From: Hyphomicrobium aestuarii
GTDB lineage: Bacteria > Pseudomonadota > Alphaproteobacteria > Rhizobiales > Hyphomicrobiaceae
Reading direction: 5' to 3'
Assembly: GCA_034408685.1 (NCBI GenBank)
Contig: JAWXCP010000039.1
Coordinates: 534 to 64,533 of the forward strand
Length of the DNA: 64,000 bases
Of the stretch, positions 1-64,000 are shown in pieces. A model generated the notes under the pieces. It did not search any database. It was not told the DNA's origin and was given only the letters and a program-made list of their open reading frames with translations. Both the position numbers and the translations under genes were made by a program. How positions within the stretch are numbered: position 1 is the first letter of the stretch; every line of letters begins with the position of its first letter.

Positions 1-211
1 CGGATCGACACCAGTTCGAGATGTGGTGGGCAAATCACTTGGTGGCCGTGGCACCGTCGGCGGGCCTCCCGCAAATCGCTTCAACCAATGGATTCGCCGC
101 GAAACCGTTGACGACCAACTCCTTTATCCGGCCACGCAATCAACGGTCGCGGCCGTTGGCAGCGCAGCCGGATTCTGGTCAAAGGTCGTTTGTCTTCGAC
201 GAGGACCGCAC

Positions 212-664
212 ATGGTTCAGGCACCCGACGATGACGACGAGGCTGCTGCCTCAAAGCTGATCTCCAGGCACACGGTCGAGCCCCATTACGACTTGCGCAC
301 GGCGGCCGAGCGGTTTTTCCCCCGTGGACCGGTCACGGCTCGATCGCTCCGCACCGAGATCCGCAAAGGGCGTTTGAAGTCGGCGCGGATCGCAGGCAAA
401 ATCGTCGTCTCCGAGGCCGCTATCCAGGAGATGTTGACGCGATGCCAAGACACCCGAAGGGTCCCCGCCTCCTGCTCCGGCGCCGCAAGGCGCGATTGCC
501 CGTCTGGGTCATCCTCGACGACGGACAGGAGGTCAGCACGGGATGCAGCGCTTGCAACACTGACCGCGCTCAGGCAGCGCTCGCGCCGCGGCGTGCTCGC
601 TCGATGGAATCGGCGGTGTGATCATCAGAAAATAGCGCACGAATGTCGCCGTCAGTTCGGTTGA
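212..664 (+). CDS. Helix-turn-helix DNA-binding protein, excisionase/AlpA-like, of the kind carried by integrative elements
   Basis: ATG at 212 inside ORF 23..664. The segment 'DLRTAAERFFPRGPVTARSLRTEIRKGRLKSARIAGKIVVSEAAIQEMLTRC' has the layout of MerR/excisionase-type HTH proteins. A Ser/Arg-rich tail follows. The 3' end overlaps the minus-strand RHH gene, so the true stop is uncertain. Confidence 0.45.
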   Translation: MVQAPDDDDEAAASKLISRHTVEPHYDLRTAAERFFPRGPVTARSLRTEIRKGRLKSARIAGKIVVSEAAIQEMLTRCQDTRRVPASCSGAARRDCPSGSSSTTDRRSARDAALATLTALRQRSRRGVLARWNRRCDHQKIAHECRRQFG

Positions 665-844
665 TATGGCGAGGTCGCGTTCGAGACGGCGCATCGACTG
701 GACCATTGGATTGTGCTGTAGGTTCTGCGAATCGCCGGTCTGGTTGCCGTTCGGTTCGGCCAGGTACTGTTGCAGCGCCCGTTCCAGGATCGCCGAGTTC
801 AGCACGCGGTGCGTCTGTGCTGCCACGTTGAGTTTGTGTGTCAT
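533..844 (-). CDS. CopG/ribbon-helix-helix family protein (plasmid/ICE associated)
   Basis: ATG at 844 inside ORF 533..925. 'LNSAILERALQQYL' and 'MRRLERDLAISTELTATFVRYFLMITPPIPSSEHAAARA' resemble the RHH proteins next to transfer genes on rhizobial plasmids/ICEs ('LERD..IS.E.L..F.RFWL.ITPPLP'). This is recalled from memory. The N- and C-terminal ends look shortened or shifted. Confidence 0.45.
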   Translation of the reverse strand: MTHKLNVAAQTHRVLNSAILERALQQYLAEPNGNQTGDSQNLQHNPMVQSMRRLERDLAISTELTATFVRYFLMITPPIPSSEHAAARALPERGQCCKRCIPC

Positions 845-1290
845 CGCAGTTAACAAATATAGCGCGTGGCGGTGGCGCATGGGTTGGCCTCGCATCGTCG
901 ATAACTGGTGCAGCGCCGTCCACATTTGGTATGGGCCGTTGGTTTCGTGTTGCCGGTGGCGGGTAGTAATTTATGTCTTCGTCGGGTACGGGTTCGAAAA
1001 GCCACGGCGCCCAGCGTTGCAATGCTTCGCTCGCTTTGGCCCACCAAGGGGAAGCGCTTGCCCTCTCCACCGCCGTCGCTCGCCCCTCTTGGGTGCGAGC
1101 GAGCGCCGGCGGCTCCGAGGGGAAGCGGGGCGCGGCGTGATTTCCATGAGATCCGCCGGGTAGGTCATCCTTGATATCATGGGTCGTCCAATACGATCCG
1201 TATTGATCCAGATTGGTCATCACGCGCACTCACATTGATTGAGTTTCGAGAGCGCTTCTTAGGGTTTGGTATATCCATATTAAGCGCGGC

Positions 1291-1860
1291 ATGATCGTCG
1301 CGCTGTCCGGCGGCGGCGGGGACAAAGTCAAGATGCGCAACGCCCAGGTCGAGATCGTGTCTTACGTGCCGGTGCAACAACTGCCTGCAATCGAGGCCGC
1401 AACGTGGCTCGACCAAGCAATTGTCGGGTTAAAGAAACCCACGATCCGCGACAAAGGGTTTGGCGCGGACGTATCGAAAGCCCTGGTCGCGCGCGAGGAC
1501 TGGTTGATCGCCAAGGGCTACGCGATGGCCGAGCAGCCCGGCATGATTACGCCGGAGCCCAACATGATGCGAGACTTGAACCAACGCGGCATTACCCGCG
1601 CCGTCGACGAACTATCGGCCGAGCTCCGCATGGGGCATATTTCCATGACCGAGGGCCAACGCTTCGACGGTTATCACGCGCGCAACGTCAATCTGCCCAG
1701 TCAGCGTCTCGCAGTCATCAAAGGTCGCGAGGATTTTACGCTAATCCCGTGGCGCAAGGACTTGGCGAAAATGCAAGGCAAGGACCTCGTCATTCGCTTC
1801 GACAATCGCGCCATCACGCTGACGATAGCAACCGGCCGGGATCGTGGGCTGTCGCGATAG
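1291..1860 (+). pseudogene. C-terminal fragment of a relaxase/mobilisation nuclease (DUF3363-type tail)
   Basis: The 189-aa ORF ends in 'GYHARNVNLPSQRLAVIKGREDFTLIPWRKDLAKMQGKDLVIRFDNRAITLTIATGRDRGLS'. This matches the remembered DUF3363 C-terminus of alphaproteobacterial ICE relaxases ('..FTLVPWRP.LE...G..V.....ISW..GR.RG'). The roughly 400-aa nuclease part is absent upstream. Confidence 0.55.
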
Positions 1861-2222
1861 GACGTCGAATTGTATGAAAGACTTGGGGCCTCCGCCGTCC
1901 TGCGGCCGACGTCCCGCCCTATCGCGCGGCAGTAGGGCCGCGCGACCGAGCCCGGCGACCCGCCGGTCTCGGCCCATCCGGGTGACGGTCGGTAGGCCGA
2001 AGGGTCTGCGTGGTTACTCAGGACCGGAGTATCGATCACACGCGGAAGCCGACGAGACGAGTTCGAGCTTGAGCGTGAGCTTGAAAACTCCAGCACAAAC
2101 CGCTCGTTAGGACCCTTCAAACAATAATTGAATCGCAGTCCGTGGGCGGTGTGACCGAATGACTCCGAGTGACTCGGGGTCGTGGGATTCACGCCGCCAG
2201 CGAACACGTCTACCGCTGAGGC

Positions 2223-3254
2223 ATGATCGACAGACAAGCCATCCAGCAACGCTGGGACGACCTTCATCATTCCCTTGATGAACGCGGGCGGCGGTTGTTT
2301 GCCGCCGCCGAGGTTCGTGCTGCGGGCTACGGCGGCCTCGCCGTCGTCGCCGACGTAACCGGGCTCGCACGCTCGACCATCAATCGCGGGGAGGACGACC
2401 TCGATGCCGGGTCGTTGCCAAAGGGACGCGTGCGCCGCAAGGGCGGTGGCCGCCGAGCGTTGCGTGATGCCGATCCAGCCCTTGTTGATGCGCTTCGCGC
2501 ACGTGTTGAACCCGCGACGCTGGGCGATCCGATGCGGCCGCTGACCTGGGTGTCCAAGAGCCTGCATAAGCTTGCGGCCGAACTCAAGGCGATCGGGCAT
2601 CAGATCAGCCACGAGACCGTCCGGTCCGAGCTGGTCAAGCTCGGCTTCTCGCGCCAAGGCAATCGCAAGGCGGACGAGGGTTCAAAGCATCCCGACCGGG
2701 ACGCACAGTTCGAGCATATCAATGCGAAGGTCATGGCCGCGCAAGCCGCTGGTCAGCCTGTCATTTCCGTTGATAGCAAGAAGAAGGAACTGGTCGGCAA
2801 CTACAAGAACGGTGGAACGGATTATCGTCCCAAGGGCACACCGCGACGCGTCAAGGTCCACGATTTCGAGGACAAGGAACTGGGCAAGGTCGCGCCCTAC
2901 GGCGTGTACGACGTTACAGCCAACGACGGCTGGGTGAACGTCGGCATCACTGCCGACACGGCCGAGTTCGCGGTGCAATCGATCCGGCTCTGGCACGTGC
3001 GCATGGGGCAGGCGCGCTATCCGCACGCAGCCGAACTGAAAAGCGACCTTAAGTCCCCAACAGAATTTTTCTGGCGTGATCTCCAACGGCTCAACAGCAC
3101 TTCGACGCGAACACTCGCATTGCTGACATGCTTGGGCGCGGCTCGCGCTTCGTCATCGTCCAGGCAAGGATCGGCGAATTCGGCTTCTGGGATTACGAGG
3201 CTTTGTGCAGCGCAGCATCAGAGGCGACGCTTTGGGCGGCTCATGGCCTTTTAA
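2223..3254 (+). pseudogene. ISAzo13-family (DDE_Tnp_ISAZ013) transposase, 3'-truncated
   Basis: N-terminal and core motifs 'RRLFAAAEVRAAGYGGLAVVADVTGLARSTI', 'VISVDSKKKELVGNYKNGG', 'VKVHDFEDKELGKVAPYGVYDV..NDGWVNVGITADTAEFAV'. Recognisable similarity stops near nt 3040. The usual 'ITADCGGSNG...WNKIEHRLF' part is missing and the ORF continues as non-homologous read-through. Confidence 0.7.
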
Positions 3255-3402
3255 TTGTCGGTTCGCGGTTTTGATCGAGCCTGGATTTGCTTTGACCGCA
3301 CCCGAATACGCTCGCGGTCTCGCTCGTCCATTGAACCTTTGTCGCGGTCGCAGCGACCAAGCCGATAGGAGTGAGATCAACCATTTCGAGGAGTCCGATG
3401 TT

Positions 3403-6400
3403 ATGAAACGAGCCGCCCCCCGGCGAACCTCTGTGATGATCGCCGCAGCCGTGTCAGCGATGACGGCTATGGCCGGTCCTGCCTACGCTCAAACGGTAAG
3501 CCCTCAATCGCAGGTCCTTGACCGTGGTGACGCCGTGGTTAGCGGCTTCGCCGGCATTGTGCCGTCTAACAAACCACTCGCACCTGGTGAAAACCCGCTC
3601 GATCATTTCTTTATCGATACGGAGGGGCCGGCGGCACAAATCCTGTCTCTTCGCGCGCTCGGCGCGCCGCCTCAAGGCCAGCATACTACGGCTGCGCCGA
3701 GGTTGCGGGTAAAGGCTGCGGACGTCGGCCAAGTCTTCGCGATCGCGCTTGACGACGGTCGAGGCCGACAGGCCCCCAACATTTTCCTCGGAGCGACTTC
3801 GGCTTACGGCCTGCACATCGCAGCACCCAACGGCGCAGCGCCTGGCATACCGAAGCGTCTCAAGACCGGAAGTGTGAGCGCGCAATGGATGGCGGGCATG
3901 TTCGGGATCGCAGCGGGGGGAGGACCGGGCGCAATCTGGCGCGTCGATGGCGTGACCGGTGTCACGAGCCTGTTCGCAAATTTACCGGCGAATAGCGGAC
4001 CTGGGATCGGTGACATCGTTTTTGATGCCGTGACCGGCCAGGTCTTTGCGTCTGACCTCGACTCCGGACTCATCTATCGGTTGAAGGAGGATGGAACTCT
4101 ACTCGATAGCTACGACCATGGCCTCGCGGGTCGGCAGTCCAAAGGGCTTGCTCCCGTTGTTGACGACGGCCGCCGCGCGGACATTACCGATCCGGTTTTT
4201 GACACGACGAACGCTGCAACCTGGGGGCTCACCCAACCCGAGCGCCGCGTTGCGGGCATGGCGATGTACCAGGGTCGGCTCTTCTACGCGGTCGTCGGCG
4301 GTCAGCAGATCTGGTCGGTTGGAATCACCGCCAGCGGCAGCTTCGCCAACGATGCCCGATGGGAACTCGATGTGTCAGGCTTGGCCGGCCCGGGGCCGAT
4401 CACCGACATGATATTCGACGCGGATGGCCAGATGGTCCTGGCGCAGCGCGGTGAGCCCCGTAACTCTTACGATTTTTCCCTGTTTTCCGAGCCCGGCAAA
4501 TCAAGCGTAGTGCGCTATCGCAAAGAGGCCCCGGACGATCCGGCTACAGCCAGTGTCTGGTCTGCTGATCGCAGCGAGAATGCGGTCGGCATGCAACCCG
4601 ACCATCGCTGGGCCAGCGGTGGCATTGCCCTCGGCTATCGTCACGACGAGCAGGGCGCGCTGCGCGCGGGAACGTGCGGTAGTATGCTGTGGTCCACCGG
4701 CGACAGGCTGCGGCCGAGCGGTCCGGTGCCAAGCCCCAATGATGTCCATGGCCTGCAGGGGAACGACATCGGTGCGAGACGACCCGACAATGCCCCACCC
4801 ACGCGGAGCTATTTCGTCGACTACGATCAGATGTTCGGTGACGCCGAGAAAGCTGGCCATGTTGGCGACGTCGAGATTTGGCAGCCCTGCGGCGGACCCG
4901 ACTTTGCAGAGTCGGGCCCGGGTCTTCTGCCACCCGGATATCTGCCGCCCGGTGACCAACCACCAGCCGACTTCCCCGACCCTACGTACCCCTTCAATAC
5001 GAATCTTGAACTGACAAAGAATGCGACGGGGCCATGCTTTGCCTGGGCCGGTGGCTGGGCCTGCCGTTACGACATCCGCATTCGCAACACGGGCCCCGAC
5101 GTCTACTGGGCACCGATCGTCATCGCCGATCATCTGCCGGGTGCTCCAGCCGGGGCCGTGATGGGGTTCGGCGCCTCGCCGTCGTGGACGTGCTGGAATG
5201 CCGGTGCTGCCTCCTATGGATGCTGGCGTCCCACCACGTTCCTGGCTCCAGGTGCGAGCGTATGGCTCACGGCATTTGCGTGGGTCCCAGCGAGTTATCC
5301 GCTCTGCCACTTACCCAACATCGCCGAAATCAAGTGGGCACCGGGCGGTTCGCTATGGAACACCAATCTCCTCGACGACATCGACGATGCGACAGCCATG
5401 ATCCCGGCTGCCAACTGCCCACCGCCCGGTGGCAACACGAATCTGCGTCTACAAAAGGTCGCCGATCCTGCAGCCTGCACCAAGGATGGCGGTAATTTCC
5501 TCTGCCGCTACCGCCTGACCGTCACTAACACCGGGCCGGGCGTCTACAACGGTGATATCGTTGTCCGAGATAAGCCGCCGGTTGGCACCGCAGCACTGTT
5601 CGGCGCCGGCTGGGACTGCGTCCCCGCAGACGGCTACAATTGCTCCAAGCCAGCAGCGGTACTTAATCCGGGACAGGATGCCAACATGTGGATGTTGGTC
5701 ATCGTTCCCGCAGCCCAGGCGCAGAGCAACGCCTGTCAGATCGAGAATAAGGCCCGAATCCTGGCGGCGGCCGGCGGCACGCCCAAGAACACCAACCCGC
5801 TTGATGACGCCGATGCCGCAACGGCGACGATCCCGGCCGAGTTCTGCCAGCCACCGGCAGTTCTTGCGCAATGTCCGGCCGGATTCCAGTTGAAGGATGG
5901 TGCCTGCGCCAAAAGGCAGGGTGGCGGTTCGCCTCCCGTCGTCGTGCCGCCACGCAAAACCCCGGAACGTATGCCAGACCGACCCGAGCGTCCGCAAGTT
6001 TGCCCCGAAGGTACGATCGGCACGTTCCCGAACTGCCGGCGCCCGGAGAGGCCGGACCAATCTGACCGTCCGAAAGTCTGCCCTAATGGCACAGTTGGCA
6101 CTTTCCCGAACTGCCGGCGCCCGGAGAGGCCGGACCAATCTGACCGTCCGAAAGTCTGCCCTAATGGCACAGTTGGCACCTACCCGAATTGCCGCCGCCC
6201 CGAGAGACCGGACAAGCCCGAGCGCCCGAAAGTTTGCCCGCAAGGAACGACCGGAGCGTTTCCGAACTGCCGCAAGGTTCCGAGCGTTCGGAACTGCCCC
6301 CAAGGCTCGATCGGAAGGCCTCCAAATTGCCGACCGCTTTCGATCTTAAGTGCACCCAAGTTCAAGCCGCTGCAGAACCAGCCCAGTCCTTCACGGTCCA

Positions 6401-6411
6401 ACCAGCGGTAA
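3403..6411 (+). CDS. Large secreted repeat protein (1002 aa): signal peptide, propeller-like region, two DUF11-like beta-sandwich repeats, C-terminal Cys/Pro repeat array
   Basis: ATG at 3403 preceded by GAGGAG. Signal peptide 'MKRAAPRRTSVMIAAAVSAMTAMAGPAYAQ'. Two internal ~140-aa repeats start 'NTNLELTKNA..CRYDIRIRNTGPDVY' and 'NTNLRLQKVA..CRYRLTVTNTGPGVY'. The tail is made of 'CP.GT.GTFPNCRRPERPD..DRPKV' units. Confidence 0.8.
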   Translation: MKRAAPRRTSVMIAAAVSAMTAMAGPAYAQTVSPQSQVLDRGDAVVSGFAGIVPSNKPLAPGENPLDHFFIDTEGPAAQILSLRALGAPPQGQHTTAAPRLRVKAADVGQVFAIALDDGRGRQAPNIFLGATSAYGLHIAAPNGAAPGIPKRLKTGSVSAQWMAGMFGIAAGGGPGAIWRVDGVTGVTSLFANLPANSGPGIGDIVFDAVTGQVFASDLDSGLIYRLKEDGTLLDSYDHGLAGRQSKGLAPVVDDGRRADITDPVFDTTNAATWGLTQPERRVAGMAMYQGRLFYAVVGGQQIWSVGITASGSFANDARWELDVSGLAGPGPITDMIFDADGQMVLAQRGEPRNSYDFSLFSEPGKSSVVRYRKEAPDDPATASVWSADRSENAVGMQPDHRWASGGIALGYRHDEQGALRAGTCGSMLWSTGDRLRPSGPVPSPNDVHGLQGNDIGARRPDNAPPTRSYFVDYDQMFGDAEKAGHVGDVEIWQPCGGPDFAESGPGLLPPGYLPPGDQPPADFPDPTYPFNTNLELTKNATGPCFAWAGGWACRYDIRIRNTGPDVYWAPIVIADHLPGAPAGAVMGFGASPSWTCWNAGAASYGCWRPTTFLAPGASVWLTAFAWVPASYPLCHLPNIAEIKWAPGGSLWNTNLLDDIDDATAMIPAANCPPPGGNTNLRLQKVADPAACTKDGGNFLCRYRLTVTNTGPGVYNGDIVVRDKPPVGTAALFGAGWDCVPADGYNCSKPAAVLNPGQDANMWMLVIVPAAQAQSNACQIENKARILAAAGGTPKNTNPLDDADAATATIPAEFCQPPAVLAQCPAGFQLKDGACAKRQGGGSPPVVVPPRKTPERMPDRPERPQVCPEGTIGTFPNCRRPERPDQSDRPKVCPNGTVGTFPNCRRPERPDQSDRPKVCPNGTVGTYPNCRRPERPDKPERPKVCPQGTTGAFPNCRKVPSVRNCPQGSIGRPPNCRPLSILSAPKFKPLQNQPSPSRSNQR
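6001..6335 (+). repeat. 78-bp (26-codon) tandem repeat array inside the secreted-protein gene, about 4.3 units
   Basis: Units 6025-6102 and 6103-6180 are essentially identical at nucleotide level, with the first difference at the t/c after '..acagttggcac'. Flanking units are diverged. Confidence 0.85.
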
Positions 6412-6433
6412 GTAAATTGTAGACAAGGTGTGG

Positions 6434-6458
6434 ACGGCCCGTGCCCACCACGGGCCGT
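6434..6458 (+). terminator. Stem-loop downstream of the secreted-protein gene
   Basis: Perfect 10-bp stem acggcccgtg / cacgggccgt with loop cccac, 23 nt after the stop codon. It is followed by 'tctctat', a weak U-tract. Confidence 0.5.
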
Positions 6459-7305
6459 TCTCTATCAACGTGATCCGAAGTATAAATTGACGTCTGATGC
6501 CTGACGGAACTCTCCCAAAACCGGACGTGTTTGGCGGCGACCTACGCGCCGCCGATCGAGCCGCACGCGACGGCAGCTATTGGGATTGAACGTCGTGTGG
6601 CCCGGGCCGCTGACCGCGACATTCCGACAAAGGAAGACCAGTGGGCACCGGGCACCTTCACGGGCGGAACAAGGATGGACAAAATGTTGACGGACGAAAT
6701 CGTACGTTATGGGGCGGCGGATACGCTAAAATGGATAGGTGCACTCAATGCGAAGGCACCGCTTTTACCGACGTGCTCGCGACGAAACTGATCCAGATCA
6801 GCCTGGATTGTACGGGCGACGGGGCAGCGCAGGGCGCGGCTGGTCGAGTGGACACGCGGCCCAATAATTCGCCACCAGACTTGTGAGTTTGAACAAATGC
6901 CGAACCGCTCTCACCGGTGGCCAAGCACGAAATCGAGCTGAATATCCGTCCGTACACCCACGGGACTCCAGCGGGACCCGGGACGGTCGGGACACAGAGC
7001 CAACTTGTCACATCATTACAAGTCATTGATTTATACACGAAAAAGTGGTTGCTGGGCATGCATCAGCGAGTGCCGCACCTCCCTCGGTTGCGGTTTCCGG
7101 CATGACACTGCCCATGGTCGCTGGAAAGTCCACGATATCGAGCATTTCGTCAGTCGCCCGTCTGCAATGGGCGACGACTGGCAAAATATTGGCACCCAGC
7201 TGAGGATCGATCACAAGATCGGCCACCAAAACGGCCAAACTGACTGGAGCAGCCAAATATTCCCGTGTAGTGTGAGCAGCTTGCGCACCAACATGATCGG
7301 CCAAA

Positions 7306-8499
7306 ATGCCCTTGGAGACACCCTTTCGGATCGAGCCTGCGCTGCTTGAGCATCCATCCGCCCAGATTGCGGACGTTGTTGCCGAAATTGCAGCAGCCTC
7401 AGTGATGCTTGGTCATGCGCTGCATCCTAAAACCGCTGCCAACCTGGCCGATCTCGTGCGGATGATGAATTGCTACTACAGCAACCTGATCGAGGGGCAC
7501 GATACGCGCCCGCGCGAGATCGAACGCGCGATGACGGGCGACATGGACCAGAATGAAGAGCGCCGCAATCTGCAGCGCGAAGCGATTGCACATATTCGGG
7601 TGCAAACCGAGATCGATCGCCTCGCTGGCGCGGGCCTATTACCTGAACCCGCATCCGAAGAATTCATCCGCCGGCTGCACCGGGAGTTCTATGCGGGTGC
7701 GCCTCACGACATGTTGCGTATCCGCGGCGCCGGGCAGGAATTCGTGATGGTGCCTGGCGAATGGCGTTCGGAGCCAGCCCATGACAATGCGGTCGGTCGG
7801 CATGTGCCGCCGTCAAGCGGTCGCGTCGCTACCTTCATGGCGGCCTTTGAGGATCGCTATCGGCTGGAAAAACTGGGCACGGCGTCGCGCATTATCGCCA
7901 TTCCTGCGGCGCACCATCGGCTGAATTACATCCATCCATTTCCGGATGGCAATGGCCGTGTGAGCCGGTTGATGGGCCATGCCATGTGTCTAAAGGTCGG
8001 CATTGGCGCCCATGGACTGTGGTCAATTTCGCGCGGTCTCGCGCGCGGGCTAGAGAGCCGCCTCGACTACAAACGGATGATGGATCACGCCGACATGCCG
8101 CGGCAGGGCGAGCGTGACGGACGCGGCAATCTTTCAGAACGCGCATTGGAAGAATTCACACTTTGGTTCTTGAAGGTCTGCCTCGACCAGATCACCTTCA
8201 TGATTAGCCTCTTCGACATCGCCGCGCTCGACCGGCGCTTGAAAGCGCTCGTTGAAAAATCAGACGGCATGAAACCAGAGGCAAGCAAGTTGCTGACCGA
8301 AGCGCTGATACGAGGCGAGATCGAACGCGGCGATTGTGCGCGCATCACCGGCCTTCCCGAACGCACCGCGCGCCGTGTTCTCAACGACACCATCAAATCC
8401 GGGTTGCTTGCATCCAGCACACCCAAGGGTCCCGTCTCACTGCGCTTCCCAACGGACGTGCTGGAAGTCTTGTTTCCGCGCCTCTATCCGGCGGTATGA
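7306..8499 (+). CDS. Fic/DOC family protein (probable AMPylase) with intramolecular inhibitory helix and C-terminal winged-helix-like region
   Basis: Fic motif 'HPFPDGNGRVSRL' (HxFx[D/E]GNGRxxR). Upstream 'SNLIEG' fits the [S/T]xxxE[G/N] auto-inhibition motif. 397-aa intact ORF. Confidence 0.9.
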   Translation: MPLETPFRIEPALLEHPSAQIADVVAEIAAASVMLGHALHPKTAANLADLVRMMNCYYSNLIEGHDTRPREIERAMTGDMDQNEERRNLQREAIAHIRVQTEIDRLAGAGLLPEPASEEFIRRLHREFYAGAPHDMLRIRGAGQEFVMVPGEWRSEPAHDNAVGRHVPPSSGRVATFMAAFEDRYRLEKLGTASRIIAIPAAHHRLNYIHPFPDGNGRVSRLMGHAMCLKVGIGAHGLWSISRGLARGLESRLDYKRMMDHADMPRQGERDGRGNLSERALEEFTLWFLKVCLDQITFMISLFDIAALDRRLKALVEKSDGMKPEASKLLTEALIRGEIERGDCARITGLPERTARRVLNDTIKSGLLASSTPKGPVSLRFPTDVLEVLFPRLYPAV

Positions 8500-8612
8500 C
8501 GCCCGGTAATAACGTGACCGTATCTTGAATTTGAAAGTCGATGCTTTGGCCGGCATCGTCAAATGTGCGATAATCGCGGTTGGGTTCCCTCACGACGGCA
8601 TCTTGCGAAGCC

Positions 8613-9650
8613 TCAGCGCGCGACGACGTCGACACAATCGGTGATGCCGACCACCTTGCCGACGTAGGCAGCCCAAGCCTTGAACGCTGCCGCTTGGTCT
8701 TGCGCAAATTTCGCGGACGTAGGCTCTGCTCGTGATACTCGCCTTGATGGGTGTCACGTGGTTGAGACACCGGCTAATGATCCGCTCGTCGACCCTGAGC
8801 CGCGCCATCCCGGTCGCGCATGTCCGTCGCAGATCGTGAATGACGAACGGCGGCATCTTCAACAACGGCTCTGTTGGAACCATCTTCATCACCCGTCTGC
8901 CGTCCACCACTTCGAATGACCGCTTGCGGCCTTCCAGAGCCCTTCGCAGGGCCTTGTCGATGTTTCGCTCATCGAAGGGCGCGTCTGTTCGCTCGCTAGG
9001 GAACACATACATCGCTGAGTCCGATAATGCGACGGCGCGCGTACACAAATGTGCGGCCAATGGCGAGAGCTCGACCGTATGCGGGGCGCTATTCTTAGTC
9101 CGCCCGCGAACGAGCTTGCCCTTAACTGTCTTGTCTCCCGGCAGATTGAACGTGGGCCGATCACTATCGAGGCCAGCCAACTCTGTTTTGCGTGCTCCAA
9201 CGATCTCCATCTTGCGGCAGCCGGTCAAAAGCAGCAGCTTCACCATGATCCGACGAGGCTCGTCGGGGAAGATGGCAGGCAATGCGTGCCACAGCTGAGC
9301 GATCTCGTCGTCGCAGAGATAGCGGTCGCGGCTTTCATTGCCGTGGTACTTTGGCAATTTGGCTGCTGGGTTGTCGCGCTCGATTTTGCCGTGCTCGATC
9401 GCCCAGTTGAAGATCCCCGAGATCAGCGTGCCGACCTTGTCCGCCTGTCGGGAGGGGGGGGGAGAGCCGCGACCAGCGACTGCCCCGACGACTTCCATGA
9501 CATGTCCGCGCCGAACCTTGTCGACCTCGGTCATGGCGAGGGCCGTGTCATGCCCCTCGACATTCGTCAACACATCGACCTCTAGCGTTCGCTGATCCTG
9601 CTCCCATGTCTTGCGCTTGAACTTGGCGTAATCCTGCAGCCACATCAGCG
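8613..9650 (-). pseudogene. Tyrosine recombinase/integrase, N-terminally truncated and frameshifted near the C-terminus
   Basis: Catalytic-domain motifs 'LLLLTGCRKMEI' and 'HDLRRTCATGMARLRV..RIISRCLNH'. No arm-binding/DUF4102-type N-terminus is present. After 'SRAYVR' the ORF runs into Arg-rich nonsense. A different frame reads 'KFAQDQAAAFKAWAAYVGKVVGITDCVDVVAR*', a typical integrase end with its stop at 8613. Confidence 0.8.
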
Positions 9651-9788
9651 CGATGAGCATCAGAATTCGCACGGTAATATTCACACAAATTTCAAACAAT
9701 GGGTTTGGTGAATTCGATTCCCCAGGAGGCTTGGCGCTTGGAGAATGGGGACATCGACTCGGTGCGGATGCTATTTCGCCGTCCGAAC

Positions 9789-10787
9789 CTACTGGCGAAC
9801 CCACTGGCCGTCAAAAGACGCACCGTTCCCACAAAGGTCAGGCTTGCATTCGCTGGTCGTTGTAACGTTCACAGCCGTTGTCCCCGGAACCCGGGAAATG
9901 CGCACCTCACATTTCTTCGGGTCGTCCAGTATCGCGATCAGTTCATCCCGATCGGCGCGCCAGGCACCTAGGCCAACCCCACAGACTGCAGTCGTGCTAT
10001 GCCGCACGGTCTCGATGCCGACATAAGAGGGACCGTCGTGGGGCTCCAGGATGGTCATGACGCCATCGGTTCCCTTGGCGCGCAGCTTGTATTCGCCCGA
10101 GAGTGCCGCGCCGCCAGCGCCGCCAACCACTTTCTTCCAATCGCACTCAAAATTTGTCGGAATGTCCGTCAACTTGGCGGCTGCCATGCAGGCGGCCGTG
10201 GTAGCGCGTGGGTTGGCGGGCGATGCCTTATCCGAAGCATCCGCTGCCGTGTTGCCGCCAGCGAGCGGCAAGGACGTGTCAGGCGTCGTGCACCCCGCTT
10301 TACCCTTAACTGCCACTCGGAACATGAGCTTGCCGTCTTTGACCACAGTCAGCTTACCTGATTCAATTTCAACCGCGCCGAGTTTCATTTCGGCAAGCTT
10401 GACTTCCAGAATGACAAACTCGTTTGGTTCGGGGAGCTGGTAAAGCTGGTGTTCGAAAACGTTGTAGCCTGTCGTTTTCCCACCGGTCGCCACACGCTTC
10501 AGCACAGTGATCTGACCACCAATTTTTATCCGGGCCTGTTGCCGGACGTGATTTTGACCAATGAGCCACTCATCGAACAGGTACGCGTACTTGTCTTGCG
10601 CAGGGTTGCGATCGTGTTGCCAGATCAGCACCTTGCAACCGCTGTGGCGGTCAACATCGGATCTTTCGAAAAGCTCGAGATCGACGTCTTTGGGTGGGGC
10701 TTGTGCCAATCCCGGAGACAACGGCAGCAGTAAGCTGAAGGCAACGAATCCAGCAAAGCCACGCAGTGGCGATTGGCATTGGAGCAT
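9789..10787 (-). CDS. Secreted protein, paralogue A (shared N-domain plus Cys-rich C-domain)
   Basis: Signal peptide 'FAGFVAFSLLLPLSPGLAQA'. Residues ~30-190 are clearly homologous to the next gene ('PKDVDLELFE.S.VDR..GC.V..WQH.R.P..DK.AYLF...L.GQ......ARIKI.G...LKRVA.GGKTTGY...E.QLYQLP..NEFV.LE.KLAE'). The C-terminal ~140 aa are unrelated and hold 6 Cys. Confidence 0.75.
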   Translation of the reverse strand: MLQCQSPLRGFAGFVAFSLLLPLSPGLAQAPPKDVDLELFERSDVDRHSGCKVLIWQHDRNPAQDKYAYLFDEWLIGQNHVRQQARIKIGGQITVLKRVATGGKTTGYNVFEHQLYQLPEPNEFVILEVKLAEMKLGAVEIESGKLTVVKDGKLMFRVAVKGKAGCTTPDTSLPLAGGNTAADASDKASPANPRATTAACMAAAKLTDIPTNFECDWKKVVGGAGGAALSGEYKLRAKGTDGVMTILEPHDGPSYVGIETVRHSTTAVCGVGLGAWRADRDELIAILDDPKKCEVRISRVPGTTAVNVTTTSECKPDLCGNGASFDGQWVRQ

Positions 10788-10845
10788 CGTCAGTCCTCGT
10801 GGAGCAATTCGTTCATTACGGTGACGCTGATAAGGCCCCGCTAGG

Positions 10846-11940
10846 TCACTTCGCCTTGTAGACCAGGGGGAAGTCCTGTGGGTTCAGTTTCCGACCGTCG
10901 CATTTGGCCTTCTCGCGAAATTCGACGAGCCGAAACCCACCCTCGTCTGTCAATTGATACCGTTCAAACTGACCGCAATCTGAGCCGTTGCCTTCTGTAT
11001 ATACGGCGGTCACCGTCCGCGTTTTCATGTCCCATTTCGGGTCCATCAATGCATGATCGCCAAGCCCTCGGCTGACGCCTTTGGGCAGAGTCAAGGTCAG
11101 GAATTTGTAGTCGGCCGAAGGGTCAGGAATGTAAACCAGCGCGTAAACAACCGAAAACTTCGTGCCATAATCGCCGCAGGGCAACTGCCAGATCGCTGAT
11201 TCCTCAGAGAGCTGGAATGCCGTCACGCCCTTTTGCAACGTGGCCGGCTCGCAGCCGAACTGCTTCTTGGCCGCGTCCGTCATTTTGGCTGGGACTTGCG
11301 CGCGACGTACGGGGTAGCGCTCGAACATGCCCGGTCCGACTTCGCCAGCCGGTGGGTTCGCAGCCGGTACCGACGCGACCTTTTCCGCAAGCGGAGCGGC
11401 CTCAGACCTGCGAGGTGGTGCGGACTTTCGGCCGGTGTCGGGCGCGGCGGGCGTCATGCAGCCAGCGTTGCCTTTGACGGACGCACGGAACGGCGGCTTT
11501 CCATCCATGATGACAGTCAACTTGCCAGCTTCGACGTCGACTGCCTCGCCCTCTGGTTCGGCAAGCTTGAGTTCAAGCACAACGAACTCGTTAGCGGTCG
11601 GTAGTTGGTAGAGCTGGAACTCGTAAAGATCGTACCCCGTCGTCTTGCCACCTTTCGCAACGCGCTTCAGCGTTTTGTCGACACCGCTAATCTTGATGCG
11701 CGCTGGCTGACGATTGAAAGTCTGTCCGACCAGGGTTTCGGCGAACAGGTATGCGAACTTGTCCGTTTCAGGATCACGGTTGTGCTGCCACAACACGACC
11801 GTGCAACCCTTGCTGCGGTCGACTTCGGACTTTTCAAAGAGTTCCAAGTCGACGTCTTTGGGTGAGGTCTGTGCAGATCCTGGGGACGTGCTCGCCAGGA
11901 GACCGCAGGCAAGGAGCAGTGTAAGTCCGCGTTTGAACAT
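10846..11940 (-). CDS. Secreted protein, paralogue B, with DUF1176-like C-terminal domain
   Basis: ATG at 11940 with signal peptide 'MFKRGLTLLLACGLLASTSPGSAQ'. The N-domain is homologous to 9789..10787. The C-terminus 'FGCEP..LPCGDYGTKFSVVYALVY....GSDCGQFERYQL...GFRLVEFREKAKCDG' resembles DUF1176 as I remember it. Confidence 0.75.
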   Translation of the reverse strand: MFKRGLTLLLACGLLASTSPGSAQTSPKDVDLELFEKSEVDRSKGCTVVLWQHNRDPETDKFAYLFAETLVGQTFNRQPARIKISGVDKTLKRVAKGGKTTGYDLYEFQLYQLPTANEFVVLELKLAEPEGEAVDVEAGKLTVIMDGKPPFRASVKGNAGCMTPAAPDTGRKSAPPRRSEAAPLAEKVASVPAANPPAGEVGPGMFERYPVRRAQVPAKMTDAAKKQFGCEPATLQKGVTAFQLSEESAIWQLPCGDYGTKFSVVYALVYIPDPSADYKFLTLTLPKGVSRGLGDHALMDPKWDMKTRTVTAVYTEGNGSDCGQFERYQLTDEGGFRLVEFREKAKCDGRKLNPQDFPLVYKAK

Positions 11941-12047
11941 CGTCAGCCCCCGAGTTGACGCCGATAGTGATTGCTGCAGCAAAGTCGTCGAAGTCATGCG
12001 GTCACGCAAACGGTTTTCCGACCTGCACCAACAGATATCATGAGGTT

Positions 12048-12588
12048 TCAAATCGCCGTCGGATCGACACTACTGCCTTCGACTGGAGTTCTGTATGACC
12101 ATGACCATCCCAACCATGCGGCCCATTCGGCAAGTACGTTCTCGACGCCACGCAACAGAAACTGGCGGAAGCCTCGTCCCGGTTTGATCTGCCCGGATCT
12201 GCCCGGATCTGCCCGAGTACCCGCTTGACGATCTGCTCTCTTAGTCTGTACCGACTGCTCTATTCCGCCGTTTTTAGCTATAACCGCGTCGCTTTTGTCA
12301 ATGGCCCGCCGATCCTCCGGTTGACCTCGCCTGGATGCTTGGCGCGGCCGTTCGCGCGGCGGCCTTGGCTTCCGCCTCCAAGTTAGCCTTTGCCGCCCGT
12401 ATCTTGGCGAGCCGCTTCGTTTTACCGGCGATCCAAGCGGGGCAACTCGTCGCCGCGCTTGGCGCCGTGCTTCGCGTTCTCCTCGGCATGATGAACCGCG
12501 ACAAGTGATCCTTGGCCACGAAATCCTGCACGCCAGGTGGCAGAAACTGCGGCTGATCGAACTTCCAGAGGCGAAAATGCTTGCTCAT
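12048..12588 (-). pseudogene. IS1182/IS5-like transposase remnant (N-terminus, a middle piece and a frameshifted C-terminus)
   Basis: N-terminus 'MSKHFRLWKFDQPQFLPPGVQDFVAKDHLSRF', middle 'RLAKIRAAKANLEAEAKAAA'. On translating 12050-12260 by hand I get 'EQIVKRVLGQI...KPGRGFRQFLLRGVENVLAEW', the typical C-terminal block 'VE.VFGQIK.ARGFRQFLLRG', interrupted by the 10-bp triplication. A full transposase would be about three times longer. Confidence 0.6.
12185..12214. repeat. 10-bp unit 'gatctgcccg' x3 inside the transposase remnant
   Basis: Three perfect head-to-tail copies read directly. The two extra copies (20 bp) break the reading frame of the 'GQIK' block. Confidence 0.9.
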
Positions 12589-12626
12589 GACAATAGAAAG
12601 AATCACTCTCAATCTACGAGCAACCG

Positions 12627-12665
12627 ACTACTGGGGCGGGCTCATCTGGGACGGGCTCATCTGGG
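12627..12665. repeat. 15-bp unit 'cgggctcatctggga' x2.6
   Basis: Read directly at 12627-41 and 12642-56, with a partial third copy at 12657-65. Confidence 0.9.
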
Positions 12666-12682
12666 ACGGGCTCATAGCGTAG

Positions 12683-12852
12683 CGTATCTGACGTTTGGTT
12701 CCCGCTTGAGGCTTGTCCGTCAACCAAACGTCAGATGAAAAAACGACACTAGAATTGTACACTAGAATCATACGCTTGCCCGTGTTCCTTAAGGTTTCCG
12801 ACATTTGGTCACAACCGTGCTGCAGAGTGAACCAAATGTAGCAACCGGAACA
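12683..12852 (+). repeat. Double-hairpin repeat element, copy 1 (second copy at 40979..41140)
   Basis: Hairpin 1 has perfect 15-bp arms atctgacgtttggtt (12686-12700) / aaccaaacgtcagat (12722-12736). Hairpin 2 is a long imperfect stem, 'cgtgttcc..gtttccgacatttggt' ... 'accaaatgtagcaaccggaacag'. About 115 nt aligns by eye with 40979-41095. Confidence 0.7.
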
Positions 12853-12892
12853 GTAGTGTAACGGTGGATCATAGGGCGTTTGGGCAATTGCG

Positions 12893-13552
12893 ATGGCCGT
12901 CAAGAAAAGTCCAGACGCGAACCTGCCGGGGCATCCGGCCGAAGAGAGCCTGGCGACCGGATCAGGCGCGCCTCAGGTCGTGGCCAAAAGCCTGGAGCAG
13001 GTGATCGGAGCGCGGGTTCGCGACAGCCGCAAATCTGCGGGTCTGACGTTGTCGGAATTGGCGCAAGCTGCCGAAATATCGACTGCCATGCTCTCGCGCA
13101 TCGAGACAGGTCAGATCTCGCCATCGTTGGGTACACTCCAACTGTTGTCGGGCGCCATCAACATGCCGCTCTCGACGTTGCTGGCGTCACTCGAAGAAAG
13201 TCGCGGCTGCACATATGTGAAAGCCGGGCACGGTGTCTCCATCAGCCGTCGAGGAACCAAGGTTGGGCATCAGTACATCATGCTGGGCCAGCCACTGAGC
13301 GGACCCGTTGCCGTCGAGCCGTATCTGATCATCCTCGATCAATCCGCCGAGCCCTATACCAATTTTCGACACGAAGGCATCGAGTACCTTTATATGCTGA
13401 CCGGCCAAGTCGACTATCGACACGGCGATCGCAGCTACGCACTCGCGCCCGGCGACAGCCTGATGTTCGACAGTGCCGAGTTTCACGGTCCAGAGGTCCT
13501 GCGAACGCTACCTGCGACTTACCTTTCCATTATTATTTACGCGCGATCTTGA
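12893..13552 (+). CDS. XRE-family HTH transcriptional regulator with C-terminal cupin domain
   Basis: HTH_3 segment 'IGARVRDSRKSAGLTLSELAQAAEISTAMLSRIETGQISPSLGTLQLLSGAINMPLSTLL' with a cupin-like C-terminus '..GIEYLYMLTGQVDYRHGDRSYALAPGDSLMFDS..H'. It lies directly upstream of the NMG genes. Confidence 0.85.
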   Translation: MAVKKSPDANLPGHPAEESLATGSGAPQVVAKSLEQVIGARVRDSRKSAGLTLSELAQAAEISTAMLSRIETGQISPSLGTLQLLSGAINMPLSTLLASLEESRGCTYVKAGHGVSISRRGTKVGHQYIMLGQPLSGPVAVEPYLIILDQSAEPYTNFRHEGIEYLYMLTGQVDYRHGDRSYALAPGDSLMFDSAEFHGPEVLRTLPATYLSIIIYARS

Positions 13553-13560
13553 CGTCGCAA

Positions 13561-13610
13561 TTGACAGGTGGCGCGCGTTCAATGTAAATATTTTTGCGTG
13601 CGACGCAAAA
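13561..13610 (+). promoter_or_regulatory. Candidate sigma70-type promoter plus perfect palindromic operator in front of mgsA
   Basis: TTGACA (13561-66), an 18-nt spacer, then TAAATA (13585-90). Immediately downstream is the perfect inverted repeat ttttgcgt-gcg-acgcaaaa (13592-13610), 14 nt before the mgsA ATG. Confidence 0.45.
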
Positions 13611-13624
13611 TGGGTGCGCTTCCG

Positions 13625-14521
13625 ATGTGTGGAATTGTCGGTCTCTACTTAAAGGATACCAAGCTTGAGCCGCAGCTTGGCTCGCTGACGTCCGAAATGC
13701 TGGCCACGATGTGCGAACGCGGCCCCGATTCCGCAGGTTTTGCAGTCTACGGCGCGGCAGTCGAAGGGGAACTCAAGATCACGGTCCAGTCGGCGGACCC
13801 TGCCGCTGACTTCCCCGCGCTTGCCATGGCGGTAGAGGCGGAGTACGGGCGCCCGGTGCGCATCGACGAACGCGCGACACACGCGGTCGTCCATGTTCCT
13901 GCAGACGCGCTCGGCACAGTGAAAAACGTCGTTTCACAGCACTGTCCAACAATCCGGATCATGGGGATCGGCGAGGCCATCGAAATCTACAAGGAAGTCG
14001 GCTTGCCGACTGCCGTGGCATCTCGATTTGCGCTGTCTGAAATGTCCGGTACGCACGCGATCGGCCACACGCGAATGGCGACCGAATCTGCGGTGACAAC
14101 CAGCGGTGCGCATCCGTTCTCGACTGGTCTGGACCAGTGCCTCGTGCATAACGGTTCGCTGTCCAACCACCACAACTTGCGGCGCGTGCTCCACCGCGAG
14201 GGCATGAGTTTCCAGACCGACAACGACTCCGAGGTGGCCGCCGGCTATCTCTCCTGGCGCATGCAGCAGGGGCTCAACCTGCAACAAGCGCTCGAGAAAA
14301 GCCTCGATGATCTCGATGGTTTCTTTACGTTCGTGGTGGGTACGAAAACCGGCTTCGCAGTTCTGCGCGATCCCATCGCCTGCAAGCCAGCAGTCTTGGC
14401 TGAAACAGACAGTTACGTCGCCTTCGGCTCTGAATATCGCGCGTTGGCAGGCCTACCCGGCATCGAAGACGCCAAGGTCTGGGAGCCCGAACCGGCAACC
14501 GTCTACTTTTGGGGGCGCTGA
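13625..14521 (+). CDS. mgsA: N-methylglutamate synthase subunit A (class-II glutamine amidotransferase-like)
   Basis: Starts 'MCGIVGLY', giving an N-terminal nucleophile Cys after Met. GltB amidotransferase-type sequence. First gene of the mgsABC-gmaS-mgdABCD order. Confidence 0.85.
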   Translation: MCGIVGLYLKDTKLEPQLGSLTSEMLATMCERGPDSAGFAVYGAAVEGELKITVQSADPAADFPALAMAVEAEYGRPVRIDERATHAVVHVPADALGTVKNVVSQHCPTIRIMGIGEAIEIYKEVGLPTAVASRFALSEMSGTHAIGHTRMATESAVTTSGAHPFSTGLDQCLVHNGSLSNHHNLRRVLHREGMSFQTDNDSEVAAGYLSWRMQQGLNLQQALEKSLDDLDGFFTFVVGTKTGFAVLRDPIACKPAVLAETDSYVAFGSEYRALAGLPGIEDAKVWEPEPATVYFWGR

Positions 14522-14523
14522 GC

Positions 14524-15210
14524 ATGCCAACGCTCGACCTCGCACTATCTTCGTTGCGCGACCTGAACGGCGCGCTGCAAACCCATACGGACGGAAGCAA
14601 CGACACGGCTTTCGAGGTATTGAACCCCCGCGGTCAACATGCCGTCGCCGTGGGCGTGAACGCACCCGTCACCATCGATGTTCGAGGCAGTGTCGGCTAT
14701 TATTGTGGCGGCATGAACCAGCAAGCGCGCATCACGGTCCATGGCTCGGCTGGCCCCGGCGTTGGCGAGAACATGATGTCGGGCACTGTCACCGTGCGCG
14801 GTGATGCCAGCCAGTATGCCGGTGCGACAGGACGCGGTGGGCTGCTTGTCATCGATGGAAATGCCTCGTCACGCTGCGGCATCTCGATGAAAGGGATCGA
14901 CATTGTGGTGCGCGGCAACGTTGGCCACATGTCGGCCTTCATGGCGCAAGCCGGTAATCTCGTTGTGCTCGGCAACGCAGGAGAAGCGCTAGGCGACAGC
15001 ATTTATGAGGCACGATTGTTCGTGCGTGGCGACGTTACAAGCCTCGGGGCGGACTGCATCGAGAAAGACATGCGGCCTGAGCATCATGAGGCGCTTGCGC
15101 GTTTGCTAGACGATGCCGGTATCACCGGCGTCGCAACCACTGAGTTCCGTCGCTACGGATCAGCCCGGCGTCTTTATACTTTCAATATCGACAATGCGGA
15201 TGCCTACTGA
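14524..15210 (+). CDS. mgsB: N-methylglutamate synthase subunit B (GXGXG-repeat domain, GltB C-terminal-like)
   Basis: Repeated beta-helix motif 'VRGSVGYYCGG..ITVHGSAGPGVGE..VTVRGDASQYAGA..LVIDGNASSRCG..IVVRGNVGHMSA..LVVLGNAGEALG'. ATG at 14524, 2 nt after the mgsA stop. Confidence 0.85.
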   Translation: MPTLDLALSSLRDLNGALQTHTDGSNDTAFEVLNPRGQHAVAVGVNAPVTIDVRGSVGYYCGGMNQQARITVHGSAGPGVGENMMSGTVTVRGDASQYAGATGRGGLLVIDGNASSRCGISMKGIDIVVRGNVGHMSAFMAQAGNLVVLGNAGEALGDSIYEARLFVRGDVTSLGADCIEKDMRPEHHEALARLLDDAGITGVATTEFRRYGSARRLYTFNIDNADAY

Positions 15211-16538
15211 TGAGCTATCGCACGCCGCCGACCACGCCCCGCAAGTCCGCAACCTTCGACGATTACACGTTGTCGGAAATCCGCCGCGCGGCCGCAACTG
15301 GGATCTATGATATTCGTGGCGGCGGCGCAAAACGGCGCTTGCCCCACTTCGACGACCTGTTGTTCCTTGGCGCGTCGATGTCGCGATATCCGCTTGAAGG
15401 CTACCGGGAGAAGTGCGCCACCAACGTCGTGCTCGGCACCCGTCATGCCAAGACGCCGATCGAACTTAAGATCCCGATTACGATCGCTGGCATGAGCTTC
15501 GGCTCGCTATCGGCCAACGCCAAGGAAGCGCTTGGGCGCGGGGCAACGCTGTCTGGCACATCGACCACGACTGGTGATGGCGGCATGACGAACGAAGAAC
15601 GTCAACATTCACAGTTGCTGGTCTATCAGTATCTCCCATCGCGGTACGGCATGAATCCAGACGATCTTCGCCGCGCCGACGCCATCGAGGTCGTTGTCGG
15701 ACAAGGTGCCAAGCCAGGCGGTGGCGGCATGCTGCTTGGCCAAAAAATTTCCGACCGCGTGGCAGAGATGCGAACGCTCCCTAAAGGCATCGATCAGCGT
15801 TCGGCCTGCCGTCATCCCGATTGGACTGGCCCAGACGATCTTGAAATCAAGATTCTAGAGTTACGCGAGATCACCGGTTGGGAAAAGCCAATCTATGTCA
15901 AGATTGGAAGTTCGCGGCCTTACTATGATGTGGCGCTGGCCGTGAAGGCTGGCGCCGATGTCGTCGTCGTCGACGGCATGCAAGGCGGCACGGCGGCGAC
16001 CCAGGAAGTGTTTATCGAACACGTCGGCATTCCAACGCTTGGCTGCATTCGTCCAGCCGTGAAAGCGTTGCAGGACTTGGGGCTGCACCGCAAAGTGCAG
16101 CTCATCGTGTCAGGCGGCATTCGCTCGGGGGCCGATGTCGCTAAGGCGTTAGCGCTGGGGGCCGATGCGGTCTCGATCGGGACGGCCGCCTTGGTCGCGA
16201 TCGGTGACAACGATCCGCAGTACGAGGCCGAATACCAGCAACTTGGCACCACCGCTGGCGCCTACGACGACTGGCATGAAGGTCGCGACCCGGCCGGCAT
16301 CACAACGCAAGATCCCGTGCTGTCTCAGCGCCTCGATCCAGCGCGCGCCGGCCGCCTGCTGGCGAATTACCTCAAGGTGATGACGCTCGAAGCGCAGACG
16401 ATTGCGCGCGCCTGCGGTCATAACCACGTCCACAATCTCGAGCCGGAAGACCTGTGTGCCCTCACCATCGAGGCCGCCGCCATGGCGCACGTCCCGCTCG
16501 CTGGCACGACGTGGATACCGGGCACGGGTGGCTGCTAG
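15210..16538 (+). CDS. mgsC: N-methylglutamate synthase subunit C (FMN-dependent glutamate-synthase domain)
   Basis: GltB FMN-domain-like sequence ('GMSFGSLS', 'VVGQGAKPGGGGML', 'VVVDGMQGGTAAT', 'LIVSGGIRSGADVAKALALGADAV'). The ATG overlaps the mgsB stop (ATGA). Confidence 0.85.
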   Translation: MSYRTPPTTPRKSATFDDYTLSEIRRAAATGIYDIRGGGAKRRLPHFDDLLFLGASMSRYPLEGYREKCATNVVLGTRHAKTPIELKIPITIAGMSFGSLSANAKEALGRGATLSGTSTTTGDGGMTNEERQHSQLLVYQYLPSRYGMNPDDLRRADAIEVVVGQGAKPGGGGMLLGQKISDRVAEMRTLPKGIDQRSACRHPDWTGPDDLEIKILELREITGWEKPIYVKIGSSRPYYDVALAVKAGADVVVVDGMQGGTAATQEVFIEHVGIPTLGCIRPAVKALQDLGLHRKVQLIVSGGIRSGADVAKALALGADAVSIGTAALVAIGDNDPQYEAEYQQLGTTAGAYDDWHEGRDPAGITTQDPVLSQRLDPARAGRLLANYLKVMTLEAQTIARACGHNHVHNLEPEDLCALTIEAAAMAHVPLAGTTWIPGTGGC

Positions 16539-16595
16539 ATGCCGGATTGGTGGACGCGTTTTCAGTTGCGCCGCGAGCGGGAAAGAACCAGCGTA

Positions 16596-17903
16596 ATGAG
16601 CTTTGATCTGTCTGCAATCGCTAAAGAACGCGGCATTCGATACTTTCTGATTTCCTACACCGATCTGATGGGCGGCCAGCGCGCTAAGCTCGTGCCAACG
16701 TCCGCCATTTCAGACATGCAGAAAGACGGCGCGGGTTTCGCGGGTTTTGCCACGTGGCTCGATATGTCGCCCGCTGACCCCGATCTGCTGGCGATGCCCG
16801 ATGGTGCCGGCATGATCCAGTTGCCATGGAAAAGAGAGGTCGCGTGGCTCCCGGCCGATCTCACCATGGGCAATGCCCCGGTTGGTCAGGCCCCACGCGT
16901 CGTCCTGAAGCGCGCGGTCCAGTCGTTCGCCGAGCAAGGGCTCAGCTTGAAGTCTGGCGTCGAATGCGAGTTTTTTCTGATTAATGCCGACGGCAGCGCA
17001 ATCGCCGATGACAAGGATAATGCGGTCAAGCCGTGCTATGATCAGCAAGCGCTAATGCGCCGTTATGATGTGATCGCCGAGATTTGCGACTACATGTTGG
17101 AATTGGGTTGGGGCGCTTACCAGAACGACCACGAAGACGCTAACGGCCAGTTCGAAATGAATTGGCATTACGCCGACTGCCTCGTCACAGCCGACCGTCA
17201 TTCGTTCTTCAAGTTCATGGTCAAGTCGGTCGCCGAAAAGCATGGGCTAAGGGCGACCTTCATGCCCAAGCCGTTCTCCAACTTGACCGGCAATGGGTGC
17301 CACGTCCATGTCTCGGTCTGGGACCCAAGCGGTAATCGCAATTTGTTCGCCGATGACAGCAATGAGTTGGGTTTATCCGCCGGAGCCTACGCCTTTCTAG
17401 GCGGCATCCTGCGCCACGCGGGAGGCTTGGCTGGGATCACCAACCCCACAGTCAATTCCTACAAACGGATCAACGCGCCGCGCACCATTTCGGGCGCCAC
17501 CTGGTCGCCCAACACGGTCACCTGGACGGGAAACAACCGGACCCACATGGTCCGTGTGCCGGCTCCTGGCCGGTTCGAGATCCGGCTCCCCGACGGCGCT
17601 GCAAACCCGTATCTCTTGCAAGCCGCCCTGCTTTCGGCCGGTAGTACTGGCATGGCCACCAAGGCTGACCCCGGCCCGCGCTACGACATCGACATGTACG
17701 AGCAGGGCCATACCGTGAAGAATGCGCCAAAGCTTCCGCTCAACTTGCTTGACGCGATTCGTGGCTTTGAGCGCGACGAGGTATTGACGGGTGCGCTCGG
17801 GGCTGAATTCTCGAAGTCATACGTCAAGATGAAGACGATCGAGTGGAATGCCTACAGCGCGCATCTTTCGGAGTGGGAGCGGCAGAACACCCTCGATGTT
17901 TGA
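16596..17903 (+). CDS. gmaS: Gamma-glutamylmethylamide synthetase (glutamine-synthetase family)
   Basis: GS-family sequence ('IRYFLISYTDLMGGQRAKLVP', 'ECEFFL', 'NGCHVHVSVW', 'NSYKRI', 'VRVP....FEIRLPDGAANPYL') in the position gmaS holds in NMG clusters. The ATG at 16596 is preferred over the upstream in-frame ATG at 16539. Confidence 0.85.
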   Translation: MSFDLSAIAKERGIRYFLISYTDLMGGQRAKLVPTSAISDMQKDGAGFAGFATWLDMSPADPDLLAMPDGAGMIQLPWKREVAWLPADLTMGNAPVGQAPRVVLKRAVQSFAEQGLSLKSGVECEFFLINADGSAIADDKDNAVKPCYDQQALMRRYDVIAEICDYMLELGWGAYQNDHEDANGQFEMNWHYADCLVTADRHSFFKFMVKSVAEKHGLRATFMPKPFSNLTGNGCHVHVSVWDPSGNRNLFADDSNELGLSAGAYAFLGGILRHAGGLAGITNPTVNSYKRINAPRTISGATWSPNTVTWTGNNRTHMVRVPAPGRFEIRLPDGAANPYLLQAALLSAGSTGMATKADPGPRYDIDMYEQGHTVKNAPKLPLNLLDAIRGFERDEVLTGALGAEFSKSYVKMKTIEWNAYSAHLSEWERQNTLDV

Positions 17904-19161
17904 GCAATCCGATCGGTATTCTTTGTTCACCCTGTTGAGGGAGGGGCTGCGCGGACACACGGGTTGGCGTCCGGCGTGGCGCGACGCCGCCCCACAACCA
18001 GCCTACGATATTGTGATCGTCGGCGGTGGAGGCCACGGCCTGGCAACCGCTTACTATCTCGCCAAAACGTACAACCGAATCAAGATTGCCGTGGTCGAGA
18101 AAGGCTGGATCGGTGGCGGCAATGTCGGCCGAAACACCACGATCATTCGCTCTAATTACCTGCTGCCCGCCAACATTCCATTCTACGAAACGTCGCTCAA
18201 GCTGTGGGAAGGACTAGAACAAGACCTCAACTACAATGCGATGATCAGCCAGCGCGGCGTCGTGAACCTCTACCACTCCGATGCCCAGCGAGACGCTTAC
18301 GTCAGGCGCGGCAATGCCATCCTCATGCATGGCGCTGACGCTGAGCTCCTCGACGAGGCTGGCGTTCGCCGGATGCTGCCGTTTCTCGATTTCGACGGCG
18401 CGCGGTTTCCGATCACGGGCGCCTTGCTCCAGCGGCGAGGTGGGACCGTTCGGCACGATGCGGTCGCATGGGGCTACGCGCGCGCCGCCGATCGGCTCGG
18501 GGTCGACATCATACAAAATTGCGAAGTCACCGGTTTTCGGATCGAGGACGGCAAGGTCACGGGCCTCGATACCACGCGCGGACATATTGGAGCGGCCAAG
18601 GTCGGGCTGGCGTGTGCAGGGCGCACATCGCAGGTTGCGGCCATGGCGGGGCTTCGACTGCCGATCGAAAGCCACGCGTTGCAAGCCTTCGTCAGCGAAG
18701 CAATCAAACCGTTTATCGATACGGTCGTCACGTTTGGGGCCGGCCATTTCTATATCAGTCAGTCCGACAAAGGCGGGCTTGTGTTCGGTGGCGATATAGA
18801 AGGCTACAATAGTTACGCTTCACGTGGCAATCTGCCCGTGATCGAGGACGTATGCGAATGCGGTATGGCATTGATACCAAGTCTCGGTCGGCTGCGAATC
18901 GTGCGGCACTGGGGCGGCATCATGGATATGACCATGGACGGCAGCCCGATTATCGATCGCACACCCGTCGAAGGCCTCTATCTCAATGGCGGGTGGTGCT
19001 ACGGCGGCTTCAAGGCTACCCCGGCATCGGGACTTTGCTTTGCCCACCTGATCGCAACCGGCGAGCCGCACGCTGTCGCAAGCGCCTACCGGCTCGATCG
19101 CTTTGCAACTGGTCATCTGATCGACGAAAAAGGAATGGGGCCGCACCCGCAGCTCCATTAG
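17896..19161 (+). CDS. mgdA: N-methylglutamate dehydrogenase subunit A (sarcosine-oxidase beta-like FAD oxidoreductase)
   Basis: 'YDIVIVGGGGHGLATAYYLAK' dinucleotide fold with SoxB-like sequence. The ATG overlaps the gmaS stop (ATGTTTGA). Confidence 0.85.
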   Translation: MFEQSDRYSLFTLLREGLRGHTGWRPAWRDAAPQPAYDIVIVGGGGHGLATAYYLAKTYNRIKIAVVEKGWIGGGNVGRNTTIIRSNYLLPANIPFYETSLKLWEGLEQDLNYNAMISQRGVVNLYHSDAQRDAYVRRGNAILMHGADAELLDEAGVRRMLPFLDFDGARFPITGALLQRRGGTVRHDAVAWGYARAADRLGVDIIQNCEVTGFRIEDGKVTGLDTTRGHIGAAKVGLACAGRTSQVAAMAGLRLPIESHALQAFVSEAIKPFIDTVVTFGAGHFYISQSDKGGLVFGGDIEGYNSYASRGNLPVIEDVCECGMALIPSLGRLRIVRHWGGIMDMTMDGSPIIDRTPVEGLYLNGGWCYGGFKATPASGLCFAHLIATGEPHAVASAYRLDRFATGHLIDEKGMGPHPQLH

Positions 19162-19170
19162 TGACCCATC

Positions 19171-19479
19171 ATGCGCATTCCGTGTACTTACTGCGGCAAT
19201 CGACAATTGGACGAATTCACGTACTTCGGGGACGCGACCGTGCGTCGACCCGATTCCGAGGCGGCCGATGCCCTGCCAGCGTTCGTCTCGTACGTTTATG
19301 ATCGCACCAACCCGACCGGCCCACACCGTGAACTCTGGTACCATGGCCTAGGCTGCCGCCAATGGCTCGTTGTCACACGCGATATCACCACGCACGAAGT
19401 GTTAGGCGCGCAACCTGCCCGCGATGTTGCGAGCCGATCCGCGGTGAGCGCTAAGCCAGCAGAGGCTCCTGCGTCATGA
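19171..19479 (+). CDS. mgdB: N-methylglutamate dehydrogenase subunit B (sarcosine-oxidase delta-like)
   Basis: 102 aa, 'MRIPCTYCGNRQLDEFTYFGDA', a SoxD-type Cys motif. Its stop overlaps the mgdC start. Confidence 0.8.
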   Translation: MRIPCTYCGNRQLDEFTYFGDATVRRPDSEAADALPAFVSYVYDRTNPTGPHRELWYHGLGCRQWLVVTRDITTHEVLGAQPARDVASRSAVSAKPAEAPAS

Positions 19480-22454
19480 CCAGCCTCAGACGACCAACCG
19501 GCGGCGATATCGACCGCCAGACGACGTTGCGTTTCACGTTCGACGGCACGGAATACGCTGGCCACCCAGGCGATACGTTAGCGTCGGCCTTGCTGGCAAA
19601 CGGCGTGAAGCTTGTCGGCCGCTCGTTCAAATATCACCGCCCGCGCGGCGTCCTGACGGCCGGTTCTGAGGAACCCAACGCGCTTGTGGAATTGCGTCTC
19701 GGATCAGCCCGAGAACCAAACACACGTGCAACCGTCGTTGAACTTTATGACGGCCTCGACGCCCGAAGCCAGAACCGCTGGCCATCGCTCAAATACGACG
19801 CTCTTGCGATCAACTCGCTCGCGGCTCCGATGCTGGTTGCCGGTTTCTACTATAAAACCTTCATGTGGCCGGCCGCGTTCTGGGAGCGCGTCTACGAGCC
19901 GCTGATCCGCCGGGCTGCAGGTATGGGGCGGGCTGCCACGGAACCTGATCCTGACAGCTATGAGAAAGTTTCGGCTCACTGCGACGTGCTCATCGTCGGT
20001 GGCGGACCGGCGGGATTGAGCGCAGCGCTTGCCGCAGCCCGATCGGGCGCACGTGTGATCCTCGCCGACGAGGGGTTTCGGCTGGGCGGCCAGTCGGTGG
20101 CCAGTTCTGCCGCACTCGATAATGGTTCCGTGAGCGACTGGATCGCTCGCGCTGAAGCTGAGCTGCACGCATTGCCGAATAATCGGGTCTTGAAGCGAAC
20201 TACCGTCTTCGGTGTCTACGACAGCGCAACCTACGGCGCCGTTGAACGCGTCAGTGATCACCTGCCGACGCGGATGCCCGGTCACCCGCGACAACGATTG
20301 TGGAGGATCGTGGCGCGCCAAACGGTTCTCGCCTCCGGCGCAACCGAGCGCCCTATCGCGTTCGGCAACAATGACCTGCCAGGCGTGATGCTTGCCTCAG
20401 CGGTCAAAACCTACGTCGACCGGTTTGCCGTGCAAATCGGACAACAAGCGGTTGTTTTCACCAACAACAGCAGTGCGGCCTCGACCATCGCCGCGCTGCA
20501 TCGCGGCGGCGTCTCGATCGCAGCTATCGTCGATGCGCGACTGCAGCCCGACGCCAGCATCACGGCATCCGCACAAGCTGCGGGCGCGCCGCTCCTCGCC
20601 GGTGCGGAGGTGATCGACGCTCACGGCGGCTACGAACTCCGCGCGATCACGGTTCGTAGCCGTGAGGGTCGCTATCAAACCATGAACATCGACTGCGATC
20701 TGCTGGCCGTATCGGGTGGCTGGAACCCGAACCTTCAACTCACAACCCATCTTGGCGGGCGGCCGATCTGGAACGACACCATCGCGGCATTTGTCCCCGA
20801 CAAACTGCCACCGGGTATCTTGGTCGCTGGCGGTGCCGCGGGGCGCTATGATCTCACCGACGCCGTCGCCGATGGCCAACGCGCCGGTGCCCGGTCAGCA
20901 GAACTCTGCGGGTTAACAGCCGCGCTGCCAATCGACATCGATTCCGCGAACAACTATGCGATCGAGCCATTGTGGCGGGTCACAGGCGGCAAAGGTAAGG
21001 CCTTTGTCGATTTCCAGAACGACGTCACCGCCAAGGACATCGAAATCGCAAATCGCGAAGGCTTCAGTGCCGTCGAGCATCTGAAGCGCTACACCACGCT
21101 TGGGATGGCAACCGACCAGGGCAAGACGTCGGGCGTCGTCGGCATGGGCATCCTGGCCGAACACAGCGGCCGCACACTCGCCGAAACGGGCGTCACCGTC
21201 ATGCGTCCGCCGTACACGCCGGTGGCTATCGGCGCGCTCGCCGGCCACCACCGCGGCCCCGACTTCAAGCCGAAGCGCTTGCCGCCATCTTACGCCTGGG
21301 CTAGCGAACAGGGCGCCGTGTTCGTCGAAACCGGACTGTGGATGCGGCCCCAATACTTTCCAAAGCCCGGCGACAAAGACTGGCTGGATGCCGCCGTCCG
21401 CGAGGTGGCCGGGGTGCGCTCCGCTGTCGGCGTTTGCGACGTTTCGACTTTGGGCAAGATCGACATCCAGGGTGCGGACGCGGCGAAGTTTCTCGACGGC
21501 GTTTATGCAAATACGTTTTCAACGCTGCCCATCGGCCGCGCCCGTTACGGGATCATGCTGCGTGAAGACGGCTTCGTACTCGACGACGGCACGACGGCGC
21601 GCTTTGGGCCTCATCATTTCGTGATGACGACAACCACCGCCAATGCAGCCCGTGTGATGATGCACCTCGAATACTGCCATCAGTGGCTGTGGCCGCAGCT
21701 CGATGTCCGCATGGTGGCTGTCTCCGACCAATGGGCGCAGTATGCAGTCGCTGGTCCGCGTTCGCGAGAGCTGTTGGAGCGGATCGCCGATCCCGGCATT
21801 GACCTCTCGAATGCGGCGTTCTCTTACATGTCGGCTGCAGAAATCAGCATTTGCAGCGGCCTTACGGCCCGCCTCTTTCGATTGTCGTTCAGCGGTGAAC
21901 TCGCTTACGAGATCGCTGTTCCAGCGCGCTACGGCGATGACTTGATGCGCAGATTGATAAGCGCTGGAGCGACGCTGGGCGTCATGCCGTATGGGTCCGA
22001 AGCACTCGGTATCATGCGGATTGAAAAGGGGCATGCGGCGGGCGCCGAGCTCAACGGAACAACCACGGCGTCCGATCTCGGGCTCGGTGCGCTCGTCTCG
22101 ACTAAGAAAGACTGCATCGGCCGCGTGCTGTCAGGCCGCCCGGCGCTGGTAGCGCCGGATCGCCCGGTTCTGGTTGGCATCAAGCCGGACGACCCGTCCG
22201 AGCGATTGCGAGGTGGCGCCCATATGGTGCGGGTTGGAACCGCCGTCACAGCGGCCAATGACGAAGGTTACGTCACGTCGACCGCCTATTCGCCGACGCT
22301 GGGCCATTGGATCGGACTTGCTTTCCTAAAGAGCGGCCGCGACCGCCATGGCGAAAAGGTAATGGCCGCCAGCCCCATCCACGGCGAGAGCGTTACGGTC
22401 GAGGTCGTGCCGCCGGTCTTTGTCGACCCTCAAGGAGCCAGATTGCGTGGATAA
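19476..22454 (+). CDS. mgdC: N-methylglutamate dehydrogenase subunit C (sarcosine-oxidase alpha-like, aminomethyltransferase-fold C-terminus)
   Basis: 992 aa with a SoxA-like N-terminus ('FTFDGTEYAGHPGDTLASALLANGV', 'FKYHRPRG'), an FAD/NAD fold 'DVLIVGGGPAGLSAALAAA' and a GcvT-like C-terminal half. Confidence 0.85.
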   Translation: MTSLRRPTGGDIDRQTTLRFTFDGTEYAGHPGDTLASALLANGVKLVGRSFKYHRPRGVLTAGSEEPNALVELRLGSAREPNTRATVVELYDGLDARSQNRWPSLKYDALAINSLAAPMLVAGFYYKTFMWPAAFWERVYEPLIRRAAGMGRAATEPDPDSYEKVSAHCDVLIVGGGPAGLSAALAAARSGARVILADEGFRLGGQSVASSAALDNGSVSDWIARAEAELHALPNNRVLKRTTVFGVYDSATYGAVERVSDHLPTRMPGHPRQRLWRIVARQTVLASGATERPIAFGNNDLPGVMLASAVKTYVDRFAVQIGQQAVVFTNNSSAASTIAALHRGGVSIAAIVDARLQPDASITASAQAAGAPLLAGAEVIDAHGGYELRAITVRSREGRYQTMNIDCDLLAVSGGWNPNLQLTTHLGGRPIWNDTIAAFVPDKLPPGILVAGGAAGRYDLTDAVADGQRAGARSAELCGLTAALPIDIDSANNYAIEPLWRVTGGKGKAFVDFQNDVTAKDIEIANREGFSAVEHLKRYTTLGMATDQGKTSGVVGMGILAEHSGRTLAETGVTVMRPPYTPVAIGALAGHHRGPDFKPKRLPPSYAWASEQGAVFVETGLWMRPQYFPKPGDKDWLDAAVREVAGVRSAVGVCDVSTLGKIDIQGADAAKFLDGVYANTFSTLPIGRARYGIMLREDGFVLDDGTTARFGPHHFVMTTTTANAARVMMHLEYCHQWLWPQLDVRMVAVSDQWAQYAVAGPRSRELLERIADPGIDLSNAAFSYMSAAEISICSGLTARLFRLSFSGELAYEIAVPARYGDDLMRRLISAGATLGVMPYGSEALGIMRIEKGHAAGAELNGTTTASDLGLGALVSTKKDCIGRVLSGRPALVAPDRPVLVGIKPDDPSERLRGGAHMVRVGTAVTAANDEGYVTSTAYSPTLGHWIGLAFLKSGRDRHGEKVMAASPIHGESVTVEVVPPVFVDPQGARLRG

Positions 22455-22989
22455 TAGCACACTGGTCGCGCGCCCAGCGGTTGACGCAGCACGAGCGACG
22501 AAAAAAGTCGCGACATTGCCCGACCGCGCCATCGTTCAAATCGTTTGCGCGCCCGAATGCTGCTCTGACCTTCGCGGTCGAATATCGGCTAGCTTTGGTT
22601 GCGACCTCCCACAAAAACCAAGCCTCGTAGCAGGCAACGGCTTCGAGTTTGCTTGGACTGGTCCAGGCCGATGGATGGCCATCGGAGATGGCGCGCCAGA
22701 AACCTGCATGGCACAGCTTTCAACGGCGCTGGCGGATACGGCCTCACGCGTCGACGTATCCGATGCCTACGCGACGTTTCGCCTGAACGGACCCGACGCA
22801 ACGGGAGCTCTGATGAAGCTCGTTCCGATCGATCTTGAACCGTCAGCGTTCCCATCCAGCGCTGTCGCACTCACCCATATTGCTCACGTTGCCGTCATCA
22901 TTATGAAGCGAGGCCCCGGGCCGGTCTTCGACGTTTTGATCCCCCGCTCGTTCGCTGCGACCATAGTCGGTTGGATCGAACACGCCTGA
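22447..22989 (+). CDS. mgdD: N-methylglutamate dehydrogenase subunit D (sarcosine-oxidase gamma-like)
   Basis: Small SoxG-sized protein after the alpha subunit. The GTG at 22447 has AAGGAG 9 nt upstream. The ORF caller's 22420 start would overlap mgdC by 35 nt. Confidence 0.7.
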   Translation: MDNSTLVARPAVDAARATKKVATLPDRAIVQIVCAPECCSDLRGRISASFGCDLPQKPSLVAGNGFEFAWTGPGRWMAIGDGAPETCMAQLSTALADTASRVDVSDAYATFRLNGPDATGALMKLVPIDLEPSAFPSSAVALTHIAHVAVIIMKRGPGPVFDVLIPRSFAATIVGWIEHA

Positions 22990-23022
22990 ATATATCGGTG
23001 CAGAGTGTCAGAGCGGTGGGCA

Positions 23023-23970
23023 TCATTCGGGCGGTGTCTGGTCGTCAGGCGACCCCGACATCTCGACAACGACGATGTGCGGGACGGTCAAGGCACCGAG
23101 CGCCATGAAGATCGCCCCGATCAAGGCTGGCCCGGGCGGCAGTGTCGACAACGCGAACGCGCCCACAAGCGTCCCCATAATGGCCAAAGGGGCGTAAGGA
23201 AATGCGGCGCGGAAAAACTCATTGGCAGTTTGAGATCGAAGCAGGTGCCGCGTTTCGATCATGTGGCGTATGGAATGCAGCCCACAGAAGTAGATGAGAA
23301 AAAACATCATTGGGGGCGTCAGCCATGCGAGCCCCAGAACCACGGCTATTTCGGCAGCAGCCCATGGCCTTTGACGTGCGTGCAGCGCAACCACGACGGC
23401 ACTTGCCTGTAGCAATGGCACGGCCGTTGTCGCCATAACCAGCCCAACTGCGTTTGCGATTGCGTCCGGCGCCAGCCACGAGAAAATCTCGACGACCTCT
23501 GCGCGGAAAAGTCCCGCAGGCGCCGTGATCATCGCGGCGGCAACGATCAGCCGGGGCGCCAAGTTCAAGTCGCGGTGCCAATCGCCCGAAAAATGATAGA
23601 TCGACATCAAGAGAAAAACCGGAAGCGCGATGGCGGGCGCAACGAGCCAGAGGGTAAAGAAACCTGCCGCCAGGGCGATGTAACGAAGCAGCATCTCTGG
23701 GATGCCTCGCCCGCCACGATGGCCGCTTTTTGCCGTCCAAACGGCAACATCGAAAGCACCATGCGGAACGCCAAGTAGAAGAATGAGAAATCCGGTTATA
23801 ACTGGATAATCAAGAGGATTGAAAATATTTCCACGCAAGGCGAAGATCAAGATAATTAGCGTTGCAAGGACAAATGCGGCACGGTGCTCGCAATACGCTT
23901 GTGGCCTTAATTCATCGTCGCGCCCGAGTTCTTTGGACGTTTCGCAAGATAACGCTGTAACATTGGTCAT
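23023..23970 (-). CDS. blh: Brp/Blh-family beta-carotene 15,15'-dioxygenase (retinal synthase)
   Basis: Motifs 'LLLGVPHGAFDV', 'LLMSIYHFSGDW', 'FLIYFCGLHSIRH', i.e. four His on TM helices. The ATG at 23970 was chosen so the gene does not overlap the rhodopsin gene. 315 aa. Confidence 0.85.
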   Translation of the reverse strand: MTNVTALSCETSKELGRDDELRPQAYCEHRAAFVLATLIILIFALRGNIFNPLDYPVITGFLILLLGVPHGAFDVAVWTAKSGHRGGRGIPEMLLRYIALAAGFFTLWLVAPAIALPVFLLMSIYHFSGDWHRDLNLAPRLIVAAAMITAPAGLFRAEVVEIFSWLAPDAIANAVGLVMATTAVPLLQASAVVVALHARQRPWAAAEIAVVLGLAWLTPPMMFFLIYFCGLHSIRHMIETRHLLRSQTANEFFRAAFPYAPLAIMGTLVGAFALSTLPPGPALIGAIFMALGALTVPHIVVVEMSGSPDDQTPPE

Positions 23971-24071
23971 CACGTCGCCCAATTTCGCCAGCAACGGCAC
24001 ACGCGACTGCGGCTCCGGCGTTTTGCTGAAAGCTGATGGCGCCGATTGCGCCACCAGCCGCGTTGAGCCCC

Positions 24072-24860
24072 CTATAATGCCGGGGTCGGCACGCCAGTAC
24101 GAGTGGCCACGACCGTGCCGTGTTCTGCTGCCGATTTCCGTACCGCGATAGTATATATGACGACACCGAAGACGGCCTTCGCCACGATGTCGGCGACCGT
24201 ATAGCCAATTTCGACTGCGGTTGCCGCCGTGCCGCCCGTAAGTCCGATCATCGGGAAGACGAAGACCACCGGATAAAACGACCATGAGATGACGGTCAGC
24301 CAACGCGCTGTGTCCACCAGCCCACGGACGTCAGCTGGCTGCTTGGCGATCGCTTCGCCGAGACCAACGAACAATTCGTAGACGATCCAAGCAAACGGGA
24401 TCATGGCCAGTGCCCACCAAACCCAACGGGTCGTCGGATCGCCAGAAATTTCGCCAGGATAACCCAAGACGACCATTATGGCTGCAAGCAAACCGAGCCG
24501 CACGCCTTTCGACCATGTCTCTGAGCGCGACAGACCCATTACCAGAATGAGTTCGACAAGGAGAAGTGGCACGGTAAGCAACCAATCGACGTATCGATAG
24601 GCGTGGTTGAATGCAATGCCAGTAACCGCAATTTGTCCATTCACGACATCATAACTGGCATCCCAGCTCTGAAGAATTCTGACGTAATGATAAAGTGCGA
24701 TTGCCGTGACAAGACCTGTAATCGTAATTGCGGTCTTGTATCGATCACTGACTTGTGATCGGCCGAGCCAAAAGAATAAAGTGGCTGCGCCCATGGTTGC
24801 GATTGCGAACGAAAATGCATTATAGACGAGTTCGTATTGAAGTACAGAAACTTCGGCCAT
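24072..24860 (-). CDS. Microbial rhodopsin, xanthorhodopsin/Gloeobacter-rhodopsin-like, DTE motif (predicted outward proton pump)
   Basis: 'NHAYRYVDWLLTVPLLLVE' supplies D..T......E. 'YHYVRI' supplies the conserved His. The Schiff-base Lys sits in 'YTVADIVAKAVFG'. 'QYELVYNAFSFAIATMGAATLFFW' and 'GYPGEISGD' resemble GR/XR. The ATG at 24860 has AAGGAA 7 nt upstream. 262 aa. Confidence 0.9.
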   Translation of the reverse strand: MAEVSVLQYELVYNAFSFAIATMGAATLFFWLGRSQVSDRYKTAITITGLVTAIALYHYVRILQSWDASYDVVNGQIAVTGIAFNHAYRYVDWLLTVPLLLVELILVMGLSRSETWSKGVRLGLLAAIMVVLGYPGEISGDPTTRWVWWALAMIPFAWIVYELFVGLGEAIAKQPADVRGLVDTARWLTVISWSFYPVVFVFPMIGLTGGTAATAVEIGYTVADIVAKAVFGVVIYTIAVRKSAAEHGTVVATRTGVPTPAL

Positions 24861-25134
24861 GCGTGGTTCCTTACCGCCGCTTTCAACCATCCGGTTGGAG
24901 GGTTGTTGTTCTGAAGCCATTGCGCGTCGGACGTGGGGCATCCAGGCTCGGAAACTACCCAGTGATCCACTTCGGATCGCCGTCTAGACGGGCTGATCGG
25001 GTCACCGCGCGAAGGGCCCGCGCGACTTGATCGTAAATCCGGCAATACGCGACGTGAGTAGTTTCCGAACCTTCTGCCAGTGAACACTGCTGGCCATACG
25101 TAGGCGATCATTGAAGCGGCTCGGGGCTACTCCC

Positions 25135-25191
25135 GACCCGCCGGGCAATAGGCGACCCGCCGGGCAAGAGCCAACCCGCCGGGCAACAGGC
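25135..25191. repeat. Three head-to-tail 19-bp direct repeats in the rhodopsin / CheB-CheR-kinase divergent intergenic region
   Basis: gacccgccgggcaataggc / gacccgccgggcaagagcc / aacccgccgggcaacaggc. The 13-nt core acccgccgggcaa is identical in all three. A degenerate fourth start 'aactcgggt' follows. Confidence 0.85.
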
Positions 25192-25453
25192 AACTCGGGT
25201 GGAATTCTCACGGGGTGTGACCGGTTTCCGGCCGAACAGAAGAGAATGGGCATCTGAAAATCCGCATTTTGCAGATTGCGGCCTCCCCGCGCTGCGAAAC
25301 CGGAACGTGCAAGCCTATCCCGATCATGCCAAGCTTAACCTTGGAACCTTAAACACGCCGACCGATGAAGTTTCAGACACCGCTCCAGAACGGCGAATTC
25401 AGACCATTAGCACCAGCAGATGCCGAACCAGCGAGACCTAGGACGAGTGCCGG

Positions 25454-28400
25454 ATGATGGATGACTTCCTCGTCGTCGCGATCGGCGCCTCAGCTGGCGG
25501 GCTTGAAGCCTGCCGCAAGCTGCTCACAGCCATGCCAGCCCGGTCTGGGACGGCATTCATCGTCGTGCAGCATTTGGACCCCAACCACCCCAGCCTGATG
25601 GTCGACCTGCTCGCCTCTCATACGGACATGCCGGTCCAGCAGGCGACCGAAGGCATGCCGATCAAGCGGGACCATCTCTACGTCATACCGCCCGGTACAG
25701 AACTGTCGGTCGTTGGCGGTGCCCTTCACGTGACGCGACCCGGCCGTCCTCACGGCATGCGACTACCGTTTGATGCGCTGGTCAACTCGCTGGCGGGTGA
25801 GTTTGGAAAGCGCGTTGTCGTCGTATTGCTGTCGGGCACGGGAGCCGACGGCAGTACGGCGCTTCAAACCGTGAAGGCGGAGGTGGGTCTCGTCATCGCA
25901 CAAGATCCAGCCGAAGCGGCGTTCGATGGTATGCCACGCAGCGCCGTAGCTGCTGGCGTCGTCGATCTCGTCCTGCCGGTTGCCGAGATTCCGCACGCGA
26001 TCCTCGACTACGATAAACGAAGAGCCCCCACCGCGCCTGCTGGCGTGGGCGACACGCTCTCGTCCGTCGAAGCCCGTATGCCCGAAATCATCGAGGTGTT
26101 ACGCCAGCGGACCCCCCATGACTTCAGTGGCTACAAGCCAAGCTCATTGTTGCGGCGCATCGAGCGGCGGATGGCGGCCGTCACTGGCTGTGAAAACGAC
26201 GTCGATGGCTACCTCGCACGGCTCATGAGCGAGCCATCCGAACTCGAACATCTTGCCAACTACATTTTTGTCAATGTGACGCGGTTTTTCCGCGACGGCG
26301 ACGTTTTTGAGTTGCTGGCCAACACGGTCATCCCCGACATCGTCGCCCACCGGGTCGCCGATCAGACGCTTCGGATCTGGGTCGCTGGATGCAGCACCGG
26401 GGAGGAGGCCTACTCGCTGGTGATGCTGATCCTCGAACATACCACGCGGAGCGGTAGCCCATTTCAATTCCAGGTTTTCGCGTCCGATGCGGATGCAGAG
26501 GCGATCGCGTTTGCACGAGAGGGCTATTATCCCGAAAGCATCTCGGCCGACATTTCGCCAGAACGGCTCGCGCGCTTTTTCATCCGGGAAAAACAGGGCT
26601 ACCGCGTCTCGTCGGAGCTGCGCGGCGCCGTCATATTCGCCTGTCAGGACTTGCTCGTCGATCCGCCGTTCTCCCGCCTGGATATGGTCTCGTGCCGGAA
26701 CTTGTTGATCTACCTTGGCCACGACGCCCAGACCCGGGTCATCGACGTATTTCACTTCGCGCTTCGAGAAGGCGGCATTCTGCTGCTCGGCAATGCAGAA
26801 ACGATCGGTGCAACTGACGACCGTTTCGAGTCCATATTGGACTCGAGCAGAATTTACCGGCATGTGGCGCAATGCCGGCCGGGCGAGGTCCGTTTTGCGA
26901 TCGGCACGGAGGACGGCGCGCGTGGTCAACCACGCGCGTTACTCCCCGGAAAGCCCCGAATGCGCCCACTTGAGTTGGCTGAACTTTGCCGGCGCATGGT
27001 CATCGAGAATTTTGCGCCAGCCGCCGTACTGATCAATCATCGCCACGAGTGCCTGTATTCGGTCGGGCCAGTCGAGCGCTTCTTGCGTGTAGCTCCAGGG
27101 CACCCAACGCTTGATCTGCTCGATATGGCGCCGCAACCCATGCGCACACGCCTCAGGTTGGTCATCGCTCAGGCCACCGATACCCGTTCGCGCGCCCAAG
27201 TTAGCCGGCTCCGGATCAGCCAGGAGGACGGCGACATCGAGTTCGCGATCGAGGTCATACCGGGCCCCGACGACACTGAAAAATTGATGCTGGTATGCTT
27301 CAAAGAAGTGGCAAAGCACAGCAATCGTCCGCCATTGGGCGATGGGGAGACACCAGCAAATCCGACAGATCTTCCTCGCGTCGCAGCGCTTGAAATCGAA
27401 ATCGAGGCGACGCGGTCTGAGCTGCGGCACACCATCTTTGATCTCGAGCAATCGCGTGAAGAACAGAGGGCCATCAGCGAGGAGGCTTCTTCCGTTGCCG
27501 AAGAATACCAATCGACCAACGAAGAGCTCCTCACATCCAAGGAAGAGTTGCAGTCGCTGAACGAGGAACTTACGGCCCTCAATGGGCAGCTGCAGGAAAC
27601 TCTCGACCGTCAGAAAACGACTTCGGATTATTTGCAGAATATTCTCAATAGCACGGATATCGCGACGATATTCCTCGATGGTAAACTTCGTATCCGGTTC
27701 TTTACGCCCGCTACCAAGCAATTGTTCAGCGTTATTCCCAGCGATATCGGTCGCCCGCTTGGCGATCTCAGCTCGTTGTCTGCCGACAGCGCAGCGCTCG
27801 ATGACGCCCGGACCGTGCTCGAAACCCTTGTCCCGATGGATCGCGAGATCGAGATGCCGGACGGCGTCTGGTTCATGCGGCGCATCCAGCCCTACCGGAC
27901 CCACAACAATGGCATCGAGGGCGTTGTCATCACCTTTGACGATATCAGCCAGCGAAAGATCACAGCGGCAGCGTTGCAGGCGGCAAAAGAGCAGGCGCAG
28001 GCTGCCAATGCTGCCAAATCAAGGTTCCTCGCGGTCGCCAGCCATGATTTGCGGCAACCGTTGCAGTCGCTAGTGCTGATCCAGGGTTTGTTGGCCAAGC
28101 AGGTGACGGGAGACAAGCCGAAGCGGCTTTTGGATCGGCTTGATGAAACCTTGTCAGCAATGGCGGGGATGCTGAACACGTTGCTCGATATCAATCAAAT
28201 TGAAATCGGTGCTGTCGAGCCCGTTGTGGTCAATAGCCCGATCAATAGTTTGCTCGTGCAGATGCGCGATGAGTTTACATACCACGCGCATGCCAGGGGG
28301 CTCCAACTGCGGATCGTCGAGTCGAGCCTGACGGTCACCACCGATCCACGGCTGCTCGAACAGGTGCTGCGCAATCTTTTGTCCAACGCGATAAAATATA

Positions 28401-29803
28401 CCGAAAAAGGAAAAGTCGTCCTAGGCTGCCGCCGTCGGGCGGGTGTTGTCAGCGTCGAGGTTTGGGATAGCGGGATTGGAATACCGAAGACGGAGATCAA
28501 AAGTATCTTTGACGAATATTATCAGATTGGAAATGCAGCGCGTCAACGCAGCCAGGGTCTTGGTCTGGGACTATCCATCGTACAGCGATTGGCTCATCTG
28601 CTCAAGCACCGCATCGACGTGCGCTCGATGCCTGGCCGCGGGTCAGGCTTTGCTATCGAAATTCAGCATAAACCCGATCAGCCTGCGTCGATTGGGCATA
28701 TCCATATCGTCGCCGATGAACTGGGCGAGCCGGAGCCAAGCCACCGCAGGGCATTGATCCTCATCGTCGAGGACGACCCTGAGGTAGGCGACCTGCTTGA
28801 GGATTTTCTGGTCAACGAGGGCCATCAGGCTCTGATTGCAACCGGCGGCCCGGCTGCGGAACTGTTGATGTCGCGGACGGCGCTACAGCCCGACCTGTTG
28901 ATAACCGACTATAACTTGCCAGGCGGGATGAATGGCCTCGAACTGGCGGAGCGGGTGAGATCCCGCCTCGATCCGGCCTTTCCCATTATTGTTCTGACGG
29001 GCGACATTTCGTCAGCGACGCTTCGCAATATTGGTCAGAGCCGTTGCGTTCACGTCAACAAGCCTGTGAAAATCGATGACCTGTCCGCGATGATCCAGCG
29101 GTTGCTACGGCGCGATCAAGCCAGCAAGGTGCTGGTAGAGGGCGGGGAACCGGTTGTTCCGTTGCCCTCGGGGCCGTCGATGGTGTACGTTGTTGACGAT
29201 GACCGTCATGTCAGAGATCAGGTGCGCGAGGTGCTCGAGGACGGCGGGATGACAGTGGCCGACTTTGCTACGGCCGAGGCCTTTCTCGCAGCGTTCAAAC
29301 CCGGCGGCAGCGAGGCTTGTCTGCTGATCGATGCCTACCTGCCCGGCATGAGCGGTGTCGATGCGCTGATGCAACTCCGCCAAGCGCGCCATCGTCTACC
29401 CACCATCATGATGACAGGCTTCGGCGACGTCGGTATCGCGGTCGACGCAATGAAATCAGGCGCAATAGACTTTATCGAGAAGCCGGTGGCGCGCGGCGAA
29501 CTACTTGGCGCCATTTCGCGGGCACTGGGGATGTCGCGGGACCGCAACAAGTTGGAAGCGTGGCAGGCCGCTGCGGCTAGTCAACTTGCGGACCTGACAA
29601 GCCGACAACGTCAGATCATGGATCTTGTTCTCGCTGGCCATCCGAGCAAAAACATCGCGGCTGATCTCGGGATCAGCCAACGAACGGTCGAAAACCATCG
29701 CGCGGCAATCATGGAGCGGACCGGCGCGAAGTCGCTACCGGAATTGGCGCGGATTGCGGTGGCTGCAAATTTGGGGGATGCGGCAGACGGCGTTGTCAAA
29801 TAG
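25454..29803 (+). CDS. 1449-aa multidomain signalling protein: CheB methylesterase, CheR methyltransferase, coiled coil, PAS, HisKA/HATPase, REC, FixJ-type REC, LuxR HTH
   Basis: CheB: 'VVAIGASAGGLEA....FIVVQHLDP.H'. CheR: 'TRFFRD', 'RIWVAGCSTGEEAYSL', 'SCRNLLIYL'. PAS after a coiled coil. H-box 'SRFLAVASHDLRQPL' and G-boxes 'WDSGIGIP', 'GLGLGLSIV'. REC1 'LILIVEDDPEVG...ITDYNLPGGMNG'. REC2 'MVYVVDDDRHVR...LIDAYLPGMSG'. HTH 'LTSRQRQIMDLVLAGHPSKNIAADLGISQRTVENHRAAIM'. Confidence 0.9.
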   Translation: MMDDFLVVAIGASAGGLEACRKLLTAMPARSGTAFIVVQHLDPNHPSLMVDLLASHTDMPVQQATEGMPIKRDHLYVIPPGTELSVVGGALHVTRPGRPHGMRLPFDALVNSLAGEFGKRVVVVLLSGTGADGSTALQTVKAEVGLVIAQDPAEAAFDGMPRSAVAAGVVDLVLPVAEIPHAILDYDKRRAPTAPAGVGDTLSSVEARMPEIIEVLRQRTPHDFSGYKPSSLLRRIERRMAAVTGCENDVDGYLARLMSEPSELEHLANYIFVNVTRFFRDGDVFELLANTVIPDIVAHRVADQTLRIWVAGCSTGEEAYSLVMLILEHTTRSGSPFQFQVFASDADAEAIAFAREGYYPESISADISPERLARFFIREKQGYRVSSELRGAVIFACQDLLVDPPFSRLDMVSCRNLLIYLGHDAQTRVIDVFHFALREGGILLLGNAETIGATDDRFESILDSSRIYRHVAQCRPGEVRFAIGTEDGARGQPRALLPGKPRMRPLELAELCRRMVIENFAPAAVLINHRHECLYSVGPVERFLRVAPGHPTLDLLDMAPQPMRTRLRLVIAQATDTRSRAQVSRLRISQEDGDIEFAIEVIPGPDDTEKLMLVCFKEVAKHSNRPPLGDGETPANPTDLPRVAALEIEIEATRSELRHTIFDLEQSREEQRAISEEASSVAEEYQSTNEELLTSKEELQSLNEELTALNGQLQETLDRQKTTSDYLQNILNSTDIATIFLDGKLRIRFFTPATKQLFSVIPSDIGRPLGDLSSLSADSAALDDARTVLETLVPMDREIEMPDGVWFMRRIQPYRTHNNGIEGVVITFDDISQRKITAAALQAAKEQAQAANAAKSRFLAVASHDLRQPLQSLVLIQGLLAKQVTGDKPKRLLDRLDETLSAMAGMLNTLLDINQIEIGAVEPVVVNSPINSLLVQMRDEFTYHAHARGLQLRIVESSLTVTTDPRLLEQVLRNLLSNAIKYTEKGKVVLGCRRRAGVVSVEVWDSGIGIPKTEIKSIFDEYYQIGNAARQRSQGLGLGLSIVQRLAHLLKHRIDVRSMPGRGSGFAIEIQHKPDQPASIGHIHIVADELGEPEPSHRRALILIVEDDPEVGDLLEDFLVNEGHQALIATGGPAAELLMSRTALQPDLLITDYNLPGGMNGLELAERVRSRLDPAFPIIVLTGDISSATLRNIGQSRCVHVNKPVKIDDLSAMIQRLLRRDQASKVLVEGGEPVVPLPSGPSMVYVVDDDRHVRDQVREVLEDGGMTVADFATAEAFLAAFKPGGSEACLLIDAYLPGMSGVDALMQLRQARHRLPTIMMTGFGDVGIAVDAMKSGAIDFIEKPVARGELLGAISRALGMSRDRNKLEAWQAAAASQLADLTSRQRQIMDLVLAGHPSKNIAADLGISQRTVENHRAAIMERTGAKSLPELARIAVAANLGDAADGVVK

Positions 29804-29887
29804 CTCAGAGTCATTGTTGATCGCGCAGTTATCGGCTATCGGCTGTCGGCTTCAGTATCGCAGTTAAAATTCTATAAGCGCGATGAT

Positions 29888-29911
29888 GGGTGCGAAGGGC
29901 AATTCGCACCC
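29888..29911. terminator. Bidirectional-looking stem-loop between the convergent kinase and PRC-barrel genes
   Basis: Perfect 9-bp stem gggtgcgaa / ttcgcaccc with loop gggcaa, followed by 'accatttta' on the plus strand. Confidence 0.55.
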
Positions 29912-29931
29912 ACCATTTTACTCCGTTGCGA

Positions 29932-30345
29932 TTACTTAACGCGCGGGAGATCCTTGGCCTGTGCGGCTGTCATGTTGATCGTCGCGCGATCGCCAGCCAA
30001 CTTGAATTGCGCTGGCATCAAACGAACGCGGGTCTCACCGAGACCAAAGTATCCGCCAATGTCAGCGTGCATTTCGCTGACCTTGTCGTCGGTGCCGCGC
30101 GCGAAAGCTGCGACTTCACCGATGTTTGTGCCGTCGCTGCTATAGATTGGCTTGTTGACCCACGACTTTGCCTGCTCGGCTGTGAGCGTGATGCTTGGGG
30201 TTGTCGCCAATGCGCCCGCAGTCGGCGCGGTTGCGCCAGTGGTCGGCGCGGTTGCGGCTGGCGGCGTGACGACGGTGCTCTGAGCAAGTGCCGGGGCGGC
30301 AATGGCGGTGGCAAGGACGATTGCCAGCGTGATCGAACGCATCAT
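29932..30345 (-). CDS. Secreted PRC-barrel domain protein
   Basis: Signal peptide 'MMRSITLAIVLATAIAAPALAQ', an Ala/Thr/Pro linker, then 'WVNKPIYSSDGTNIGEVAAFARGTDDKVSEMHADIGGYFGLGETRVRLMPAQF', which is PRC-barrel-like. GGAG upstream of the ATG. Confidence 0.8.
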   Translation of the reverse strand: MMRSITLAIVLATAIAAPALAQSTVVTPPAATAPTTGATAPTAGALATTPSITLTAEQAKSWVNKPIYSSDGTNIGEVAAFARGTDDKVSEMHADIGGYFGLGETRVRLMPAQFKLAGDRATINMTAAQAKDLPRVK

Positions 30346-30422
30346 AATTAAAACTCCGTAGGTTATTTCTTCGAACACCATCTGCACACGTATGACGCTC
30401 GAGACATAGCCTCGGACAATAC

Positions 30423-31556
30423 CTACTCGGCGACCGCCTGATCGTGAGACCAATGGCGCAGCGCCATGCCGTCGCGTTTCTGTTTGATTTGGACCTCCAG
30501 ATGCTGGCGCTGCAGCAGTCCGGTTTGGGTATCGAGGTGCCCCACAACGGAAGCGGAGTTGATGGCAGCTGCAATCGCCGCGTGGTCGATACCGACGCCC
30601 GATTGTATAAAGGCTGCAAATGTCGCGTTGAATGCGTCGCCAGCGCCGGCGGTGCCGACGATATCCACGGGCAGGGCGGGGCAAAGGGTGAGGTGTGATG
30701 GCGTGCCGATATAGGCGCCATCCTTACCATCGGTGACGACGACCCACCGCGGGCCAAGTGTCGTCAACGTCTGGCAAAATGCTGCCAGCGCCATAGTGTG
30801 CCCATCACCGCACGCGAAGCCGCAGTGGACCAGCTCTGGCGTGTCTCGAGGGACGGGCGGGCGTGTTTGAAAGTCAGGCTCATGGCACGGGCTGCAGTGC
30901 CCGCCCCGCGTCAGGAGGCCTGGCACGAGTGCCGCTGCTTCTGTGCGGTTCAGCGAAAGAATGTCGATATTGGCAAGCGCGGTCCAGAAAGCGCCCTGGC
31001 GCGTGGACAGTTGCCGGATGCCGGGGTTGGCCGCGACCAGCGCACCGGCTGATTTCGCCCGCGATACGATGTCTGGGAAGCAGTCGGCCGATTGATCTGA
31101 AAGGCTCGCCACGTAGACGAGGTCAAACGCAAATGAGACGTTGTCCAGATCGTCAAGCGTCAATGTTGTGTTGGCCCCGCGAAACGTAATAACCGCCGTA
31201 TTGCGATCATGGGCTGCGATGAAAATAGATGTCCCTGTCGGAGCCTGATCATGGTGGAGAGCGTAACGGGGCGAGACCCCCTCGGCTGAGAGTTGCGAGA
31301 GGATCATGCTCGCGCCAAGATCGCGGCCGATTTTGACGACGGTAGAAACGTCATGTCCGAGCCGGGCCATGGCGACGCCGGTATTGATTGCCCCGCCGCC
31401 GCAATGAACGGAGACTGCCTTCGCTTCGCTTTTCCGGCCAACTTCGAGCAGGAGATACGACGCGTCGGCGTTGGACAGCGTCATTTGCTCGATCAGGTGG
31501 TCGTCGATCGTCACGATCGTGTCGACGGTTGCTCCGCCGATCGTAAGGACCTTCAT
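30423..31556 (-). CDS. PfkB/ribokinase-family sugar kinase with a Cys/His-rich insertion
   Basis: 'MKVLTIGGATVDTIV', 'GGGAINTGVAMARLG' and the C-terminal signature 'DIVGTAGAGDAFNATFAA'. At 377 aa it is longer than usual because of an insert around 'GGHCSPCHEPDF...VHCGFACGDGH'. Confidence 0.85.
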   Translation of the reverse strand: MKVLTIGGATVDTIVTIDDHLIEQMTLSNADASYLLLEVGRKSEAKAVSVHCGGGAINTGVAMARLGHDVSTVVKIGRDLGASMILSQLSAEGVSPRYALHHDQAPTGTSIFIAAHDRNTAVITFRGANTTLTLDDLDNVSFAFDLVYVASLSDQSADCFPDIVSRAKSAGALVAANPGIRQLSTRQGAFWTALANIDILSLNRTEAAALVPGLLTRGGHCSPCHEPDFQTRPPVPRDTPELVHCGFACGDGHTMALAAFCQTLTTLGPRWVVVTDGKDGAYIGTPSHLTLCPALPVDIVGTAGAGDAFNATFAAFIQSGVGIDHAAIAAAINSASVVGHLDTQTGLLQRQHLEVQIKQKRDGMALRHWSHDQAVAE

Positions 31557-31592
31557 CTCAAGATGACGAATGACGGCATCCGCTCGCCACCG

Positions 31593-31712
31593 TTATTGTT
31601 TGAGTTCGATGCTTGGAACTTTGATTGTAATGTCGTTCCGCGTGCTCTGGTAATAGAGATATCCCAAAACACCGACGCCAACGATGAGTAGACCAATGAT
31701 CGTTGTCTTCAT
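31593..31712 (-). CDS. Possible 39-aa single-TM protein
   Basis: 'MKTTIIGLLIVGVGVLGYLYYQSTRNDITIKVPSIELKQ'. The ATG has GAGGG upstream. Support is only the ORF, the RBS and hydrophobicity. Confidence 0.4.
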   Translation of the reverse strand: MKTTIIGLLIVGVGVLGYLYYQSTRNDITIKVPSIELKQ

Positions 31713-31785
31713 GGCGACACCCTCGCTGAGTGATGATGTGGTGGCCGGAGCATTGTGCCCCGGCCTTTTTTCGAACCGCGCAGTA

Positions 31786-32226
31786 TTAGTTGAGATACGG
31801 ACAGGTGCGGCGAATGCCGTCGTACCCGGTGTACATTCCGGTATCGCTCTCGAACGACTTGTAGGTCTGTTCGCAACGTTCCCAATCACCGCTGTGGCTG
31901 GAGCGATGCTCGGCGCGGGCGGCTTGTGACAGCAGAACGCCGCCGATGATGGCAGCCCCTAAGCCGATGCCAGCGTTGCGTCCGAAGTTGCGGTTACGGT
32001 TGCCACGGTAGTAGCCGTAGTTGCGCCCGTTTCGCATCCCAAACGCTGCGCTACCCCGGCGATTATTTCGGAACTGCACGGTCTCGACGTCGCTGGGTGC
32101 GACTGCCGCTGAGGGCGAGGTCTGGAGCGCGGTGCTTGCTGGGAACGCAGCGGCCGGTGCTGCGAAGAGGGCCAGCGCCAACGCGCAGATGGCGGTTGGG
32201 CGGCTGAGTGACATCAATATATGCAT
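31786..32226 (-). CDS. BA14K-family secreted protein
   Basis: Signal peptide, a Gly/Asn/Arg-rich middle, a TM-like 'GIGLGAAIIGGVLL', and the C-terminal 'WERCEQTYKSFESDTGMYTGYDGIRRTCPY', the BA14K motif (C..Y.S....G.Y..Y.G.R..C). Confidence 0.8.
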   Translation of the reverse strand: MHILMSLSRPTAICALALALFAAPAAAFPASTALQTSPSAAVAPSDVETVQFRNNRRGSAAFGMRNGRNYGYYRGNRNRNFGRNAGIGLGAAIIGGVLLSQAARAEHRSSHSGDWERCEQTYKSFESDTGMYTGYDGIRRTCPYLN

Positions 32227-32351
32227 GTTTTCAACTTTCAGGATTGTCGAGCCAGTATCGTAGGCTCGCGACAGTTACGGGTGGAGCGCCCGGCGGCGCG
32301 AATGCCTCCGCCGGGATAAAGCTGCGATGCAGACGCGAGGAACGCGCTGGT

Positions 32352-32609
32352 TTAGGCGATGCGACGGACGAAGCTGATCAAGATCAAAAGGACGATCGCG
32401 CCGAGGGTTGCCGAGATGATCTGACCGGTCAGGTCAGAGCCGGGGAATATCCCCAGGCGCGGCAGCAAGGCGCCGCCGAGGACTGCGCCGACGATGCCGA
32501 TTACGATGTTGCCGATGAGGCCAAAGCCGTAGCCCTTGACAACGACGCCGGCGAGGAAGCCAGCGACCGCACCGATGACGAGCCAGATGATAAGCGCTTC
32601 TGCAGGCAT
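32352..32609 (-). CDS. GlsB/YeaQ/YmgE-family (transglycosylase-associated) small membrane stress protein
   Basis: 85 aa, 'LIIWLVIGAVAGFLAGVVVKGYGFGLIGNIVIGIVGAVLGGAL'. GGAGA RBS. Confidence 0.85.
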   Translation of the reverse strand: MPAEALIIWLVIGAVAGFLAGVVVKGYGFGLIGNIVIGIVGAVLGGALLPRLGIFPGSDLTGQIISATLGAIVLLILISFVRRIA

Positions 32610-32938
32610 GAGCGTTCTCCACGAATGAAATGCCAGTCGGTGAGCTGCGGCGGCGCCGGGGCCGTTGCTTGCACGAGCAACGGTTAGTTGGCGGGCCGCC
32701 AGACTGGTCCATCTCATTGCTGCACCCTGGGGAGCCTGCGTGCGAGAGTCGGAAAGTACCCAGCCCCGCGCGATACGGAACGAGGCGCAATAGTTTCAGA
32801 TTGAGTAGACTCCGAGGCTCAACACGCCATCGGCAACTTCTTAGGCTCATGTTCCTGCCATTGCGCTTTCGGCTGTCATCAGCGCCTGAAAAGGCCTGTT
32901 GCATCTCCGGAAGGCACCTTGAGGAGTTGTTGCGTATC

Positions 32939-33256
32939 ATGGACCGCCATCTCAATGCCCAGCCCCATTCGCAGCCCCGGTATCATCGCGTTCACGCCGT
33001 CTTCGGCGATCACGAGCAGTCGTTTGATTTCGCGGTTGGCACGACGCTCGCACAACTTTCCGAGCGCGTCGCAGACCTGGCCCGGGAAAACGCAAACTGG
33101 CCCGTAGGCGTCTCGGTTGTTTTTGACAGCCAAGCGAACGATCGGATCACGGGACGTTCGATAGTCCGGGACTCGATGAAAACGACGGCGGAAACACCGC
33201 TCTCCGGTTCGGCTTCCTATTCGCGGCATGACGCCCGCGACGGTATCCGGCGGTGA
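32939..33256 (+). CDS. Hypothetical protein (weak call)
   Basis: 105-aa ORF with mostly G/C third positions. No recognisable motif. GAGGAG lies about 15 nt upstream, which is rather far. Confidence 0.3.
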   Translation: MDRHLNAQPHSQPRYHRVHAVFGDHEQSFDFAVGTTLAQLSERVADLARENANWPVGVSVVFDSQANDRITGRSIVRDSMKTTAETPLSGSASYSRHDARDGIRR

Positions 33257-33513
33257 TTGCCAGGATGTGGGAAGACTTGCTCGAGTTTCTATGGCTCGTC
33301 TCTGCGCTCCTCGCGGTTTCACTGCTCAGCGTCGGTCTGGGCGGGGGCTGGATCCTGTTTCTCGAGGCGCTGCACTGAAGCTGTCCGGTGTCGGCCAAAA
33401 CCGCAGGCAGAGCCCCGCCTCGCTTTCGAGCGCGCAGGGCTCCAACGATCCAAGCTCGATAAAATGACCGGACCCGTCCGGAATAACGGCACGCTCACAG
33501 CAAGGTGGCAAGC

Positions 33514-36500
33514 ATGACCATTGAATTGGCAACTCGGCGCGCCGTGACACGGCCGTGGGGCGTAGCTGACCCAGGTAAATGGGTCGGCATTGGGACGTTG
33601 GGCGCCGCCTCCACCAAACGCGATCCGATCGGCGAGATTTGGTACGACCGGCCCGGTCGGCCGACATCGCCGCCAGCCCTGTTGTTGAAGGTGCTGCTGA
33701 CGAGCGCCCCACTGTCCATTCAAGTCCATCCCGACGACCGATATGCGCGCTCACTTGGATTGCCGAACGGAAAGTCGGAGGCGTGGCACGTTCTCGGTGC
33801 GACGGCAGACGCAAAGATCGCCGCCGGCCTCAAGCACAACATGACGCCGCATCAGCTACGCAGCGCAGCACAGGACGGCTCTATTGCGGACGCTGTAACT
33901 TGGATGCCGGTTGCTAAGGACGACACGATCCTGGTTCCAGCCGGCACCATTCACGCAATTGGTGCGGGGCTCGTAATTGCCGAAATTCAACAACGGAGCG
34001 ACGCGACCTTCAGGTTGTTCGACCACGGCCGGTCACGGGAGCTTCACATCGAAAATGCCGTCGCGGCATCGACGCTCGGGCCAGCTGCTGCACAAGAAAA
34101 ACCTGCCCGAATGAGCGCGCAGCGGACCGTTCTGGCGTCCGACCCCCACTTCGTGCTCGAACGTGTGGAATTACCGCCTCATTCGGTTTGGGAGCTGGTG
34201 GCAGAGCATGAGACGTGGCTCCTGGTTCTTTCGGGAGCCGGTGCCGTCGGCGGGATCGTTGCCGCTGAGGGAGATGCGATTTTTGCTCAAGCCGACGTCG
34301 TCGCGATCAACACAGGTCAGGCCGGGCTTGTCGCGCTCGTCGCCTATACGAGCAGCGCCCCGGTCCCCGGCATTTTGAAGGGGCCGGCGTCGCCGTCCAT
34401 TGGCGCGGTATCGGCCGCAAACTGTGTCGCACGAGCGATCAACCGCGCAGTGCCGCCGCAGCGCAAAGTTGTCCCGGCCGCAATCCAGCGGGTTGCGTTT
34501 ATTGGCAACCATCTGCCACGGCGATGCGGTATCGCGACCTTCACTCACGATCTCCACCTCGCAGCCGCGCGCTCCCGTCCATCGCTCTCGACCAGCATCG
34601 TCGCGATGAATGATACGGGTCACAGTTACGACTATCCAGCCATCGTCGAAGTCGAAGTCGCTGCAGACGACATCTCAAGCTACGAGCGTGCCGCGGGGAT
34701 CATCAATCGGAGCAAAGCCGATGTGGTGTCGCTTCAACACGAGTTCGGGATTTTTGGCGGCGCCGCCGGTAGCCACATCATCGAGCTGATGAAGCGGCTT
34801 TCGATGCCGGTTGTTACAACACTGCACACGGTGCTCGCAGCCCCGTCGATCGAGCAACGGGCAGTCATGTCCGAGATTATCGCGCAATCGGCGCGCCTTG
34901 TTGTTATGTCGGAGAAGGCCCGGGCTGTTCTGCTCGCCGCTTACGGTGTGCCAGCGGCGATGATCGAGGTTATACCCCACGGCATTCCCGACGTTCCGTT
35001 TGCCGACACCGAGGAAGCAAAACTCAAATTGGGTTTTGAGGGCAAAACCGTCATTTTGACCTTCGGTCTTCTGTCGCCGGGTAAAGGCATCGAGACGGTC
35101 ATCGAGGCCATGCCGCAGATCCTCGAAGCCTGCCCGAATGCCGTCTATGTCGTGCTCGGGGCATCCCACCCCAGCCTCGTGCGACAGCACGGCGAAGCCT
35201 ATCGCGAGAGCCTTCAAGCGCGGGCTGCGGATCGGGGGCTTGGCCGCCACGTGGTATTTATCGACCAGTTCGTCGACCAGGCGACACTGCTTGATTTCAT
35301 CGCCATGAGCGACGTCTACGTCACGCCGTATCTCAACGAAGCACAGATGACATCGGGTACGCTCGCCTACAGCTTTGGCCTCGGCAAAGCCGTTGTGTCG
35401 ACTCCGTACTGGCACGCCAGCGAACTGTTGGCTGATGGGCGCGGCGTTCTGGTGCCATTTGGCGACCATCGCGCCATCGGCCGCGAGATCGCAAGTCTTG
35501 CGACCGACCACGATCGGCGCGACGCGGTGCGGGAGCGCGCCTATGCCTACAGCCGGTCGATGACCTGGGCCGAGACGGCCAGCCGGTACTTGGCGACGTT
35601 TGACGCCGTACATAAGCAAAATCGGCCCATGTCAGTCGCGGTTCGCAAGCTTGGACCTGCACTACCAGCTACCCCGCCCGAACCGCGTCTCAGCTATTTC
35701 CTCTCAATGTGCGACAGTACCGGCCTGTTGCAGCACGCTGTCCACAATGTTCCCGACCGCAGCCATGGCTACTGCGTCGATGATAATGCGCGGGCGTTGT
35801 TATTGGCGGTCGCGATGGGCGAGCCGGGTGAACGCGCGATGCTCGCGGCACGGACGACGGCGTTTGCAGCATTCGTGGAGCACGCTTGGAACCCCGACAC
35901 ACGGCGGTTTCGCAACTTCATGAGCTACGATCGGCGCTGGCTCGAACCGCAAGGGTCAGAAGATAGTCACGGCCGGACGCTTTGGGCGCTCGGTGCTTGC
36001 GCCAGTGGCGATCCCGAACCGTCGCGGCGCGGATGGGCCGCCTCACTCTTCGAGCGTGCGCTGCCGACGGTCGAAAGCTTCAGTTCACCTCGGGCGTGGG
36101 CCTTCACACTCCTTGGGCTCGACGCCTACTGTGGGCACGTTGGCGACAATGCTCAGTGCGTGCGCTTGCGCAGCATACTCGCCGAGCGGCTCCTGTCGGC
36201 CCTGTTCGCGGTCGAAACCGCCGACTGGGTGTGGTTTGAAAACGAGCTCGCTTACGATAATGCACGGCTTCCCGAGGCTTTGCTGGTGACGGGGACGGCC
36301 ATGGCTAATCAGACCCTCGTCGACGCCGGCATTCGATCGCTGCGGTGGCTGAACGCAATGCAAACGGCTCCCGCAGGACATTATCGCCCTGTCGGGACCG
36401 AAAGTTTCGGCCGCGCGCGTCGCAGCCCACGGGCGTTCGACCAGCAGCCGTTGGAGGCAGCTGCGACGATCTCGGCGTGCTATGCAGCATGGCGGGCAGA

Positions 36501-36897
36501 TCGGGACGCGGTTTGGCCCGCGGCAGCGTCGACAGCATTTGCTTGGTTCGTCGGGCGCAACGATCTTGCCACATCGCTGGTCGATACTGCTACGGGTGGG
36601 TGTCGGGATGGTCTGCATCCCGATCGTGCCAACGAGAACTGCGGTGCCGAATCGGTGCTGGCATACTTGCTGGCCACTGTCGACATGCGCCGGTTTGCCC
36701 GCGCCGCGTCGATCGAAGTGGATGCGTCGACAACGGTCGTTCGAGTGCGCGGCGATCATGCCCGCGTAGCCGCAATGGGGGCCGTCACTGGGGGTTATTT
36801 TGTCTCAAGACCGGGGCGTGAAACGCCAAACGTTGCAACTCAAGCCGGACCCGGCGCGGGTCGTGGTCAGGCCGTTCAAACCGGCGACAGAACCTAG
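33514..36897 (+). CDS. Tri-domain fusion: class-I mannose-6-phosphate isomerase (cupin), GT4 glycosyltransferase, (alpha/alpha)-barrel-like C-terminal domain
   Basis: PMI part: 'RPWG', 'LLLKVLLTSAPLSIQVHPDD', 'GKSEAWHVL', 'VPAGTIHAIGAGLVIAEIQQRSD.TFRLFD'. GT4 part: 'RVAFIGNHLPRRCGIATFT', 'TFGLLSPGKGIE', 'SDVYVTPYLNEAQMTSGTLAYSFGLGKAVVSTP'. The C-terminal ~420 aa include 'YCVDDNARALL', 'SEDSHGRTLWALG', 'YDNARLPEAL'. There is no stop or plausible restart between the parts. Confidence 0.8.
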   Translation: MTIELATRRAVTRPWGVADPGKWVGIGTLGAASTKRDPIGEIWYDRPGRPTSPPALLLKVLLTSAPLSIQVHPDDRYARSLGLPNGKSEAWHVLGATADAKIAAGLKHNMTPHQLRSAAQDGSIADAVTWMPVAKDDTILVPAGTIHAIGAGLVIAEIQQRSDATFRLFDHGRSRELHIENAVAASTLGPAAAQEKPARMSAQRTVLASDPHFVLERVELPPHSVWELVAEHETWLLVLSGAGAVGGIVAAEGDAIFAQADVVAINTGQAGLVALVAYTSSAPVPGILKGPASPSIGAVSAANCVARAINRAVPPQRKVVPAAIQRVAFIGNHLPRRCGIATFTHDLHLAAARSRPSLSTSIVAMNDTGHSYDYPAIVEVEVAADDISSYERAAGIINRSKADVVSLQHEFGIFGGAAGSHIIELMKRLSMPVVTTLHTVLAAPSIEQRAVMSEIIAQSARLVVMSEKARAVLLAAYGVPAAMIEVIPHGIPDVPFADTEEAKLKLGFEGKTVILTFGLLSPGKGIETVIEAMPQILEACPNAVYVVLGASHPSLVRQHGEAYRESLQARAADRGLGRHVVFIDQFVDQATLLDFIAMSDVYVTPYLNEAQMTSGTLAYSFGLGKAVVSTPYWHASELLADGRGVLVPFGDHRAIGREIASLATDHDRRDAVRERAYAYSRSMTWAETASRYLATFDAVHKQNRPMSVAVRKLGPALPATPPEPRLSYFLSMCDSTGLLQHAVHNVPDRSHGYCVDDNARALLLAVAMGEPGERAMLAARTTAFAAFVEHAWNPDTRRFRNFMSYDRRWLEPQGSEDSHGRTLWALGACASGDPEPSRRGWAASLFERALPTVESFSSPRAWAFTLLGLDAYCGHVGDNAQCVRLRSILAERLLSALFAVETADWVWFENELAYDNARLPEALLVTGTAMANQTLVDAGIRSLRWLNAMQTAPAGHYRPVGTESFGRARRSPRAFDQQPLEAAATISACYAAWRADRDAVWPAAASTAFAWFVGRNDLATSLVDTATGGCRDGLHPDRANENCGAESVLAYLLATVDMRRFARAASIEVDASTTVVRVRGDHARVAAMGAVTGGYFVSRPGRETPNVATQAGPGAGRGQAVQTGDRT

Positions 36898-38101
36898 GGA
36901 TCTCAATCCGACGGACAAAACGCGGGCAAACCACATTGTCGACCGGGTTCTGGGTCTTGACGCCGATGCCGCCGGGCGACAGCTGAACGAAGTTTTGGAA
37001 AACTTCGAGGGGCGGCATCGAAACCTGCTCGATATTTTTGAGGCTCGGGCAGCCGACATGGAAGGCGCACTCGCGCCGCATTCGCCCTTCGACCGAATCC
37101 AGCGGCGCCTGATTGGCGCCTATTTTATGCACGAATATTCGTTCGAGGCGTCAGCCCTGTTCAACCCTAGTATCGTTCGGCACCCGGACCAATCTGGCGC
37201 GCCCGTTGGAGGGTGTCGGTTTATCTTGAGCTTGCGCGCGGTCGGTGAAGGTCACATCTCATCGTTGACGTTCCGCTCGGGATCGATCGGGCCCGAGGGG
37301 CAAATTTCGGTCGATCCAACAGCGCGGCTTGCCAGCATTCCAACCGTCGAAAGTCGAACTAAGACGCCACAGGGTGACGATATCGAGATCATGTTCCGCT
37401 CCGGGGATGATTTGAGCGAGCGCGTCATCTTCCCGGTCACGGACAGCCAATCGAACGGAATTGAAGATGCACGCTTCGTCGCGTTCAACGAGAATGGTCA
37501 GATAACATATTATGCGACCTACACCGCTTATAGCGGGCGCGCGATCAGGTCTGAGCTACTGGAAACCAGAGACTTTTTGAAATTCCGTTTGATGCCGCTG
37601 AACGGGACGGTCGCGCGCAACAAAGGCATGGCCCTATTTCCGAGAAAGGTCGATGGCCGCTATGCGATGATCGCGCGTCAGGACAACGAGAATTTATACC
37701 TCGTTTATTCCGACGACCTCCACACCTGGAACGGAGGCCAAGCCATATTGAGGCCGAAGTACCCATGGGAGTTCGTCCAGATTGGCAGCTGTGGCTCGCC
37801 AATCGAATTGGACGATTGCTGGCTGTTGTTGACCCACGGTGTCGGTGCCGTACGAAAGTATTCGATCGGGGCCGTCCTGCTCGATAAGAACGACCCGTCG
37901 ATCGTGCTCGGACGCTCACGCGAACCGCTTTTGCGGCCCGAACCTCATGAGCGCGAAGGCTATGTGCCGAATGTCGTCTACACCTGCGGGGCAATGCGGC
38001 ACGGCGACCAGATCATCCTCCCCTATGCGGTCTCGGATATGCTGACGAAGTTTGCCACCATAAACATCGACGACCTTATGAATTCGATCACCGAAGTGTA
38101 G
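36800..38101 (+). CDS. GH130-family glycoside phosphorylase-like protein with long N-terminal extension
   Basis: 'IEDARFVAF', 'YYATYTAYSG', 'NKGMALFPRKVDGRYAMI', 'YSIGAVLLDKNDPSIVLGRSREPLL.P...EREGYVPNVVYTCG', a five-bladed propeller GH130 pattern. The start is uncertain: TTG at 36800 or GTG at 36818. Either overlaps the upstream ORF by about 80-98 nt. Confidence 0.85.
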   Translation: MSQDRGVKRQTLQLKPDPARVVVRPFKPATEPRDLNPTDKTRANHIVDRVLGLDADAAGRQLNEVLENFEGRHRNLLDIFEARAADMEGALAPHSPFDRIQRRLIGAYFMHEYSFEASALFNPSIVRHPDQSGAPVGGCRFILSLRAVGEGHISSLTFRSGSIGPEGQISVDPTARLASIPTVESRTKTPQGDDIEIMFRSGDDLSERVIFPVTDSQSNGIEDARFVAFNENGQITYYATYTAYSGRAIRSELLETRDFLKFRLMPLNGTVARNKGMALFPRKVDGRYAMIARQDNENLYLVYSDDLHTWNGGQAILRPKYPWEFVQIGSCGSPIELDDCWLLLTHGVGAVRKYSIGAVLLDKNDPSIVLGRSREPLLRPEPHEREGYVPNVVYTCGAMRHGDQIILPYAVSDMLTKFATINIDDLMNSITEV

Positions 38102-38217
38102 TCCGTGCGTCCGACCGAGAACCATTGCTCATGCGCAAACGGTTGGCGATCAACGCAATCAAGGCGTCCCGACCGGTTGTCGAAACGCCTTGGATTGTTA
38201 ACGTCTGGCGTGTTGAT

Positions 38218-38321
38218 TAGAGGCCTTCCGCTTTAAATGGAATCGCGGAAGGACTCTAACTTATTTGTTTGTCGTGCTTCTTTTCGGAAAACCGGTTCCC
38301 ACTTTTCCAGAAGCACTCTAG
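38218..38321 (+). repeat. ~104-bp REP-like structured repeat, copy A (inverted copy at 49702..49805)
   Basis: 'tagaggccttccgctttaaatggaatcgcggaaggactctaacttatttgtttgtcgtgcttcttttcggaaaaccggttcccacttttccagaagcactctag'. It is nearly identical to the reverse complement of 49702-49805 and contains the hairpin aggccttccgc/gcggaaggact. Confidence 0.85.
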
Positions 38322-38863
38322 TGGTGGAGCGCTGCCTGCTCGTCAGCTGCGGCAACATTGAAGGCTACCATTTCTTCCAGTCCGAGCAATTCGCGCAGCT
38401 TGCACCGGCCACGGTTGACGCGGCTCTTGACGGTGCCCACCGCACAACCGCACGTTGATGATATTTCGGCGTACGAGTATCCTTCGCCAATGAGAAGAAG
38501 AGCTTCTCGCTGTTCCGGCGGCAGGTCTGCGAGAGCCCTAGAAAAATCGACCAAGTCCATATGGCCGTCCTGAGCGCCGCGGCTGATGATCGAACTTGCG
38601 AAGTTGTCATCGGGATCCTCGACCTCGGCCTTGCGTTTGCGCAATTCCGAAAGGAAAGTATTGCGAAGAATTGTGAACAACCAAGCTTTTATATTGGTTC
38701 CCAATTCGAACCTCGATTGGTGCTCCCAAGCCTTTGCAAGCGTTTCCTGGACGAGATCGTCTGCTCGACTAGGGTCGCGGGTAAGCGACATTGCAAAGGC
38801 GCGCAAGTTGGAAGCAACTCCTTCGAGCTGATACTGAAAATCCGGCGGAAGAGATGTGGCCAC
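38318..38863 (-). CDS. ECF-type RNA polymerase sigma factor, EcfG-like
   Basis: 'LRAFAMSLTRDPSRADDLVQETLAKAWEHQSRFELGTNIKAWLFTILRNTFLSELRKRK' (region 2) and 'LPPEQREALLLIGEGYSYAEISSTCGCAVGTVKSRVNRGRCKL' (region 4). GTG start with GAGG RBS. Confidence 0.85.
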   Translation of the reverse strand: MATSLPPDFQYQLEGVASNLRAFAMSLTRDPSRADDLVQETLAKAWEHQSRFELGTNIKAWLFTILRNTFLSELRKRKAEVEDPDDNFASSIISRGAQDGHMDLVDFSRALADLPPEQREALLLIGEGYSYAEISSTCGCAVGTVKSRVNRGRCKLRELLGLEEMVAFNVAAADEQAALHH

Positions 38864-39360
38864 GACTTACCTCGCTAGGTCTGAGATCTGGGGTTTGGTC
38901 AATCGGCGCGTTGCATTTCGTCAGCATTCGCCGACGGGCTCCGGCGCTTCGCGCGCCGCTGTGGTGATGCGGGGATCCCTCGGCTCGCTTCGGGATCCAG
39001 TGGTTGTGCTTTTGCTGGTCGCCCGTTGGCGGAGTGGCCGAGTTGGCGAGCCTGGACGTTTCCCAGACCGCTATTGAACAGTACCCAGTTGACACCCGGC
39101 GAAACAGTTGTGGAAACTACGTATGGGTGCGCTTGCCTGTTGCTCGAACCGCCGAATCAGAACTTGCCGACCTGATCGAGACGGCGGACCGAGGCGGCTG
39201 GCGGCCCCGTACTGGCGGCCCCGTACTGCGGCAGGTTATTTGGGACGGGTATAGACGCCGTGGTGCCGTTGACAGGCGATCTCGGGTCACCAGATATTCG
39301 CCATGAAGTTCATGGATCGTCGTGGGGCGATTGAGCCGGGTCGGGCCGCAGGTTTTCAAA

Positions 39361-40806
39361 ATGGCCGGGGTAGTCATGATGGCCAATTGGTTGGTCCAAA
39401 GCCGCCGCATATCGGGCCGTTTCACCGGCGTTTCCGCTCGGGTCGCTCAGCGTCGCGGCGATCGTTGCGAAGTTTTCCCGCGCGTCCGCTCAGCGGCTGC
39501 GGCTAAGGTATTGGCAGGACTTGCCGCCGGTGCGGCTTTGGTACTGCAGCCATCTCCAACTGCCGCACAAGGTCAATCATCCAACGAGTTCGTCACGAAG
39601 GCCCGCCACGTCGTGCTGATGGAAGCGCAGTCCGGCGCCGTGATGTATCAGTTCAAGGCCGACGAATTGGCCCCTCCGGCCAGCATGAACAAGCTGATGA
39701 CACTGGCGGTCGTGTTCAAGGCTTTGAAGGCCGGCCAGATCAAGCTCGACGACACGTTTCTCATCAGCGAGAATGCATGGCGGCGTGGTGGCGCGCCATC
39801 TCGGACGTCAGCGATGATGATCCCGATCAACACGCGGGTTTCGATCGAACTGCTGCTGCAAGGCGTGGTCGTGCAATCGGGCAACGACGCCGCGATTGCG
39901 CTGGCCGAGGGTCTAGGTGGTACCGAGGGCGCATTCGCGGCCAAGCTGATGACGGACGAAGCGCGACGCATTGGCCTCAAGACCGCCCAATTCCGCAATG
40001 CGACCGGCTTGAGCCATCCCGAACAGCGCATTTCGGCGCGCGAGTTGGCTGACCTCGCCCGGTTTTTGATTAAAGAGTATCCCGAGCATTATCCGCGGTT
40101 CGCGCAGCGCGAGTTCTCTTGGCTGAAGCACAAGTTCTTCAATCGTAATCCGCTATTGTCCATGGGCATCGGCGCCGACGGGATGAAGACCGGGCATTTG
40201 AACGAGGCGGGCTTTGGGCTGGTTGGGTCGGCTGTGCAGGATGGCCGGCGGCTGATCGCAGTCGTCATGGGTCTGCCGACGGAAAACGACCGCCGCGACG
40301 AGGCCCGCCGCATCCTCGAATGGGGGTTCCGCAACTTCACGGAAGCAAAATTGTTCGATGCCGGCGAGATCGTCGGACACGCCCGCGTCTGGGGTGGCGA
40401 CAAGCTCTATGTCGGCTTGCGCGGTAAAGGCGACGTTGCGGTCGTGCTGGCAAAATTTCCCGCGAGCCAGAAGCTGAAGGGTGAAATCATCTATCAAGGT
40501 CCGCTGAAGCCGCCGGTCAAGGCAGGTGAACAGGTCGCGATATTGCGGGTCACGAGTACGGCTGGCGCCAGCAACGACGTGCTGCTCTATGCAGCCGAGG
40601 ATGCCGTGTCCGGCGGTGTCATGCGCCAGGGGCTCGACAGCCTGGCTCATCTCGCCGAATGGGCGCTCGGCGCAGCGTTCGCCAAGATCAAATCGTCAGT
40701 TGGCTCGAGCGGCGCTTCGGCGACGCCAGGAGCTGTGAATGGACCGGCGGGGTCAGGCGGCGAGACGCCCTCTCCCGTGGCTCCGGTTCGGACGCTAGCG
40801 CGGTAA
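39361..40806 (+). CDS. D-alanyl-D-alanine carboxypeptidase (peptidase S11, PBP5/6-like)
   Basis: 'PPASMNKLMTLAVVF' (SxxK), 'VVQSGNDAAIALAE' (SxN), 'GMKTGH' (KTG) and a PBP5-type C-terminal domain. The start is uncertain (39322 GTG, 39361, or 39376 ATG). Confidence 0.8.
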   Translation: MAGVVMMANWLVQSRRISGRFTGVSARVAQRRGDRCEVFPRVRSAAAAKVLAGLAAGAALVLQPSPTAAQGQSSNEFVTKARHVVLMEAQSGAVMYQFKADELAPPASMNKLMTLAVVFKALKAGQIKLDDTFLISENAWRRGGAPSRTSAMMIPINTRVSIELLLQGVVVQSGNDAAIALAEGLGGTEGAFAAKLMTDEARRIGLKTAQFRNATGLSHPEQRISARELADLARFLIKEYPEHYPRFAQREFSWLKHKFFNRNPLLSMGIGADGMKTGHLNEAGFGLVGSAVQDGRRLIAVVMGLPTENDRRDEARRILEWGFRNFTEAKLFDAGEIVGHARVWGGDKLYVGLRGKGDVAVVLAKFPASQKLKGEIIYQGPLKPPVKAGEQVAILRVTSTAGASNDVLLYAAEDAVSGGVMRQGLDSLAHLAEWALGAAFAKIKSSVGSSGASATPGAVNGPAGSGGETPSPVAPVRTLAR

Positions 40807-40978
40807 CGGGCCGGTCGATTTTATGAGGCAGCCTCGGCCCAAAAGTCGACGTGGCATATTTCAACTGGCAAGCCTGCTACCAGCAGCCAACACTTCCCTC
40901 GGAAATGTGTCGGTAAAACTGGCTGCAAAGTGATAATGCTAATGAATTGGCCGTCTTTCATGACATTCGCGCTAGTGT

Positions 40979-41140
40979 TGCGTATCTGACGTTTGGTCCC
41001 CGCCCGCATCTGATGTCTCAACCAGACGTCAGATACAAAAGCAAAACTAGAAACAAGAGCTTGCTAGTGTTCCTCGTGTCTCAGACATGTGCTCGAAACC
41101 TCGCCGCTGGGGGAGGCAAATGTCTGAGACGGAACACTAG
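40979..41140 (+). repeat. Double-hairpin repeat element, copy 2
   Basis: Hairpin 1: tatctgacgtttggt (40983-97) / accagacgtcagata (41021-35), one mismatch. Hairpin 2: ctagtgttcctcgtgtctcagacat (41064-88) / atgtctgagacggaacactag (41120-40). It is colinear with 12683-12852. Confidence 0.7.
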
Positions 41141-41279
41141 GCAAGATTTCTAAAATGTTCTAGCAATTCCATGGAGTCGCGAAGCGCAGCATCGCAGATT
41201 CAGTCCGATCACTCCACACCGAGTAGTTCGTGAAGCTTCTGAAGGCAATGATTGGCGGCACGGCAAGCTTGAGGGCGTC

Positions 41280-41855
41280 ATGGCGCAACGTCGGGTGAAA
41301 AACGTGGACGTGTCGAGCGCGAGGTCGGCCCTTCGGACAGCGGTCCACGATATTCATGAGCGAATTCATGACCATCCAGCGCTCGCGCGCCTTGCGGCGG
41401 GCACGATCGCGCGGGACGAGTACCGTCGCCTGCTGGCGCGCTCGTACGGTTTTTATGCGATGGTCCAACCCGACGTTGGCCACGCTGGCGTATTGACCGA
41501 CTGCTTGGCCCAGGATCTGGCCGAATTGGGCATGACCGCCGCCGCGATTTCGGATTTGCCACGTTGCGCCCCCTTGGTGATCGAGGACGGGCCCGCCGAA
41601 CGGATAGGCGCCTGCTATGTATTGCTGGGAGCTTCGCTAGGCGGGAAGGTCATGGCGCGGGCCATCTCCGGTCGCGAGACCGATGGTGATGTGCTTCCGG
41701 TCCACTTCCTGACCGGTACGAATGAAAACAAGTGGAAAGCGTTCACTGCTGGCATCGAGGCGAGCCTGCCTGATACCGCCTCTCGGACGCGGGCTGCTAA
41801 GGGCGCGATGGCGATGTTTGCCGCTTATGAAGATTGGATGGCAGGGCATGCGTGA
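41280..41855 (+). CDS. bphO: Heme oxygenase (biliverdin-producing)
   Basis: Heme-oxygenase pattern 'LRTAVHDIHERIH', 'YRRLLARSYGFY', 'GACYVLLGASLGGKVM'. GAGGG RBS. The stop overlaps the bphP start (ATGCGTGA). Confidence 0.8.
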   Translation: MAQRRVKNVDVSSARSALRTAVHDIHERIHDHPALARLAAGTIARDEYRRLLARSYGFYAMVQPDVGHAGVLTDCLAQDLAELGMTAAAISDLPRCAPLVIEDGPAERIGACYVLLGASLGGKVMARAISGRETDGDVLPVHFLTGTNENKWKAFTAGIEASLPDTASRTRAAKGAMAMFAAYEDWMAGHA

Positions 41856-44451
41856 CTTACCCGACGCCGCCATAGATTTAACCAACTGCGATCGTGAGCT
41901 GATCCATATTCCAGGCGCGGTCCTGCCACACGGCGCGATGCTCGTCGTAGAACCAGCAACGATGCTGATCGAGCAGGTCGCAGGCGACACACTCGGCCTA
42001 CTTGGCAAAGATGCGGCAGCGCTAAACGGCCGAGGCCTTTCATCACTGTTCACGACCGAACAGGTCGAACGGCTTCGAGACCTGCTGCGCGGTTCCAGCC
42101 TCACCCGCCCGCGCCATATGCTCGATCCGTTGATGAGGATCATCACCGATCGGCCGATCGATGTCAGCGTGCACCTCAGCAATGGCGCATTGGTCATCGA
42201 GGTGGAGGCCGCCGATTTGACCGATCGCCATTCGGCCGATCCACTCGCCTGCCTTCAGGAAATGTTCGACGGGCTGGGCGATGCCCGCGATCTCCAGGCC
42301 TATTGCCAGCTTGCCACTGAGCGGTTGCGATCGGTCGCGGGCTATGACCGCGTGATGGTCTATCGCTTCGCGGCCGACGAGTCGGGATGGGTCTACGCGG
42401 AATCGCGGCGCGACGACCTCAGTCCATTTCTCGATCTTCACTATCCGGCGTCGGACATTCCCAAACAGGCACGTGCGCTTTATCTGACGAGTTGGCTGCG
42501 CCTGATCACCGAAGTTGATTACACGCCCGCGCCGCTCCTGCCCCCGGTCAACCCGCGCAGCGGGAGGGCGCTCGACATGAGTTATGCAATTTTACGCGAC
42601 GTTTCGCCTATCCACCGCGAGTATCTGCGCAACATGGGCGTTGACGCCTCGATGTCGATCTCGATCATTTGCGACGGCAAGTTGTGGGGGCTGATTGCCT
42701 GCCACCATCAAACACCGCGGCGGCTTCCGCGGCACCTGCGCGCGGTTTGCGAACTGTTTGGGTCGATGTTTTCGCTTCAGTTCGAAGTGCGATTGCGTGC
42801 CGAACAACTGAGCGCGCGGCTTCAGTCACGGGAGGCGCTGTCCAAGATGATGCAAGCGCTTGCTCAAGACGACGATTTTGGCGAAGGGCTGGTCGCGCAG
42901 CAGCAACAGTTGCTCGACTATATCGCGGCGGATGGCTTGGCGATGCGCGTCGGGGAAACACGTGGCGGTGTTGCGATCCGCGTCAACAACCGAGTGACTG
43001 CTTTCGGGACAACGCCTGATGATGAGCAAATCGGTGCGCTGACCGACTGGCTGACCAAGAGCATGCGCGATTTTGAGGGCGTATACGCCACTGATCGGCT
43101 GGGTGAGACTTACCCGCCAGCGACGGCCTATGCCGACGTCGCATCCGGGCTTCTCGCGGTATCGGTCTCGCGCGAACCTCGTGATTTTGTGATGTGGTTC
43201 AGGCCCCAGGTGGTCAAGACAGTCCGGTGGGGCGGGGACCCCCGCAAACCAGTTGAAGTTGGCCCCAACGGAATTCGACTGACCCCGCGCAAGTCTTTCG
43301 AAGCCTGGGCGGAGACAGTGCGCGGCCGGTCAAAACCTTGGTCATTATCCGAAAACGACGCTGCATCCGACTTGCGGGTGTCGTTGCTCGAGATCGTGCT
43401 TCGGCGGATCGATGCAGCCGCACGTGAACGGCTCCGGGCGTGGCAGCAGGAACAACTGCTGATGGCCGAGCTTGACCACCGGGTCAAGAATACGTTGGGC
43501 AGCATTCAAGCCATGGTCGCGCAGACCAGCCGAAGCGCTGGTCTGCTGCTAGAGTTCACCCAAGGTCTTGAACGGCGAATACGCTCGATGTCCCGCGCGC
43601 ATTGCTTGCTAACAGAGAGCCGCTGGGAAGCCGTGTCGCTCAGTGCGCTGATCCGCGAAGAACTCGATGCCTACAAGGCAGAGCATTCGAATTTTGGTTT
43701 AAACGGTCCTGAGCTGTCGCTGACGCCGAAGTCGGCTCTTGCGCTGTCTCTAGCAATTCATGAACTCACGACAAACGCTGTGAAATATGGAGCGTTGTCG
43801 GTCGATACGGGTCGCGTTGACATCATTTGGCGGTTCGACGCCAAGGACGGGCTCGATCTCGTCTGGAAAGAGAGCGGCGGCCCGCTCGTTCGCATGCCAA
43901 AACGGCTCGGCTTCGGTTCGACGCTAATCGAGCGCGCCCTGGCCATGGAGACCCGTGGGCGTTCGAGCCTTGCCTTTGAACCGAGCGGGGTGACCTGCTC
44001 GATCACAATGCCCGTGTCCGCTGTGACGATCGGCCGCGCGCGGAGTGGACCGGCGGTCGTCCAGCCCGAACCTCCGGAAGTTTCCATACGGCCCGTTGCC
44101 CCCAATCGGCGAATACTGATCGTAGAAGATTCGGCTTTGGTGGCGATGTTGATGGAGGACGTGATCGCCGATTTGGGATGGGACGTTGTTGGCCCCGCTG
44201 CGCGGTTGGCCGAGGCAATAACGCTCGCAAAGGAGGCGGCGTTCGATGCGGCAATGCTCGACGTCAATCTCGACGGGGAAATGTCGTGGGATGCGGCTGC
44301 CGTACTACAGGATCGCAAAATCCCCTTCGTGTTTACCACTGGGTATGACGGTACTACCGTGCTGCCGGGACGTTTCGCTGGCCGGCCCGTACTAAGAAAA
44401 CCTTTTTCGGCCGACGATATAGGACGCGCGTTGCACGCCCTTCTGTCCTAA
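41848..44451 (+). CDS. bphP: Bacteriophytochrome: PAS-GAF-PHY photosensory core, HWE histidine kinase, C-terminal receiver
   Basis: Biliverdin-binding Cys in 'DLTNCDRELIHIPGAVLPHG'. GAF: 'GYDRVMVYRF', 'HYPASDIPKQAR', 'LRDVSPIHREYLRNMGV.ASMSISI'. HWE kinase: 'ELDHRVKNTL', 'HELTTNAVKYGAL', 'LVWKESGGP'. REC: 'RILIVEDSALVAMLMEDV...MLDVNLDGE'. Confidence 0.9.
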   Translation: MRDLPDAAIDLTNCDRELIHIPGAVLPHGAMLVVEPATMLIEQVAGDTLGLLGKDAAALNGRGLSSLFTTEQVERLRDLLRGSSLTRPRHMLDPLMRIITDRPIDVSVHLSNGALVIEVEAADLTDRHSADPLACLQEMFDGLGDARDLQAYCQLATERLRSVAGYDRVMVYRFAADESGWVYAESRRDDLSPFLDLHYPASDIPKQARALYLTSWLRLITEVDYTPAPLLPPVNPRSGRALDMSYAILRDVSPIHREYLRNMGVDASMSISIICDGKLWGLIACHHQTPRRLPRHLRAVCELFGSMFSLQFEVRLRAEQLSARLQSREALSKMMQALAQDDDFGEGLVAQQQQLLDYIAADGLAMRVGETRGGVAIRVNNRVTAFGTTPDDEQIGALTDWLTKSMRDFEGVYATDRLGETYPPATAYADVASGLLAVSVSREPRDFVMWFRPQVVKTVRWGGDPRKPVEVGPNGIRLTPRKSFEAWAETVRGRSKPWSLSENDAASDLRVSLLEIVLRRIDAAARERLRAWQQEQLLMAELDHRVKNTLGSIQAMVAQTSRSAGLLLEFTQGLERRIRSMSRAHCLLTESRWEAVSLSALIREELDAYKAEHSNFGLNGPELSLTPKSALALSLAIHELTTNAVKYGALSVDTGRVDIIWRFDAKDGLDLVWKESGGPLVRMPKRLGFGSTLIERALAMETRGRSSLAFEPSGVTCSITMPVSAVTIGRARSGPAVVQPEPPEVSIRPVAPNRRILIVEDSALVAMLMEDVIADLGWDVVGPAARLAEAITLAKEAAFDAAMLDVNLDGEMSWDAAAVLQDRKIPFVFTTGYDGTTVLPGRFAGRPVLRKPFSADDIGRALHALLS

Positions 44452-44555
44452 CTTTTGAAGGCGGAACGCCAGTTCAACTCGCGGCGGCTTGAACTGTCAG
44501 CTCTGACGTGTCCCTCGATCGGTTGATGATCCACCTATGCGGAAGGCAGCCCGCA

Positions 44556-46358
44556 TCACGATCGCCGAAGCACCTTGCACTCTGCGCTTTCGATGAACGC
44601 GCGCAGCTTGGCGATCCGCACATTGTCGGAGTGGGACTTGGGGTCGGCGGACGGGACGCCAAGACGTGTCGCCTCCGCGCCGGTGAACATCGCGACGTCC
44701 ATGCGGCGGCACAGTTCGCGCGCGAGGTCGTTGGACAGTTCGCCAATGTCGAAGATGAGCGGGCGGTTGGTCAGCGCGCGGTCGTTGCGGACGAGGTCAT
44801 CCCCGTAGTGGATGGCGATGGTCTCGATCACGACAGCGCCCGCAGGCTTGGCGCGGATGGCAGCGTCGGCGCGAACGTACGGCTCATACATGCCGCGCAT
44901 CATCAGGCCATGGAGTGGTGCGAGCACGAGCACGGCAGCGGCCGTCGCGACACCGGCGAGGCCATAGGCTGCGCGCCGTTGCCCGGCATTCAAGTTCGCG
45001 GTCATGCCGACCCAGCCGAGCGTGGCGACGAGCGCGGCGCTACCCATCAGGCCGTGGGCATATCGATAACCCCAGCCGTAATCCTGGTAGGGCAACAGAA
45101 ACAACATGGCGAGCAGCGTTAGTACGATGCTGGCAGCAAGCGAGCGTTGTATCCCGCCCGCGCGCCACGCCATAACCATACCGGGGCCGATCAGCACCAG
45201 CATCAGCGGGTTCTGCCACGCAGCAAAGCGGAACAGGTTCTGCACCATCGTCTCGTAGGCCGACGGATAGAAATTGGCGAACAGCCCGCTCACGCGGCTG
45301 AGAAAGTAGGACACGCCCATCGCGCTCGCGGCTTCGGGAGCCGCCGTGCCCGTGCCGGATAGGAGTAACTGCCAGTAGAGGATCCAGAACAATCCGATCG
45401 CCGCGTAGGCCACCGCGTAGACAGCGGCCAGCGTCCATCGCCGGTCGAGCAGCACTTGCAGCAGGAATGGCACCACGAACAGCGGATGGAACACCAGTTG
45501 GTGGAGCCCTGTGGCGAGGAAGCCGACCGCAATGGCGCCAGCGTGGGACGCGGCGGTGTTGCGCAGGAACAGCCACAGCCACACGAGGTTCAGCGCCAAA
45601 TGCGCGCTCATGGCGTAGGGCGTCATCGACATGAACAGCATCTGCGAGGAGGTGGCGGCGAGCACCAGCGCGATCAGCCACGCGTCCGGCCGGTCGGGGA
45701 ACAGGCGACGTGCGATCGCGATCACGGCAAGCAACGCGACGACGAGCAGCGTAGCGTTGACGAACGCCCGGTCGAGAACCAGACCAAGGACGCCGCGGAT
45801 GATGGCGTTGCCCGGCAAGTAGGTCGAAGCCCAACCGGCGTGGTCGGGTACAGGCAGACGGAACACCGGTTGCAACGATGGCACGAACGGCCGCCACTCG
45901 GGCGCGACGGGGCCGAGCAATTGCCCGTTGGCGACGAGCGAGGCGTCGAACAGCGCCATGATCTCGTCGCGGGAGAACGCGAAGTCGAACGCGACGACGT
46001 GCGTCCCGATGACGACAGTCGTGGCGGCAGCAATGATAATCGCTGCGTATACGACAGGCGTTGGTACAAAAAGCCGTTCGGTCGCTCGGCCGACGCTTGC
46101 TGGCAGGCCGAGCCACGCGATGATGCCGAGGACTGCCGCCAACGGCAGCATCACCGGGAGGTCCTGCTGCTGGTAATACTGCCAGGTGAGGAAATAGCGC
46201 AGCGACAGATCGAGCTGCTGGATGGCAGCGACCGCGAGGATTACGAGCGCGACGCCGACGCACGACCGGCGGAACGCGCTGGGCAGCCGATCAACGCCGT
46301 CCGCTGGCGCAACGGTCGCTGAGGCGTTTGTCGGCACGGTGCTTTGGCTGTCCTGCAT
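44556..46358 (-). CDS. Polytopic membrane protein, possibly GT-C (ArnT/PMT-like) glycosyltransferase
   Basis: 600 aa with more than 10 hydrophobic segments and a soluble C-terminal ~130 aa. The functional assignment rests only on topology and resemblance to PMT_2-type proteins. Confidence 0.55.
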   Translation of the reverse strand: MQDSQSTVPTNASATVAPADGVDRLPSAFRRSCVGVALVILAVAAIQQLDLSLRYFLTWQYYQQQDLPVMLPLAAVLGIIAWLGLPASVGRATERLFVPTPVVYAAIIIAAATTVVIGTHVVAFDFAFSRDEIMALFDASLVANGQLLGPVAPEWRPFVPSLQPVFRLPVPDHAGWASTYLPGNAIIRGVLGLVLDRAFVNATLLVVALLAVIAIARRLFPDRPDAWLIALVLAATSSQMLFMSMTPYAMSAHLALNLVWLWLFLRNTAASHAGAIAVGFLATGLHQLVFHPLFVVPFLLQVLLDRRWTLAAVYAVAYAAIGLFWILYWQLLLSGTGTAAPEAASAMGVSYFLSRVSGLFANFYPSAYETMVQNLFRFAAWQNPLMLVLIGPGMVMAWRAGGIQRSLAASIVLTLLAMLFLLPYQDYGWGYRYAHGLMGSAALVATLGWVGMTANLNAGQRRAAYGLAGVATAAAVLVLAPLHGLMMRGMYEPYVRADAAIRAKPAGAVVIETIAIHYGDDLVRNDRALTNRPLIFDIGELSNDLARELCRRMDVAMFTGAEATRLGVPSADPKSHSDNVRIAKLRAFIESAECKVLRRS

Positions 46359-46436
46359 GAATTTCCGTCCCGAAGCTTTTCTGACGAGCTATCCGGCACG
46401 GTATGAATAGACGCTGAGTGGCCCGGCGAGCCTCGC

Positions 46437-47939
46437 TCAGATCTTTTGATTGTAGGCGCCGACCTCGGGAAACTTGGCGAGCGTGGCGTCGATATCGGCG
46501 AAGATCGCGCGCATGTTGGCCTCCGATGCCGGGCTTTCCACGACGACGACCAGTTCCGGTTTGTTCGACGAGGCGCGGACGAGGCCCCACGTGCCGTCCT
46601 CCAGCATCAGGCGAATACCGTTGACGGTGACGACGTCGACGATCTTCTGGCCGGCAACTGTCGTGCCGGTTTCAAAGCGCGCCATGTAATCGGCCACCAC
46701 TTTGTCGACGATGCCGTACTTCACTTCGTCGCCGCAGTGGGGCGACATGGTTGGCGAACTCCACGTCTTGGGCAGAGCGTTCTTGAGGTCAGCCATCGAC
46801 TTGTCCGGCGCGCGGTCGAGCATATCGAGCACGGCAAGGGCGGCGACGATGCCGTCGTCATAGCCACGGCCAAGCGGTGGCTGGAAGAAGAAGTGGCCGG
46901 ACTTCTCGAAGCCGACGAGGGCTTTGATCTCGTGGGTGTAGCGCTTCATGTAGGAGTGGCCGGTCTTCCAGTAGACGGCTTTTGCGCCTTGTGCCTTCAA
47001 CACCGGGTCGGTGACGAATAGTCCGGTCGATTTCACGTCGGCGACGAAGATCGCATTTTTGTGGATTGCCGAAAGGTCGCGGGCAAGCATCACGCCGACC
47101 TTGTCGGCAAAAATTTCATGGCCTTCGTTGTCGACTACGCCGCAACGATCGCCATCGCCGTCAAAACCTAAGCCGACGTCGGCCTTGCTCGCGAGCACGG
47201 CCTCCGAGATCGCATGCAGCATCTTCATGTCTTCGGGGTTGGGATTGTAGCGCGGGAACGAATGATCGAGTTCGACATCGAGCGGTACGACCTCACAGCC
47301 AACGGCGGCCAGGATCTGCGGTGCGAACGCACCAGCCGTGCCGTTGCCGCAGGCGCAGACGACCTTGAGCTTGCGCTTGAGCGGCGCGCGGTCGGACAAG
47401 GCATTGATATAGCGGTCGGCAAAATTGTCGACGTAGATGTATTTGCCAGCGCCGGGATGCGTCTTCCAGGCTCCGGAGAGCACGATTTCCTTCAACCGCG
47501 TCATCTCGTCGGGGCCGAACGTCAGCGGGCGGTTCATGCCCATCTTGATGCCGGTCCAGCCATTGTCGTTATGGCTGGCGGTGACCATCGCGACGCCGGG
47601 CACATCGAGCGCGAACTGGGCGAAATAGGCCATTGGCGACAATGCAAGCCCGATGTCGTGGACCTCGAAGCCACCCATGATCAAACCGTTGACGAGAGCC
47701 TGTTTCACGCTCGCCGAATACCAGCGGAAATCGTGACCGACGACGATGCGCTTTGGCACGTCGCGTTCGTCGAACAGGGTCGCCATGCCCAGCCCGATGC
47801 AATTCAGACCCTGGAGATTGATCTCCTGAGGGAACAGCCAGCGCGCGTCGTACTCACGAAACCCCGTCGGCTTGACCAGCGGCAAGCGCTCGAAATCGGC
47901 CGTGTTCGGCTTGAGGTCGGCGCGCGGGGTTGGCAACAT
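46437..47939 (-). CDS. Phosphomannomutase/phosphoglucomutase (alpha-D-phosphohexomutase)
   Basis: 'VTASHNDNGWTGIKMG' (active-site Ser loop), 'GLGFDGDGDRCGVVD' (Mg site), 'GFEKSGHFFF'. The ATG at 47939 has GGAGA upstream. Confidence 0.9.
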   Translation of the reverse strand: MLPTPRADLKPNTADFERLPLVKPTGFREYDARWLFPQEINLQGLNCIGLGMATLFDERDVPKRIVVGHDFRWYSASVKQALVNGLIMGGFEVHDIGLALSPMAYFAQFALDVPGVAMVTASHNDNGWTGIKMGMNRPLTFGPDEMTRLKEIVLSGAWKTHPGAGKYIYVDNFADRYINALSDRAPLKRKLKVVCACGNGTAGAFAPQILAAVGCEVVPLDVELDHSFPRYNPNPEDMKMLHAISEAVLASKADVGLGFDGDGDRCGVVDNEGHEIFADKVGVMLARDLSAIHKNAIFVADVKSTGLFVTDPVLKAQGAKAVYWKTGHSYMKRYTHEIKALVGFEKSGHFFFQPPLGRGYDDGIVAALAVLDMLDRAPDKSMADLKNALPKTWSSPTMSPHCGDEVKYGIVDKVVADYMARFETGTTVAGQKIVDVVTVNGIRLMLEDGTWGLVRASSNKPELVVVVESPASEANMRAIFADIDATLAKFPEVGAYNQKI

Positions 47940-48141
47940 CGGCGGGTCTCCATGAGCGATAGGAAACCGCCAGCTGCTGCAGCGGGCGGGTCTTCGATCG
48001 AGGCTGGGCATTGAAACTTACGACATGGCTCCCGTGTGACAGATGTCGGATTGCAAAGCGCATGCGGCAAAGCGCGCCGTAAGAAAGTACAGCGAGGCGC
48101 GGGCTCAGGCGTCGCGTTGCTTGGCCGCGGTCGGCCATAAC

Positions 48142-48744
48142 TCAGTCGTGGAGCACGAGGCGGCCAGCCCCACTTTCGAACTTTGTGATCCGCGACAGGA
48201 ACGTCATCCCGAGTAAATTCGTGCTGAGGCGGCCGGGTTCGGAAACGGCGGCCTGAACATTGCGGACCTGGATAGGGCCGATTTCGACGCGGTCGAGCAC
48301 GATAGGCGCGGCTCGCGCAATACCATTCGCCGTATTGGTCCGCATGGTGAAATCGCGGTCGCGCAGGAAGATGCCGAGGCGTTGCGCGTCCTCGTAGGTC
48401 AGCACGACGAGTGAGGCCCCGGTGTCGACCAGAGCGCCGACACGACGGCCATTGATCTCGACGTCGGCCTGATAGTGGCCCCGTCTGTCGGCGCGCAGTT
48501 CGAAAACCGTGCCGCTGCGATCGTTCGCTGGCGGGTCGATTTCAGCTATAGTTGGCTTGACTGCCGGTCGCTGTCCAGCGGGGACCGGCGGCAGCACACG
48601 CTCCAAGCCAGCGATCATGACCGCCGACAGGTTGTGACGGACAAGGTCATAATTCATGTACAACGCGACGACAGCGGCGGCTCCGCACAGCCACGTGCCG
48701 AGTTCCAGAAACAGGCTGGGCTCTTCGTCGTCGGGATTTCGCAT
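48142..48744 (-). CDS. Membrane-anchored retropepsin-like (clan AA, TIGR02281-type) aspartic protease
   Basis: N-terminal TM segment, then 'GHYQADVEINGRRVGALVDTGASLVVLTYEDAQRLGI' (DTGA catalytic motif) and 'NLLGMTFLSR'. Confidence 0.8.
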   Translation of the reverse strand: MRNPDDEEPSLFLELGTWLCGAAAVVALYMNYDLVRHNLSAVMIAGLERVLPPVPAGQRPAVKPTIAEIDPPANDRSGTVFELRADRRGHYQADVEINGRRVGALVDTGASLVVLTYEDAQRLGIFLRDRDFTMRTNTANGIARAAPIVLDRVEIGPIQVRNVQAAVSEPGRLSTNLLGMTFLSRITKFESGAGRLVLHD

Positions 48745-48775
48745 ACTGACGCCATGCTTGGGTTTTGTGCCCCGG

Positions 48776-49465
48776 TCAGCTTCGGAACGTCATGAAATCA
48801 CCGGACACGTCATAGGACCGCAATCGGCTTAAGAAAGTCATACCGAGAAGGCTTTCCTTAACGTTGCCGGGCATCGCAACGAGCGCATCCACCCGGTCGA
48901 AACTGATGCCTCCGACCGCTATCGATTTCAAACGCACAGCGGCGCAAAACGTCCGGCCGTTGGCGGTGTCGACGGGTATCGTGAACGACAGCGATTTGAG
49001 ATCGATACCAGCCTTTTCTGCGTCGCTCGACTTTAGCACGATCGAGCTTGCGCCGGTATCGACCAGCATGGGCATGGCCGCCCCGTTGACGTCCGCGCGG
49101 GCAAAGAACGAGCCGCGCGCCGAACGGCGGATGCGAACCGTCCGTTCGCCCTCGATCCCCGAGACTTCGGTCGTACCGTACGGCGAGAATTCGCCGCTGA
49201 CGCGCCCGGCAAATCCCTTGATTTCGTCGCGGAATGCGTAAATCGAGACCGCCGCCATGAAAATCAGACCCCAAACCGCGATGTGGGACATCGCGTCGGT
49301 CATCCGGCCTCGGTAGTCGAGGACCAGCTTGGGTAGCAGCAGCAAGACGAGGACCGTCCAAGCTCCGATCAGGACCCAGTGGCCATTATCGTCCATCTGA
49401 TCGTCTCCATGCCATTGTCGACGCTTCGCGGGAGGTGTCTCGGCTTTGCGGCCCGACGACGTCAC
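48776..49465 (-). CDS. Membrane-anchored retropepsin-like aspartic protease, tandem paralogue
   Basis: Two TM segments, then 'GSFFARADVNGAAMPMLVDTGASSIVLKSSDAEKAGI' and 'SLLGMTFLSRL'. The start is uncertain (49465 or 49396). Confidence 0.8.
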   Translation of the reverse strand: MTSSGRKAETPPAKRRQWHGDDQMDDNGHWVLIGAWTVLVLLLLPKLVLDYRGRMTDAMSHIAVWGLIFMAAVSIYAFRDEIKGFAGRVSGEFSPYGTTEVSGIEGERTVRIRRSARGSFFARADVNGAAMPMLVDTGASSIVLKSSDAEKAGIDLKSLSFTIPVDTANGRTFCAAVRLKSIAVGGISFDRVDALVAMPGNVKESLLGMTFLSRLRSYDVSGDFMTFRS

Positions 49466-49485
49466 GCTGCCCGGCTATTGATCAC

Positions 49486-49692
49486 TCATAGCTGGGACTG
49501 TGTGGGGCCCAATCGCGGTGGCAGTTTGTCGAGCCGGGCCGCCAACGTGTCCATCACCTGTTGGCGCTGGTCTGGCGTCAGGCGGATCCAACTGGAGATC
49601 TCGGCGCCAGTGCGGCCGCAACCGATGCAGATGCCTGCGGAACGGTCGATTTCGCAAATGTTGATGCACGGCGTTTCCAAGCGAACTCCCAA
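49486..49692 (-). CDS. DUF1289-family small Cys-rich protein
   Basis: '[29 protein letters not shown]', the characteristic C-x-x-C...C-x-x-C pattern. The ORF-caller start is a TTG, so the start is uncertain. Confidence 0.7.
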
Positions 49693-49701
49693 AGGTGCGG
49701 G

Positions 49702-49805
49702 CTAGAGTGCTTCCGGAAAAGTTGGAACCGGTTTTCCGAAAAGAAGCACGACAAACCAATAAGTTAGAGGCCTTCGGCGACTCCATTTAAAGCGGAAGGC
49801 CTCTA
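49702..49805 (-). repeat. ~104-bp REP-like structured repeat, copy B
   Basis: The reverse complement reads 'tagaggccttccgctttaaatggagtcgccgaaggcctctaacttattggtttgtcgtgcttcttttcggaaaaccggttccaacttttccggaagcactctag', with only a handful of differences from copy A. Confidence 0.85.
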
Positions 49806-49898
49806 GCGTCCACCGGGTCTTAACGTGCGTTGGTTCATTGGGGAAGGCCGGGTGGCCGCGTGTTGCCGTGTGTTGCTGAACGGAGCTGATCAGCACGA

Positions 49899-51719
49899 TT
49901 AGGCGCGAAGCACGTCGCGCAGGCGTGCCCGCCGCGGAGCTGGTTTTCGCTCCGGCGAGGGTTGCGATGCTGGATGCGCGGCATGCGCCGATTGTAATGC
50001 GGCTTTTGCCGGCTGCGACGCGGCATTCCCCGGGTGAGATGCGCCGGGCTTGGCGTGCGGGGCGGCCGGCGGACGCTGGATGCGTGCGCGGAGTTCCGGG
50101 TTCAGACGGTGCCGCTCGGCGCCAAGCGGTTGCAAGGGCGGGGCAGCCGCCAGCACGCGGCGTTGCGGTAGGATGACGATGGCTTCGGTACCGCGGCGCA
50201 ACTCGCTCCGCAGCTCGAACTTGCCGTCATGCAACTCGACGAGGCTCGTCACGATCGAAAGGCCAAGGCCGGTGCCGCCTTCAGCCGTCTGGTGGGCGAG
50301 CGAGCCCTGGCCGAACGGCTGCATCACCTTGGGGATTTCATCGGCCGGGATGCCGGGGCCGGTGTCGCGCACCGACAACATCTGCCCGCCGCCGGGTGCG
50401 TTCGTAATCTTGACTGTGATGGTCCCGCCTTTGGGCGTGAACTTCAGCGCGTTCGACATCAGGTTGAGGCAAATCTGGCGCAAAGCGCGCTGATCGGCCC
50501 AGACCGGCGGCAGATCGTCGGCCAGCTCCAGCGTCAAGGTCAGACCCTTTGCTTCCGCCCTGAGTTTCAACAGGCGGTGGCAGTCGTCGACGACGTCGGT
50601 CAGCCGAAGACGCTCCTCGGTCAATTGATAACGGCCAGCCTCGATGCGTGACAGGTCGAGAATTTCATTGATCAAGTTCAGGAGGTGGCGGCCGCTGTCG
50701 TGGATGTTTCCGGAATACTCCTTGTAGACCGGGGTGCCGAGCGGACCCATGACCTCGGCCTTCATGACCTCCGAGAAGCCCATGATGGCGTTGAGGGGCG
50801 TGCGCAACTCGTGGCTCATGGTGGCCAAGAACCGCGATTTCGAGTTATTGGCGGCCTCGGCACGGCGGCGGGCCTCGTCGGAAATGGCTTTTTCCTCTTC
50901 CAGCGCCGCAATCAAGATATCTTTCTGCGCTCGGAACGTGAGCCGCTCGAGCGCCGTCGAATAGAGGCCCTGGACCAGCCAGATGAAGTACAAATGCACG
51001 CCGACGGCCATCGCCGCCAACGCGTTCAAGAAGGGGTCGCCCACCACCACGAGACGCACCACGACGGCGAGCGTCATCGGCAAGGTGCCGGCATATAGGA
51101 CGCTGGGGATCGTCGCGGCAAACGTCATACGGACCGATATGACGACGATCAATGCCGCGAATATAAAAACGCTGGCGGTGAACAAGGCGGTCGGGCTGAT
51201 GCTTGGTTGGGGCGCCGCATCGAACCAGTTCGCGAACATCGCGATGTCCATGCCGACGAGAACGAACCCGGCCCAGCAGACACCCGTCAGGATCTCGGCG
51301 CTGACGAACACGCGACGCCAGCGCTTGATATTTTTATGGGCATCGGCATCGGCGAGATACCGTCCGCACTGCCACAACAGCAACGCCTTGCTGACAATCA
51401 CCAGCGTCAGCCAAACCAACGCTTCGTGCTTAGACGCCCAAAACGTGCTGGCCAGCGAAAAAATGACCGCGAGCACTGGCATCGTGACGGCGGCCTTGAG
51501 CTCGTTGCGGGCGAAAATCGCCATCAGTTCGTGCTCGAACTCGGGCTCGATGCCGCTACCCGACTGCAGCCGTCCACGCACGGCCTTGAGCTCAGCGGCG
51601 CGGCGCCATTTGCGGGCGCGCGACGGCTCAGCCGGAGGTGCGGCGGTAGGGACGGGGTTCGATTTCATACCGCTCGCGGCTAAGAAACGGGGGGCGGCCA
51701 AGACGGTCGTCAACACCAT
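49899..51719 (-). CDS. Membrane sensor histidine kinase (HisKA + HATPase_c) with Pro/Ala-rich C-terminal tail
   Basis: About 5 TM segments, H-box 'SRFLATMSHELRTPLNAI', N/G boxes 'LMSNALKFT', 'VRDTGPGIP', 'GGTGLGLSIV'. The start is ambiguous (GTG 51731, ATG 51719, ATG 51668). Confidence 0.85.
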   Translation of the reverse strand: MVLTTVLAAPRFLAASGMKSNPVPTAAPPAEPSRARKWRRAAELKAVRGRLQSGSGIEPEFEHELMAIFARNELKAAVTMPVLAVIFSLASTFWASKHEALVWLTLVIVSKALLLWQCGRYLADADAHKNIKRWRRVFVSAEILTGVCWAGFVLVGMDIAMFANWFDAAPQPSISPTALFTASVFIFAALIVVISVRMTFAATIPSVLYAGTLPMTLAVVVRLVVVGDPFLNALAAMAVGVHLYFIWLVQGLYSTALERLTFRAQKDILIAALEEEKAISDEARRRAEAANNSKSRFLATMSHELRTPLNAIMGFSEVMKAEVMGPLGTPVYKEYSGNIHDSGRHLLNLINEILDLSRIEAGRYQLTEERLRLTDVVDDCHRLLKLRAEAKGLTLTLELADDLPPVWADQRALRQICLNLMSNALKFTPKGGTITVKITNAPGGGQMLSVRDTGPGIPADEIPKVMQPFGQGSLAHQTAEGGTGLGLSIVTSLVELHDGKFELRSELRRGTEAIVILPQRRVLAAAPPLQPLGAERHRLNPELRARIQRPPAAPHAKPGASHPGNAASQPAKAALQSAHAAHPASQPSPERKPAPRRARLRDVLRA

Positions 51720-52072
51720 GTCGTTGTGCACGGCACAAGAGATTGATTACCGGTGTTCAAAGACTGCATCGCAATCGTCAACAAACGGTTTAGAAAGATA
51801 AAATTATCCACATAATACAGATGAGTAACAGCCTAGAGCGCAGGCCGGATGTTAACAGCATGCGCGGCTTTCTACCGAGCAGGGCAGATGAGTAGGTGCC
51901 TCAAGTTCGGGCGCCGGAGCGTGGCTGTTGCCTCGGTAATCGGCGAGGCGCGGCACTATGCGGCGCGCGGTCAGGCCAGCTGCCGACTAAGGGTGCCAGC
52001 GAGCTGAAATTGCGCGGCGCCTGGAACAGCAAGCGCCCGCCTCCAGCACCCATCCAAGCCAGCGAGGCCCGT

Positions 52073-52966
52073 ATGCCGCCGTCAGACCGTCCCGCCTTTG
52101 CAGCCCCGCCGGTCGTGACCAGTGCCGGGGCATTGCTGTCCCGTTATGAGGCGATTTTCTGCGACGTGTGGGGCGTGGTCCACGACGGCGTTAATGCCTA
52201 CCCCTTGGCATGCGAGGCGTTGGTCAGGTTCCGCGCTGGCGGCGGGACCGTGATCCTGGTGTCCAACGCGCCGGTGCCCAAGGGCGACGTCGCGCGGATG
52301 CTCGTCAGCCGGAATGTCCCGCGTGACGCTTACGATGACATCGTATCGTCCGGCGATATCGCGCTCGGCCATGTCGCGGAGCACGGCTACCAGGCTCTCC
52401 ACTGTGTCGGCCCGGCGGATCGCGATAGCGCCCTGTTTGCCGCCGTTGCCGACCGCATCGCACCCTCGTTCAACGATGCCGATGCCATCCTGTGCTCAGG
52501 GCTCATCGACGACGTCAACGACACGGTCGACAGCTACCGGCCGCTGCTGCAACGCGCGCTGGCGCGGTCTTTGCCGTTCGTATGCGCGAACCCCGATCTG
52601 GTGGTCGATGTCGGCGGGCGGCTTTATCTGTGCGCTGGGGCCATTGCGGAGGTCTACGAGGCGATGGGTGGACCGGTGTTTTGGGCTGGCAAGCCGCATC
52701 CGTCTGCTTACGGCGCGGCGCTGGTCGCCGTGGAACGGTCGTGTGGCCAAAAGCCTTCAAAAGACCGCATTCTCGGCATCGGCGACGCCGTTCGCACCGA
52801 TCTCAAATCGGCCGAGGGCATGGGCATCGACGCTATTTTCATTGCCTCGGGCATCCACCGCCACGAGGTCATGGACGCAGACGTGATCGCACCGGGCAAG
52901 CTTGCGAGCCTGTTCGCGGCCCATCCCGTCCCGGCAGTGGCGGCGATGCCGGTCCTGGCTTGGTAA
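52073..52966 (+). CDS. HAD-superfamily class IIA hydrolase (TIGR01459-like)
   Basis: 'IFCDVWGVVHDG' (DxxGV motif I), 'VILVSNAP', 'AGKPH', 'ILGIGDAVRTDLKSAEGMGIDAIFIASG'. Confidence 0.8.
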   Translation: MPPSDRPAFAAPPVVTSAGALLSRYEAIFCDVWGVVHDGVNAYPLACEALVRFRAGGGTVILVSNAPVPKGDVARMLVSRNVPRDAYDDIVSSGDIALGHVAEHGYQALHCVGPADRDSALFAAVADRIAPSFNDADAILCSGLIDDVNDTVDSYRPLLQRALARSLPFVCANPDLVVDVGGRLYLCAGAIAEVYEAMGGPVFWAGKPHPSAYGAALVAVERSCGQKPSKDRILGIGDAVRTDLKSAEGMGIDAIFIASGIHRHEVMDADVIAPGKLASLFAAHPVPAVAAMPVLAW

Positions 52967-53145
52967 CCCGCACGTCGGTACGCCGATCGCCGAAAGCTGC
53001 TGACCATAGAGGAGACCATGGCGGTTGACGAAGGACGCAGGAGAAGTACGCAGGACTCGGTGCGCGCCTATCCACCTTGTCATTTGACTTCCGTGCCACC
53101 GCCACCAACATCAGCGCAATTCAGCTGCAACGAAACCGGAACTCT

Positions 53146-54624
53146 ATGCCAATGGCCCGACACTCTCCTGGCGGCGCACGCGTTCGCCCCGCCGTTGTAG
53201 CCCTCGCCTCGTTAACCCTGCTCGTGACCCTCATGCTTGCCCTGACACAAACGCTCGCCGCCAAGCCCGCCTCGAAGGCGACCGAGTTCAAGCTCGACAA
53301 CGGTTTGCAAGTCGTCGTGATCCCCGATTCGCGGGCTCCGGTCGTGACGCACATGGTCTGGTACCGGGTTGGTGCAGCCGACGAGCCGCACGGCGTCTCC
53401 GGTATCGCGCACTTTCTCGAACACTTGATGTTCAAGTCGACCGACAAAATCCCGATGGGGGAATTCTCGAAGATCGTGTCGCGCCTCGGCGGGCAGGACA
53501 ACGCGTTCACCGGCCATGATGCCACGGCCTACTTCCAGCGCATTGCGAAGGACCGCCTCGCGACCGTTATGGGGATGGAGGCGGACCGCATGGTCAACCT
53601 CAAGCTCACCGAAAAAGAGGTGCTGACCGAACGCGACGTCATCCTCGAGGAACGTCGCTCTCGCGTCGAGAATAGCCCGAGTGCGATTCTCCAGGAGCAG
53701 ATGGGAGCGGCGCTCTACATGTCGCATCCCTACCAGATCCCCGTTATCGGTTGGGAACATGAGATCGCCAAATTGTCGCCGTCGGACGCAATGTCGTTCT
53801 ACAAGCGGTATTATGCGCCAAACAACGCGATCCTCGTGGTGGCAGGCGACGTCACGGTCGACGAGGTGAAGCGTCTCGCCGAGTCGACCTACGGTAAGAT
53901 CCCGTCGAATCCGGCGGTCGGATCGCCGCGCCAGCGGGCGATGGAGCCGCCGCACCGTTCCCCTCGCCGTCTGACGCTCGAGGATGCCCGGGCCGGTAAG
54001 CCGTCCGTGTCCCGGTCGTATAAGGCGCCGTCGTATGTCACCGCTAAGGCGGGTGAAGGCGAGGCATTGGATCTTTTGATGAAGATCCTCGGTGAGGGCT
54101 CGACCAGCCGTCTCTATCGCGCGCTCGTCGTCGACCAGAAAGTCGCATCCAGCGCCGGTGGTTACTATTCCGGCGGCGGCCTCGACTATGGATCGCTCGG
54201 ACTTTACGCGGTCGCCGCCGACGGAAAGTCGATTGCCGAAACCGAAGCTGCCATCGACGCGGTGATTGCCGAAGTCAAAGAGACGGGCGTCACCGAAGCC
54301 GAACTCGCGCGGGCCAAGAATATCATGGTCGCGGCTTATATCTATGAGAGCGACAACCAATCGACATTGGCGCGCCGTTACGGTTGGAATCTCGTCGTCG
54401 GTCGGACCCTCGCCGACGTCGACGCTTGGCCGGATCGGATCGCGCAAGTGACGGCCGCTGATGTCAAGGCGGCAGCTCAGGCTCACCTCGAGGTCCGCAA
54501 TTCCGTCACCGGCTACCTCCTGCTGCCGGCTGCGGCCGGACCACGCGCTGAGGCCGGGCCAGTCGCTGCGACGTCGGGCAAGCCGACGGCGGGGTCGGCT
54601 GCACCTGCGGCTGTAGCCCGTTGA
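53146..54624 (+). CDS. M16-family zinc peptidase (active subunit)
   Basis: Signal peptide. 'GIAHFLEHLMFKST' (HxxEH zinc motif) and downstream 'ERDVILEERR'. Confidence 0.85.
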   Translation: MPMARHSPGGARVRPAVVALASLTLLVTLMLALTQTLAAKPASKATEFKLDNGLQVVVIPDSRAPVVTHMVWYRVGAADEPHGVSGIAHFLEHLMFKSTDKIPMGEFSKIVSRLGGQDNAFTGHDATAYFQRIAKDRLATVMGMEADRMVNLKLTEKEVLTERDVILEERRSRVENSPSAILQEQMGAALYMSHPYQIPVIGWEHEIAKLSPSDAMSFYKRYYAPNNAILVVAGDVTVDEVKRLAESTYGKIPSNPAVGSPRQRAMEPPHRSPRRLTLEDARAGKPSVSRSYKAPSYVTAKAGEGEALDLLMKILGEGSTSRLYRALVVDQKVASSAGGYYSGGGLDYGSLGLYAVAADGKSIAETEAAIDAVIAEVKETGVTEAELARAKNIMVAAYIYESDNQSTLARRYGWNLVVGRTLADVDAWPDRIAQVTAADVKAAAQAHLEVRNSVTGYLLLPAAAGPRAEAGPVAATSGKPTAGSAAPAAVAR

Positions 54625-54636
54625 GGATATCGAACC

Positions 54637-56127
54637 ATGGCCGCTAACCTGATAGGTTCCACCATTACCCAGATCCAATATGCTGCCCGGACTTTCTTTG
54701 CCCGCGCCGCGACCCTAGCTTTCGCCGCTTTGACCCTCACAACGAGCCATGCCGCCGCCATGAAGATCGAGACCGTGAAGACCCCTGGTGGCATTGAAGC
54801 TTGGCTGGTGACGGAACGGTCCGTGCCAATGATGGCGCTGAAGTTTGCCTTTGCCGGCGGCAGCGTTCAAGATCCGGTCGGCAAGGAAGGCGTTGCCAAC
54901 TTCATGTCGGCGATGCTCGACGAAGGTGCTGGCGATCTGACTTCGGCACAATTCCAGGAGCGCATGGAAGAACTCGCCATGCGAATGAGCTTCGAGGACG
55001 ACAAGGACACGTTTTACGGCAACTTCCAGACACTGACCGTCAACCGCGATAAGGCCCGCGATCTGCTCAAACTTGCCGTGACGAAGCCGCGCTTCGACAC
55101 CGACGCTGCCGACCGGATTCGAAACCAATTGCTTGCGTCTCTGGTCTATTCTGCGCGTGATCCAGAAAAGGTTGCCGGCCGGGAATGGTTTGCCCATGCG
55201 TTTGCTGGCCACCCTTACGCACGTCCCTCGGAGGGCACCAAAGAAAGCCTGACGGCGATCGGTCGCGACGACCTCGAAGCCTATCGCCGCCGAATATTTG
55301 CCAAGAGCAATCTAAAGGTCGTGGCCGTTGGCGACATCGACGCCAACGAATTGGCGGCGTTGCTCGACGCCGTGTTCGGCGACCTGCCAGCCAAGGCCGA
55401 CCTGATCGACGTGCCCAAAACCGCGCCGAAAGGTGCGATCCAAAAGGTCGTCGAAATGAACGTGCCGCAGTCTGTTGCGTTCTTTGGATTGCCGGCCATG
55501 GCGCGGAAAGACCCAGACTTCATGCCGGCGTTCGTCATGAACCAGATCCTGGGCGGCGGCGGTTTTGCCTCGCGGTTAATGGAAGAGGTGCGCGAGAAAC
55601 GCGGTCTTGCGTATTCGGTCTATAGCTACATTCAGCCGTATCAAAACGCCTCAGTCTTTGCCGGTGGCGTTGCCACCAAGAACGAGGAAATGGGCCGGTC
55701 ACTCGACGTGATTAGATCCGAGTTGAAGCGGATGGCGGACAATGGGCCAACCGAAACGGAACTGGCGAACGCCAAGAATTACCTGACCGGTTCCTATGCG
55801 CTGCGGTTCGACACCAATGCCAAAATTTCGTCGCAGCTTCTCGGACTGCTCGTCGAGGGTTTCGACAAGGACTACATATTGACCCGGAACGCGCAGATCG
55901 ACGCGATCACCATGGCCGACATCAAACGGGTAGCGGCCAAGTTATTGCGCAGCGACGAACTCATCGTGACGATAGTCGGCAAGCCGATGATGCCATCGGC
56001 CGATGGTGTTCCAGGCGCTGCCGCTACGCCGATGCCAACGGGCGTCACCCAGCCCCCGACCCAGCCCAAGAGCCAGTCTGGTAGCCAGCCAGCCGCGACG
56101 CAGTCGGGAGCCGCGCCGCGCGGGTGA
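54637..56127 (+). CDS. M16-family peptidase homologue lacking the HxxEH motif (probable non-catalytic partner)
   Basis: Signal peptide. M16-like fold sequence with 'GVANFMSAMLDEGAG' in place of HxxEH. GAGGA RBS. Adjacent to the active subunit. Confidence 0.85.
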   Translation: MAANLIGSTITQIQYAARTFFARAATLAFAALTLTTSHAAAMKIETVKTPGGIEAWLVTERSVPMMALKFAFAGGSVQDPVGKEGVANFMSAMLDEGAGDLTSAQFQERMEELAMRMSFEDDKDTFYGNFQTLTVNRDKARDLLKLAVTKPRFDTDAADRIRNQLLASLVYSARDPEKVAGREWFAHAFAGHPYARPSEGTKESLTAIGRDDLEAYRRRIFAKSNLKVVAVGDIDANELAALLDAVFGDLPAKADLIDVPKTAPKGAIQKVVEMNVPQSVAFFGLPAMARKDPDFMPAFVMNQILGGGGFASRLMEEVREKRGLAYSVYSYIQPYQNASVFAGGVATKNEEMGRSLDVIRSELKRMADNGPTETELANAKNYLTGSYALRFDTNAKISSQLLGLLVEGFDKDYILTRNAQIDAITMADIKRVAAKLLRSDELIVTIVGKPMMPSADGVPGAAATPMPTGVTQPPTQPKSQSGSQPAATQSGAAPRG

Positions 56128-56204
56128 GGCGCATGCACGAATAAGCCCCGATCTTGGCAGACGCACGCATGGCGGACGGCGCTCGGTATTTGGATGCTGA
56201 CGGT

Positions 56205-56420
56205 ATGGAAACCGCGACGGCCATCACACTGAACGTCAACGGCGACTCGATGCGGGTTACCGTACAAACCCTCGCCGAACTCGTGGCCGAACTCGGCCAC
56301 GGGGCAGCTACCATCGCCACGGCCGTCAATGGGACATTCATCCCGGCGGCCGGTCGCGCGACAGCAGCGCTATCAGACGGCGACCGGGTCGAAATCGTCA
56401 GCCCGCGGCAGGGCGGTTGA
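56205..56420 (+). CDS. thiS: ThiS-like sulfur-carrier protein
   Basis: 71 aa, 'ITLNVNGDSMRV...LAELVAELG.....IATAVNGTFIP......ALSDGDRVEIVSPRQGG', with a beta-grasp pattern and a C-terminal GG. Confidence 0.75.
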   Translation: METATAITLNVNGDSMRVTVQTLAELVAELGHGAATIATAVNGTFIPAAGRATAALSDGDRVEIVSPRQGG

Positions 56421-56842
56421 TCGCCGGTTGTGGCGCTCTGATATGGCGACGGCTTTGATCGCACCATCACCATCATTACCGTTTCCCATCCGAAAGCTTT
56501 GTCGCGAACCGTCCGCGCGCGATCGGGCATAAACCAACCGATCACGTCGCCAATCACGCGGTGAACTAAATTCACGCTACTGCCGCAATCGCGGTTGAGA
56601 CTAAAGGTGGCATGCCTCCAGACGACATCGACATTTCTGTCCAATGGCCCCGTGCTCCTCTTCATATGAGCCAACGATTGGAAAATGTTGGATGATTTGG
56701 AATGGATTAAGCATGATGTGATAGACCAACGACATTTCAATCGCTCAGGCGCTGTCGGCGTCAAGCCCGCGACTGCTCGTCCGCCAAGGTCTGTTGTAAC
56801 AGATCGTGTCGAGCTCGGGTCCAACCAGAAAAGACCGCCACG

Positions 56843-59800
56843 ATGTTCGAACTGCTCGGTTCTAAGCGCTTTGCCCCGCTGTTCTGGTGCCAGTTTTTCG
56901 CCGCGCTCAACGACAACTTCGTCAAGACCGCGCTGTCGCTGCTCATTTTGTATCGGCTCGGTCAAGAAACGGGGCAGGTGCTTGTCACGCTGGCTGGCGT
57001 CGCGCTGATCGCACCGTTCTTTATTCTGTCCGCGATGGGCGGCGAGATCGCCGATAAATTCGATAAGGGTGTCGTCGCCGAGCGGCTGAAGTTTTATGAA
57101 ATCGGCGTTGCCGCGATGGCTGCAGCCGGATTTTATTTCGAGTCGATCCCCGTGCTGTTTCTGGCCCTGGCTGGCCTCGGCGTTCTCGCCGCCCTGTTTG
57201 GACCGATAAAATACGGCGTGCTCCCCGCCCATCTGTCGACGCAGGAACTGTCGCCTGGAAACGCACTGGTTGAGGGCGCGACATTTCTCGCCATCTTGCT
57301 CGGCACAATCGCTGGCGGGTTGATCCTGACTGGCGGGGCCGAGCCCCAGGTCAATCAGGCTCTGGTTCCGATAATCGCTGCCGTAATTCTGGCGCTGGCG
57401 ACAGCATCGTGGATGGCGGCGCGTTTGATCCCCCGAACCGGCGCCGCAGACCCGAACATTACCGTCAACCGAAATCCATGGGCTTCGACCATTCAACTGA
57501 TCGGCGAGTTGCGCAGCGACCGCCGTTTGATGGAAGGCGCGGTCATCAGCGGGTGGTTCTGGCTCGTCGGCGCGGTGATGCTGGCGCTGCTGCCAGCGAT
57601 TGTCATGGGCCGGCTTGGCGGAGCGCCGAGCGTCTATACAGCCGCTCTGCTGGTGTTCACGGTGTCGATTGCGGTCGGGTCGATCCTCGCGGCGATGTTG
57701 AGTTCGGCAAAGCCGAACCTTGCGCTGGTTCCGTTCGGCGCGGTGATCATGGCGACCGGCGCGCTTGGTCTTGCTGGCGTGACCAACGGAATGGTCAAGC
57801 CCGCGCTGGCGATCGATATTTCGGCCGTGCTGGCAAGCACCGCAGGCCTCGCCGTCATGGCGTGCCTCGCACTGTTGGCCGTCGGCGGTGGCCTGTTCAT
57901 CGTGCCAGCGTTTGCCGCCGTGCAGTCGTGGTCGCCAGAAGAGCGCCGCGCACGGGTGATCGCCGCTTGTAACGTCGTGTCGGCGGCGATGATGACGGCA
58001 GCCAGCCTCATCCTCGCCGCGCTGCAGGCCGCAGGCGTTCCGCTCTCGGTGTTCCTGGTCGCCATCGGCGCTGGTAGTCTCGCCGTGGCCTGGATCGTCT
58101 GGACATTGTGGCCGAAGGATATCTTGAAACAACTTGCGCAGGTTGTGTTCCAATTGCTTCGGCTCGAAGTGCGCGGGCTCGAGAATTTCCCGGCCCCCGG
58201 CACGCGCGCCATTATCGCGCCAAATCACGTGAGCTTGCTCGATGCGCCAATACTGTACGCAACCATGCCGGAGCATATGACATATGCCATCGACACCCAG
58301 ATGTCGCAGCAATGGTGGATCAAACCGTTTCTGCGGCACGTGAACTGGCAATCGATCGACCCGACGCGGCCGATGGGCATGCGCGGACTGATCGCTGCGG
58401 TGAAAGCCGGACAGCAGTTGGTCATCTTCCCCGAAGGTCGCCTGACGCGCACGGGCAGCTTGATGAAGGTATATGACGGCACGGCGCTGATCGCCGACAA
58501 GGCCGATGCCGTCGTGGTCCCGGTTCGCATCGAAGGCCCGGAGCGCGCCAAAGGCTGGAGCTATCTGCGGCCAACGCAGATCGCCAAGTCGTTGTTCCCC
58601 AAAACCATCCTGACAATTCTGCCGCCAGAAAAGCTGAACCTCGATCCAGCGTTGCGCGGCAAGACACGGCGGCTTGCAGCAGGTGTTGCGCTGCAGGAAA
58701 TCATGGCTGCTGCAGCGGTCAAAACGGCGCCGGTCGACCGTACGCTGTTTAGCGCCCTGGTTGCAGCAGGGCAGCTCTATGATACCGGCCAGCCGATCGT
58801 CGAAGACCCGCTTGGCACCAAGCTGACGTACCGCCAGCTGGTGCGCGGCTCGCAGGCTCTTGGTGCCAAACTCATGCCGCTGACCAAGGCTGGCGAGGCG
58901 GTCGGCGTCCTGCTGCCGAACTCGGCGGGGGCTGCTGTCACGTTTTACGCGCTTCAGGCAACGGGCCGCGTTCCAGCAATGCTGAACTTTACCGCAGGCG
59001 CAAAGAATGTTCTTGCCGCATGCCATGCCGCCGGCGTCGTAACCGTGCTGACGTCGCGCGTTTTCGTCGAGAAAGGTCGCCTCGGAGACCTCGTCGCAGC
59101 GCTGGCCGAGAAGACCCAGATTGTCTATCTCGACGACCTCAAGGCCGACATCAACTTGAGCGACAAAGTCACGGCTGTGCTCCAGGGCCGCCATCCGCAG
59201 GTCACCCGCAACCCCGATGATGCGGCGGCGATCCTGTTCACCTCGGGTTCTGAGGGTCTGCCGAAAGGCGTGGTTCTGTCCCACCGCAACATCCTGTCGA
59301 ACGCCTACCAATCGCTCGCCCGCGTCGACGTCAGCGCCGAGGATAAAGTGTTCAACGCGCTGCCGATGTTCCATTCGTTCGGGCTGACAGCAGGCTTCAT
59401 CATGGGCCCGCTCAAAGGCGTGCCGGTCCATTTGTATCCAACGCCGCTGCACTACCGGATCGTGCCGGAACTCGCCTATCAGACCAACGCAACGATCCTG
59501 TTTGGTACCGACACGTTCCTTAACGGCTATGCGCGCGCGGCGCACCCGTACGACTTCGCCCGCGTCCGCTACGTGCTGGCCGGTGCCGAGCCGGTACGCG
59601 AACGGACCCGCGCAGTGTATATGGAAAAGTTCGGCATCCGCATTCTCGAAGGCTATGGCGTGACCGAGTGCGCGCCGGTGCTGGCGCTCAACACGCCGTT
59701 CGCCAACAAGCTCGGCACGGTAGGTAAGCCGGTGCCGTTGCTTGAAACGCGCATCGATCCGGTCCCTGGCGTGAGCGACGGCGGGCGTCTCCACGTGCGC

Positions 59801-60289
59801 GGGCCAAATGTGATGCTTGGGTACTATCGCCATGAGGCGCCGCGGGTGTTGGAGCGTCCCCTCGACGGGTGGCACGATACTGGCGACATCGTCATAATCG
59901 ACGCCAATGGCTTCATCACGATCAAGGGCCGCGCCAAGCGCTTCGCCAAGGTTGGCGGCGAGATGGTGTCGCTGGCCGCCGTAGAAGCACTCGCAGCCGA
60001 CCTGTGGCCATCGACGATCAGCGTCGTCGTAGCGGAGCCCGATGCGAAAAAGGGCGAACGGCTGGTGCTCGTCACGGCTGATGGCAAGGCGACGCGCGCG
60101 GCATTCCAGCAGTTCGCCAAAGCCAAGGGAGCGAGCGATTTGATGGTCCCGGCCGAAGTTCTGGTCGTGCCGGCCGTGCCCCTGCTCGGCTCGGGCAAAC
60201 CGGATTTTGTCGGCACCGCAAAGCTTCTCGCCGAGCGCCGTGCCCGAGGGGAAGCGCCGGACATCTCGCCGAGCCTCGCCGCCGAGTGA
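56843..60289 (+). CDS. aas: Tri-functional fusion: MFS lysophospholipid transporter (LplT-like), PlsC-type acyltransferase, acyl-ACP synthetase (Aas)
   Basis: The N-terminal ~400 aa are a 12-TM MFS ('FAPLFWCQFFAALNDNFVKTAL'). Acyltransferase 'IIAPNHVSLLDAP' (HxxxxD) and 'VIFPEGRLTRTG'. Adenylation domain 'ILFTSGSEGLPKGVVLSH', 'GYGVTECAP', 'WHDTGDIV', 'RFAKVGGEMVS'. Confidence 0.9.
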   Translation: MFELLGSKRFAPLFWCQFFAALNDNFVKTALSLLILYRLGQETGQVLVTLAGVALIAPFFILSAMGGEIADKFDKGVVAERLKFYEIGVAAMAAAGFYFESIPVLFLALAGLGVLAALFGPIKYGVLPAHLSTQELSPGNALVEGATFLAILLGTIAGGLILTGGAEPQVNQALVPIIAAVILALATASWMAARLIPRTGAADPNITVNRNPWASTIQLIGELRSDRRLMEGAVISGWFWLVGAVMLALLPAIVMGRLGGAPSVYTAALLVFTVSIAVGSILAAMLSSAKPNLALVPFGAVIMATGALGLAGVTNGMVKPALAIDISAVLASTAGLAVMACLALLAVGGGLFIVPAFAAVQSWSPEERRARVIAACNVVSAAMMTAASLILAALQAAGVPLSVFLVAIGAGSLAVAWIVWTLWPKDILKQLAQVVFQLLRLEVRGLENFPAPGTRAIIAPNHVSLLDAPILYATMPEHMTYAIDTQMSQQWWIKPFLRHVNWQSIDPTRPMGMRGLIAAVKAGQQLVIFPEGRLTRTGSLMKVYDGTALIADKADAVVVPVRIEGPERAKGWSYLRPTQIAKSLFPKTILTILPPEKLNLDPALRGKTRRLAAGVALQEIMAAAAVKTAPVDRTLFSALVAAGQLYDTGQPIVEDPLGTKLTYRQLVRGSQALGAKLMPLTKAGEAVGVLLPNSAGAAVTFYALQATGRVPAMLNFTAGAKNVLAACHAAGVVTVLTSRVFVEKGRLGDLVAALAEKTQIVYLDDLKADINLSDKVTAVLQGRHPQVTRNPDDAAAILFTSGSEGLPKGVVLSHRNILSNAYQSLARVDVSAEDKVFNALPMFHSFGLTAGFIMGPLKGVPVHLYPTPLHYRIVPELAYQTNATILFGTDTFLNGYARAAHPYDFARVRYVLAGAEPVRERTRAVYMEKFGIRILEGYGVTECAPVLALNTPFANKLGTVGKPVPLLETRIDPVPGVSDGGRLHVRGPNVMLGYYRHEAPRVLERPLDGWHDTGDIVIIDANGFITIKGRAKRFAKVGGEMVSLAAVEALAADLWPSTISVVVAEPDAKKGERLVLVTADGKATRAAFQQFAKAKGASDLMVPAEVLVVPAVPLLGSGKPDFVGTAKLLAERRARGEAPDISPSLAAE

Positions 60290-60324
60290 GACCGCCGCTG
60301 GCCGGAAGATCGTGGCGCCAGCGA

Positions 60325-61368
60325 TCACAGGTGACCCTCCACCAGCGGCTCTGCCTCGGCGCCATCCAACATCCGGGAAACGGAACGCGCCAAGATCGGA
60401 GCGAGCAGGAAGCCATGCCTGTAGGCGCCGTTAACGCGAATTGTTCGACGACGCTTGTCGACGAGCGCGCGGGGCACATTGTCGGGCAGCGACGGACGAA
60501 CGCCGGCTCCAAAGTCGATGATCGTGGCCTCTGCGAAGCCGGGATGGAGCGCGCACACAGCAGCCATTAGTTCAACGGCCGAGCGAACCGACATCGGTCC
60601 GGATTCATCGCTTTCGATGACAGTCGCGCCGACCATGTAGACGTGGCCGGGCCAGGGGACGATGTAAATTGGCGTCCGAGGGTCAAGATAGCGGACTGGC
60701 CGGGTGAATGTCACGCCATCAGCATGGAGCAGCAGCCGTTCGCCGCGTACCCCGCGTAGGGTCGGAATGTCGCGGCTGGCTGCGAGCCCCCGGCAATCGA
60801 TGGTCCAATCAGGAGCGGCGGCCCCGCTACGGCTGGTATCGTCCTGAGCCGTCTCGCTGTCCGCGTCGATGCCGAAGTCGAAGGTGGCCCCGGCTTCGCG
60901 CGCCGCTGCGAGAAGAGCGGTCAGGGCGTCCAAGGCAGCGACATGGGCCTCGGCGGCGAAGTGAAGCGCGGTTTCAAAGCGCCCGCCGAGATCGGGCTCC
61001 AGCGCTGCGACCGCGTCTCGGCCGAGCATGACGTGGCCTTCGGTCAGGCGCGCAAATCGCTTCAATTCGCCCGGTTCGCGGATCGAAGCGACGACGAGGC
61101 TGCCGCGCTGGCTGACCGGTACGGTGTCAGCCCAGATGTCATACGCTTGGCGGCCCAGGTCACGGACGATCGGTGGCGCGGCTTCGGCCTCGGTATCGGG
61201 CGCGATCATTGCGCCAGCATACCGGCTTGCAGAGGCGCGAAACGGGTCGGTTGCTGGCGAGCGCTCGATGACGCGCACGCGGTGACCGGCGCGCGCCAGA
61301 GTTACCGCTTGCCAAAGGCCGACAACGCCGGCGCCAACGATGGTAATAGTAAGCTTTGACGCTGTCAC
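60325..61368 (-). CDS. FAD-dependent oxidoreductase, ThiO (glycine oxidase)-like
   Basis: 'ITIVGAGVVGLWQAVTLARAGHRVRVIE' dinucleotide fold, 'LRGVRGERLLL', 'NGAYRHGFLLAP'. GTG start at 61368, only 11 nt after the dnaE2 stop. Confidence 0.65.
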   Translation of the reverse strand: MTASKLTITIVGAGVVGLWQAVTLARAGHRVRVIERSPATDPFRASASRYAGAMIAPDTEAEAAPPIVRDLGRQAYDIWADTVPVSQRGSLVVASIREPGELKRFARLTEGHVMLGRDAVAALEPDLGGRFETALHFAAEAHVAALDALTALLAAAREAGATFDFGIDADSETAQDDTSRSGAAAPDWTIDCRGLAASRDIPTLRGVRGERLLLHADGVTFTRPVRYLDPRTPIYIVPWPGHVYMVGATVIESDESGPMSVRSAVELMAAVCALHPGFAEATIIDFGAGVRPSLPDNVPRALVDKRRRTIRVNGAYRHGFLLAPILARSVSRMLDGAEAEPLVEGHL

Positions 61369-61379
61369 GGCCTGGTCTT

Positions 61380-64000
61380 TCAGTGGAAGTCGCGGGATTT
61401 TGGAATGACGCGTTCGCCGCGCGGATGGAGCGGGCGGGGTCGCGGCGGCGCAAGGCGTAATGGCGTCGTGGCTCCCGGTGGAGCCGTGCGGCGGGTGTCG
61501 CGGACACCGTCTGACACGTGTAAGACTTCGTCGCCACGCGCGATCGGGATGGCCATGTCTTCGGCACCGTCGGCGAGAAGTCCGAGCCAATCGCTTCGGT
61601 CCTCGAGGCGTTCGCATACCACGTGGACGATGGTGTCGTGGCGCTGAATGCGGCCGTGGATGACGATGAGGCGCGCGCCCATGACGACCCGACGGTACCG
61701 TTCGAGGATCTTTGGCCAGACCACGGCGTTGGCAACTCCGGTTTCGTCTTCGATAGTCATGAACACGACGCCTTTGGCCGAGCCCGGCCGCTGGCGAACC
61801 AGCACGATGCCAGCCACCGAAACCCGTGCACCGTCGCGCAAGCCGCGCAGTTCAGCCGCCTCGATCATACGCGGCCCGCCTGTTCCGCCGCCCTCTGATG
61901 ACAGGCGGGAGCGCAGAAAGCTCAGCGGGTGGGCTTTGAGCGACAGACGTAGCGTTTGATAATCGGCGACGACGTGCTCCGACAGCGGCATCGTCGGCAA
62001 GGCTACATCGGGCTCGGGGCCACTATCGGCCGTTTCACCCCAGGCAAAAAGTGGCAAGGCGGCGGTATCGGTCAGCGCGTGGACCTGCCACAGCGCCTGG
62101 CGGCGGTCGAGGCCGAGGGAGCGGAAGGCATCGGCGGCTGCCAGTGTTTCGAGTGTCACCCGGCGTACGCCACTGTCACGTTGGAATGCGGCAAGCGAGA
62201 CGAACGGAGGGCCATTGCGGGGTGGCGCATGGCGGTCATGCAGCGCTTCGAGCTTGGCGGCCTCCTTGGCAGCAAGCCCGTCGACTTGGTTGAGGCCGAG
62301 GCGAACCGCGCGGCGCACGGCCCCTGCGACGGGCTCCAGCGTACAGTCGAGGCGGGAATGAGCAACATCGACGGCACGCACCTCGACGCCGTGCTCACTG
62401 GCATCGCGTACGATCTGTGCCGGGGCGTAAAATCCCATCGGCTGTGAGTTGAGCAGGGCGGCGGCGAACACCTCCGGATAATGGCACTTGAGCCATGATG
62501 ACACGTAGACGAGCAGCGCGAAGCTCGCCGCGTGGCTTTCGGGGAAGCCGTACTCGCCAAACCCCTTGATCTGGTTGAAGCAGCGGGCGGCGAAGGCAGG
62601 ATCATAGCCGCGCGCGACCATCGCAGAGATCATCTTGTCCTCGAGCAGGCCGATGGTGCCGCGTTTGCGGAATGTCGCCATAGACTTTCTGAGTTCGTTG
62701 ACCTCGGCATCGGTGAATTTCGCCGCGACCATGGCGATGCGCATGGCCTGCTCTTGGAATAGCGGCACACCCTTTGTTTTGGCGAGGATATCGCGCAACT
62801 CGCTGGGTGGACCGTGTTCGGGCGATGGCTCGGGGTAGAGTTCTGGCTCAAGGCCCTGACGGCGGCGCAAGTAGGGGTGGACCATGTCGCCTTGGATCGG
62901 GCCAGGCCGGACGATCGCGACCTCGATCACGAGATCGTAGAACGTGCGCGGCTTCAACCGCGGCAGCATGTTCATCTGCGCCCGGCTCTCGACCTGGAAC
63001 ACGCCGACGCTGTCGGCCCGGCACAGCATGTCATAAACGGTTGCGTCTTCGCGCGGGATTGTGGCGAGCGTCAAGGTGCGGCCGTAGGCCGAGGCGATGA
63101 GATCGAAAGCGCGGTGGATGCAAGTCAGCATGCCGAGTGCGAGGATGTCGACCTTGAGCAGCCCGAGGGCAGCGAGGTCGTCCTTGTCCCACTCAATGAA
63201 GGTGCGGTTCTCCATGCCGGCGTTGCCAACGGGCACGATCTCGATAAGCGGGCGGCGGGTCAGGACGAAGCCGCCGACGTGCTGGGAGAGATGGCGCGGA
63301 AAGCCGGTCAGTTCGTCGGCGAGTTCGATCGTGGCGCCGAGCAGCGGATCGGTGGGGTCGAGACCGGCTTCGCGGATGTAGTGCTCAGGCAGCACGCCTT
63401 TCGATTGCGCGCCCCACACCATACCGGCAAGCGCGGTGACGGTATCATCCGACAGTCCCATGACCTTGCCGACTTCGCGCAGGGCAGAGCGGCTGCGGTA
63501 GCTGATCACGGTTGCGGCAAGCCCGGCCCTGTCGCGGCCGTAGCGGGCGTATATATATTGGATGACCTCCTCGCGCCGTTCGTGCTCGAAATCGACGTCG
63601 ATATCGGGCGGCTCGCGCCGTTCAGGCGTGATGAACCGTTCGAACAGGAGATCGACCTCGACGGGGTTCACCGCAGTGATGCCAAGGCAATAGCACACCG
63701 CCGAGTTGGCAGCCGACCCGCGACCCTGACACAGGATGCCCTGTGAGCGGGCGAAGCGGACAATATCGTGGACCGTCAAGAAGTAGGGCGCATACCGCAT
63801 CTGCGCGACGAGGGCGAGTTCGCGGGCAAGCGTTGCCTGGACGGCGTCGGGTATGCCGTCGGGATAGCGATCCAGCGCGCCGTCGAAGGTCAGCGCCGCC
63901 AGATGCGCGTCGGGCGTGGTGCCAGCTGGCACTGGCTCGTCGGGGTATTCATAGACGAGTTCGTCGAGCGAGAAGCGGCAGGCGGCGGCGATCTCGTGTG
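61380..64000 (-). CDS. dnaE2: Error-prone DNA polymerase DnaE2, 3' portion (5' end lies beyond the window)
   Basis: Pol III alpha core '[23 protein letters not shown]....[32 protein letters not shown]' with an OB-fold region. The C-terminus '...[15 protein letters not shown]' is the ending I associate with DnaE2/ImuC. The frame stays open to nt 64000. Confidence 0.85.

Follow-up and report, generated by a model that had tools for sequence, protein, structure and literature searches.

The opsin and blh genes described here very probably make up a minimal, two-gene module for rhodopsin-based phototrophy in a Hyphomicrobium aestuarii-like methylotroph, a module that was probably gained horizontally and that came to lie beside an NMG methylamine cluster by accident. 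Both genes are located on the reverse strand of the 64,000-nucleotide stretch of DNA that we analysed (hereafter, the window), in the following arrangement:

Positions 12866-22989, forward strand: an HTH/cupin regulator gene and the NMG cluster (mgsABC, gmaS, mgdABCD), a neighbour outside the module, identified with Pfam and NCBIfam.
Positions 23023-23970, reverse strand: blh, 315 aa, a predicted Brp/Blh beta-carotene 15,15'-dioxygenase that would convert beta-carotene into two all-trans-retinal.
Positions 23971-24071, reverse strand: the opsin-blh spacer, 101 nt from the opsin stop to the blh ATG.
Positions 24072-24860, reverse strand: the opsin gene, 262 aa, of the xanthorhodopsin family and subgroup II-like, a predicted light-driven outward proton pump.
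Positions 24867-24872, reverse strand: a Shine-Dalgarno-like AAGGAA, 6 nt 5' of the opsin ATG, read directly from the sequence.
Positions 24861-25453, no strand assigned: the divergent intergenic region between the opsin gene and a hybrid kinase gene, 593 bp, the presumed opsin promoter.

GenBank already lists both proteins, correctly annotated, under a Hyphomicrobium aestuarii MAG, and relatives of the opsin occur in the genomes of more than 581 species. The locus is thus an ordinary two-gene module of a widespread and already described antenna-less type. Hyphomicrobium, a methylamine user of soil and water, has been regarded as living purely by chemotrophy, as a methylotroph and denitrifier, and our literature search found no published report of a rhodopsin for this genus.

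The 262-residue gene model for the opsin and its coordinates, as first proposed in a preliminary description of the window, hold. Homologues align starting at residues 1-3 of this form, and because of these alignment starts and the AAGGAA element we prefer the 262-aa start; a 289-aa ORF (start at 24941) is unneeded and was dropped. The protein (identical to MDZ4841047.1 in GenBank) contains seven hydrophobic segments and matches Pfam Bac_rhodopsin (PF01036) with an E-value of 3e-43 and 148.3 bits, where the curated threshold is 24.6 bits, over model positions 7-221 of 224. When the PDB was searched with the opsin using phmmer, chains of the XR family scored 203-251 bits and a further chain, 9hfk, 171 bits, while proteorhodopsins reached at most about 100 bits and bacteriorhodopsin about 63 bits. 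By sequence similarity, then, the opsin is nearer to the XR/GR-type than to the PR-, BR- or NQ-type rhodopsins.

We aligned the opsin to the solved structures of GR (6nwd), XR (3ddl), Kin4B8 (7ytb) and psXR (9wfa), with E-values of 1e-63 to 1e-73, and could in this way assign its pump residues as H58, R89, D92, T96, L100, E103, D224 and K228, the last being the Schiff-base Lys. D92, T96, E103 and H58 align with D121, T125, E132 and H87 of GR, and the DxxxK of helix G (D224 and K228) with D253/K257 of GR and D236/K240 of XR. The H, D, T, L, E, D and K columns are invariant in all homologues of both sets that we compared (120/120 and 80/80), and the opsin has every one of them. The earlier placements of the His, the D-T-E triad, the tuning Leu (L100) and the Lys are exact in all four structural alignments, and the profile match, the PDB matches and the residue columns together support the proposal of an outward proton pump of the xanthorhodopsin family. 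Pumping is predicted by homology, as are retinal binding and green colour. The label "Gloeobacter-type", on the other hand, does not fit, as the protein shares only about 48% identity with GR and XR, falls into a separate clade and carries a subgroup II signature.

Across the 593-bp region, and divergent from the opsin gene, lies a gene for a 1449-aa hybrid CheB/CheR-PAS-HK-REC-REC-LuxR protein. The region contains three perfect tandem copies of the 13-nt TTGCCCGGCGGGT (25136-25186, with a period of 19 nt) as well as an 18-nt inverted repeat (24944-24961 with 25055-25072). No sigma-70-like promoter match was found in it upstream of the opsin gene, Rfam gave no match in 22900-25500, and the opsin 5' leader folds slightly better than shuffled sequences (z -2.06). 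Divergent adjacency to a large signalling protein and the three perfect repeats in the shared region might suggest that the opsin is a sensory photoreceptor signalling to the CheB/CheR-PAS-histidine kinase-LuxR protein and not a pump. We regard this as extremely improbable, since the DTE triad includes a carboxylate donor (E103) and the His-Asp pair at the counterion is typical of pumps, a transducer-like gene is lacking, the kinase adjoins the opsin in none of 80 related loci (apart from weak receiver-domain matches), and the family members that have been tested pump protons.

The second gene of the module encodes a protein that matches the Brp/Blh family along its full length (TIGR03753, 148.3 bits, with a curated cut-off of 95.25 bits; Pfam BCD, PF15461, 8e-35) and shows no notable difference from it, the approximately 60 residues ahead of the domain being present in the Hyphomicrobiaceae orthologues as well. 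Its conserved His residues are H70, H126, H232, H236 and H298. Among 56 orthologues, those of the GVPHG, YHFSGDW and GLHSIRH motifs (the first four) are 93-100% conserved, and the fifth, in TVPH, is 100% conserved. Cleavage of beta-carotene is the activity predicted from this family membership. The ATG at 23970 agrees with the starts of the Hyphomicrobiaceae orthologues, and the same 315-aa model has been deposited in GenBank (MDZ4841046.1). Other gene callers produce two different models: a 343-aa form, with a GTG start that lies at 24054 and thus 18 nt beyond the opsin stop, is possible but has no support from the N-termini of relatives, and a 223-aa form would lack the first His motif, GVPHG, along with some 30 domain residues.

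No terminator-like site was found in the 101-nt spacer, and co-transcription of opsin and blh is therefore likely. The spacing is similarly short in Hyphomicrobiaceae relatives. Moreover, the most similar Blh proteins (42-48% identity) come from the very Hyphomicrobiaceae/Hyphomicrobiales loci that hold the closest opsins, and these loci share the opsin-blh layout without crt genes. The profile matches, the loci of relatives and the His conservation all argue for the view, put forward earlier, that the same-strand blh 101 bp downstream forms one module with the opsin gene.

The antenna site sets this opsin apart from the four reference structures. Trp149 occupies the column of the antenna-admitting Gly (G156 of XR, G178 of GR), which is Gly in all four, and the preliminary description was right in this respect. 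The Trp is not peculiar to this protein. It is the rule of the clade, being found at XR position 156 in 118 of the 120 nearest proteins in the database and in 64 of 80 genome loci, with the remaining Gly-bearing loci (16/80) forming a basal subclade. Furthermore, the Gly156-to-Trp change has already been published for a horizontally gained xantho-like rhodopsin of the methylotrophs 'Ca. Methylopumilus' and OM43, for which Massilia psychrophila represents a source-like lineage (Salcher et al., 2019, ISME J 13:2764). Indeed, the Massilia psychrophila rhodopsin is found in the clade of our opsin, with 70% identity and a Trp.

Subgroup II xanthorhodopsins mostly have Trp at position 156, are unlike subgroup I at XR positions 160, 194, 197, 198, 201 and 205, and are encoded within a conserved crtEIBY-blh retinal-synthesis cluster (Vollmers et al., 2013, PLoS One 8:e63422). 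At XR T160, L197, G201 and I205 the opsin has M, V, S and V, where XR, GR, psXR and Kin4B8 keep T, L, G and I; of the six slot positions on helices E/F that Vollmers et al. (2013) list, these changes (T160M, L197V, G201S and I205V) affect four. In a neighbour-joining tree that held no Octadecabacter or OM43 sequence, the clade of the opsin is separate from XR, GR, psXR and Kin4B8. Judged by its signature residues and by this tree, built without Octadecabacter and OM43, the opsin belongs to a non-fenestrated, subgroup II-like branch of the xanthorhodopsins. With no Gly at position 156 and with changed slot residues, it falls outside the dual-chromophore xanthorhodopsins in the strict sense, that is, subgroup I.

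A bulky residue at position 156 is reported to abolish carotenoid binding in XR and GR, and this has been shown for Kin4B8 G153F. Because of these published losses of binding and the position of Trp149 in our alignment, a carotenoid antenna is not expected for the opsin, as had been predicted in the preliminary description. The opposite reading, in which the protein binds an antenna despite Trp149 and is a strict-sense dual-chromophore xanthorhodopsin, could draw on its membership of the xanthorhodopsin family and on the Gly retained in the basal subclade, but it is hardly credible given the Trp at the fenestration position, the four slot positions that differ from all four references and the effect of bulky substitutions. 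In addition, Octadecabacter subgroup II members, which upon illumination acidify the medium and absorb at 533-535 nm, do not bind salinixanthin, and this failure extends even to their Gly-bearing proteins.

A retinal-only pump would operate as follows. Beta-carotene, either scavenged or synthesised by enzymes encoded elsewhere in the genome, would be cleaved by Blh into all-trans-retinal, which would form a protonated Schiff base with Lys228 of the opsin. Upon isomerisation of the retinal by green light, a proton would pass to the Asp92/His58 counterion complex and then be released outside, and the Schiff base would be reprotonated from the cytoplasm by Glu103. Trp149 would plug the fenestration that admits the carotenoid ring in XR, GR and Kin4B8, so that the pump would work with retinal alone. 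The resulting proton-motive force would supplement respiration, and this is the physiological benefit that we would expect of the module.

Such a scheme requires a source of beta-carotene, and as previously remarked, the window does not offer one: tblastn (E<=0.01) detected no homologues of crtE, crtI, crtB or crtY in its 64 kb. Many hosts of the opsin clade carry opsin-crtEIBY-blh or opsin-crtY-blh together. As for close relatives, no crt genes were found near the opsin of one (L006), and another (L007) carries, upstream of its opsin, genes for an O-methyltransferase and for a desaturase-like protein of the Amino_oxidase family (26% to CrtI), with crtEIBY again absent nearby. The lack of crtEIBY in the window, its retention by so many other hosts and a codon usage atypical for the host might be taken to mean that the module is genetically intact yet physiologically idle, the cell making no beta-carotene of its own and the opsin gaining a chromophore only if retinal or carotene is scavenged. 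We consider this unlikely. The catalytic residues of both the opsin and Blh are all intact, and contigs from five independent assemblies or samples encode the identical opsin protein. The crt-less opsin-blh pair is retained in six or more relatives within the Hyphomicrobiaceae or Hyphomicrobiales, which argues for its maintenance together with an unlinked carotenoid pathway, and unlinked crt genes are known in subgroup I hosts such as Salinibacter.

Regarding the origin of the module, we computed the GC and codon profile of the window. The GC content is 53.6% for the opsin gene and 57.0% for blh, compared to 60.9% for the window as a whole. The low GC content that had been noted by hand counting is thus correct in direction, whereas the magnitude is not, the hand counts of 40-50% being too low; single 60-nt lines vary from 33% to 68%. 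The opsin gene has a GC content within the lowest 0.3% of equal-sized windows and the lowest GC3 of 36 ORFs (0.574; mean 0.699, sd 0.054). In synonymous codon use, opsin and blh are the third and second least host-like (z -1.95 and -2.13, respectively), and judged by host GC in 76 related loci, the GC3 of the opsin gene is 13 points too low (z -2.5). Opsin genes of this clade show a GC deficit of about 4 points in any host, and once this is allowed for, the deficit in total GC amounts to only about 1.5 sd. The deviation in composition is real, though of modest size.

The nearest relative of the opsin, from Filomicrobium MED665, is 83% identical at the amino acid level, and its gene has a GC content of 53.7% in flanks of 52%. 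No tRNA genes were found in the window and no integrase or transposase among the annotated neighbours, so there is no marker of an island; plasmid carriage of relatives was seen for two Polymorphobacter megaplasmids only, at 61% identity. The opsin-blh unit was probably acquired horizontally, the likely donor being a Hyphomicrobiaceae member of lower GC content, for example a Filomicrobium-like one. Horizontal acquisition, which had been raised as plausible, is supported by the codon and GC3 profile, by the relatives and by a break in synteny at mgdD.

This break brings us to the neighbouring genes. The products of the NMG cluster are, in order, GATase_6/7, GXGXG, Glu_synthase, type III GS and soxB-, soxD-, soxA- and soxG-like proteins, with the gmaS product (the type III GS) matching TIGR03105 at 658 bits. 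Pfam, NCBIfam and the coordinates bear out both the earlier identification of this methylamine cluster and the gap of 33 bp between the stops of mgdD and blh, which are convergent; the gap lacks a terminator-like site. The NMG block is 80% identical at the nucleotide level to that of Hyphomicrobium sp. GCA_002928955.1, and the alignment stops exactly at 22989, the mgdD stop. When we looked for an empty site, the MgdD search gave 4 matches only and the MgdC search gave congeners; as the contig of the 92%-identical relative is 6 kb long and breaks off within mgdD, the insertion boundaries could be set only against the 80%-identical one. In four sets of relatives that carry this NMG cluster, congeners among them, other genes lie downstream of mgdD. 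The synteny break at mgdD could equally reflect movement of the NMG cluster and not of the opsin module.

The preliminary description had linked the rhodopsin to methylamine and C1 metabolism, and a functional coupling, through co-regulation or as a dedicated energy supply for C1 assimilation, might seem attractive given the 33 bp between the two stops and the xantho-like rhodopsins known in methylotrophs. We found no comparative support for it and judge it very unlikely. Because the opsin-blh and NMG genes converge, they cannot share a transcript; NMG genes adjoin the opsin in none of the 80 related loci; the four sets of NMG relatives have different genes after mgdD; and the shared synteny ends at the mgdD stop itself. 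A conserved opsin-NMG linkage, being absent from both the opsin loci and the NMG relatives, was accordingly rejected. As far as gene order can tell, the position of the module beside the NMG cluster is a species-specific accident of genome arrangement and not an operonic or regulatory link.

One could go further and picture Hyphomicrobium as a facultative photoheterotroph with unlinked or exogenous carotene, in which the adjacent kinase-LuxR protein controls expression of a stripped-down opsin-blh module through the three TTGCCCGGCGGGT repeats and light boosts growth or survival on C1 amines. We think this combination improbable; if true, it would amount to a sensor-regulated rhodopsin whose output raises growth or survival on these compounds. 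More soberly, Hyphomicrobium, and the Hyphomicrobiaceae more broadly, would join the long list of heterotrophs with light capture by rhodopsin, the locus would be a further example of an opsin-blh unit moving between lineages, and in illuminated habitats a methylamine-using Hyphomicrobium could gain a modest increase in energy yield from light. Existing knowledge of rhodopsin mechanism, antenna binding and C1 metabolism is unchanged, as the class, the Trp-blocked fenestration and the occurrence in methylotrophs have all been published.

Among known systems, subgroup II xanthorhodopsins (Octadecabacter, Massilia psychrophila, 'Ca. Methylopumilus' and OM43) come closest. They share with the opsin the DTE triad, the His-Asp pair and the Leu at the tuning site, the Trp at XR 156 and the same four slot changes, the tie to retinal-synthesis genes and the horizontal spread. 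They differ in their conserved crtEIBY-blh cluster, whereas the Hyphomicrobium opsin is accompanied by blh only, with no crt genes in 64 kb, and in that the host here is Hyphomicrobium. GR, XR, Kin4B8 and psXR, which are the top matches among solved structures and align along the full length, have identical pump residues and the same N-terminal and helix layout, but they are about 47-49% identical to the opsin, fall into a separate clade, have Gly in place of Trp149 and keep T160, L197, G201 and I205; they are fenestrated and bind an antenna, which would not be expected of the opsin. Finally, green-absorbing proteorhodopsin resembles what we predict for the opsin: it pumps protons outward with retinal as its only chromophore, is tuned to green (Leu105) and is supplied by Blh, and it has a bulky residue, Phe, at the fenestration position. 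Its similarity to the opsin is much weaker (E about 1e-28, compared to 1e-73 for XR-family structures), and proteorhodopsin has a crtEIBY-blh operon, in contrast to the Hyphomicrobium opsin with its unaccompanied blh.

The opsin gene, encoding a microbial rhodopsin, and the retinal synthase gene beside it, blh, lie on the same strand of the window:

24072-24860, minus strand: opsin gene, 262 aa
23023-23970, minus strand: blh gene, 315 aa, starting 101 nt past the opsin stop

An AAGGAA motif, read from the sequence, stands 6 nt ahead of the opsin ATG. A longer opsin ORF of 289 aa from 24941 was rejected, since alignments with database homologues and with genome relatives start at residue 1-3 of the 262-aa form. 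Seven hydrophobic segments are present, and the protein matches Pfam Bac_rhodopsin (3e-43, model positions 7-221 of 224). Among solved structures, its top matches are psXR (9wfa, 1.5e-73) and Gloeobacter rhodopsin (GR; 6nwd, 4.9e-73); Salinibacter xanthorhodopsin (XR; 3ddl) is matched at 9e-70 and Kin4B8 (7ytb) at 2.7e-63, as against ~1e-28 for proteorhodopsins and ~1e-16 for bacteriorhodopsin. The structure-match alignments, together with two multiple alignments, set these residues against the equivalent positions of GR and XR:

H58: His partner of the counterion
R89: Arg corresponding to BR R82, identified by the conserved motif AYRYVDW
D92: Asp counterion
T96: Thr of the DTE motif
L100: at the spectral-tuning site (105) of proteorhodopsin
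E103: carboxylate proton donor
D224: Asp, four residues ahead of the Lys
K228: Schiff-base Lys

The proton-pump residues named in the preliminary description were indeed right, as judged by alignment to GR, XR, psXR and Kin4B8. So was its placing of a Trp at the Gly of the fenestration that admits the carotenoid antenna ring, as each of the four references has Gly opposite Trp149 (XR G156, GR G178, Kin4B8 G153 and the corresponding Gly of psXR). A protein search gave 6015 matches at E<=1e-20, and in the best 120 of these (70-100% identity) H, D, T, L, E, D and K are all kept in 120/120, and the Trp in 118.

The proposed mechanism begins with Blh, which would convert beta-carotene to all-trans-retinal, with which K228 would form a Schiff base. 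Green light would then drive outward proton transfer via D92/H58, with E103 serving for reprotonation, while Trp149 and the altered helix-E/F surface would keep a carotenoid antenna out. Residues, family membership and gene order are read from the data; that the opsin pumps protons, that opsin and blh are co-transcribed, and that the pair is of physiological benefit to its host is inferred.

Blh scores 148 bits against TIGR03753 (Brp/Blh beta-carotene 15,15'-dioxygenase; cut-off 95) and 8e-35 against Pfam BCD. Gene callers in public assemblies give lengths of 343, 315 and 223 aa. The 315-aa start is that of the Hyphomicrobiaceae orthologues and also of the GenBank model, and the 223-aa call, which would lose the first His motif, was rejected. 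In an alignment of 56 Blh orthologues, H70 (GVPHG), H126 (YHFSGDW) and a fifth His, H298 (TVPH), are 100% conserved, and H232 and H236 of GLHSIRH are conserved at 98% and 93%, respectively.

With regard to retinal supply, the statement that crtEBIY are missing was borne out: tblastn with queries from a Bradyrhizobium-like locus, all four with confirmed Pfam identities, found no CrtE, CrtI, CrtB or CrtY homologue within the 64-kb window at E<=0.01. Many other hosts have crtE-crtI-crtB-crtY-blh or crtY-blh after the opsin, and an opsin-blh pair without crt genes is common to six of the related loci we fetched from Hyphomicrobiaceae/Hyphomicrobiales (L006, L008, L009, L012, L016 and L058). The Blh proteins nearest to that of the window, at 42-48% identity, come from L006-L009, L012 and L058, six loci that are among the closest opsin relatives; elsewhere Blh identity is 24-36%. 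Because the loci with the closest opsins also hold the most similar Blh, in the same crt-less pair, opsin and blh appear to have been inherited or transferred as one unit. In L007 (an uncultured Hyphomicrobiales MAG, opsin 82% identical), two genes precede the opsin at 1333-4619, one for an Amino_oxidase-family desaturase-like protein that is 26% identical to CrtI and the other for an O-methyltransferase with a dimerisation domain, a combination reminiscent of purple-bacterial carotenoid genes (crtD/crtF-like). An N/X run lies inside the opsin-blh junction of this locus.

On its other side, the opsin faces a divergent gene and an intergenic region with repeats:

25454-29803, plus strand: hybrid kinase gene, 1449 aa, divergent from opsin and 593 bp away
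25136-25186, minus strand: tandem array of three perfect TTGCCCGGCGGGT copies, period 19 nt, between the two divergent genes (cores at 25136-25148, 25155-25167 and 25174-25186)
24944-24961 with 25055-25072: 18-nt inverted repeat with arms 93 nt apart and 89% complementary, within the presumed 5' leader of the opsin

The kinase combines CheB methylesterase, CheR methyltransferase, PAS, HisKA/HATPase, two REC domains and a LuxR-type HTH in a single polypeptide, and was not seen beside the opsin in other taxa among 80 related loci. The window holds no further perfect copy of TTGCCCGGCGGGT, and elsewhere in the fetched loci the perfect sequence is confined to the same-species contigs L001-L005 and a single isolated occurrence in L054; the repeats may constitute a regulator-binding array. 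The predicted fold of the 230-nt opsin leader, at -87.9 kcal/mol, is only slightly more stable than those of shuffled sequences (z -2.06), and the leader has no Rfam match.

The stops of blh and of a convergent gene, mgdD, the last of the N-methylglutamate (NMG) methylamine cluster, are 33 bp apart:

13568-22989, plus strand: NMG cluster mgsABC, gmaS, mgdABCD

Its products are a glutamine amidotransferase, a GXGXG protein and a glutamate-synthase-like protein, then a type III glutamine-synthetase-like protein (TIGR03105, 658 bits) and soxB-, soxD-, soxA- and soxG-like subunits. The preliminary description had connected the rhodopsin with methylamine metabolism; the 33-bp adjacency stands, but we see no support for the functional link. 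Neither mgdC, mgdD nor gmaS was found within 10 kb of the opsin in any of 80 related opsin loci, and relatives that carry this NMG cluster continue differently after mgdD, with an ABC transporter in one set and phosphatase, waaA, lpxK, xseA and purD in the remaining sets. Window positions 12866-22989 align at 80% nucleotide identity with L091 (Hyphomicrobium sp. GCA_002928955.1), a comparison that covers the downstream flank only, as the L091 contig ends on the upstream side. This synteny takes in just the HTH/cupin regulator and the NMG cluster and ends exactly with the final base of the mgdD stop, and none of the L091 genes downstream of mgdD is present in the window; the NMG block itself may be able to relocate as a unit. 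Opsin-blh and the NMG genes converge and therefore share no transcript. Given the unconserved adjacency, the end of synteny at the mgdD stop and this convergence, a specific functional link to C1 metabolism has no support; general photoheterotrophy is plausible. The mgdD gene (22420-22989, plus strand) has an ambiguous start, its longest ORF overlapping mgdC by 35 nt, and is called at 104, 180 or 189 aa in public annotations; MgdD is poorly conserved: relatives share 52-80% identity with it, and the database gave only 4 matches at E<=1e-10.

In composition, opsin (53.6% GC) and blh (57.0%) lie below the window (60.9%), and the opsin falls in the lowest 0.3% of equal-length windows. The direction noted earlier was thus correct, but the hand counts of 40-50% were too low overall, some 60-nt lines being at 33-43%. 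Opsin GC3 is 0.574, the lowest of 36 ORFs (mean 0.699, sd 0.054), and that of blh 0.620; by synonymous codon fit blh is second (z -2.13) and opsin third (z -1.95) least host-like. Across 76 related loci opsin GC is below its flanks by a mean of 4.0 points (sd 3.2), so part of the deficit is intrinsic to the protein. By regressions over related loci, the window opsin falls below expectation by 1.5 sd for GC and by 2.5 sd for GC3. The nearest relative, in Filomicrobium MED665, has 53.7% GC between flanks of 52%. These values are compatible with a fairly recent transfer from a lower-GC relative. The window holds no tRNA, nor is there an integrase or transposase among the annotated neighbours, and the synteny break at mgdD could reflect movement of the NMG cluster instead. 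For these reasons horizontal acquisition of opsin-blh, to which the GC3 and codon deviation points, is plausible rather than firm.

The opsin-blh pair is an unremarkable representative of a widespread, published class and has been annotated before; the earlier finding is real and was mostly read correctly. Identical proteins are in GenBank from a Hyphomicrobium aestuarii MAG (opsin MDZ4841047.1, 'bacteriorhodopsin-like'; Blh MDZ4841046.1, 'Brp/Blh family beta-carotene 15,15'-dioxygenase'), and the same opsin occurs on contigs of five independent assemblies or samples. Relatives were confirmed in at least 581 genome stretches, with Alpha-, Beta- and Gammaproteobacteria, Acidobacteria, Gemmatimonadota, Verrucomicrobia and Armatimonadota among the hosts of the matches listed. 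Among these matches the closest is from Filomicrobium sp. MED665 (83%), followed by an uncultured Hyphomicrobiales bacterium (82%) and Hyphomicrobiaceae MAGs (71-76%). Three loci carry labels unexpected for this clade (L062, 'Candidatus Gracilibacteria'; L052, 'Klebsiella pneumoniae'; L078, 'Bordetella parapertussis'), which may reflect mis-binning or mislabelled MAG taxonomy. Plasmid-borne relatives in PLSDB are limited to megaplasmids of the lichen isolates Polymorphobacter sp. PAMC 29334 and P. megasporae (NZ_CP080242.1 and NZ_CP081849.1; 0.84-0.91 Mb, non-mobilizable), at 61% identity.

The fenestration column is Trp in 64 and Gly in 16 of 80 kept loci. In a neighbour-joining tree of these loci and the references, the Gly forms group basally, and XR, GR, psXR and Kin4B8 fall outside the whole clade at ~47-49% identity. 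Environmental XRs mostly have Trp, Phe or Gly at this position, ~55% of them Gly, and changing G153 of Kin4B8 to Phe abolished carotenoid binding (Chazan et al. preprint, 10.1101/2022.08.24.505090). Xantho-like rhodopsins are known from the methylotrophs 'Ca. Methylopumilus' and OM43, where Gly-to-Trp at 156 makes an antenna unlikely and acquisition by horizontal transfer was proposed, from lineages like that of Massilia psychrophila (Salcher et al., 2019, PMC6794327). The M. psychrophila protein (L030) is 70% identical to the window opsin and has the Trp. We found no published xanthorhodopsin report for Hyphomicrobium among Hyphomicrobium and rhodopsin papers judged mostly by title or abstract. 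Xanthorhodopsins form two subgroups: subgroup I, with Salinibacter, Gloeobacter and the actinorhodopsins, has Gly156 throughout, while subgroup II has Trp156 in most members and differs in all at XR positions 160, 194, 197, 198, 201 and 205; its Octadecabacter proteins absorb at 533-535 nm, acidify the medium in the light and do not bind salinixanthin (Vollmers et al., 2013, PMC3646047). Judging by Octadecabacter XR and GR, the window opsin would be expected to absorb at ~530-545 nm. Its residues at the six positions are M, W, V, I, S and V, and whereas T, L, G and I stand at 160, 197, 201 and 205 in XR, GR, psXR and Kin4B8 alike, it has M, V, S and V there. On account of these residues, the window opsin fits the description of subgroup II.

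What the first reader, a model, noticed from the sequence alone, without database searches (positions are those of the whole stretch)
25454..29803. An entire phosphorelay in one polypeptide: CheB, CheR, PAS, HK, REC, FixJ-type REC and LuxR HTH (1449 aa)
CheB/CheR-PAS-hybrid-kinase proteins are a known but functionally obscure family. In my recollection they are usually followed by a separate FixJ/NarL-type regulator gene. Here the ORF runs without a stop from the hybrid kinase's receiver straight into '...PSGPSMVYVVDDDRHVR...'. That stretch looks like the Met-start of a formerly independent FixJ-like regulator and ends in a LuxR HTH. Sensor, methylation/demethylation modules, kinase, two receivers and the DNA-binding output are therefore covalently linked. 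A DNA-binding domain tethered to a ~160-kDa protein raises mechanistic questions. It could be released by proteolysis, made by internal translation initiation at the SMVYVV Met, or function as a true one-component mega-protein.
Basis: partly seen in the sequence, partly recalled or inferred. Interest (0 to 1): 0.65.

Follow-up and report, generated by a model that had tools for sequence, protein, structure and literature searches.

The report
Conserved kinase fused to FixJ regulator
The 1449-residue gene is real, but the fusion of sensor kinase and FixJ-type DNA-binding regulator is an old, conserved design shared by many alphaproteobacteria, not a recent accident, and its probable DNA targets sit around the gene, one of them in front of a light-driven proton pump operon.

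Summary
Observation confirmed. Window 25454-29803 (+) is one uninterrupted 1449-aa ORF: CheB, CheR, cryptic PAS, 93-residue helix, PAS_10, HisKA/HATPase, REC1, REC2, LuxR/GerE HTH.

- Independent metagenome assemblies carry the junction without indels.
- The 120 best database homologues (56-99% identity) all have the same architecture.
- 59 of 80 species genomes show an uninterrupted ORF of at least 1430 codons.
- The 'start' Met is Val/Ile/Thr elsewhere; ATG occurs only in this lineage.

It is also not a full His-Asp-His-Asp relay, because no Hpt domain is present or linked.

New here: an 18-bp motif, TGAGTAGTTTCCGAnnCT, matches the published FixJ SELEX consensus GTAGTTTCCC. It occurs 227 times around these genes in 80 loci (0-1 in shuffles). 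It is absent from loci of unfused relatives. In the window it precedes a xanthorhodopsin-blh operon, the kinase gene and three small envelope or unannotated genes.

Best model: a soluble one-polypeptide two-component system with a FixJ-type output. CheR/CheB possibly methylate its own invariant EE-heptad helix.

The architecture is ordinary; the family is uncharacterised.

The parts
25454..29803 (+). Whole gene: 1449-aa soluble CheB-CheR-PAS-HK-REC-REC-HTH protein
   Evidence: ORF; translation; Pfam. No membrane segment: best 19-residue Kyte-Doolittle mean is 1.63, inside the CheB fold.
25475..26002 (+). CheB methylesterase domain (aa 8-183), without the N-terminal receiver of canonical CheB
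   Evidence: Pfam E 1e-52. The Ser13, His40 and Asp132 motif columns are conserved wherever aligned: His40 and Asp132 in 121/121 sequences, Ser13 in 113/121 with the other 8 gapped at the N terminus.
26084..26836 (+). CheR methyltransferase (aa 211-461)
   Evidence: Pfam CheR_N plus CheR, E 1.5e-50. The SAM-motif AGCSTGEE is conserved. PDB CheR hits at E 2e-25.
26966..27307 (+). Cryptic PAS-like alpha/beta domain (aa 505-618), flanked by disordered linkers 446-501 and 622-640
   Evidence: AlphaFold2 secondary structure and pLDDT. Not detected by Pfam.
27374..27652 (+). Single 93-residue helix (aa 641-733) carrying six EE pairs in exact heptad register (669/670 to 704/705). Candidate self-methylation helix.
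   Evidence: AF2 helix H641-733; heptads printed. The four C-terminal pairs (683/684 to 704/705) are invariant in the 109-sequence alignment, and 669/670 and 676/677 are at least 90% conserved. The pattern is kept in 150 diverse representatives: E in 141-148 of 151 rows at the four C-terminal pairs and in 115-138 at the two N-terminal pairs.
27632..27946 (+). PAS_10 sensor domain (aa 727-831)
   Evidence: Pfam E 3e-26; AF2 PAS fold 737-830.
28013..28666 (+). Histidine kinase core: HisKA (854-917, His864) and HATPase_c (964-1071)
   Evidence: Pfam. H, N, G1 and G2 boxes are conserved in 120-121 of 121 sequences. With REC1 it matches the NCBIfam NahK/ErcS family at 328.6 bits, below the cut-off of 400.
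28754..29107 (+). REC1 (aa 1101-1218), Asp1152 acceptor, no aromatic switch residue (position 1200 is Q/H)
   Evidence: Criterion taken from PMC9981736.
29108..29179 (+). Pro/Ala-rich variable linker (aa 1219-1242) between REC1 and REC2
   Evidence: Mean identity to homologues 9%. pLDDT below 50 for aa 1226-1238.
29180..29521 (+). REC2 (aa 1243-1356), FixJ-type receiver: Asp1293, Thr1321, Phe1340, Lys1343. Its first codon is the lineage-specific ATG.
29594..29758 (+). LuxR/GerE HTH (aa 1381-1435). It is the most conserved part of the protein.
   Evidence: Pfam GerE. 84% mean identity to 120 homologues. 34/66 identical to the S. meliloti FixJ DNA-binding domain 1x3u, E 1.4e-15.
25055..25072 (+). 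FixJ-type box TGAGTAGTTTCCGAACCT, 31.5 of 32.1 bits, pointing at the kinase gene 381 nt upstream of its ATG
   Evidence: PWM scan; motif derivation.
24944..24961 (-). FixJ-type box TGGGTAGTTTCCGAGCCT, 28.8 bits, pointing at the xanthorhodopsin gene (ATG 24860)
23023..24860 (-). Predicted target operon: xanthorhodopsin-type proton pump (24072-24860) and Blh beta-carotene dioxygenase (23023-24054)
   Evidence: Pfam. PDB psXR E 1.5e-73 and xanthorhodopsin 3ddl E 9e-70. TIGR03753 at 149 bits, cut-off 95. Gene calls in the twin locus.
30408..30425 (-). Weaker box (17.2 bits) 63 nt upstream of the 137-aa gene 29932-30345 (-), whose N terminus is hydrophobic and signal-peptide-like
   Evidence: The same protein family follows a box in 11 loci.
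32745..32819 (.). Divergent pair of boxes, 32745-32762 (-) and 32802-32819 (+), 21.6 bits each. They lie between the Transgly_assoc gene 32352-32609 (-) and a 105-aa ORF 32939-33256 (+).
   Evidence: The same divergent pair is conserved at the syntenic place in the Hyphomicrobium locus L002, 14757-14834.
25136..25194 (+). 19-bp tandem repeat x3.1 (ACCCGCCGGGCAACAGGCA) in the long leader between the (+) box and the kinase ATG. Role unknown.

Best explanation
The gene encodes an ordinary member of a large, old alphaproteobacterial subfamily. In this subfamily a soluble CheB-CheR-PAS hybrid histidine kinase is permanently fused to a FixJ-type response regulator.

Shown by computation:
- The reading frame is real.
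- The architecture and every catalytic or phospho-acceptor residue are conserved.
- The REC1-REC2 linker is a variable, disordered Pro/Ala stretch without a conserved start codon.
- An 18-bp motif containing the FixJ SELEX core GTAGTTTCC is massively enriched around these genes.

Inferred:
- The protein works as a full-length dimer, a cytoplasmic analogue of Bacteroides hybrid two-component systems.
- PAS input sets autophosphorylation of His864.
- The phosphoryl group reaches Asp1293 of REC2. It does so either directly from the DHp, with REC1 (Asp1152, no aromatic switch residue) as a competing sink or buffer, or through an unlinked Hpt.
- Phosphorylated REC2 frees or dimerises the HTH. The HTH binds TGAGTAGTTTCCGAnnCT centred about 42 bp upstream of the predicted start sites and activates transcription.
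- In the window the predicted local regulon is the xanthorhodopsin-blh operon, the kinase gene itself, a 137-aa protein with a signal-peptide-like N terminus, a Transgly_assoc membrane protein and a 105-aa ORF.
- In about 30 other loci the box drives a divergent single-domain receiver, which would give negative feedback as a phosphate sink.
- The CheR and CheB domains most likely methylate and demethylate the protein's own EE-heptad helix between the two PAS domains, giving MCP-like adaptation without an MCP.
For: Reality of the frame.

Conservation of the fusion:
- 120/120 best homologues have the same Pfam set.
- The 80 best loci, from many alphaproteobacterial genera, match continuously across the junction (query residues about 3-328 or beyond). 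They were kept from 473 candidate stretches confirmed by tblastn.
- 59 of these 80 loci have uninterrupted ORFs of at least 1430 codons.
- About 38 of the 150 best 50%-identity representatives are fused, and they form the closest group.

Residues: the CheB triad, CheR SAM motif, H/N/G boxes and both receiver acceptor Asp and Lys are invariant, with the other motif residues near-invariant. The HTH is the most conserved part, at 84%.

Junction: the Met column is V83/I24/T7/M2; the codons are mostly not start codons; the linker shows 9% identity and is disordered in AF2.

Output:
- The HTH is 52% identical to the S. meliloti FixJ DNA-binding domain.
- The motif core equals 9 of 10 positions of the FixJ SELEX consensus GTAGTTTCCC, as reported in PMC4999443.
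- There are 227 sites of at least 17 bits in 884 kb of fused-kinase loci against 0-1 in shuffles, and only one lies inside the kinase ORF.
- 54 loci have one within 400 nt upstream.
- A -10-like C/T-A/T-A lies about 23 nt downstream of the motif.
- An ORF follows at a median of 95 nt.
- No box is found in the six loci (four lineages, about 55 kb) of unfused relatives.
- Five boxes cluster within 8 kb around the gene in the window, against 0-1 hits of at least 12 bits per shuffled 64-kb window.

Self-methylation idea:
- One 93-residue helix carries six EE pairs spaced exactly 7 apart, in the pattern E-E-x-x-[A/S/T]-x.
- The pattern is kept in 150 diverse CheB/CheR-PAS_10 proteins whatever their output domains; the four C-terminal pairs are near-invariant.
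- CheB here lacks its usual regulatory receiver.

No linked Hpt.

Precedent for a DNA-binding domain working while tethered to a kinase: Bacteroides HTCS (PMC11253607).
Against: - Nothing here is experimental, and no RNA run holds the locus.
- The box is asymmetric, whereas GerE-type domains usually bind dyads.
- In most loci the nearest box points away from the kinase gene, so autoregulation is not general.
- A separate canonical FixJ paralogue could be the protein that binds these boxes.
- The HK-REC1 core is most like NahK/ErcS hybrid kinases. From memory, those signal through a free Hpt protein, which would favour a four-step relay over direct transfer.
- AlphaFold inter-domain confidence is low (pTM 0.42 and 0.34). 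It says nothing about which receiver docks on the DHp, or whether the helix reaches the CheR/CheB sites.
- The helix has no detectable sequence similarity to chemoreceptors in the PDB.
- Gln-encoded sites, a hallmark of CheB substrates, are rare in it.
Confidence: 0.6

Rival explanations
1. The fusion is a recent event or an assembly or sequencing artefact that removed a stop between a hybrid kinase gene and a FixJ-like gene.
For: Unfused relatives exist (65 of 150 representatives). One has a neighbouring separate FixJ-type gene that starts 'MEGTVFVVDDN...'. The window has an ATG exactly at the REC2 start.
Against: The junction is identical, with no indels, in independently assembled contigs from four public metagenome runs that were laid on it; at least 10 runs hold the stretch. 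It is also present in a second NCBI assembly. The same continuous frame occurs in 120/120 top homologues and in 59 of 80 species genomes. In all 73 loci where the REC2 start was located, the 30 upstream codons are open. ATG at that codon is confined to this lineage.
Confidence: 0.01
2. It is a true four-step phosphorelay that uses an unlinked Hpt protein: His864 to Asp1152 (REC1), to a free Hpt, to Asp1293 (REC2). REC1 would then be an obligatory intermediate rather than a sink.
For: REC1 lacks the aromatic switch residue (Q/H at position 1200), as described for intermediary receivers (PMC9981736). HK-REC1 resembles the NahK/ErcS hybrid kinase family (328.6 bits). From memory, its Pseudomonas member signals via HptB.
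Against: No Hpt domain is in the polypeptide, and the AF2 models show no unassigned helical bundle. No HxxKG-type ORF is found in the 64-kb window or in about 90 related loci. No Hpt-like family appears among conserved neighbours. REC2 is tethered about 25 residues from REC1, so its local concentration near the DHp is very high. From memory, hybrid FixL-type kinases that act without an Hpt are known.
Confidence: 0.3
3. The DNA-binding module acts as a free protein of about 22 kDa. It would be made by internal translation initiation at Met1243 or released by proteolysis in the Pro/Ala linker.
For: An ATG sits at the REC2 start in the window. The linker is disordered and exposed. A 160-kDa dimer on DNA seems cumbersome.
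Against: The codon is GTC, ATC, ACC, GCG or CTC in most genomes, so initiation there cannot be the family's mechanism. No GGAG/GAGG/AGGA core lies in the 20 nt upstream in the window. The linker has 9% identity and no conserved cleavage motif. Bacteroides HTCS show that tethered DNA-binding domains can function and be regulated in the full-length protein.
Confidence: 0.08
4. The GTAGTTTCC boxes are read by another regulator, such as a canonical FixJ or another LuxR-family protein encoded elsewhere. The fused HTH would then have different or no targets, and the clustering near the kinase gene would reflect a shared stress island.
For: The core equals the consensus selected for S. meliloti FixJ itself. 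Many box-preceded genes (CsbD, Transgly_assoc) and frequent neighbours (Dps) are general stress-type genes that could belong to a wider regulon.
Against: Boxes occur at 2-5 per locus in 73 of 81 fused-kinase loci and at none in loci of the closest unfused relatives, which keep the same divergent receiver gene. The fused HTH is under the strongest constraint of the whole protein (84% identity) and resembles the FixJ DNA-binding domain. Published FixJ targets are fixK and nifA, not these genes.
Confidence: 0.12

Closest known systems
CheB/CheR fusion hybrid histidine kinases (KEGG K13924 'two-component system, chemotaxis family, CheB/CheR fusion protein')
   Same: N-terminal CheB methylesterase without receiver, CheR, the NEEL/EE-heptad helix, PAS_10, HisKA/HATPase and a receiver. 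The source names are exactly this. 65 of 150 representatives stop after REC1.
   Different: The window protein belongs to the sub-clade that adds a complete FixJ-type regulator (REC2 plus GerE HTH) at the C terminus. No functional study of either form was found in ten literature searches; the first of these was rejected for its syntax. A genome paper merely notes a 'CheB-CheR hybrid'.
FixL-FixJ two-component system of rhizobia
   Same: The last 200 residues match full-length FixJ (5xso E 4e-38; NCBIfam FixJ 220 bits). The HTH is 52% identical to the S. meliloti FixJ DNA-binding domain. The associated DNA motif contains the FixJ SELEX core GTAGTTTCC. The sensor is PAS-linked.
   Different: Kinase and regulator are one polypeptide. 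No haem-PAS FixL signature was tested or claimed. There is an extra receiver and CheB/CheR modules. Predicted targets are a rhodopsin operon and small stress or envelope genes rather than fixK/nifA. The score is below the FixJ equivalog cut-off (255).
Bacteroides hybrid two-component systems (HTCS)
   Same: Sensor, histidine kinase, receiver and DNA-binding domain lie in one chain and act without release. They raise the same question of how the tethered DNA-binding domain is kept off (PMC11253607).
   Different: HTCS are membrane proteins with periplasmic glycan sensors, a single receiver and, from memory, an AraC-type HTH. This protein is soluble, PAS-sensed, has two receivers, a LuxR/GerE HTH and CheB/CheR domains. 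The two are unrelated in phylogeny.
NahK/ErcS' family hybrid kinases (NCBIfam NF041832/NF041831)
   Same: The best NCBIfam match for the HK-REC1 core covers residues 850-1217 over the whole 370-position model, E 5e-98.
   Different: The score of 328.6 is below the cut-off of 400. The N-terminal sensor region is different, and those kinases have no fused regulator.
Chemoreceptor (MCP) adaptation by CheR/CheB
   Same: Both enzyme domains have intact catalytic motifs, and there is a long helix with heptad-spaced Glu-Glu pairs followed by small residues. From memory, this resembles the E-E-x-x-A-S/T methylation sites of Tar/Tsr.
   Different: There is no sequence similarity to MCP signalling domains. 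No CheA/CheW was seen next to the gene in the window or the loci examined. Gln-encoded sites are rare. Methylation of this helix is untested.

Membership tests
CheB/CheR fusion sensor kinase family (K13924-type) | CheB methylesterase domain with Ser-His-Asp triad | tested here: met
   PF01339 E 1e-52. The Ser13, His40 and Asp132 motif columns are invariant wherever aligned.
CheB/CheR fusion sensor kinase family (K13924-type) | CheR_N plus CheR SAM-dependent methyltransferase domain directly after CheB | tested here: met
   PF03705 and PF01739. The AGCSTGEE motif is conserved.
CheB/CheR fusion sensor kinase family (K13924-type) | Conserved NEEL/EE-heptad helix followed by PAS_10 | tested here: met
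Hybrid histidine kinase | HisKA with phospho-acceptor His, HATPase_c with N, G1 and G2 boxes, and a C-terminal receiver with acceptor Asp | tested here: met
   His864, Asn978, DxGxG, GxGxG and Asp1152 are all conserved.
Multistep His-Asp-His-Asp phosphorelay contained in one polypeptide | An Hpt (second His) domain between the two receivers | tested here: not met
   No Hpt family in Pfam at E<=0.01. Every AF2 segment is assigned to another domain or is disordered. No HxxKG ORF is found nearby.
FixJ/NarL-type response regulator | Receiver with acidic pocket, acceptor Asp, Thr, aromatic switch residue and Lys, followed by a GerE/LuxR HTH | tested here: met
   DDD1248-1250, D1293, T1321, F1340, K1343; GerE at 1381-1435. 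5xso E 4e-38.
FixJ orthologue (NCBIfam NF006900 equivalog) | Score above the curated cut-off (255 bits) | tested here: not met
   220 bits. It is FixJ-like, not a FixJ orthologue.
FixJ-type DNA recognition | Binding to GTAGTTTCCC-type sites | tested here: inconclusive
   The motif with this core is strongly enriched next to the genes and absent from unfused controls. Physical binding is not testable here.
Bacteroides HTCS | Transmembrane protein with periplasmic sensor, and an AraC-type HTH output | tested here: not met
   No membrane segment. The HTH is GerE/LuxR. It works like an HTCS in being one chain but is not a member.
Methyl-accepting chemotaxis protein-like substrate | Homology to the MCP signalling domain | tested here: not met
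   No MCP hit even at E<=10, and no MCPsignal family in Pfam.
Methyl-accepting chemotaxis protein-like substrate | Reversible Glu methylation by CheR/CheB | not testable with these tools
   Only the pattern of heptad-spaced EE pairs is seen.

The most novel reading that the evidence does not exclude
The family is a self-contained cytoplasmic 'sense, adapt, transcribe' device. CheR and CheB, freed from chemoreceptors, would write and erase methyl marks on the protein's own invariant EE-heptad helix to tune a PAS-controlled kinase. The fused FixJ-type domain would then directly switch on a compact regulon marked by GTAGTTTCC boxes. In this microbial-mat bacterium that regulon has captured a xanthorhodopsin-retinal operon, placing a light-driven proton pump under two-component control with methylation memory.
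Probability: 0.25. Interest if true: 0.75.

Novelty: new member of a known kind. Interest (0 to 1): 0.4.

Why it matters
The fusion is the standard architecture of a populous protein family that databases already list as 'CheB/CheR fusion protein'. The puzzle of a DNA-binding domain tethered to a kinase has a studied precedent in Bacteroides HTCS.

What is worth keeping is the family itself. It is widespread in soil, water and plant-associated alphaproteobacteria. No functional study turned up in the open literature searched here. It now has a concrete, testable output: an 18-bp FixJ-type box found 2-5 times around most copies of the gene.

This gives a simple experimental handle for asking what CheR and CheB do outside chemotaxis: reporter fusions, EMSA, and mutants in cultured carriers such as Xanthobacter, Devosia, Inquilinus or Nitrospirillum. 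It also predicts a regulator for a xanthorhodopsin operon, and regulators of microbial rhodopsin expression are, as far as I know, poorly characterised.

Tried and rejected
- Literature: ten full-text searches (CheB/CheR fusion, cheBR, K13924, the STNEEL motif and others) found no functional study of the family. The first search failed on syntax.
- RNA evidence for internal initiation or start sites: no public RNA run holds the locus.
- Rfam on the 700-bp leader and intergenic region: nothing.
- Consensus sigma-70 promoter scan of 24700-25500: none found. The -10-like element is inferred only from the aligned sites.
- AlphaFold of both halves: domain boundaries and linkers are clear. The pTM values of 0.42 and 0.34 are too low to use domain docking, and no coordinates were available to measure contacts.
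- The idea that the EE helix is a diverged MCP fragment was rejected. Only generic coiled-coil matches were found.
- The idea that the xanthorhodopsin adjacency is a conserved feature of the family was rejected. The 70%-identical Hyphomicrobium locus has a small ORF plus Dps/ferritin there instead, and most loci have a single-domain receiver.
- The idea that unfused relatives are 'usually followed' by a FixJ gene: it is adjacent in only one of four lineages examined, and there it lies upstream.
- Search for a linked Hpt by motif: only six evidently spurious ORFs.
- An EcfG-type or other ECF promoter as the explanation of the motif: no conserved -10 lies at 16-17 nt in either direction.

Full report

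Yes. The window holds one open reading frame at 25454..29803 on the + strand. It is 1449 codons long with an ATG start, and an in-frame TAG lies twelve bases upstream.

Pfam places the following on it in order:
- CheB_methylest, 8-183
- CheR_N, 211-261
- CheR, 274-461
- PAS_10, 727-831
- HisKA, 854-917
- HATPase_c, 964-1071
- two Response_reg stretches, the second at 1244-1354
- GerE, 1381-1435

The quoted junction peptide is there, and its Met codon is window 29180-29182. The last 200 residues match full-length FixJ (PDB 5xso, E 4e-38). They also match the NCBIfam FixJ equivalog at 220 bits, a little under its cut-off of 255.

AlphaFold2 with a 109-sequence alignment adds two things Pfam does not name. 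One is a PAS-like domain at 505-618. The other is a single 93-residue helix at 641-733. The model also shows disordered linkers at 446-501, 622-640, 1076-1095 and 1226-1238. The protein has no membrane segment.

One correction to the title: there is no Hpt domain, so this is not a complete His-Asp-His-Asp relay.

**2. Artefact or recent fusion?**

Neither.

- The 1-kb stretch across the junction is held by at least ten microbial-mat metagenome runs and a 2024 sediment run.
- Contigs assembled independently from four of these runs cover it with no indel.
- The only differences, in the sediment run, are V1201V, G1324S and I1338M.
- A separate NCBI assembly (GCA_038209865.1) encodes a 99%-identical protein of the same length in the same gene neighbourhood.

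Beyond this lineage:
- The 120 best of at least 8000 database hits are 1403-1502 aa, 56-73% identical, and all carry the same set of Pfam domains including GerE.
- In species-representative genomes, the 350-residue REC1-REC2-HTH query matched continuously across the junction in the 80 best loci. These were kept from 473 candidate stretches confirmed by tblastn.
- The genera include Hyphomicrobium, Filomicrobium, Inquilinus, Rhodoblastus, Labrys, Devosia, Xanthobacter, Azorhizobium, Mesorhizobium, Nitrospirillum, Acidocella, Roseiarcus, Parvibaculum and Sphingomonas.
- 59 of these 80 loci have an uninterrupted frame of at least 1430 codons. Most of the rest are cut by contig ends or interrupted elsewhere in MAG contigs.
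- In all 73 loci where the REC2 start could be located, the 30 codons before it are open.

An exhaustive HMMER search of 1.84 billion cluster representatives shows both forms. Among the 150 best, about 38 are fused, 65 stop after REC1 and 20 stop after the kinase. Nearly all complete proteins above about 43% identity to the query are fused, so the fused proteins form the query's own coherent subfamily.

**3. The 'start-like' Met.**

In the alignment of 121 proteins that column is Val 83, Ile 24, Thr 7, Met 2. At the DNA level the codon is GTC (29), GTG (8), ATC (7), ACC (6), GCG (4), CTC (3) and others. ATG occurs only in the window and its twin.

The residue is simply the first hydrophobic residue of strand beta-1 of REC2. 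The 24-residue linker before it is Pro/Ala-rich, has 9% mean identity and is disordered in the model. No GGAG/GAGG/AGGA core lies in the 20 nt upstream.

Internal initiation or a conserved cleavage site therefore cannot be the family's mechanism. A lineage-specific extra product cannot be excluded without protein data.

**4. Deep origin.**

One unfused relative (P0151, 42% identical, locus L086) has a separate 212-aa REC-GerE gene 800 nt upstream. That gene begins MEGTVFVVDDN and is 41% identical to the fused module (E 9e-45).

Three other unfused lineages have no such neighbour. So 'usually followed by a FixJ gene' is not borne out in this small sample.

**5. What the parts look like.**

All catalytic and acceptor residues are conserved in the 121 sequences:
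- CheB Ser13/His40/Asp132
- the CheR AGCSTGEE motif
- His864
- the N, G1 and G2 boxes
- REC1 Asp1107/Asp1152/Thr1182/Lys1203
- REC2 Asp1248-1250/Asp1293/Thr1321/Lys1343

All modules are thus under selection as working parts.

REC1 has Gln/His at the position three residues before the Lys, where allosteric receivers have Tyr/Phe. REC2 has Phe1340 there. By the criteria discussed for intermediary versus terminal receivers (PMC9981736), REC1 looks like a phosphoryl shuttle or sink and REC2 like a genuine regulator receiver.

The HK-REC1 core is most like the NahK/ErcS hybrid kinase family (328.6 bits, cut-off 400).

No Hpt is linked:
- None is in the protein.
- There is no HxxKG-type ORF in the window or in about 90 related loci.
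- None appears among the conserved neighbour families.

The most conserved segment of the whole protein is the HTH (84% mean identity). It is 34/66 identical to the S. meliloti FixJ DNA-binding domain 1x3u.

**6. A DNA motif that goes with the fused protein.**

Such a constrained HTH implies a constrained operator, so I compared the 350 nt upstream of the gene in 65 species loci. One 12-mer family stood out, present in up to 19 loci against at most 3 in shuffles.

Aligned, it is TGAGTAGTTTCCGAnnCT, followed about 23 nt later by a weak C/T-A/T-A. From memory, that weak element resembles the GCTA-type -10 of alphaproteobacteria. This geometry centres the motif near -42 of the predicted start, a typical activator position.

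The core GTAGTTTCC is nine of the ten positions of the consensus GTAGTTTCCC selected in vitro for S. meliloti FixJ. It also resembles the fixK site TAAGTAATTTCCCTTA. Both are as summarised in PMC4999443.

A position matrix of the 18 positions gave these results:
- 227 sites of at least 17 bits in 884 kb of 80 fused-kinase loci, against 0-1 in shuffled copies.
- Only one site lies inside the 4.3-kb kinase ORF.
- 54 loci have a site within 400 nt upstream, always pointing away from the kinase gene.
- An ORF follows a site at a median of 95 nt.
- Most loci have 2-5 sites.

As a natural control, the six loci (about 55 kb) of four unfused lineages have no site of at least 12 bits. This includes the closest one (50% identity), which keeps the same divergent receiver gene.

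Genes that follow the sites:
- A single-domain receiver, consensus ...PHLFVSGD...LQKPF, with no aromatic switch residue (about 30 loci).
- A protein of about 140 aa with a hydrophobic, signal-peptide-like N terminus (11 loci).
- CsbD (6 loci).
- Ysc84 (5 loci).
- SPFH, an LTXXQ/Spy-like protein, a Cu-ATPase and Transgly_assoc in a few loci each. These last names, apart from Transgly_assoc, are read from the sequences and were not checked against Pfam.

**7. The window's own sites.**

| Site | Strand | Bits | Gene it points at |
|---|---|---|---|
| 24944-24961 | - | 28.8 | Xanthorhodopsin gene, ATG 24860 |
| 25055-25072 | + | 31.5 of a possible 32.1 | Kinase gene, 381 nt upstream of its ATG |
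| 30408-30425 | - | 17.2 | 137-aa gene 29932-30345 |
| 32745-32762 | - | 21.6 | Transgly_assoc gene 32352-32609 |
| 32802-32819 | + | 21.6 | 105-aa ORF 32939-33256 |
| 39106-39123 | - | 16.2 (weak) | ECF sigma gene, 243 nt upstream |

Shuffled windows give 0-1 hits of at least 12 bits.

The rhodopsin is of the xanthorhodopsin family (psXR E 1.5e-73, 3ddl E 9e-70). It has a D-T-E helix-C motif. It is followed by a Blh beta-carotene dioxygenase.

This pair sits in a stretch of lower G+C, 0.555-0.573 against about 0.62. It is absent from the 70%-identical Hyphomicrobium locus, where a box precedes a small ORF and a Dps/ferritin gene instead. So the rhodopsin association is a lineage-specific recruitment into the box-marked gene set, not a family feature.

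**8. CheR/CheB and the helix.**

The 93-residue helix carries six Glu-Glu pairs exactly seven residues apart:
- EEQRAIS
- EEASSVA
- EEYQSTN
- EELLTSK
- EELQSLN
- EELTALN

The pattern is E-E-x-x-small-x. From memory of Tar/Tsr, it is very like chemoreceptor methylation sites. These positions are near-invariant in the close family. They are also conserved in 150 diverse CheB/CheR-PAS_10 representatives whatever their C-terminal output. E occupies 141-148 of 151 rows at the four C-terminal pairs and 115-138 at the two N-terminal pairs.

The CheB domain lacks its usual regulatory receiver.

I therefore think the enzymes act on this helix of their own dimer, tuning signal passage from the first PAS-like domain to PAS_10 and the kinase. 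Several observations weigh against this:
- The helix has no detectable similarity to MCPs.
- Gln at these positions is rare.
- The AlphaFold domain arrangement is too uncertain to show contact.

This step is inference only.

**9. Most likely mechanism.**

Steps shown: a real, conserved, single-chain CheB-CheR-PAS-HK-REC-REC-HTH protein with intact active sites, and a FixJ-type box enriched around the fused genes only.

Steps inferred:
- A full-length soluble dimer.
- PAS input controls His864 autophosphorylation.
- Phosphoryl transfer to Asp1293, either directly with REC1 as sink or buffer (my preference, about even odds) or through an unlinked Hpt (about 0.3).
- Phospho-REC2 releases or dimerises the HTH, which activates box promoters.
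- Where present, the induced single-domain receiver drains phosphate as negative feedback.
- Methylation of the EE helix provides slower adaptation (about 0.4).

The signal is unknown. The predicted targets are a proton pump, Dps, CsbD and small membrane or secreted proteins. They suggest energy, redox or general stress rather than chemotaxis.

**10. Comparison and novelty.**

The protein is a member of the CheB/CheR-fusion kinase family and carries a FixJ-family (not FixJ-orthologous) regulator. It works like a Bacteroides HTCS in having kinase and regulator in one chain (PMC11253607), but it is not one.

The architecture is already present in hundreds of database entries, so the finding as given is a new member of a known kind.

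Ten literature searches found no functional work on the family. The first of them failed on syntax. As far as I can tell, the box and the predicted regulon, including the xanthorhodopsin operon, are new computational leads.

Interest: 0.4.

Noticed in passing
window 23023-24860 (-): A xanthorhodopsin-family proton pump (D-T-E motif) plus a Blh retinal-forming dioxygenase lie in a low-G+C stretch (0.555-0.573) between the sarcosine-oxidase-like genes and the kinase gene. The pair is present in the 99% twin assembly but absent from the 70%-identical Hyphomicrobium locus. It looks like an acquired cassette that landed behind a FixJ-type box.
   Followed up: partly
window 25136-25194 (+): A 19-bp tandem repeat x3.1 (ACCCGCCGGGCAACAGGCA), each copy with a CCCG-c-CGGG mini-palindrome. 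The 13-nt core occurs three times in the window, only here. It lies in the roughly 350-nt leader between the (+) box and the kinase ATG. There is no Rfam match and its role is unknown.
   Followed up: partly
window 32745-32819; L002 14757-14834: A back-to-back (divergent) pair of FixJ-type boxes about 40 bp apart lies between a Transgly_assoc gene and a small ORF. It is conserved at the syntenic position in the Hyphomicrobium sp. relative.
   Followed up: partly
window 38318-38863 (-) and 39106-39123 (-): An ECF-type sigma factor gene has a weak box (16.2 bits) 243 nt upstream. ECF sigma genes are also among the recurrent neighbours of the kinase in six other loci.
   Followed up: no
window 19476-22989 (+); L001 1-7536: The genes upstream are a Glu-synthase-like gene, a glutamine-synthetase-like gene, DAO, SoxD, a 992-aa SoxA-like gene and a SoxG-like gene. 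From memory, this order is that of the N-methylglutamate pathway for methylamine use, which would fit a methylotrophic Hyphomicrobiaceae-like organism.
   Followed up: no
L003-L082, upstream of the kinase genes (e.g. L074 1459-1881 -): About half of the fused-kinase loci have a divergent single-domain receiver gene directly behind the box. Its beta-4 motif F-x-S-G-D recalls the FxSGY/'FATGUY' motif of phosphoryl-shuttling receivers but lacks the Tyr. The window lineage has the rhodopsin operon at that place instead.
   Followed up: partly
L002 12292-13407 (-): In the Hyphomicrobium relative the PfkB kinase gene downstream of the mega-kinase is called as two pieces (161 and 155 aa). In the window it is one 377-aa ORF (30423-31556). 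This is probably a frameshift or a pseudogene in that MAG.
   Followed up: no
L059 and L062 (titles): Two loci carrying the alphaproteobacterial-type fused kinase sit on short contigs of MAGs labelled Bifidobacterium and Nitrosovibrio. This is most likely binning contamination.
   Followed up: no
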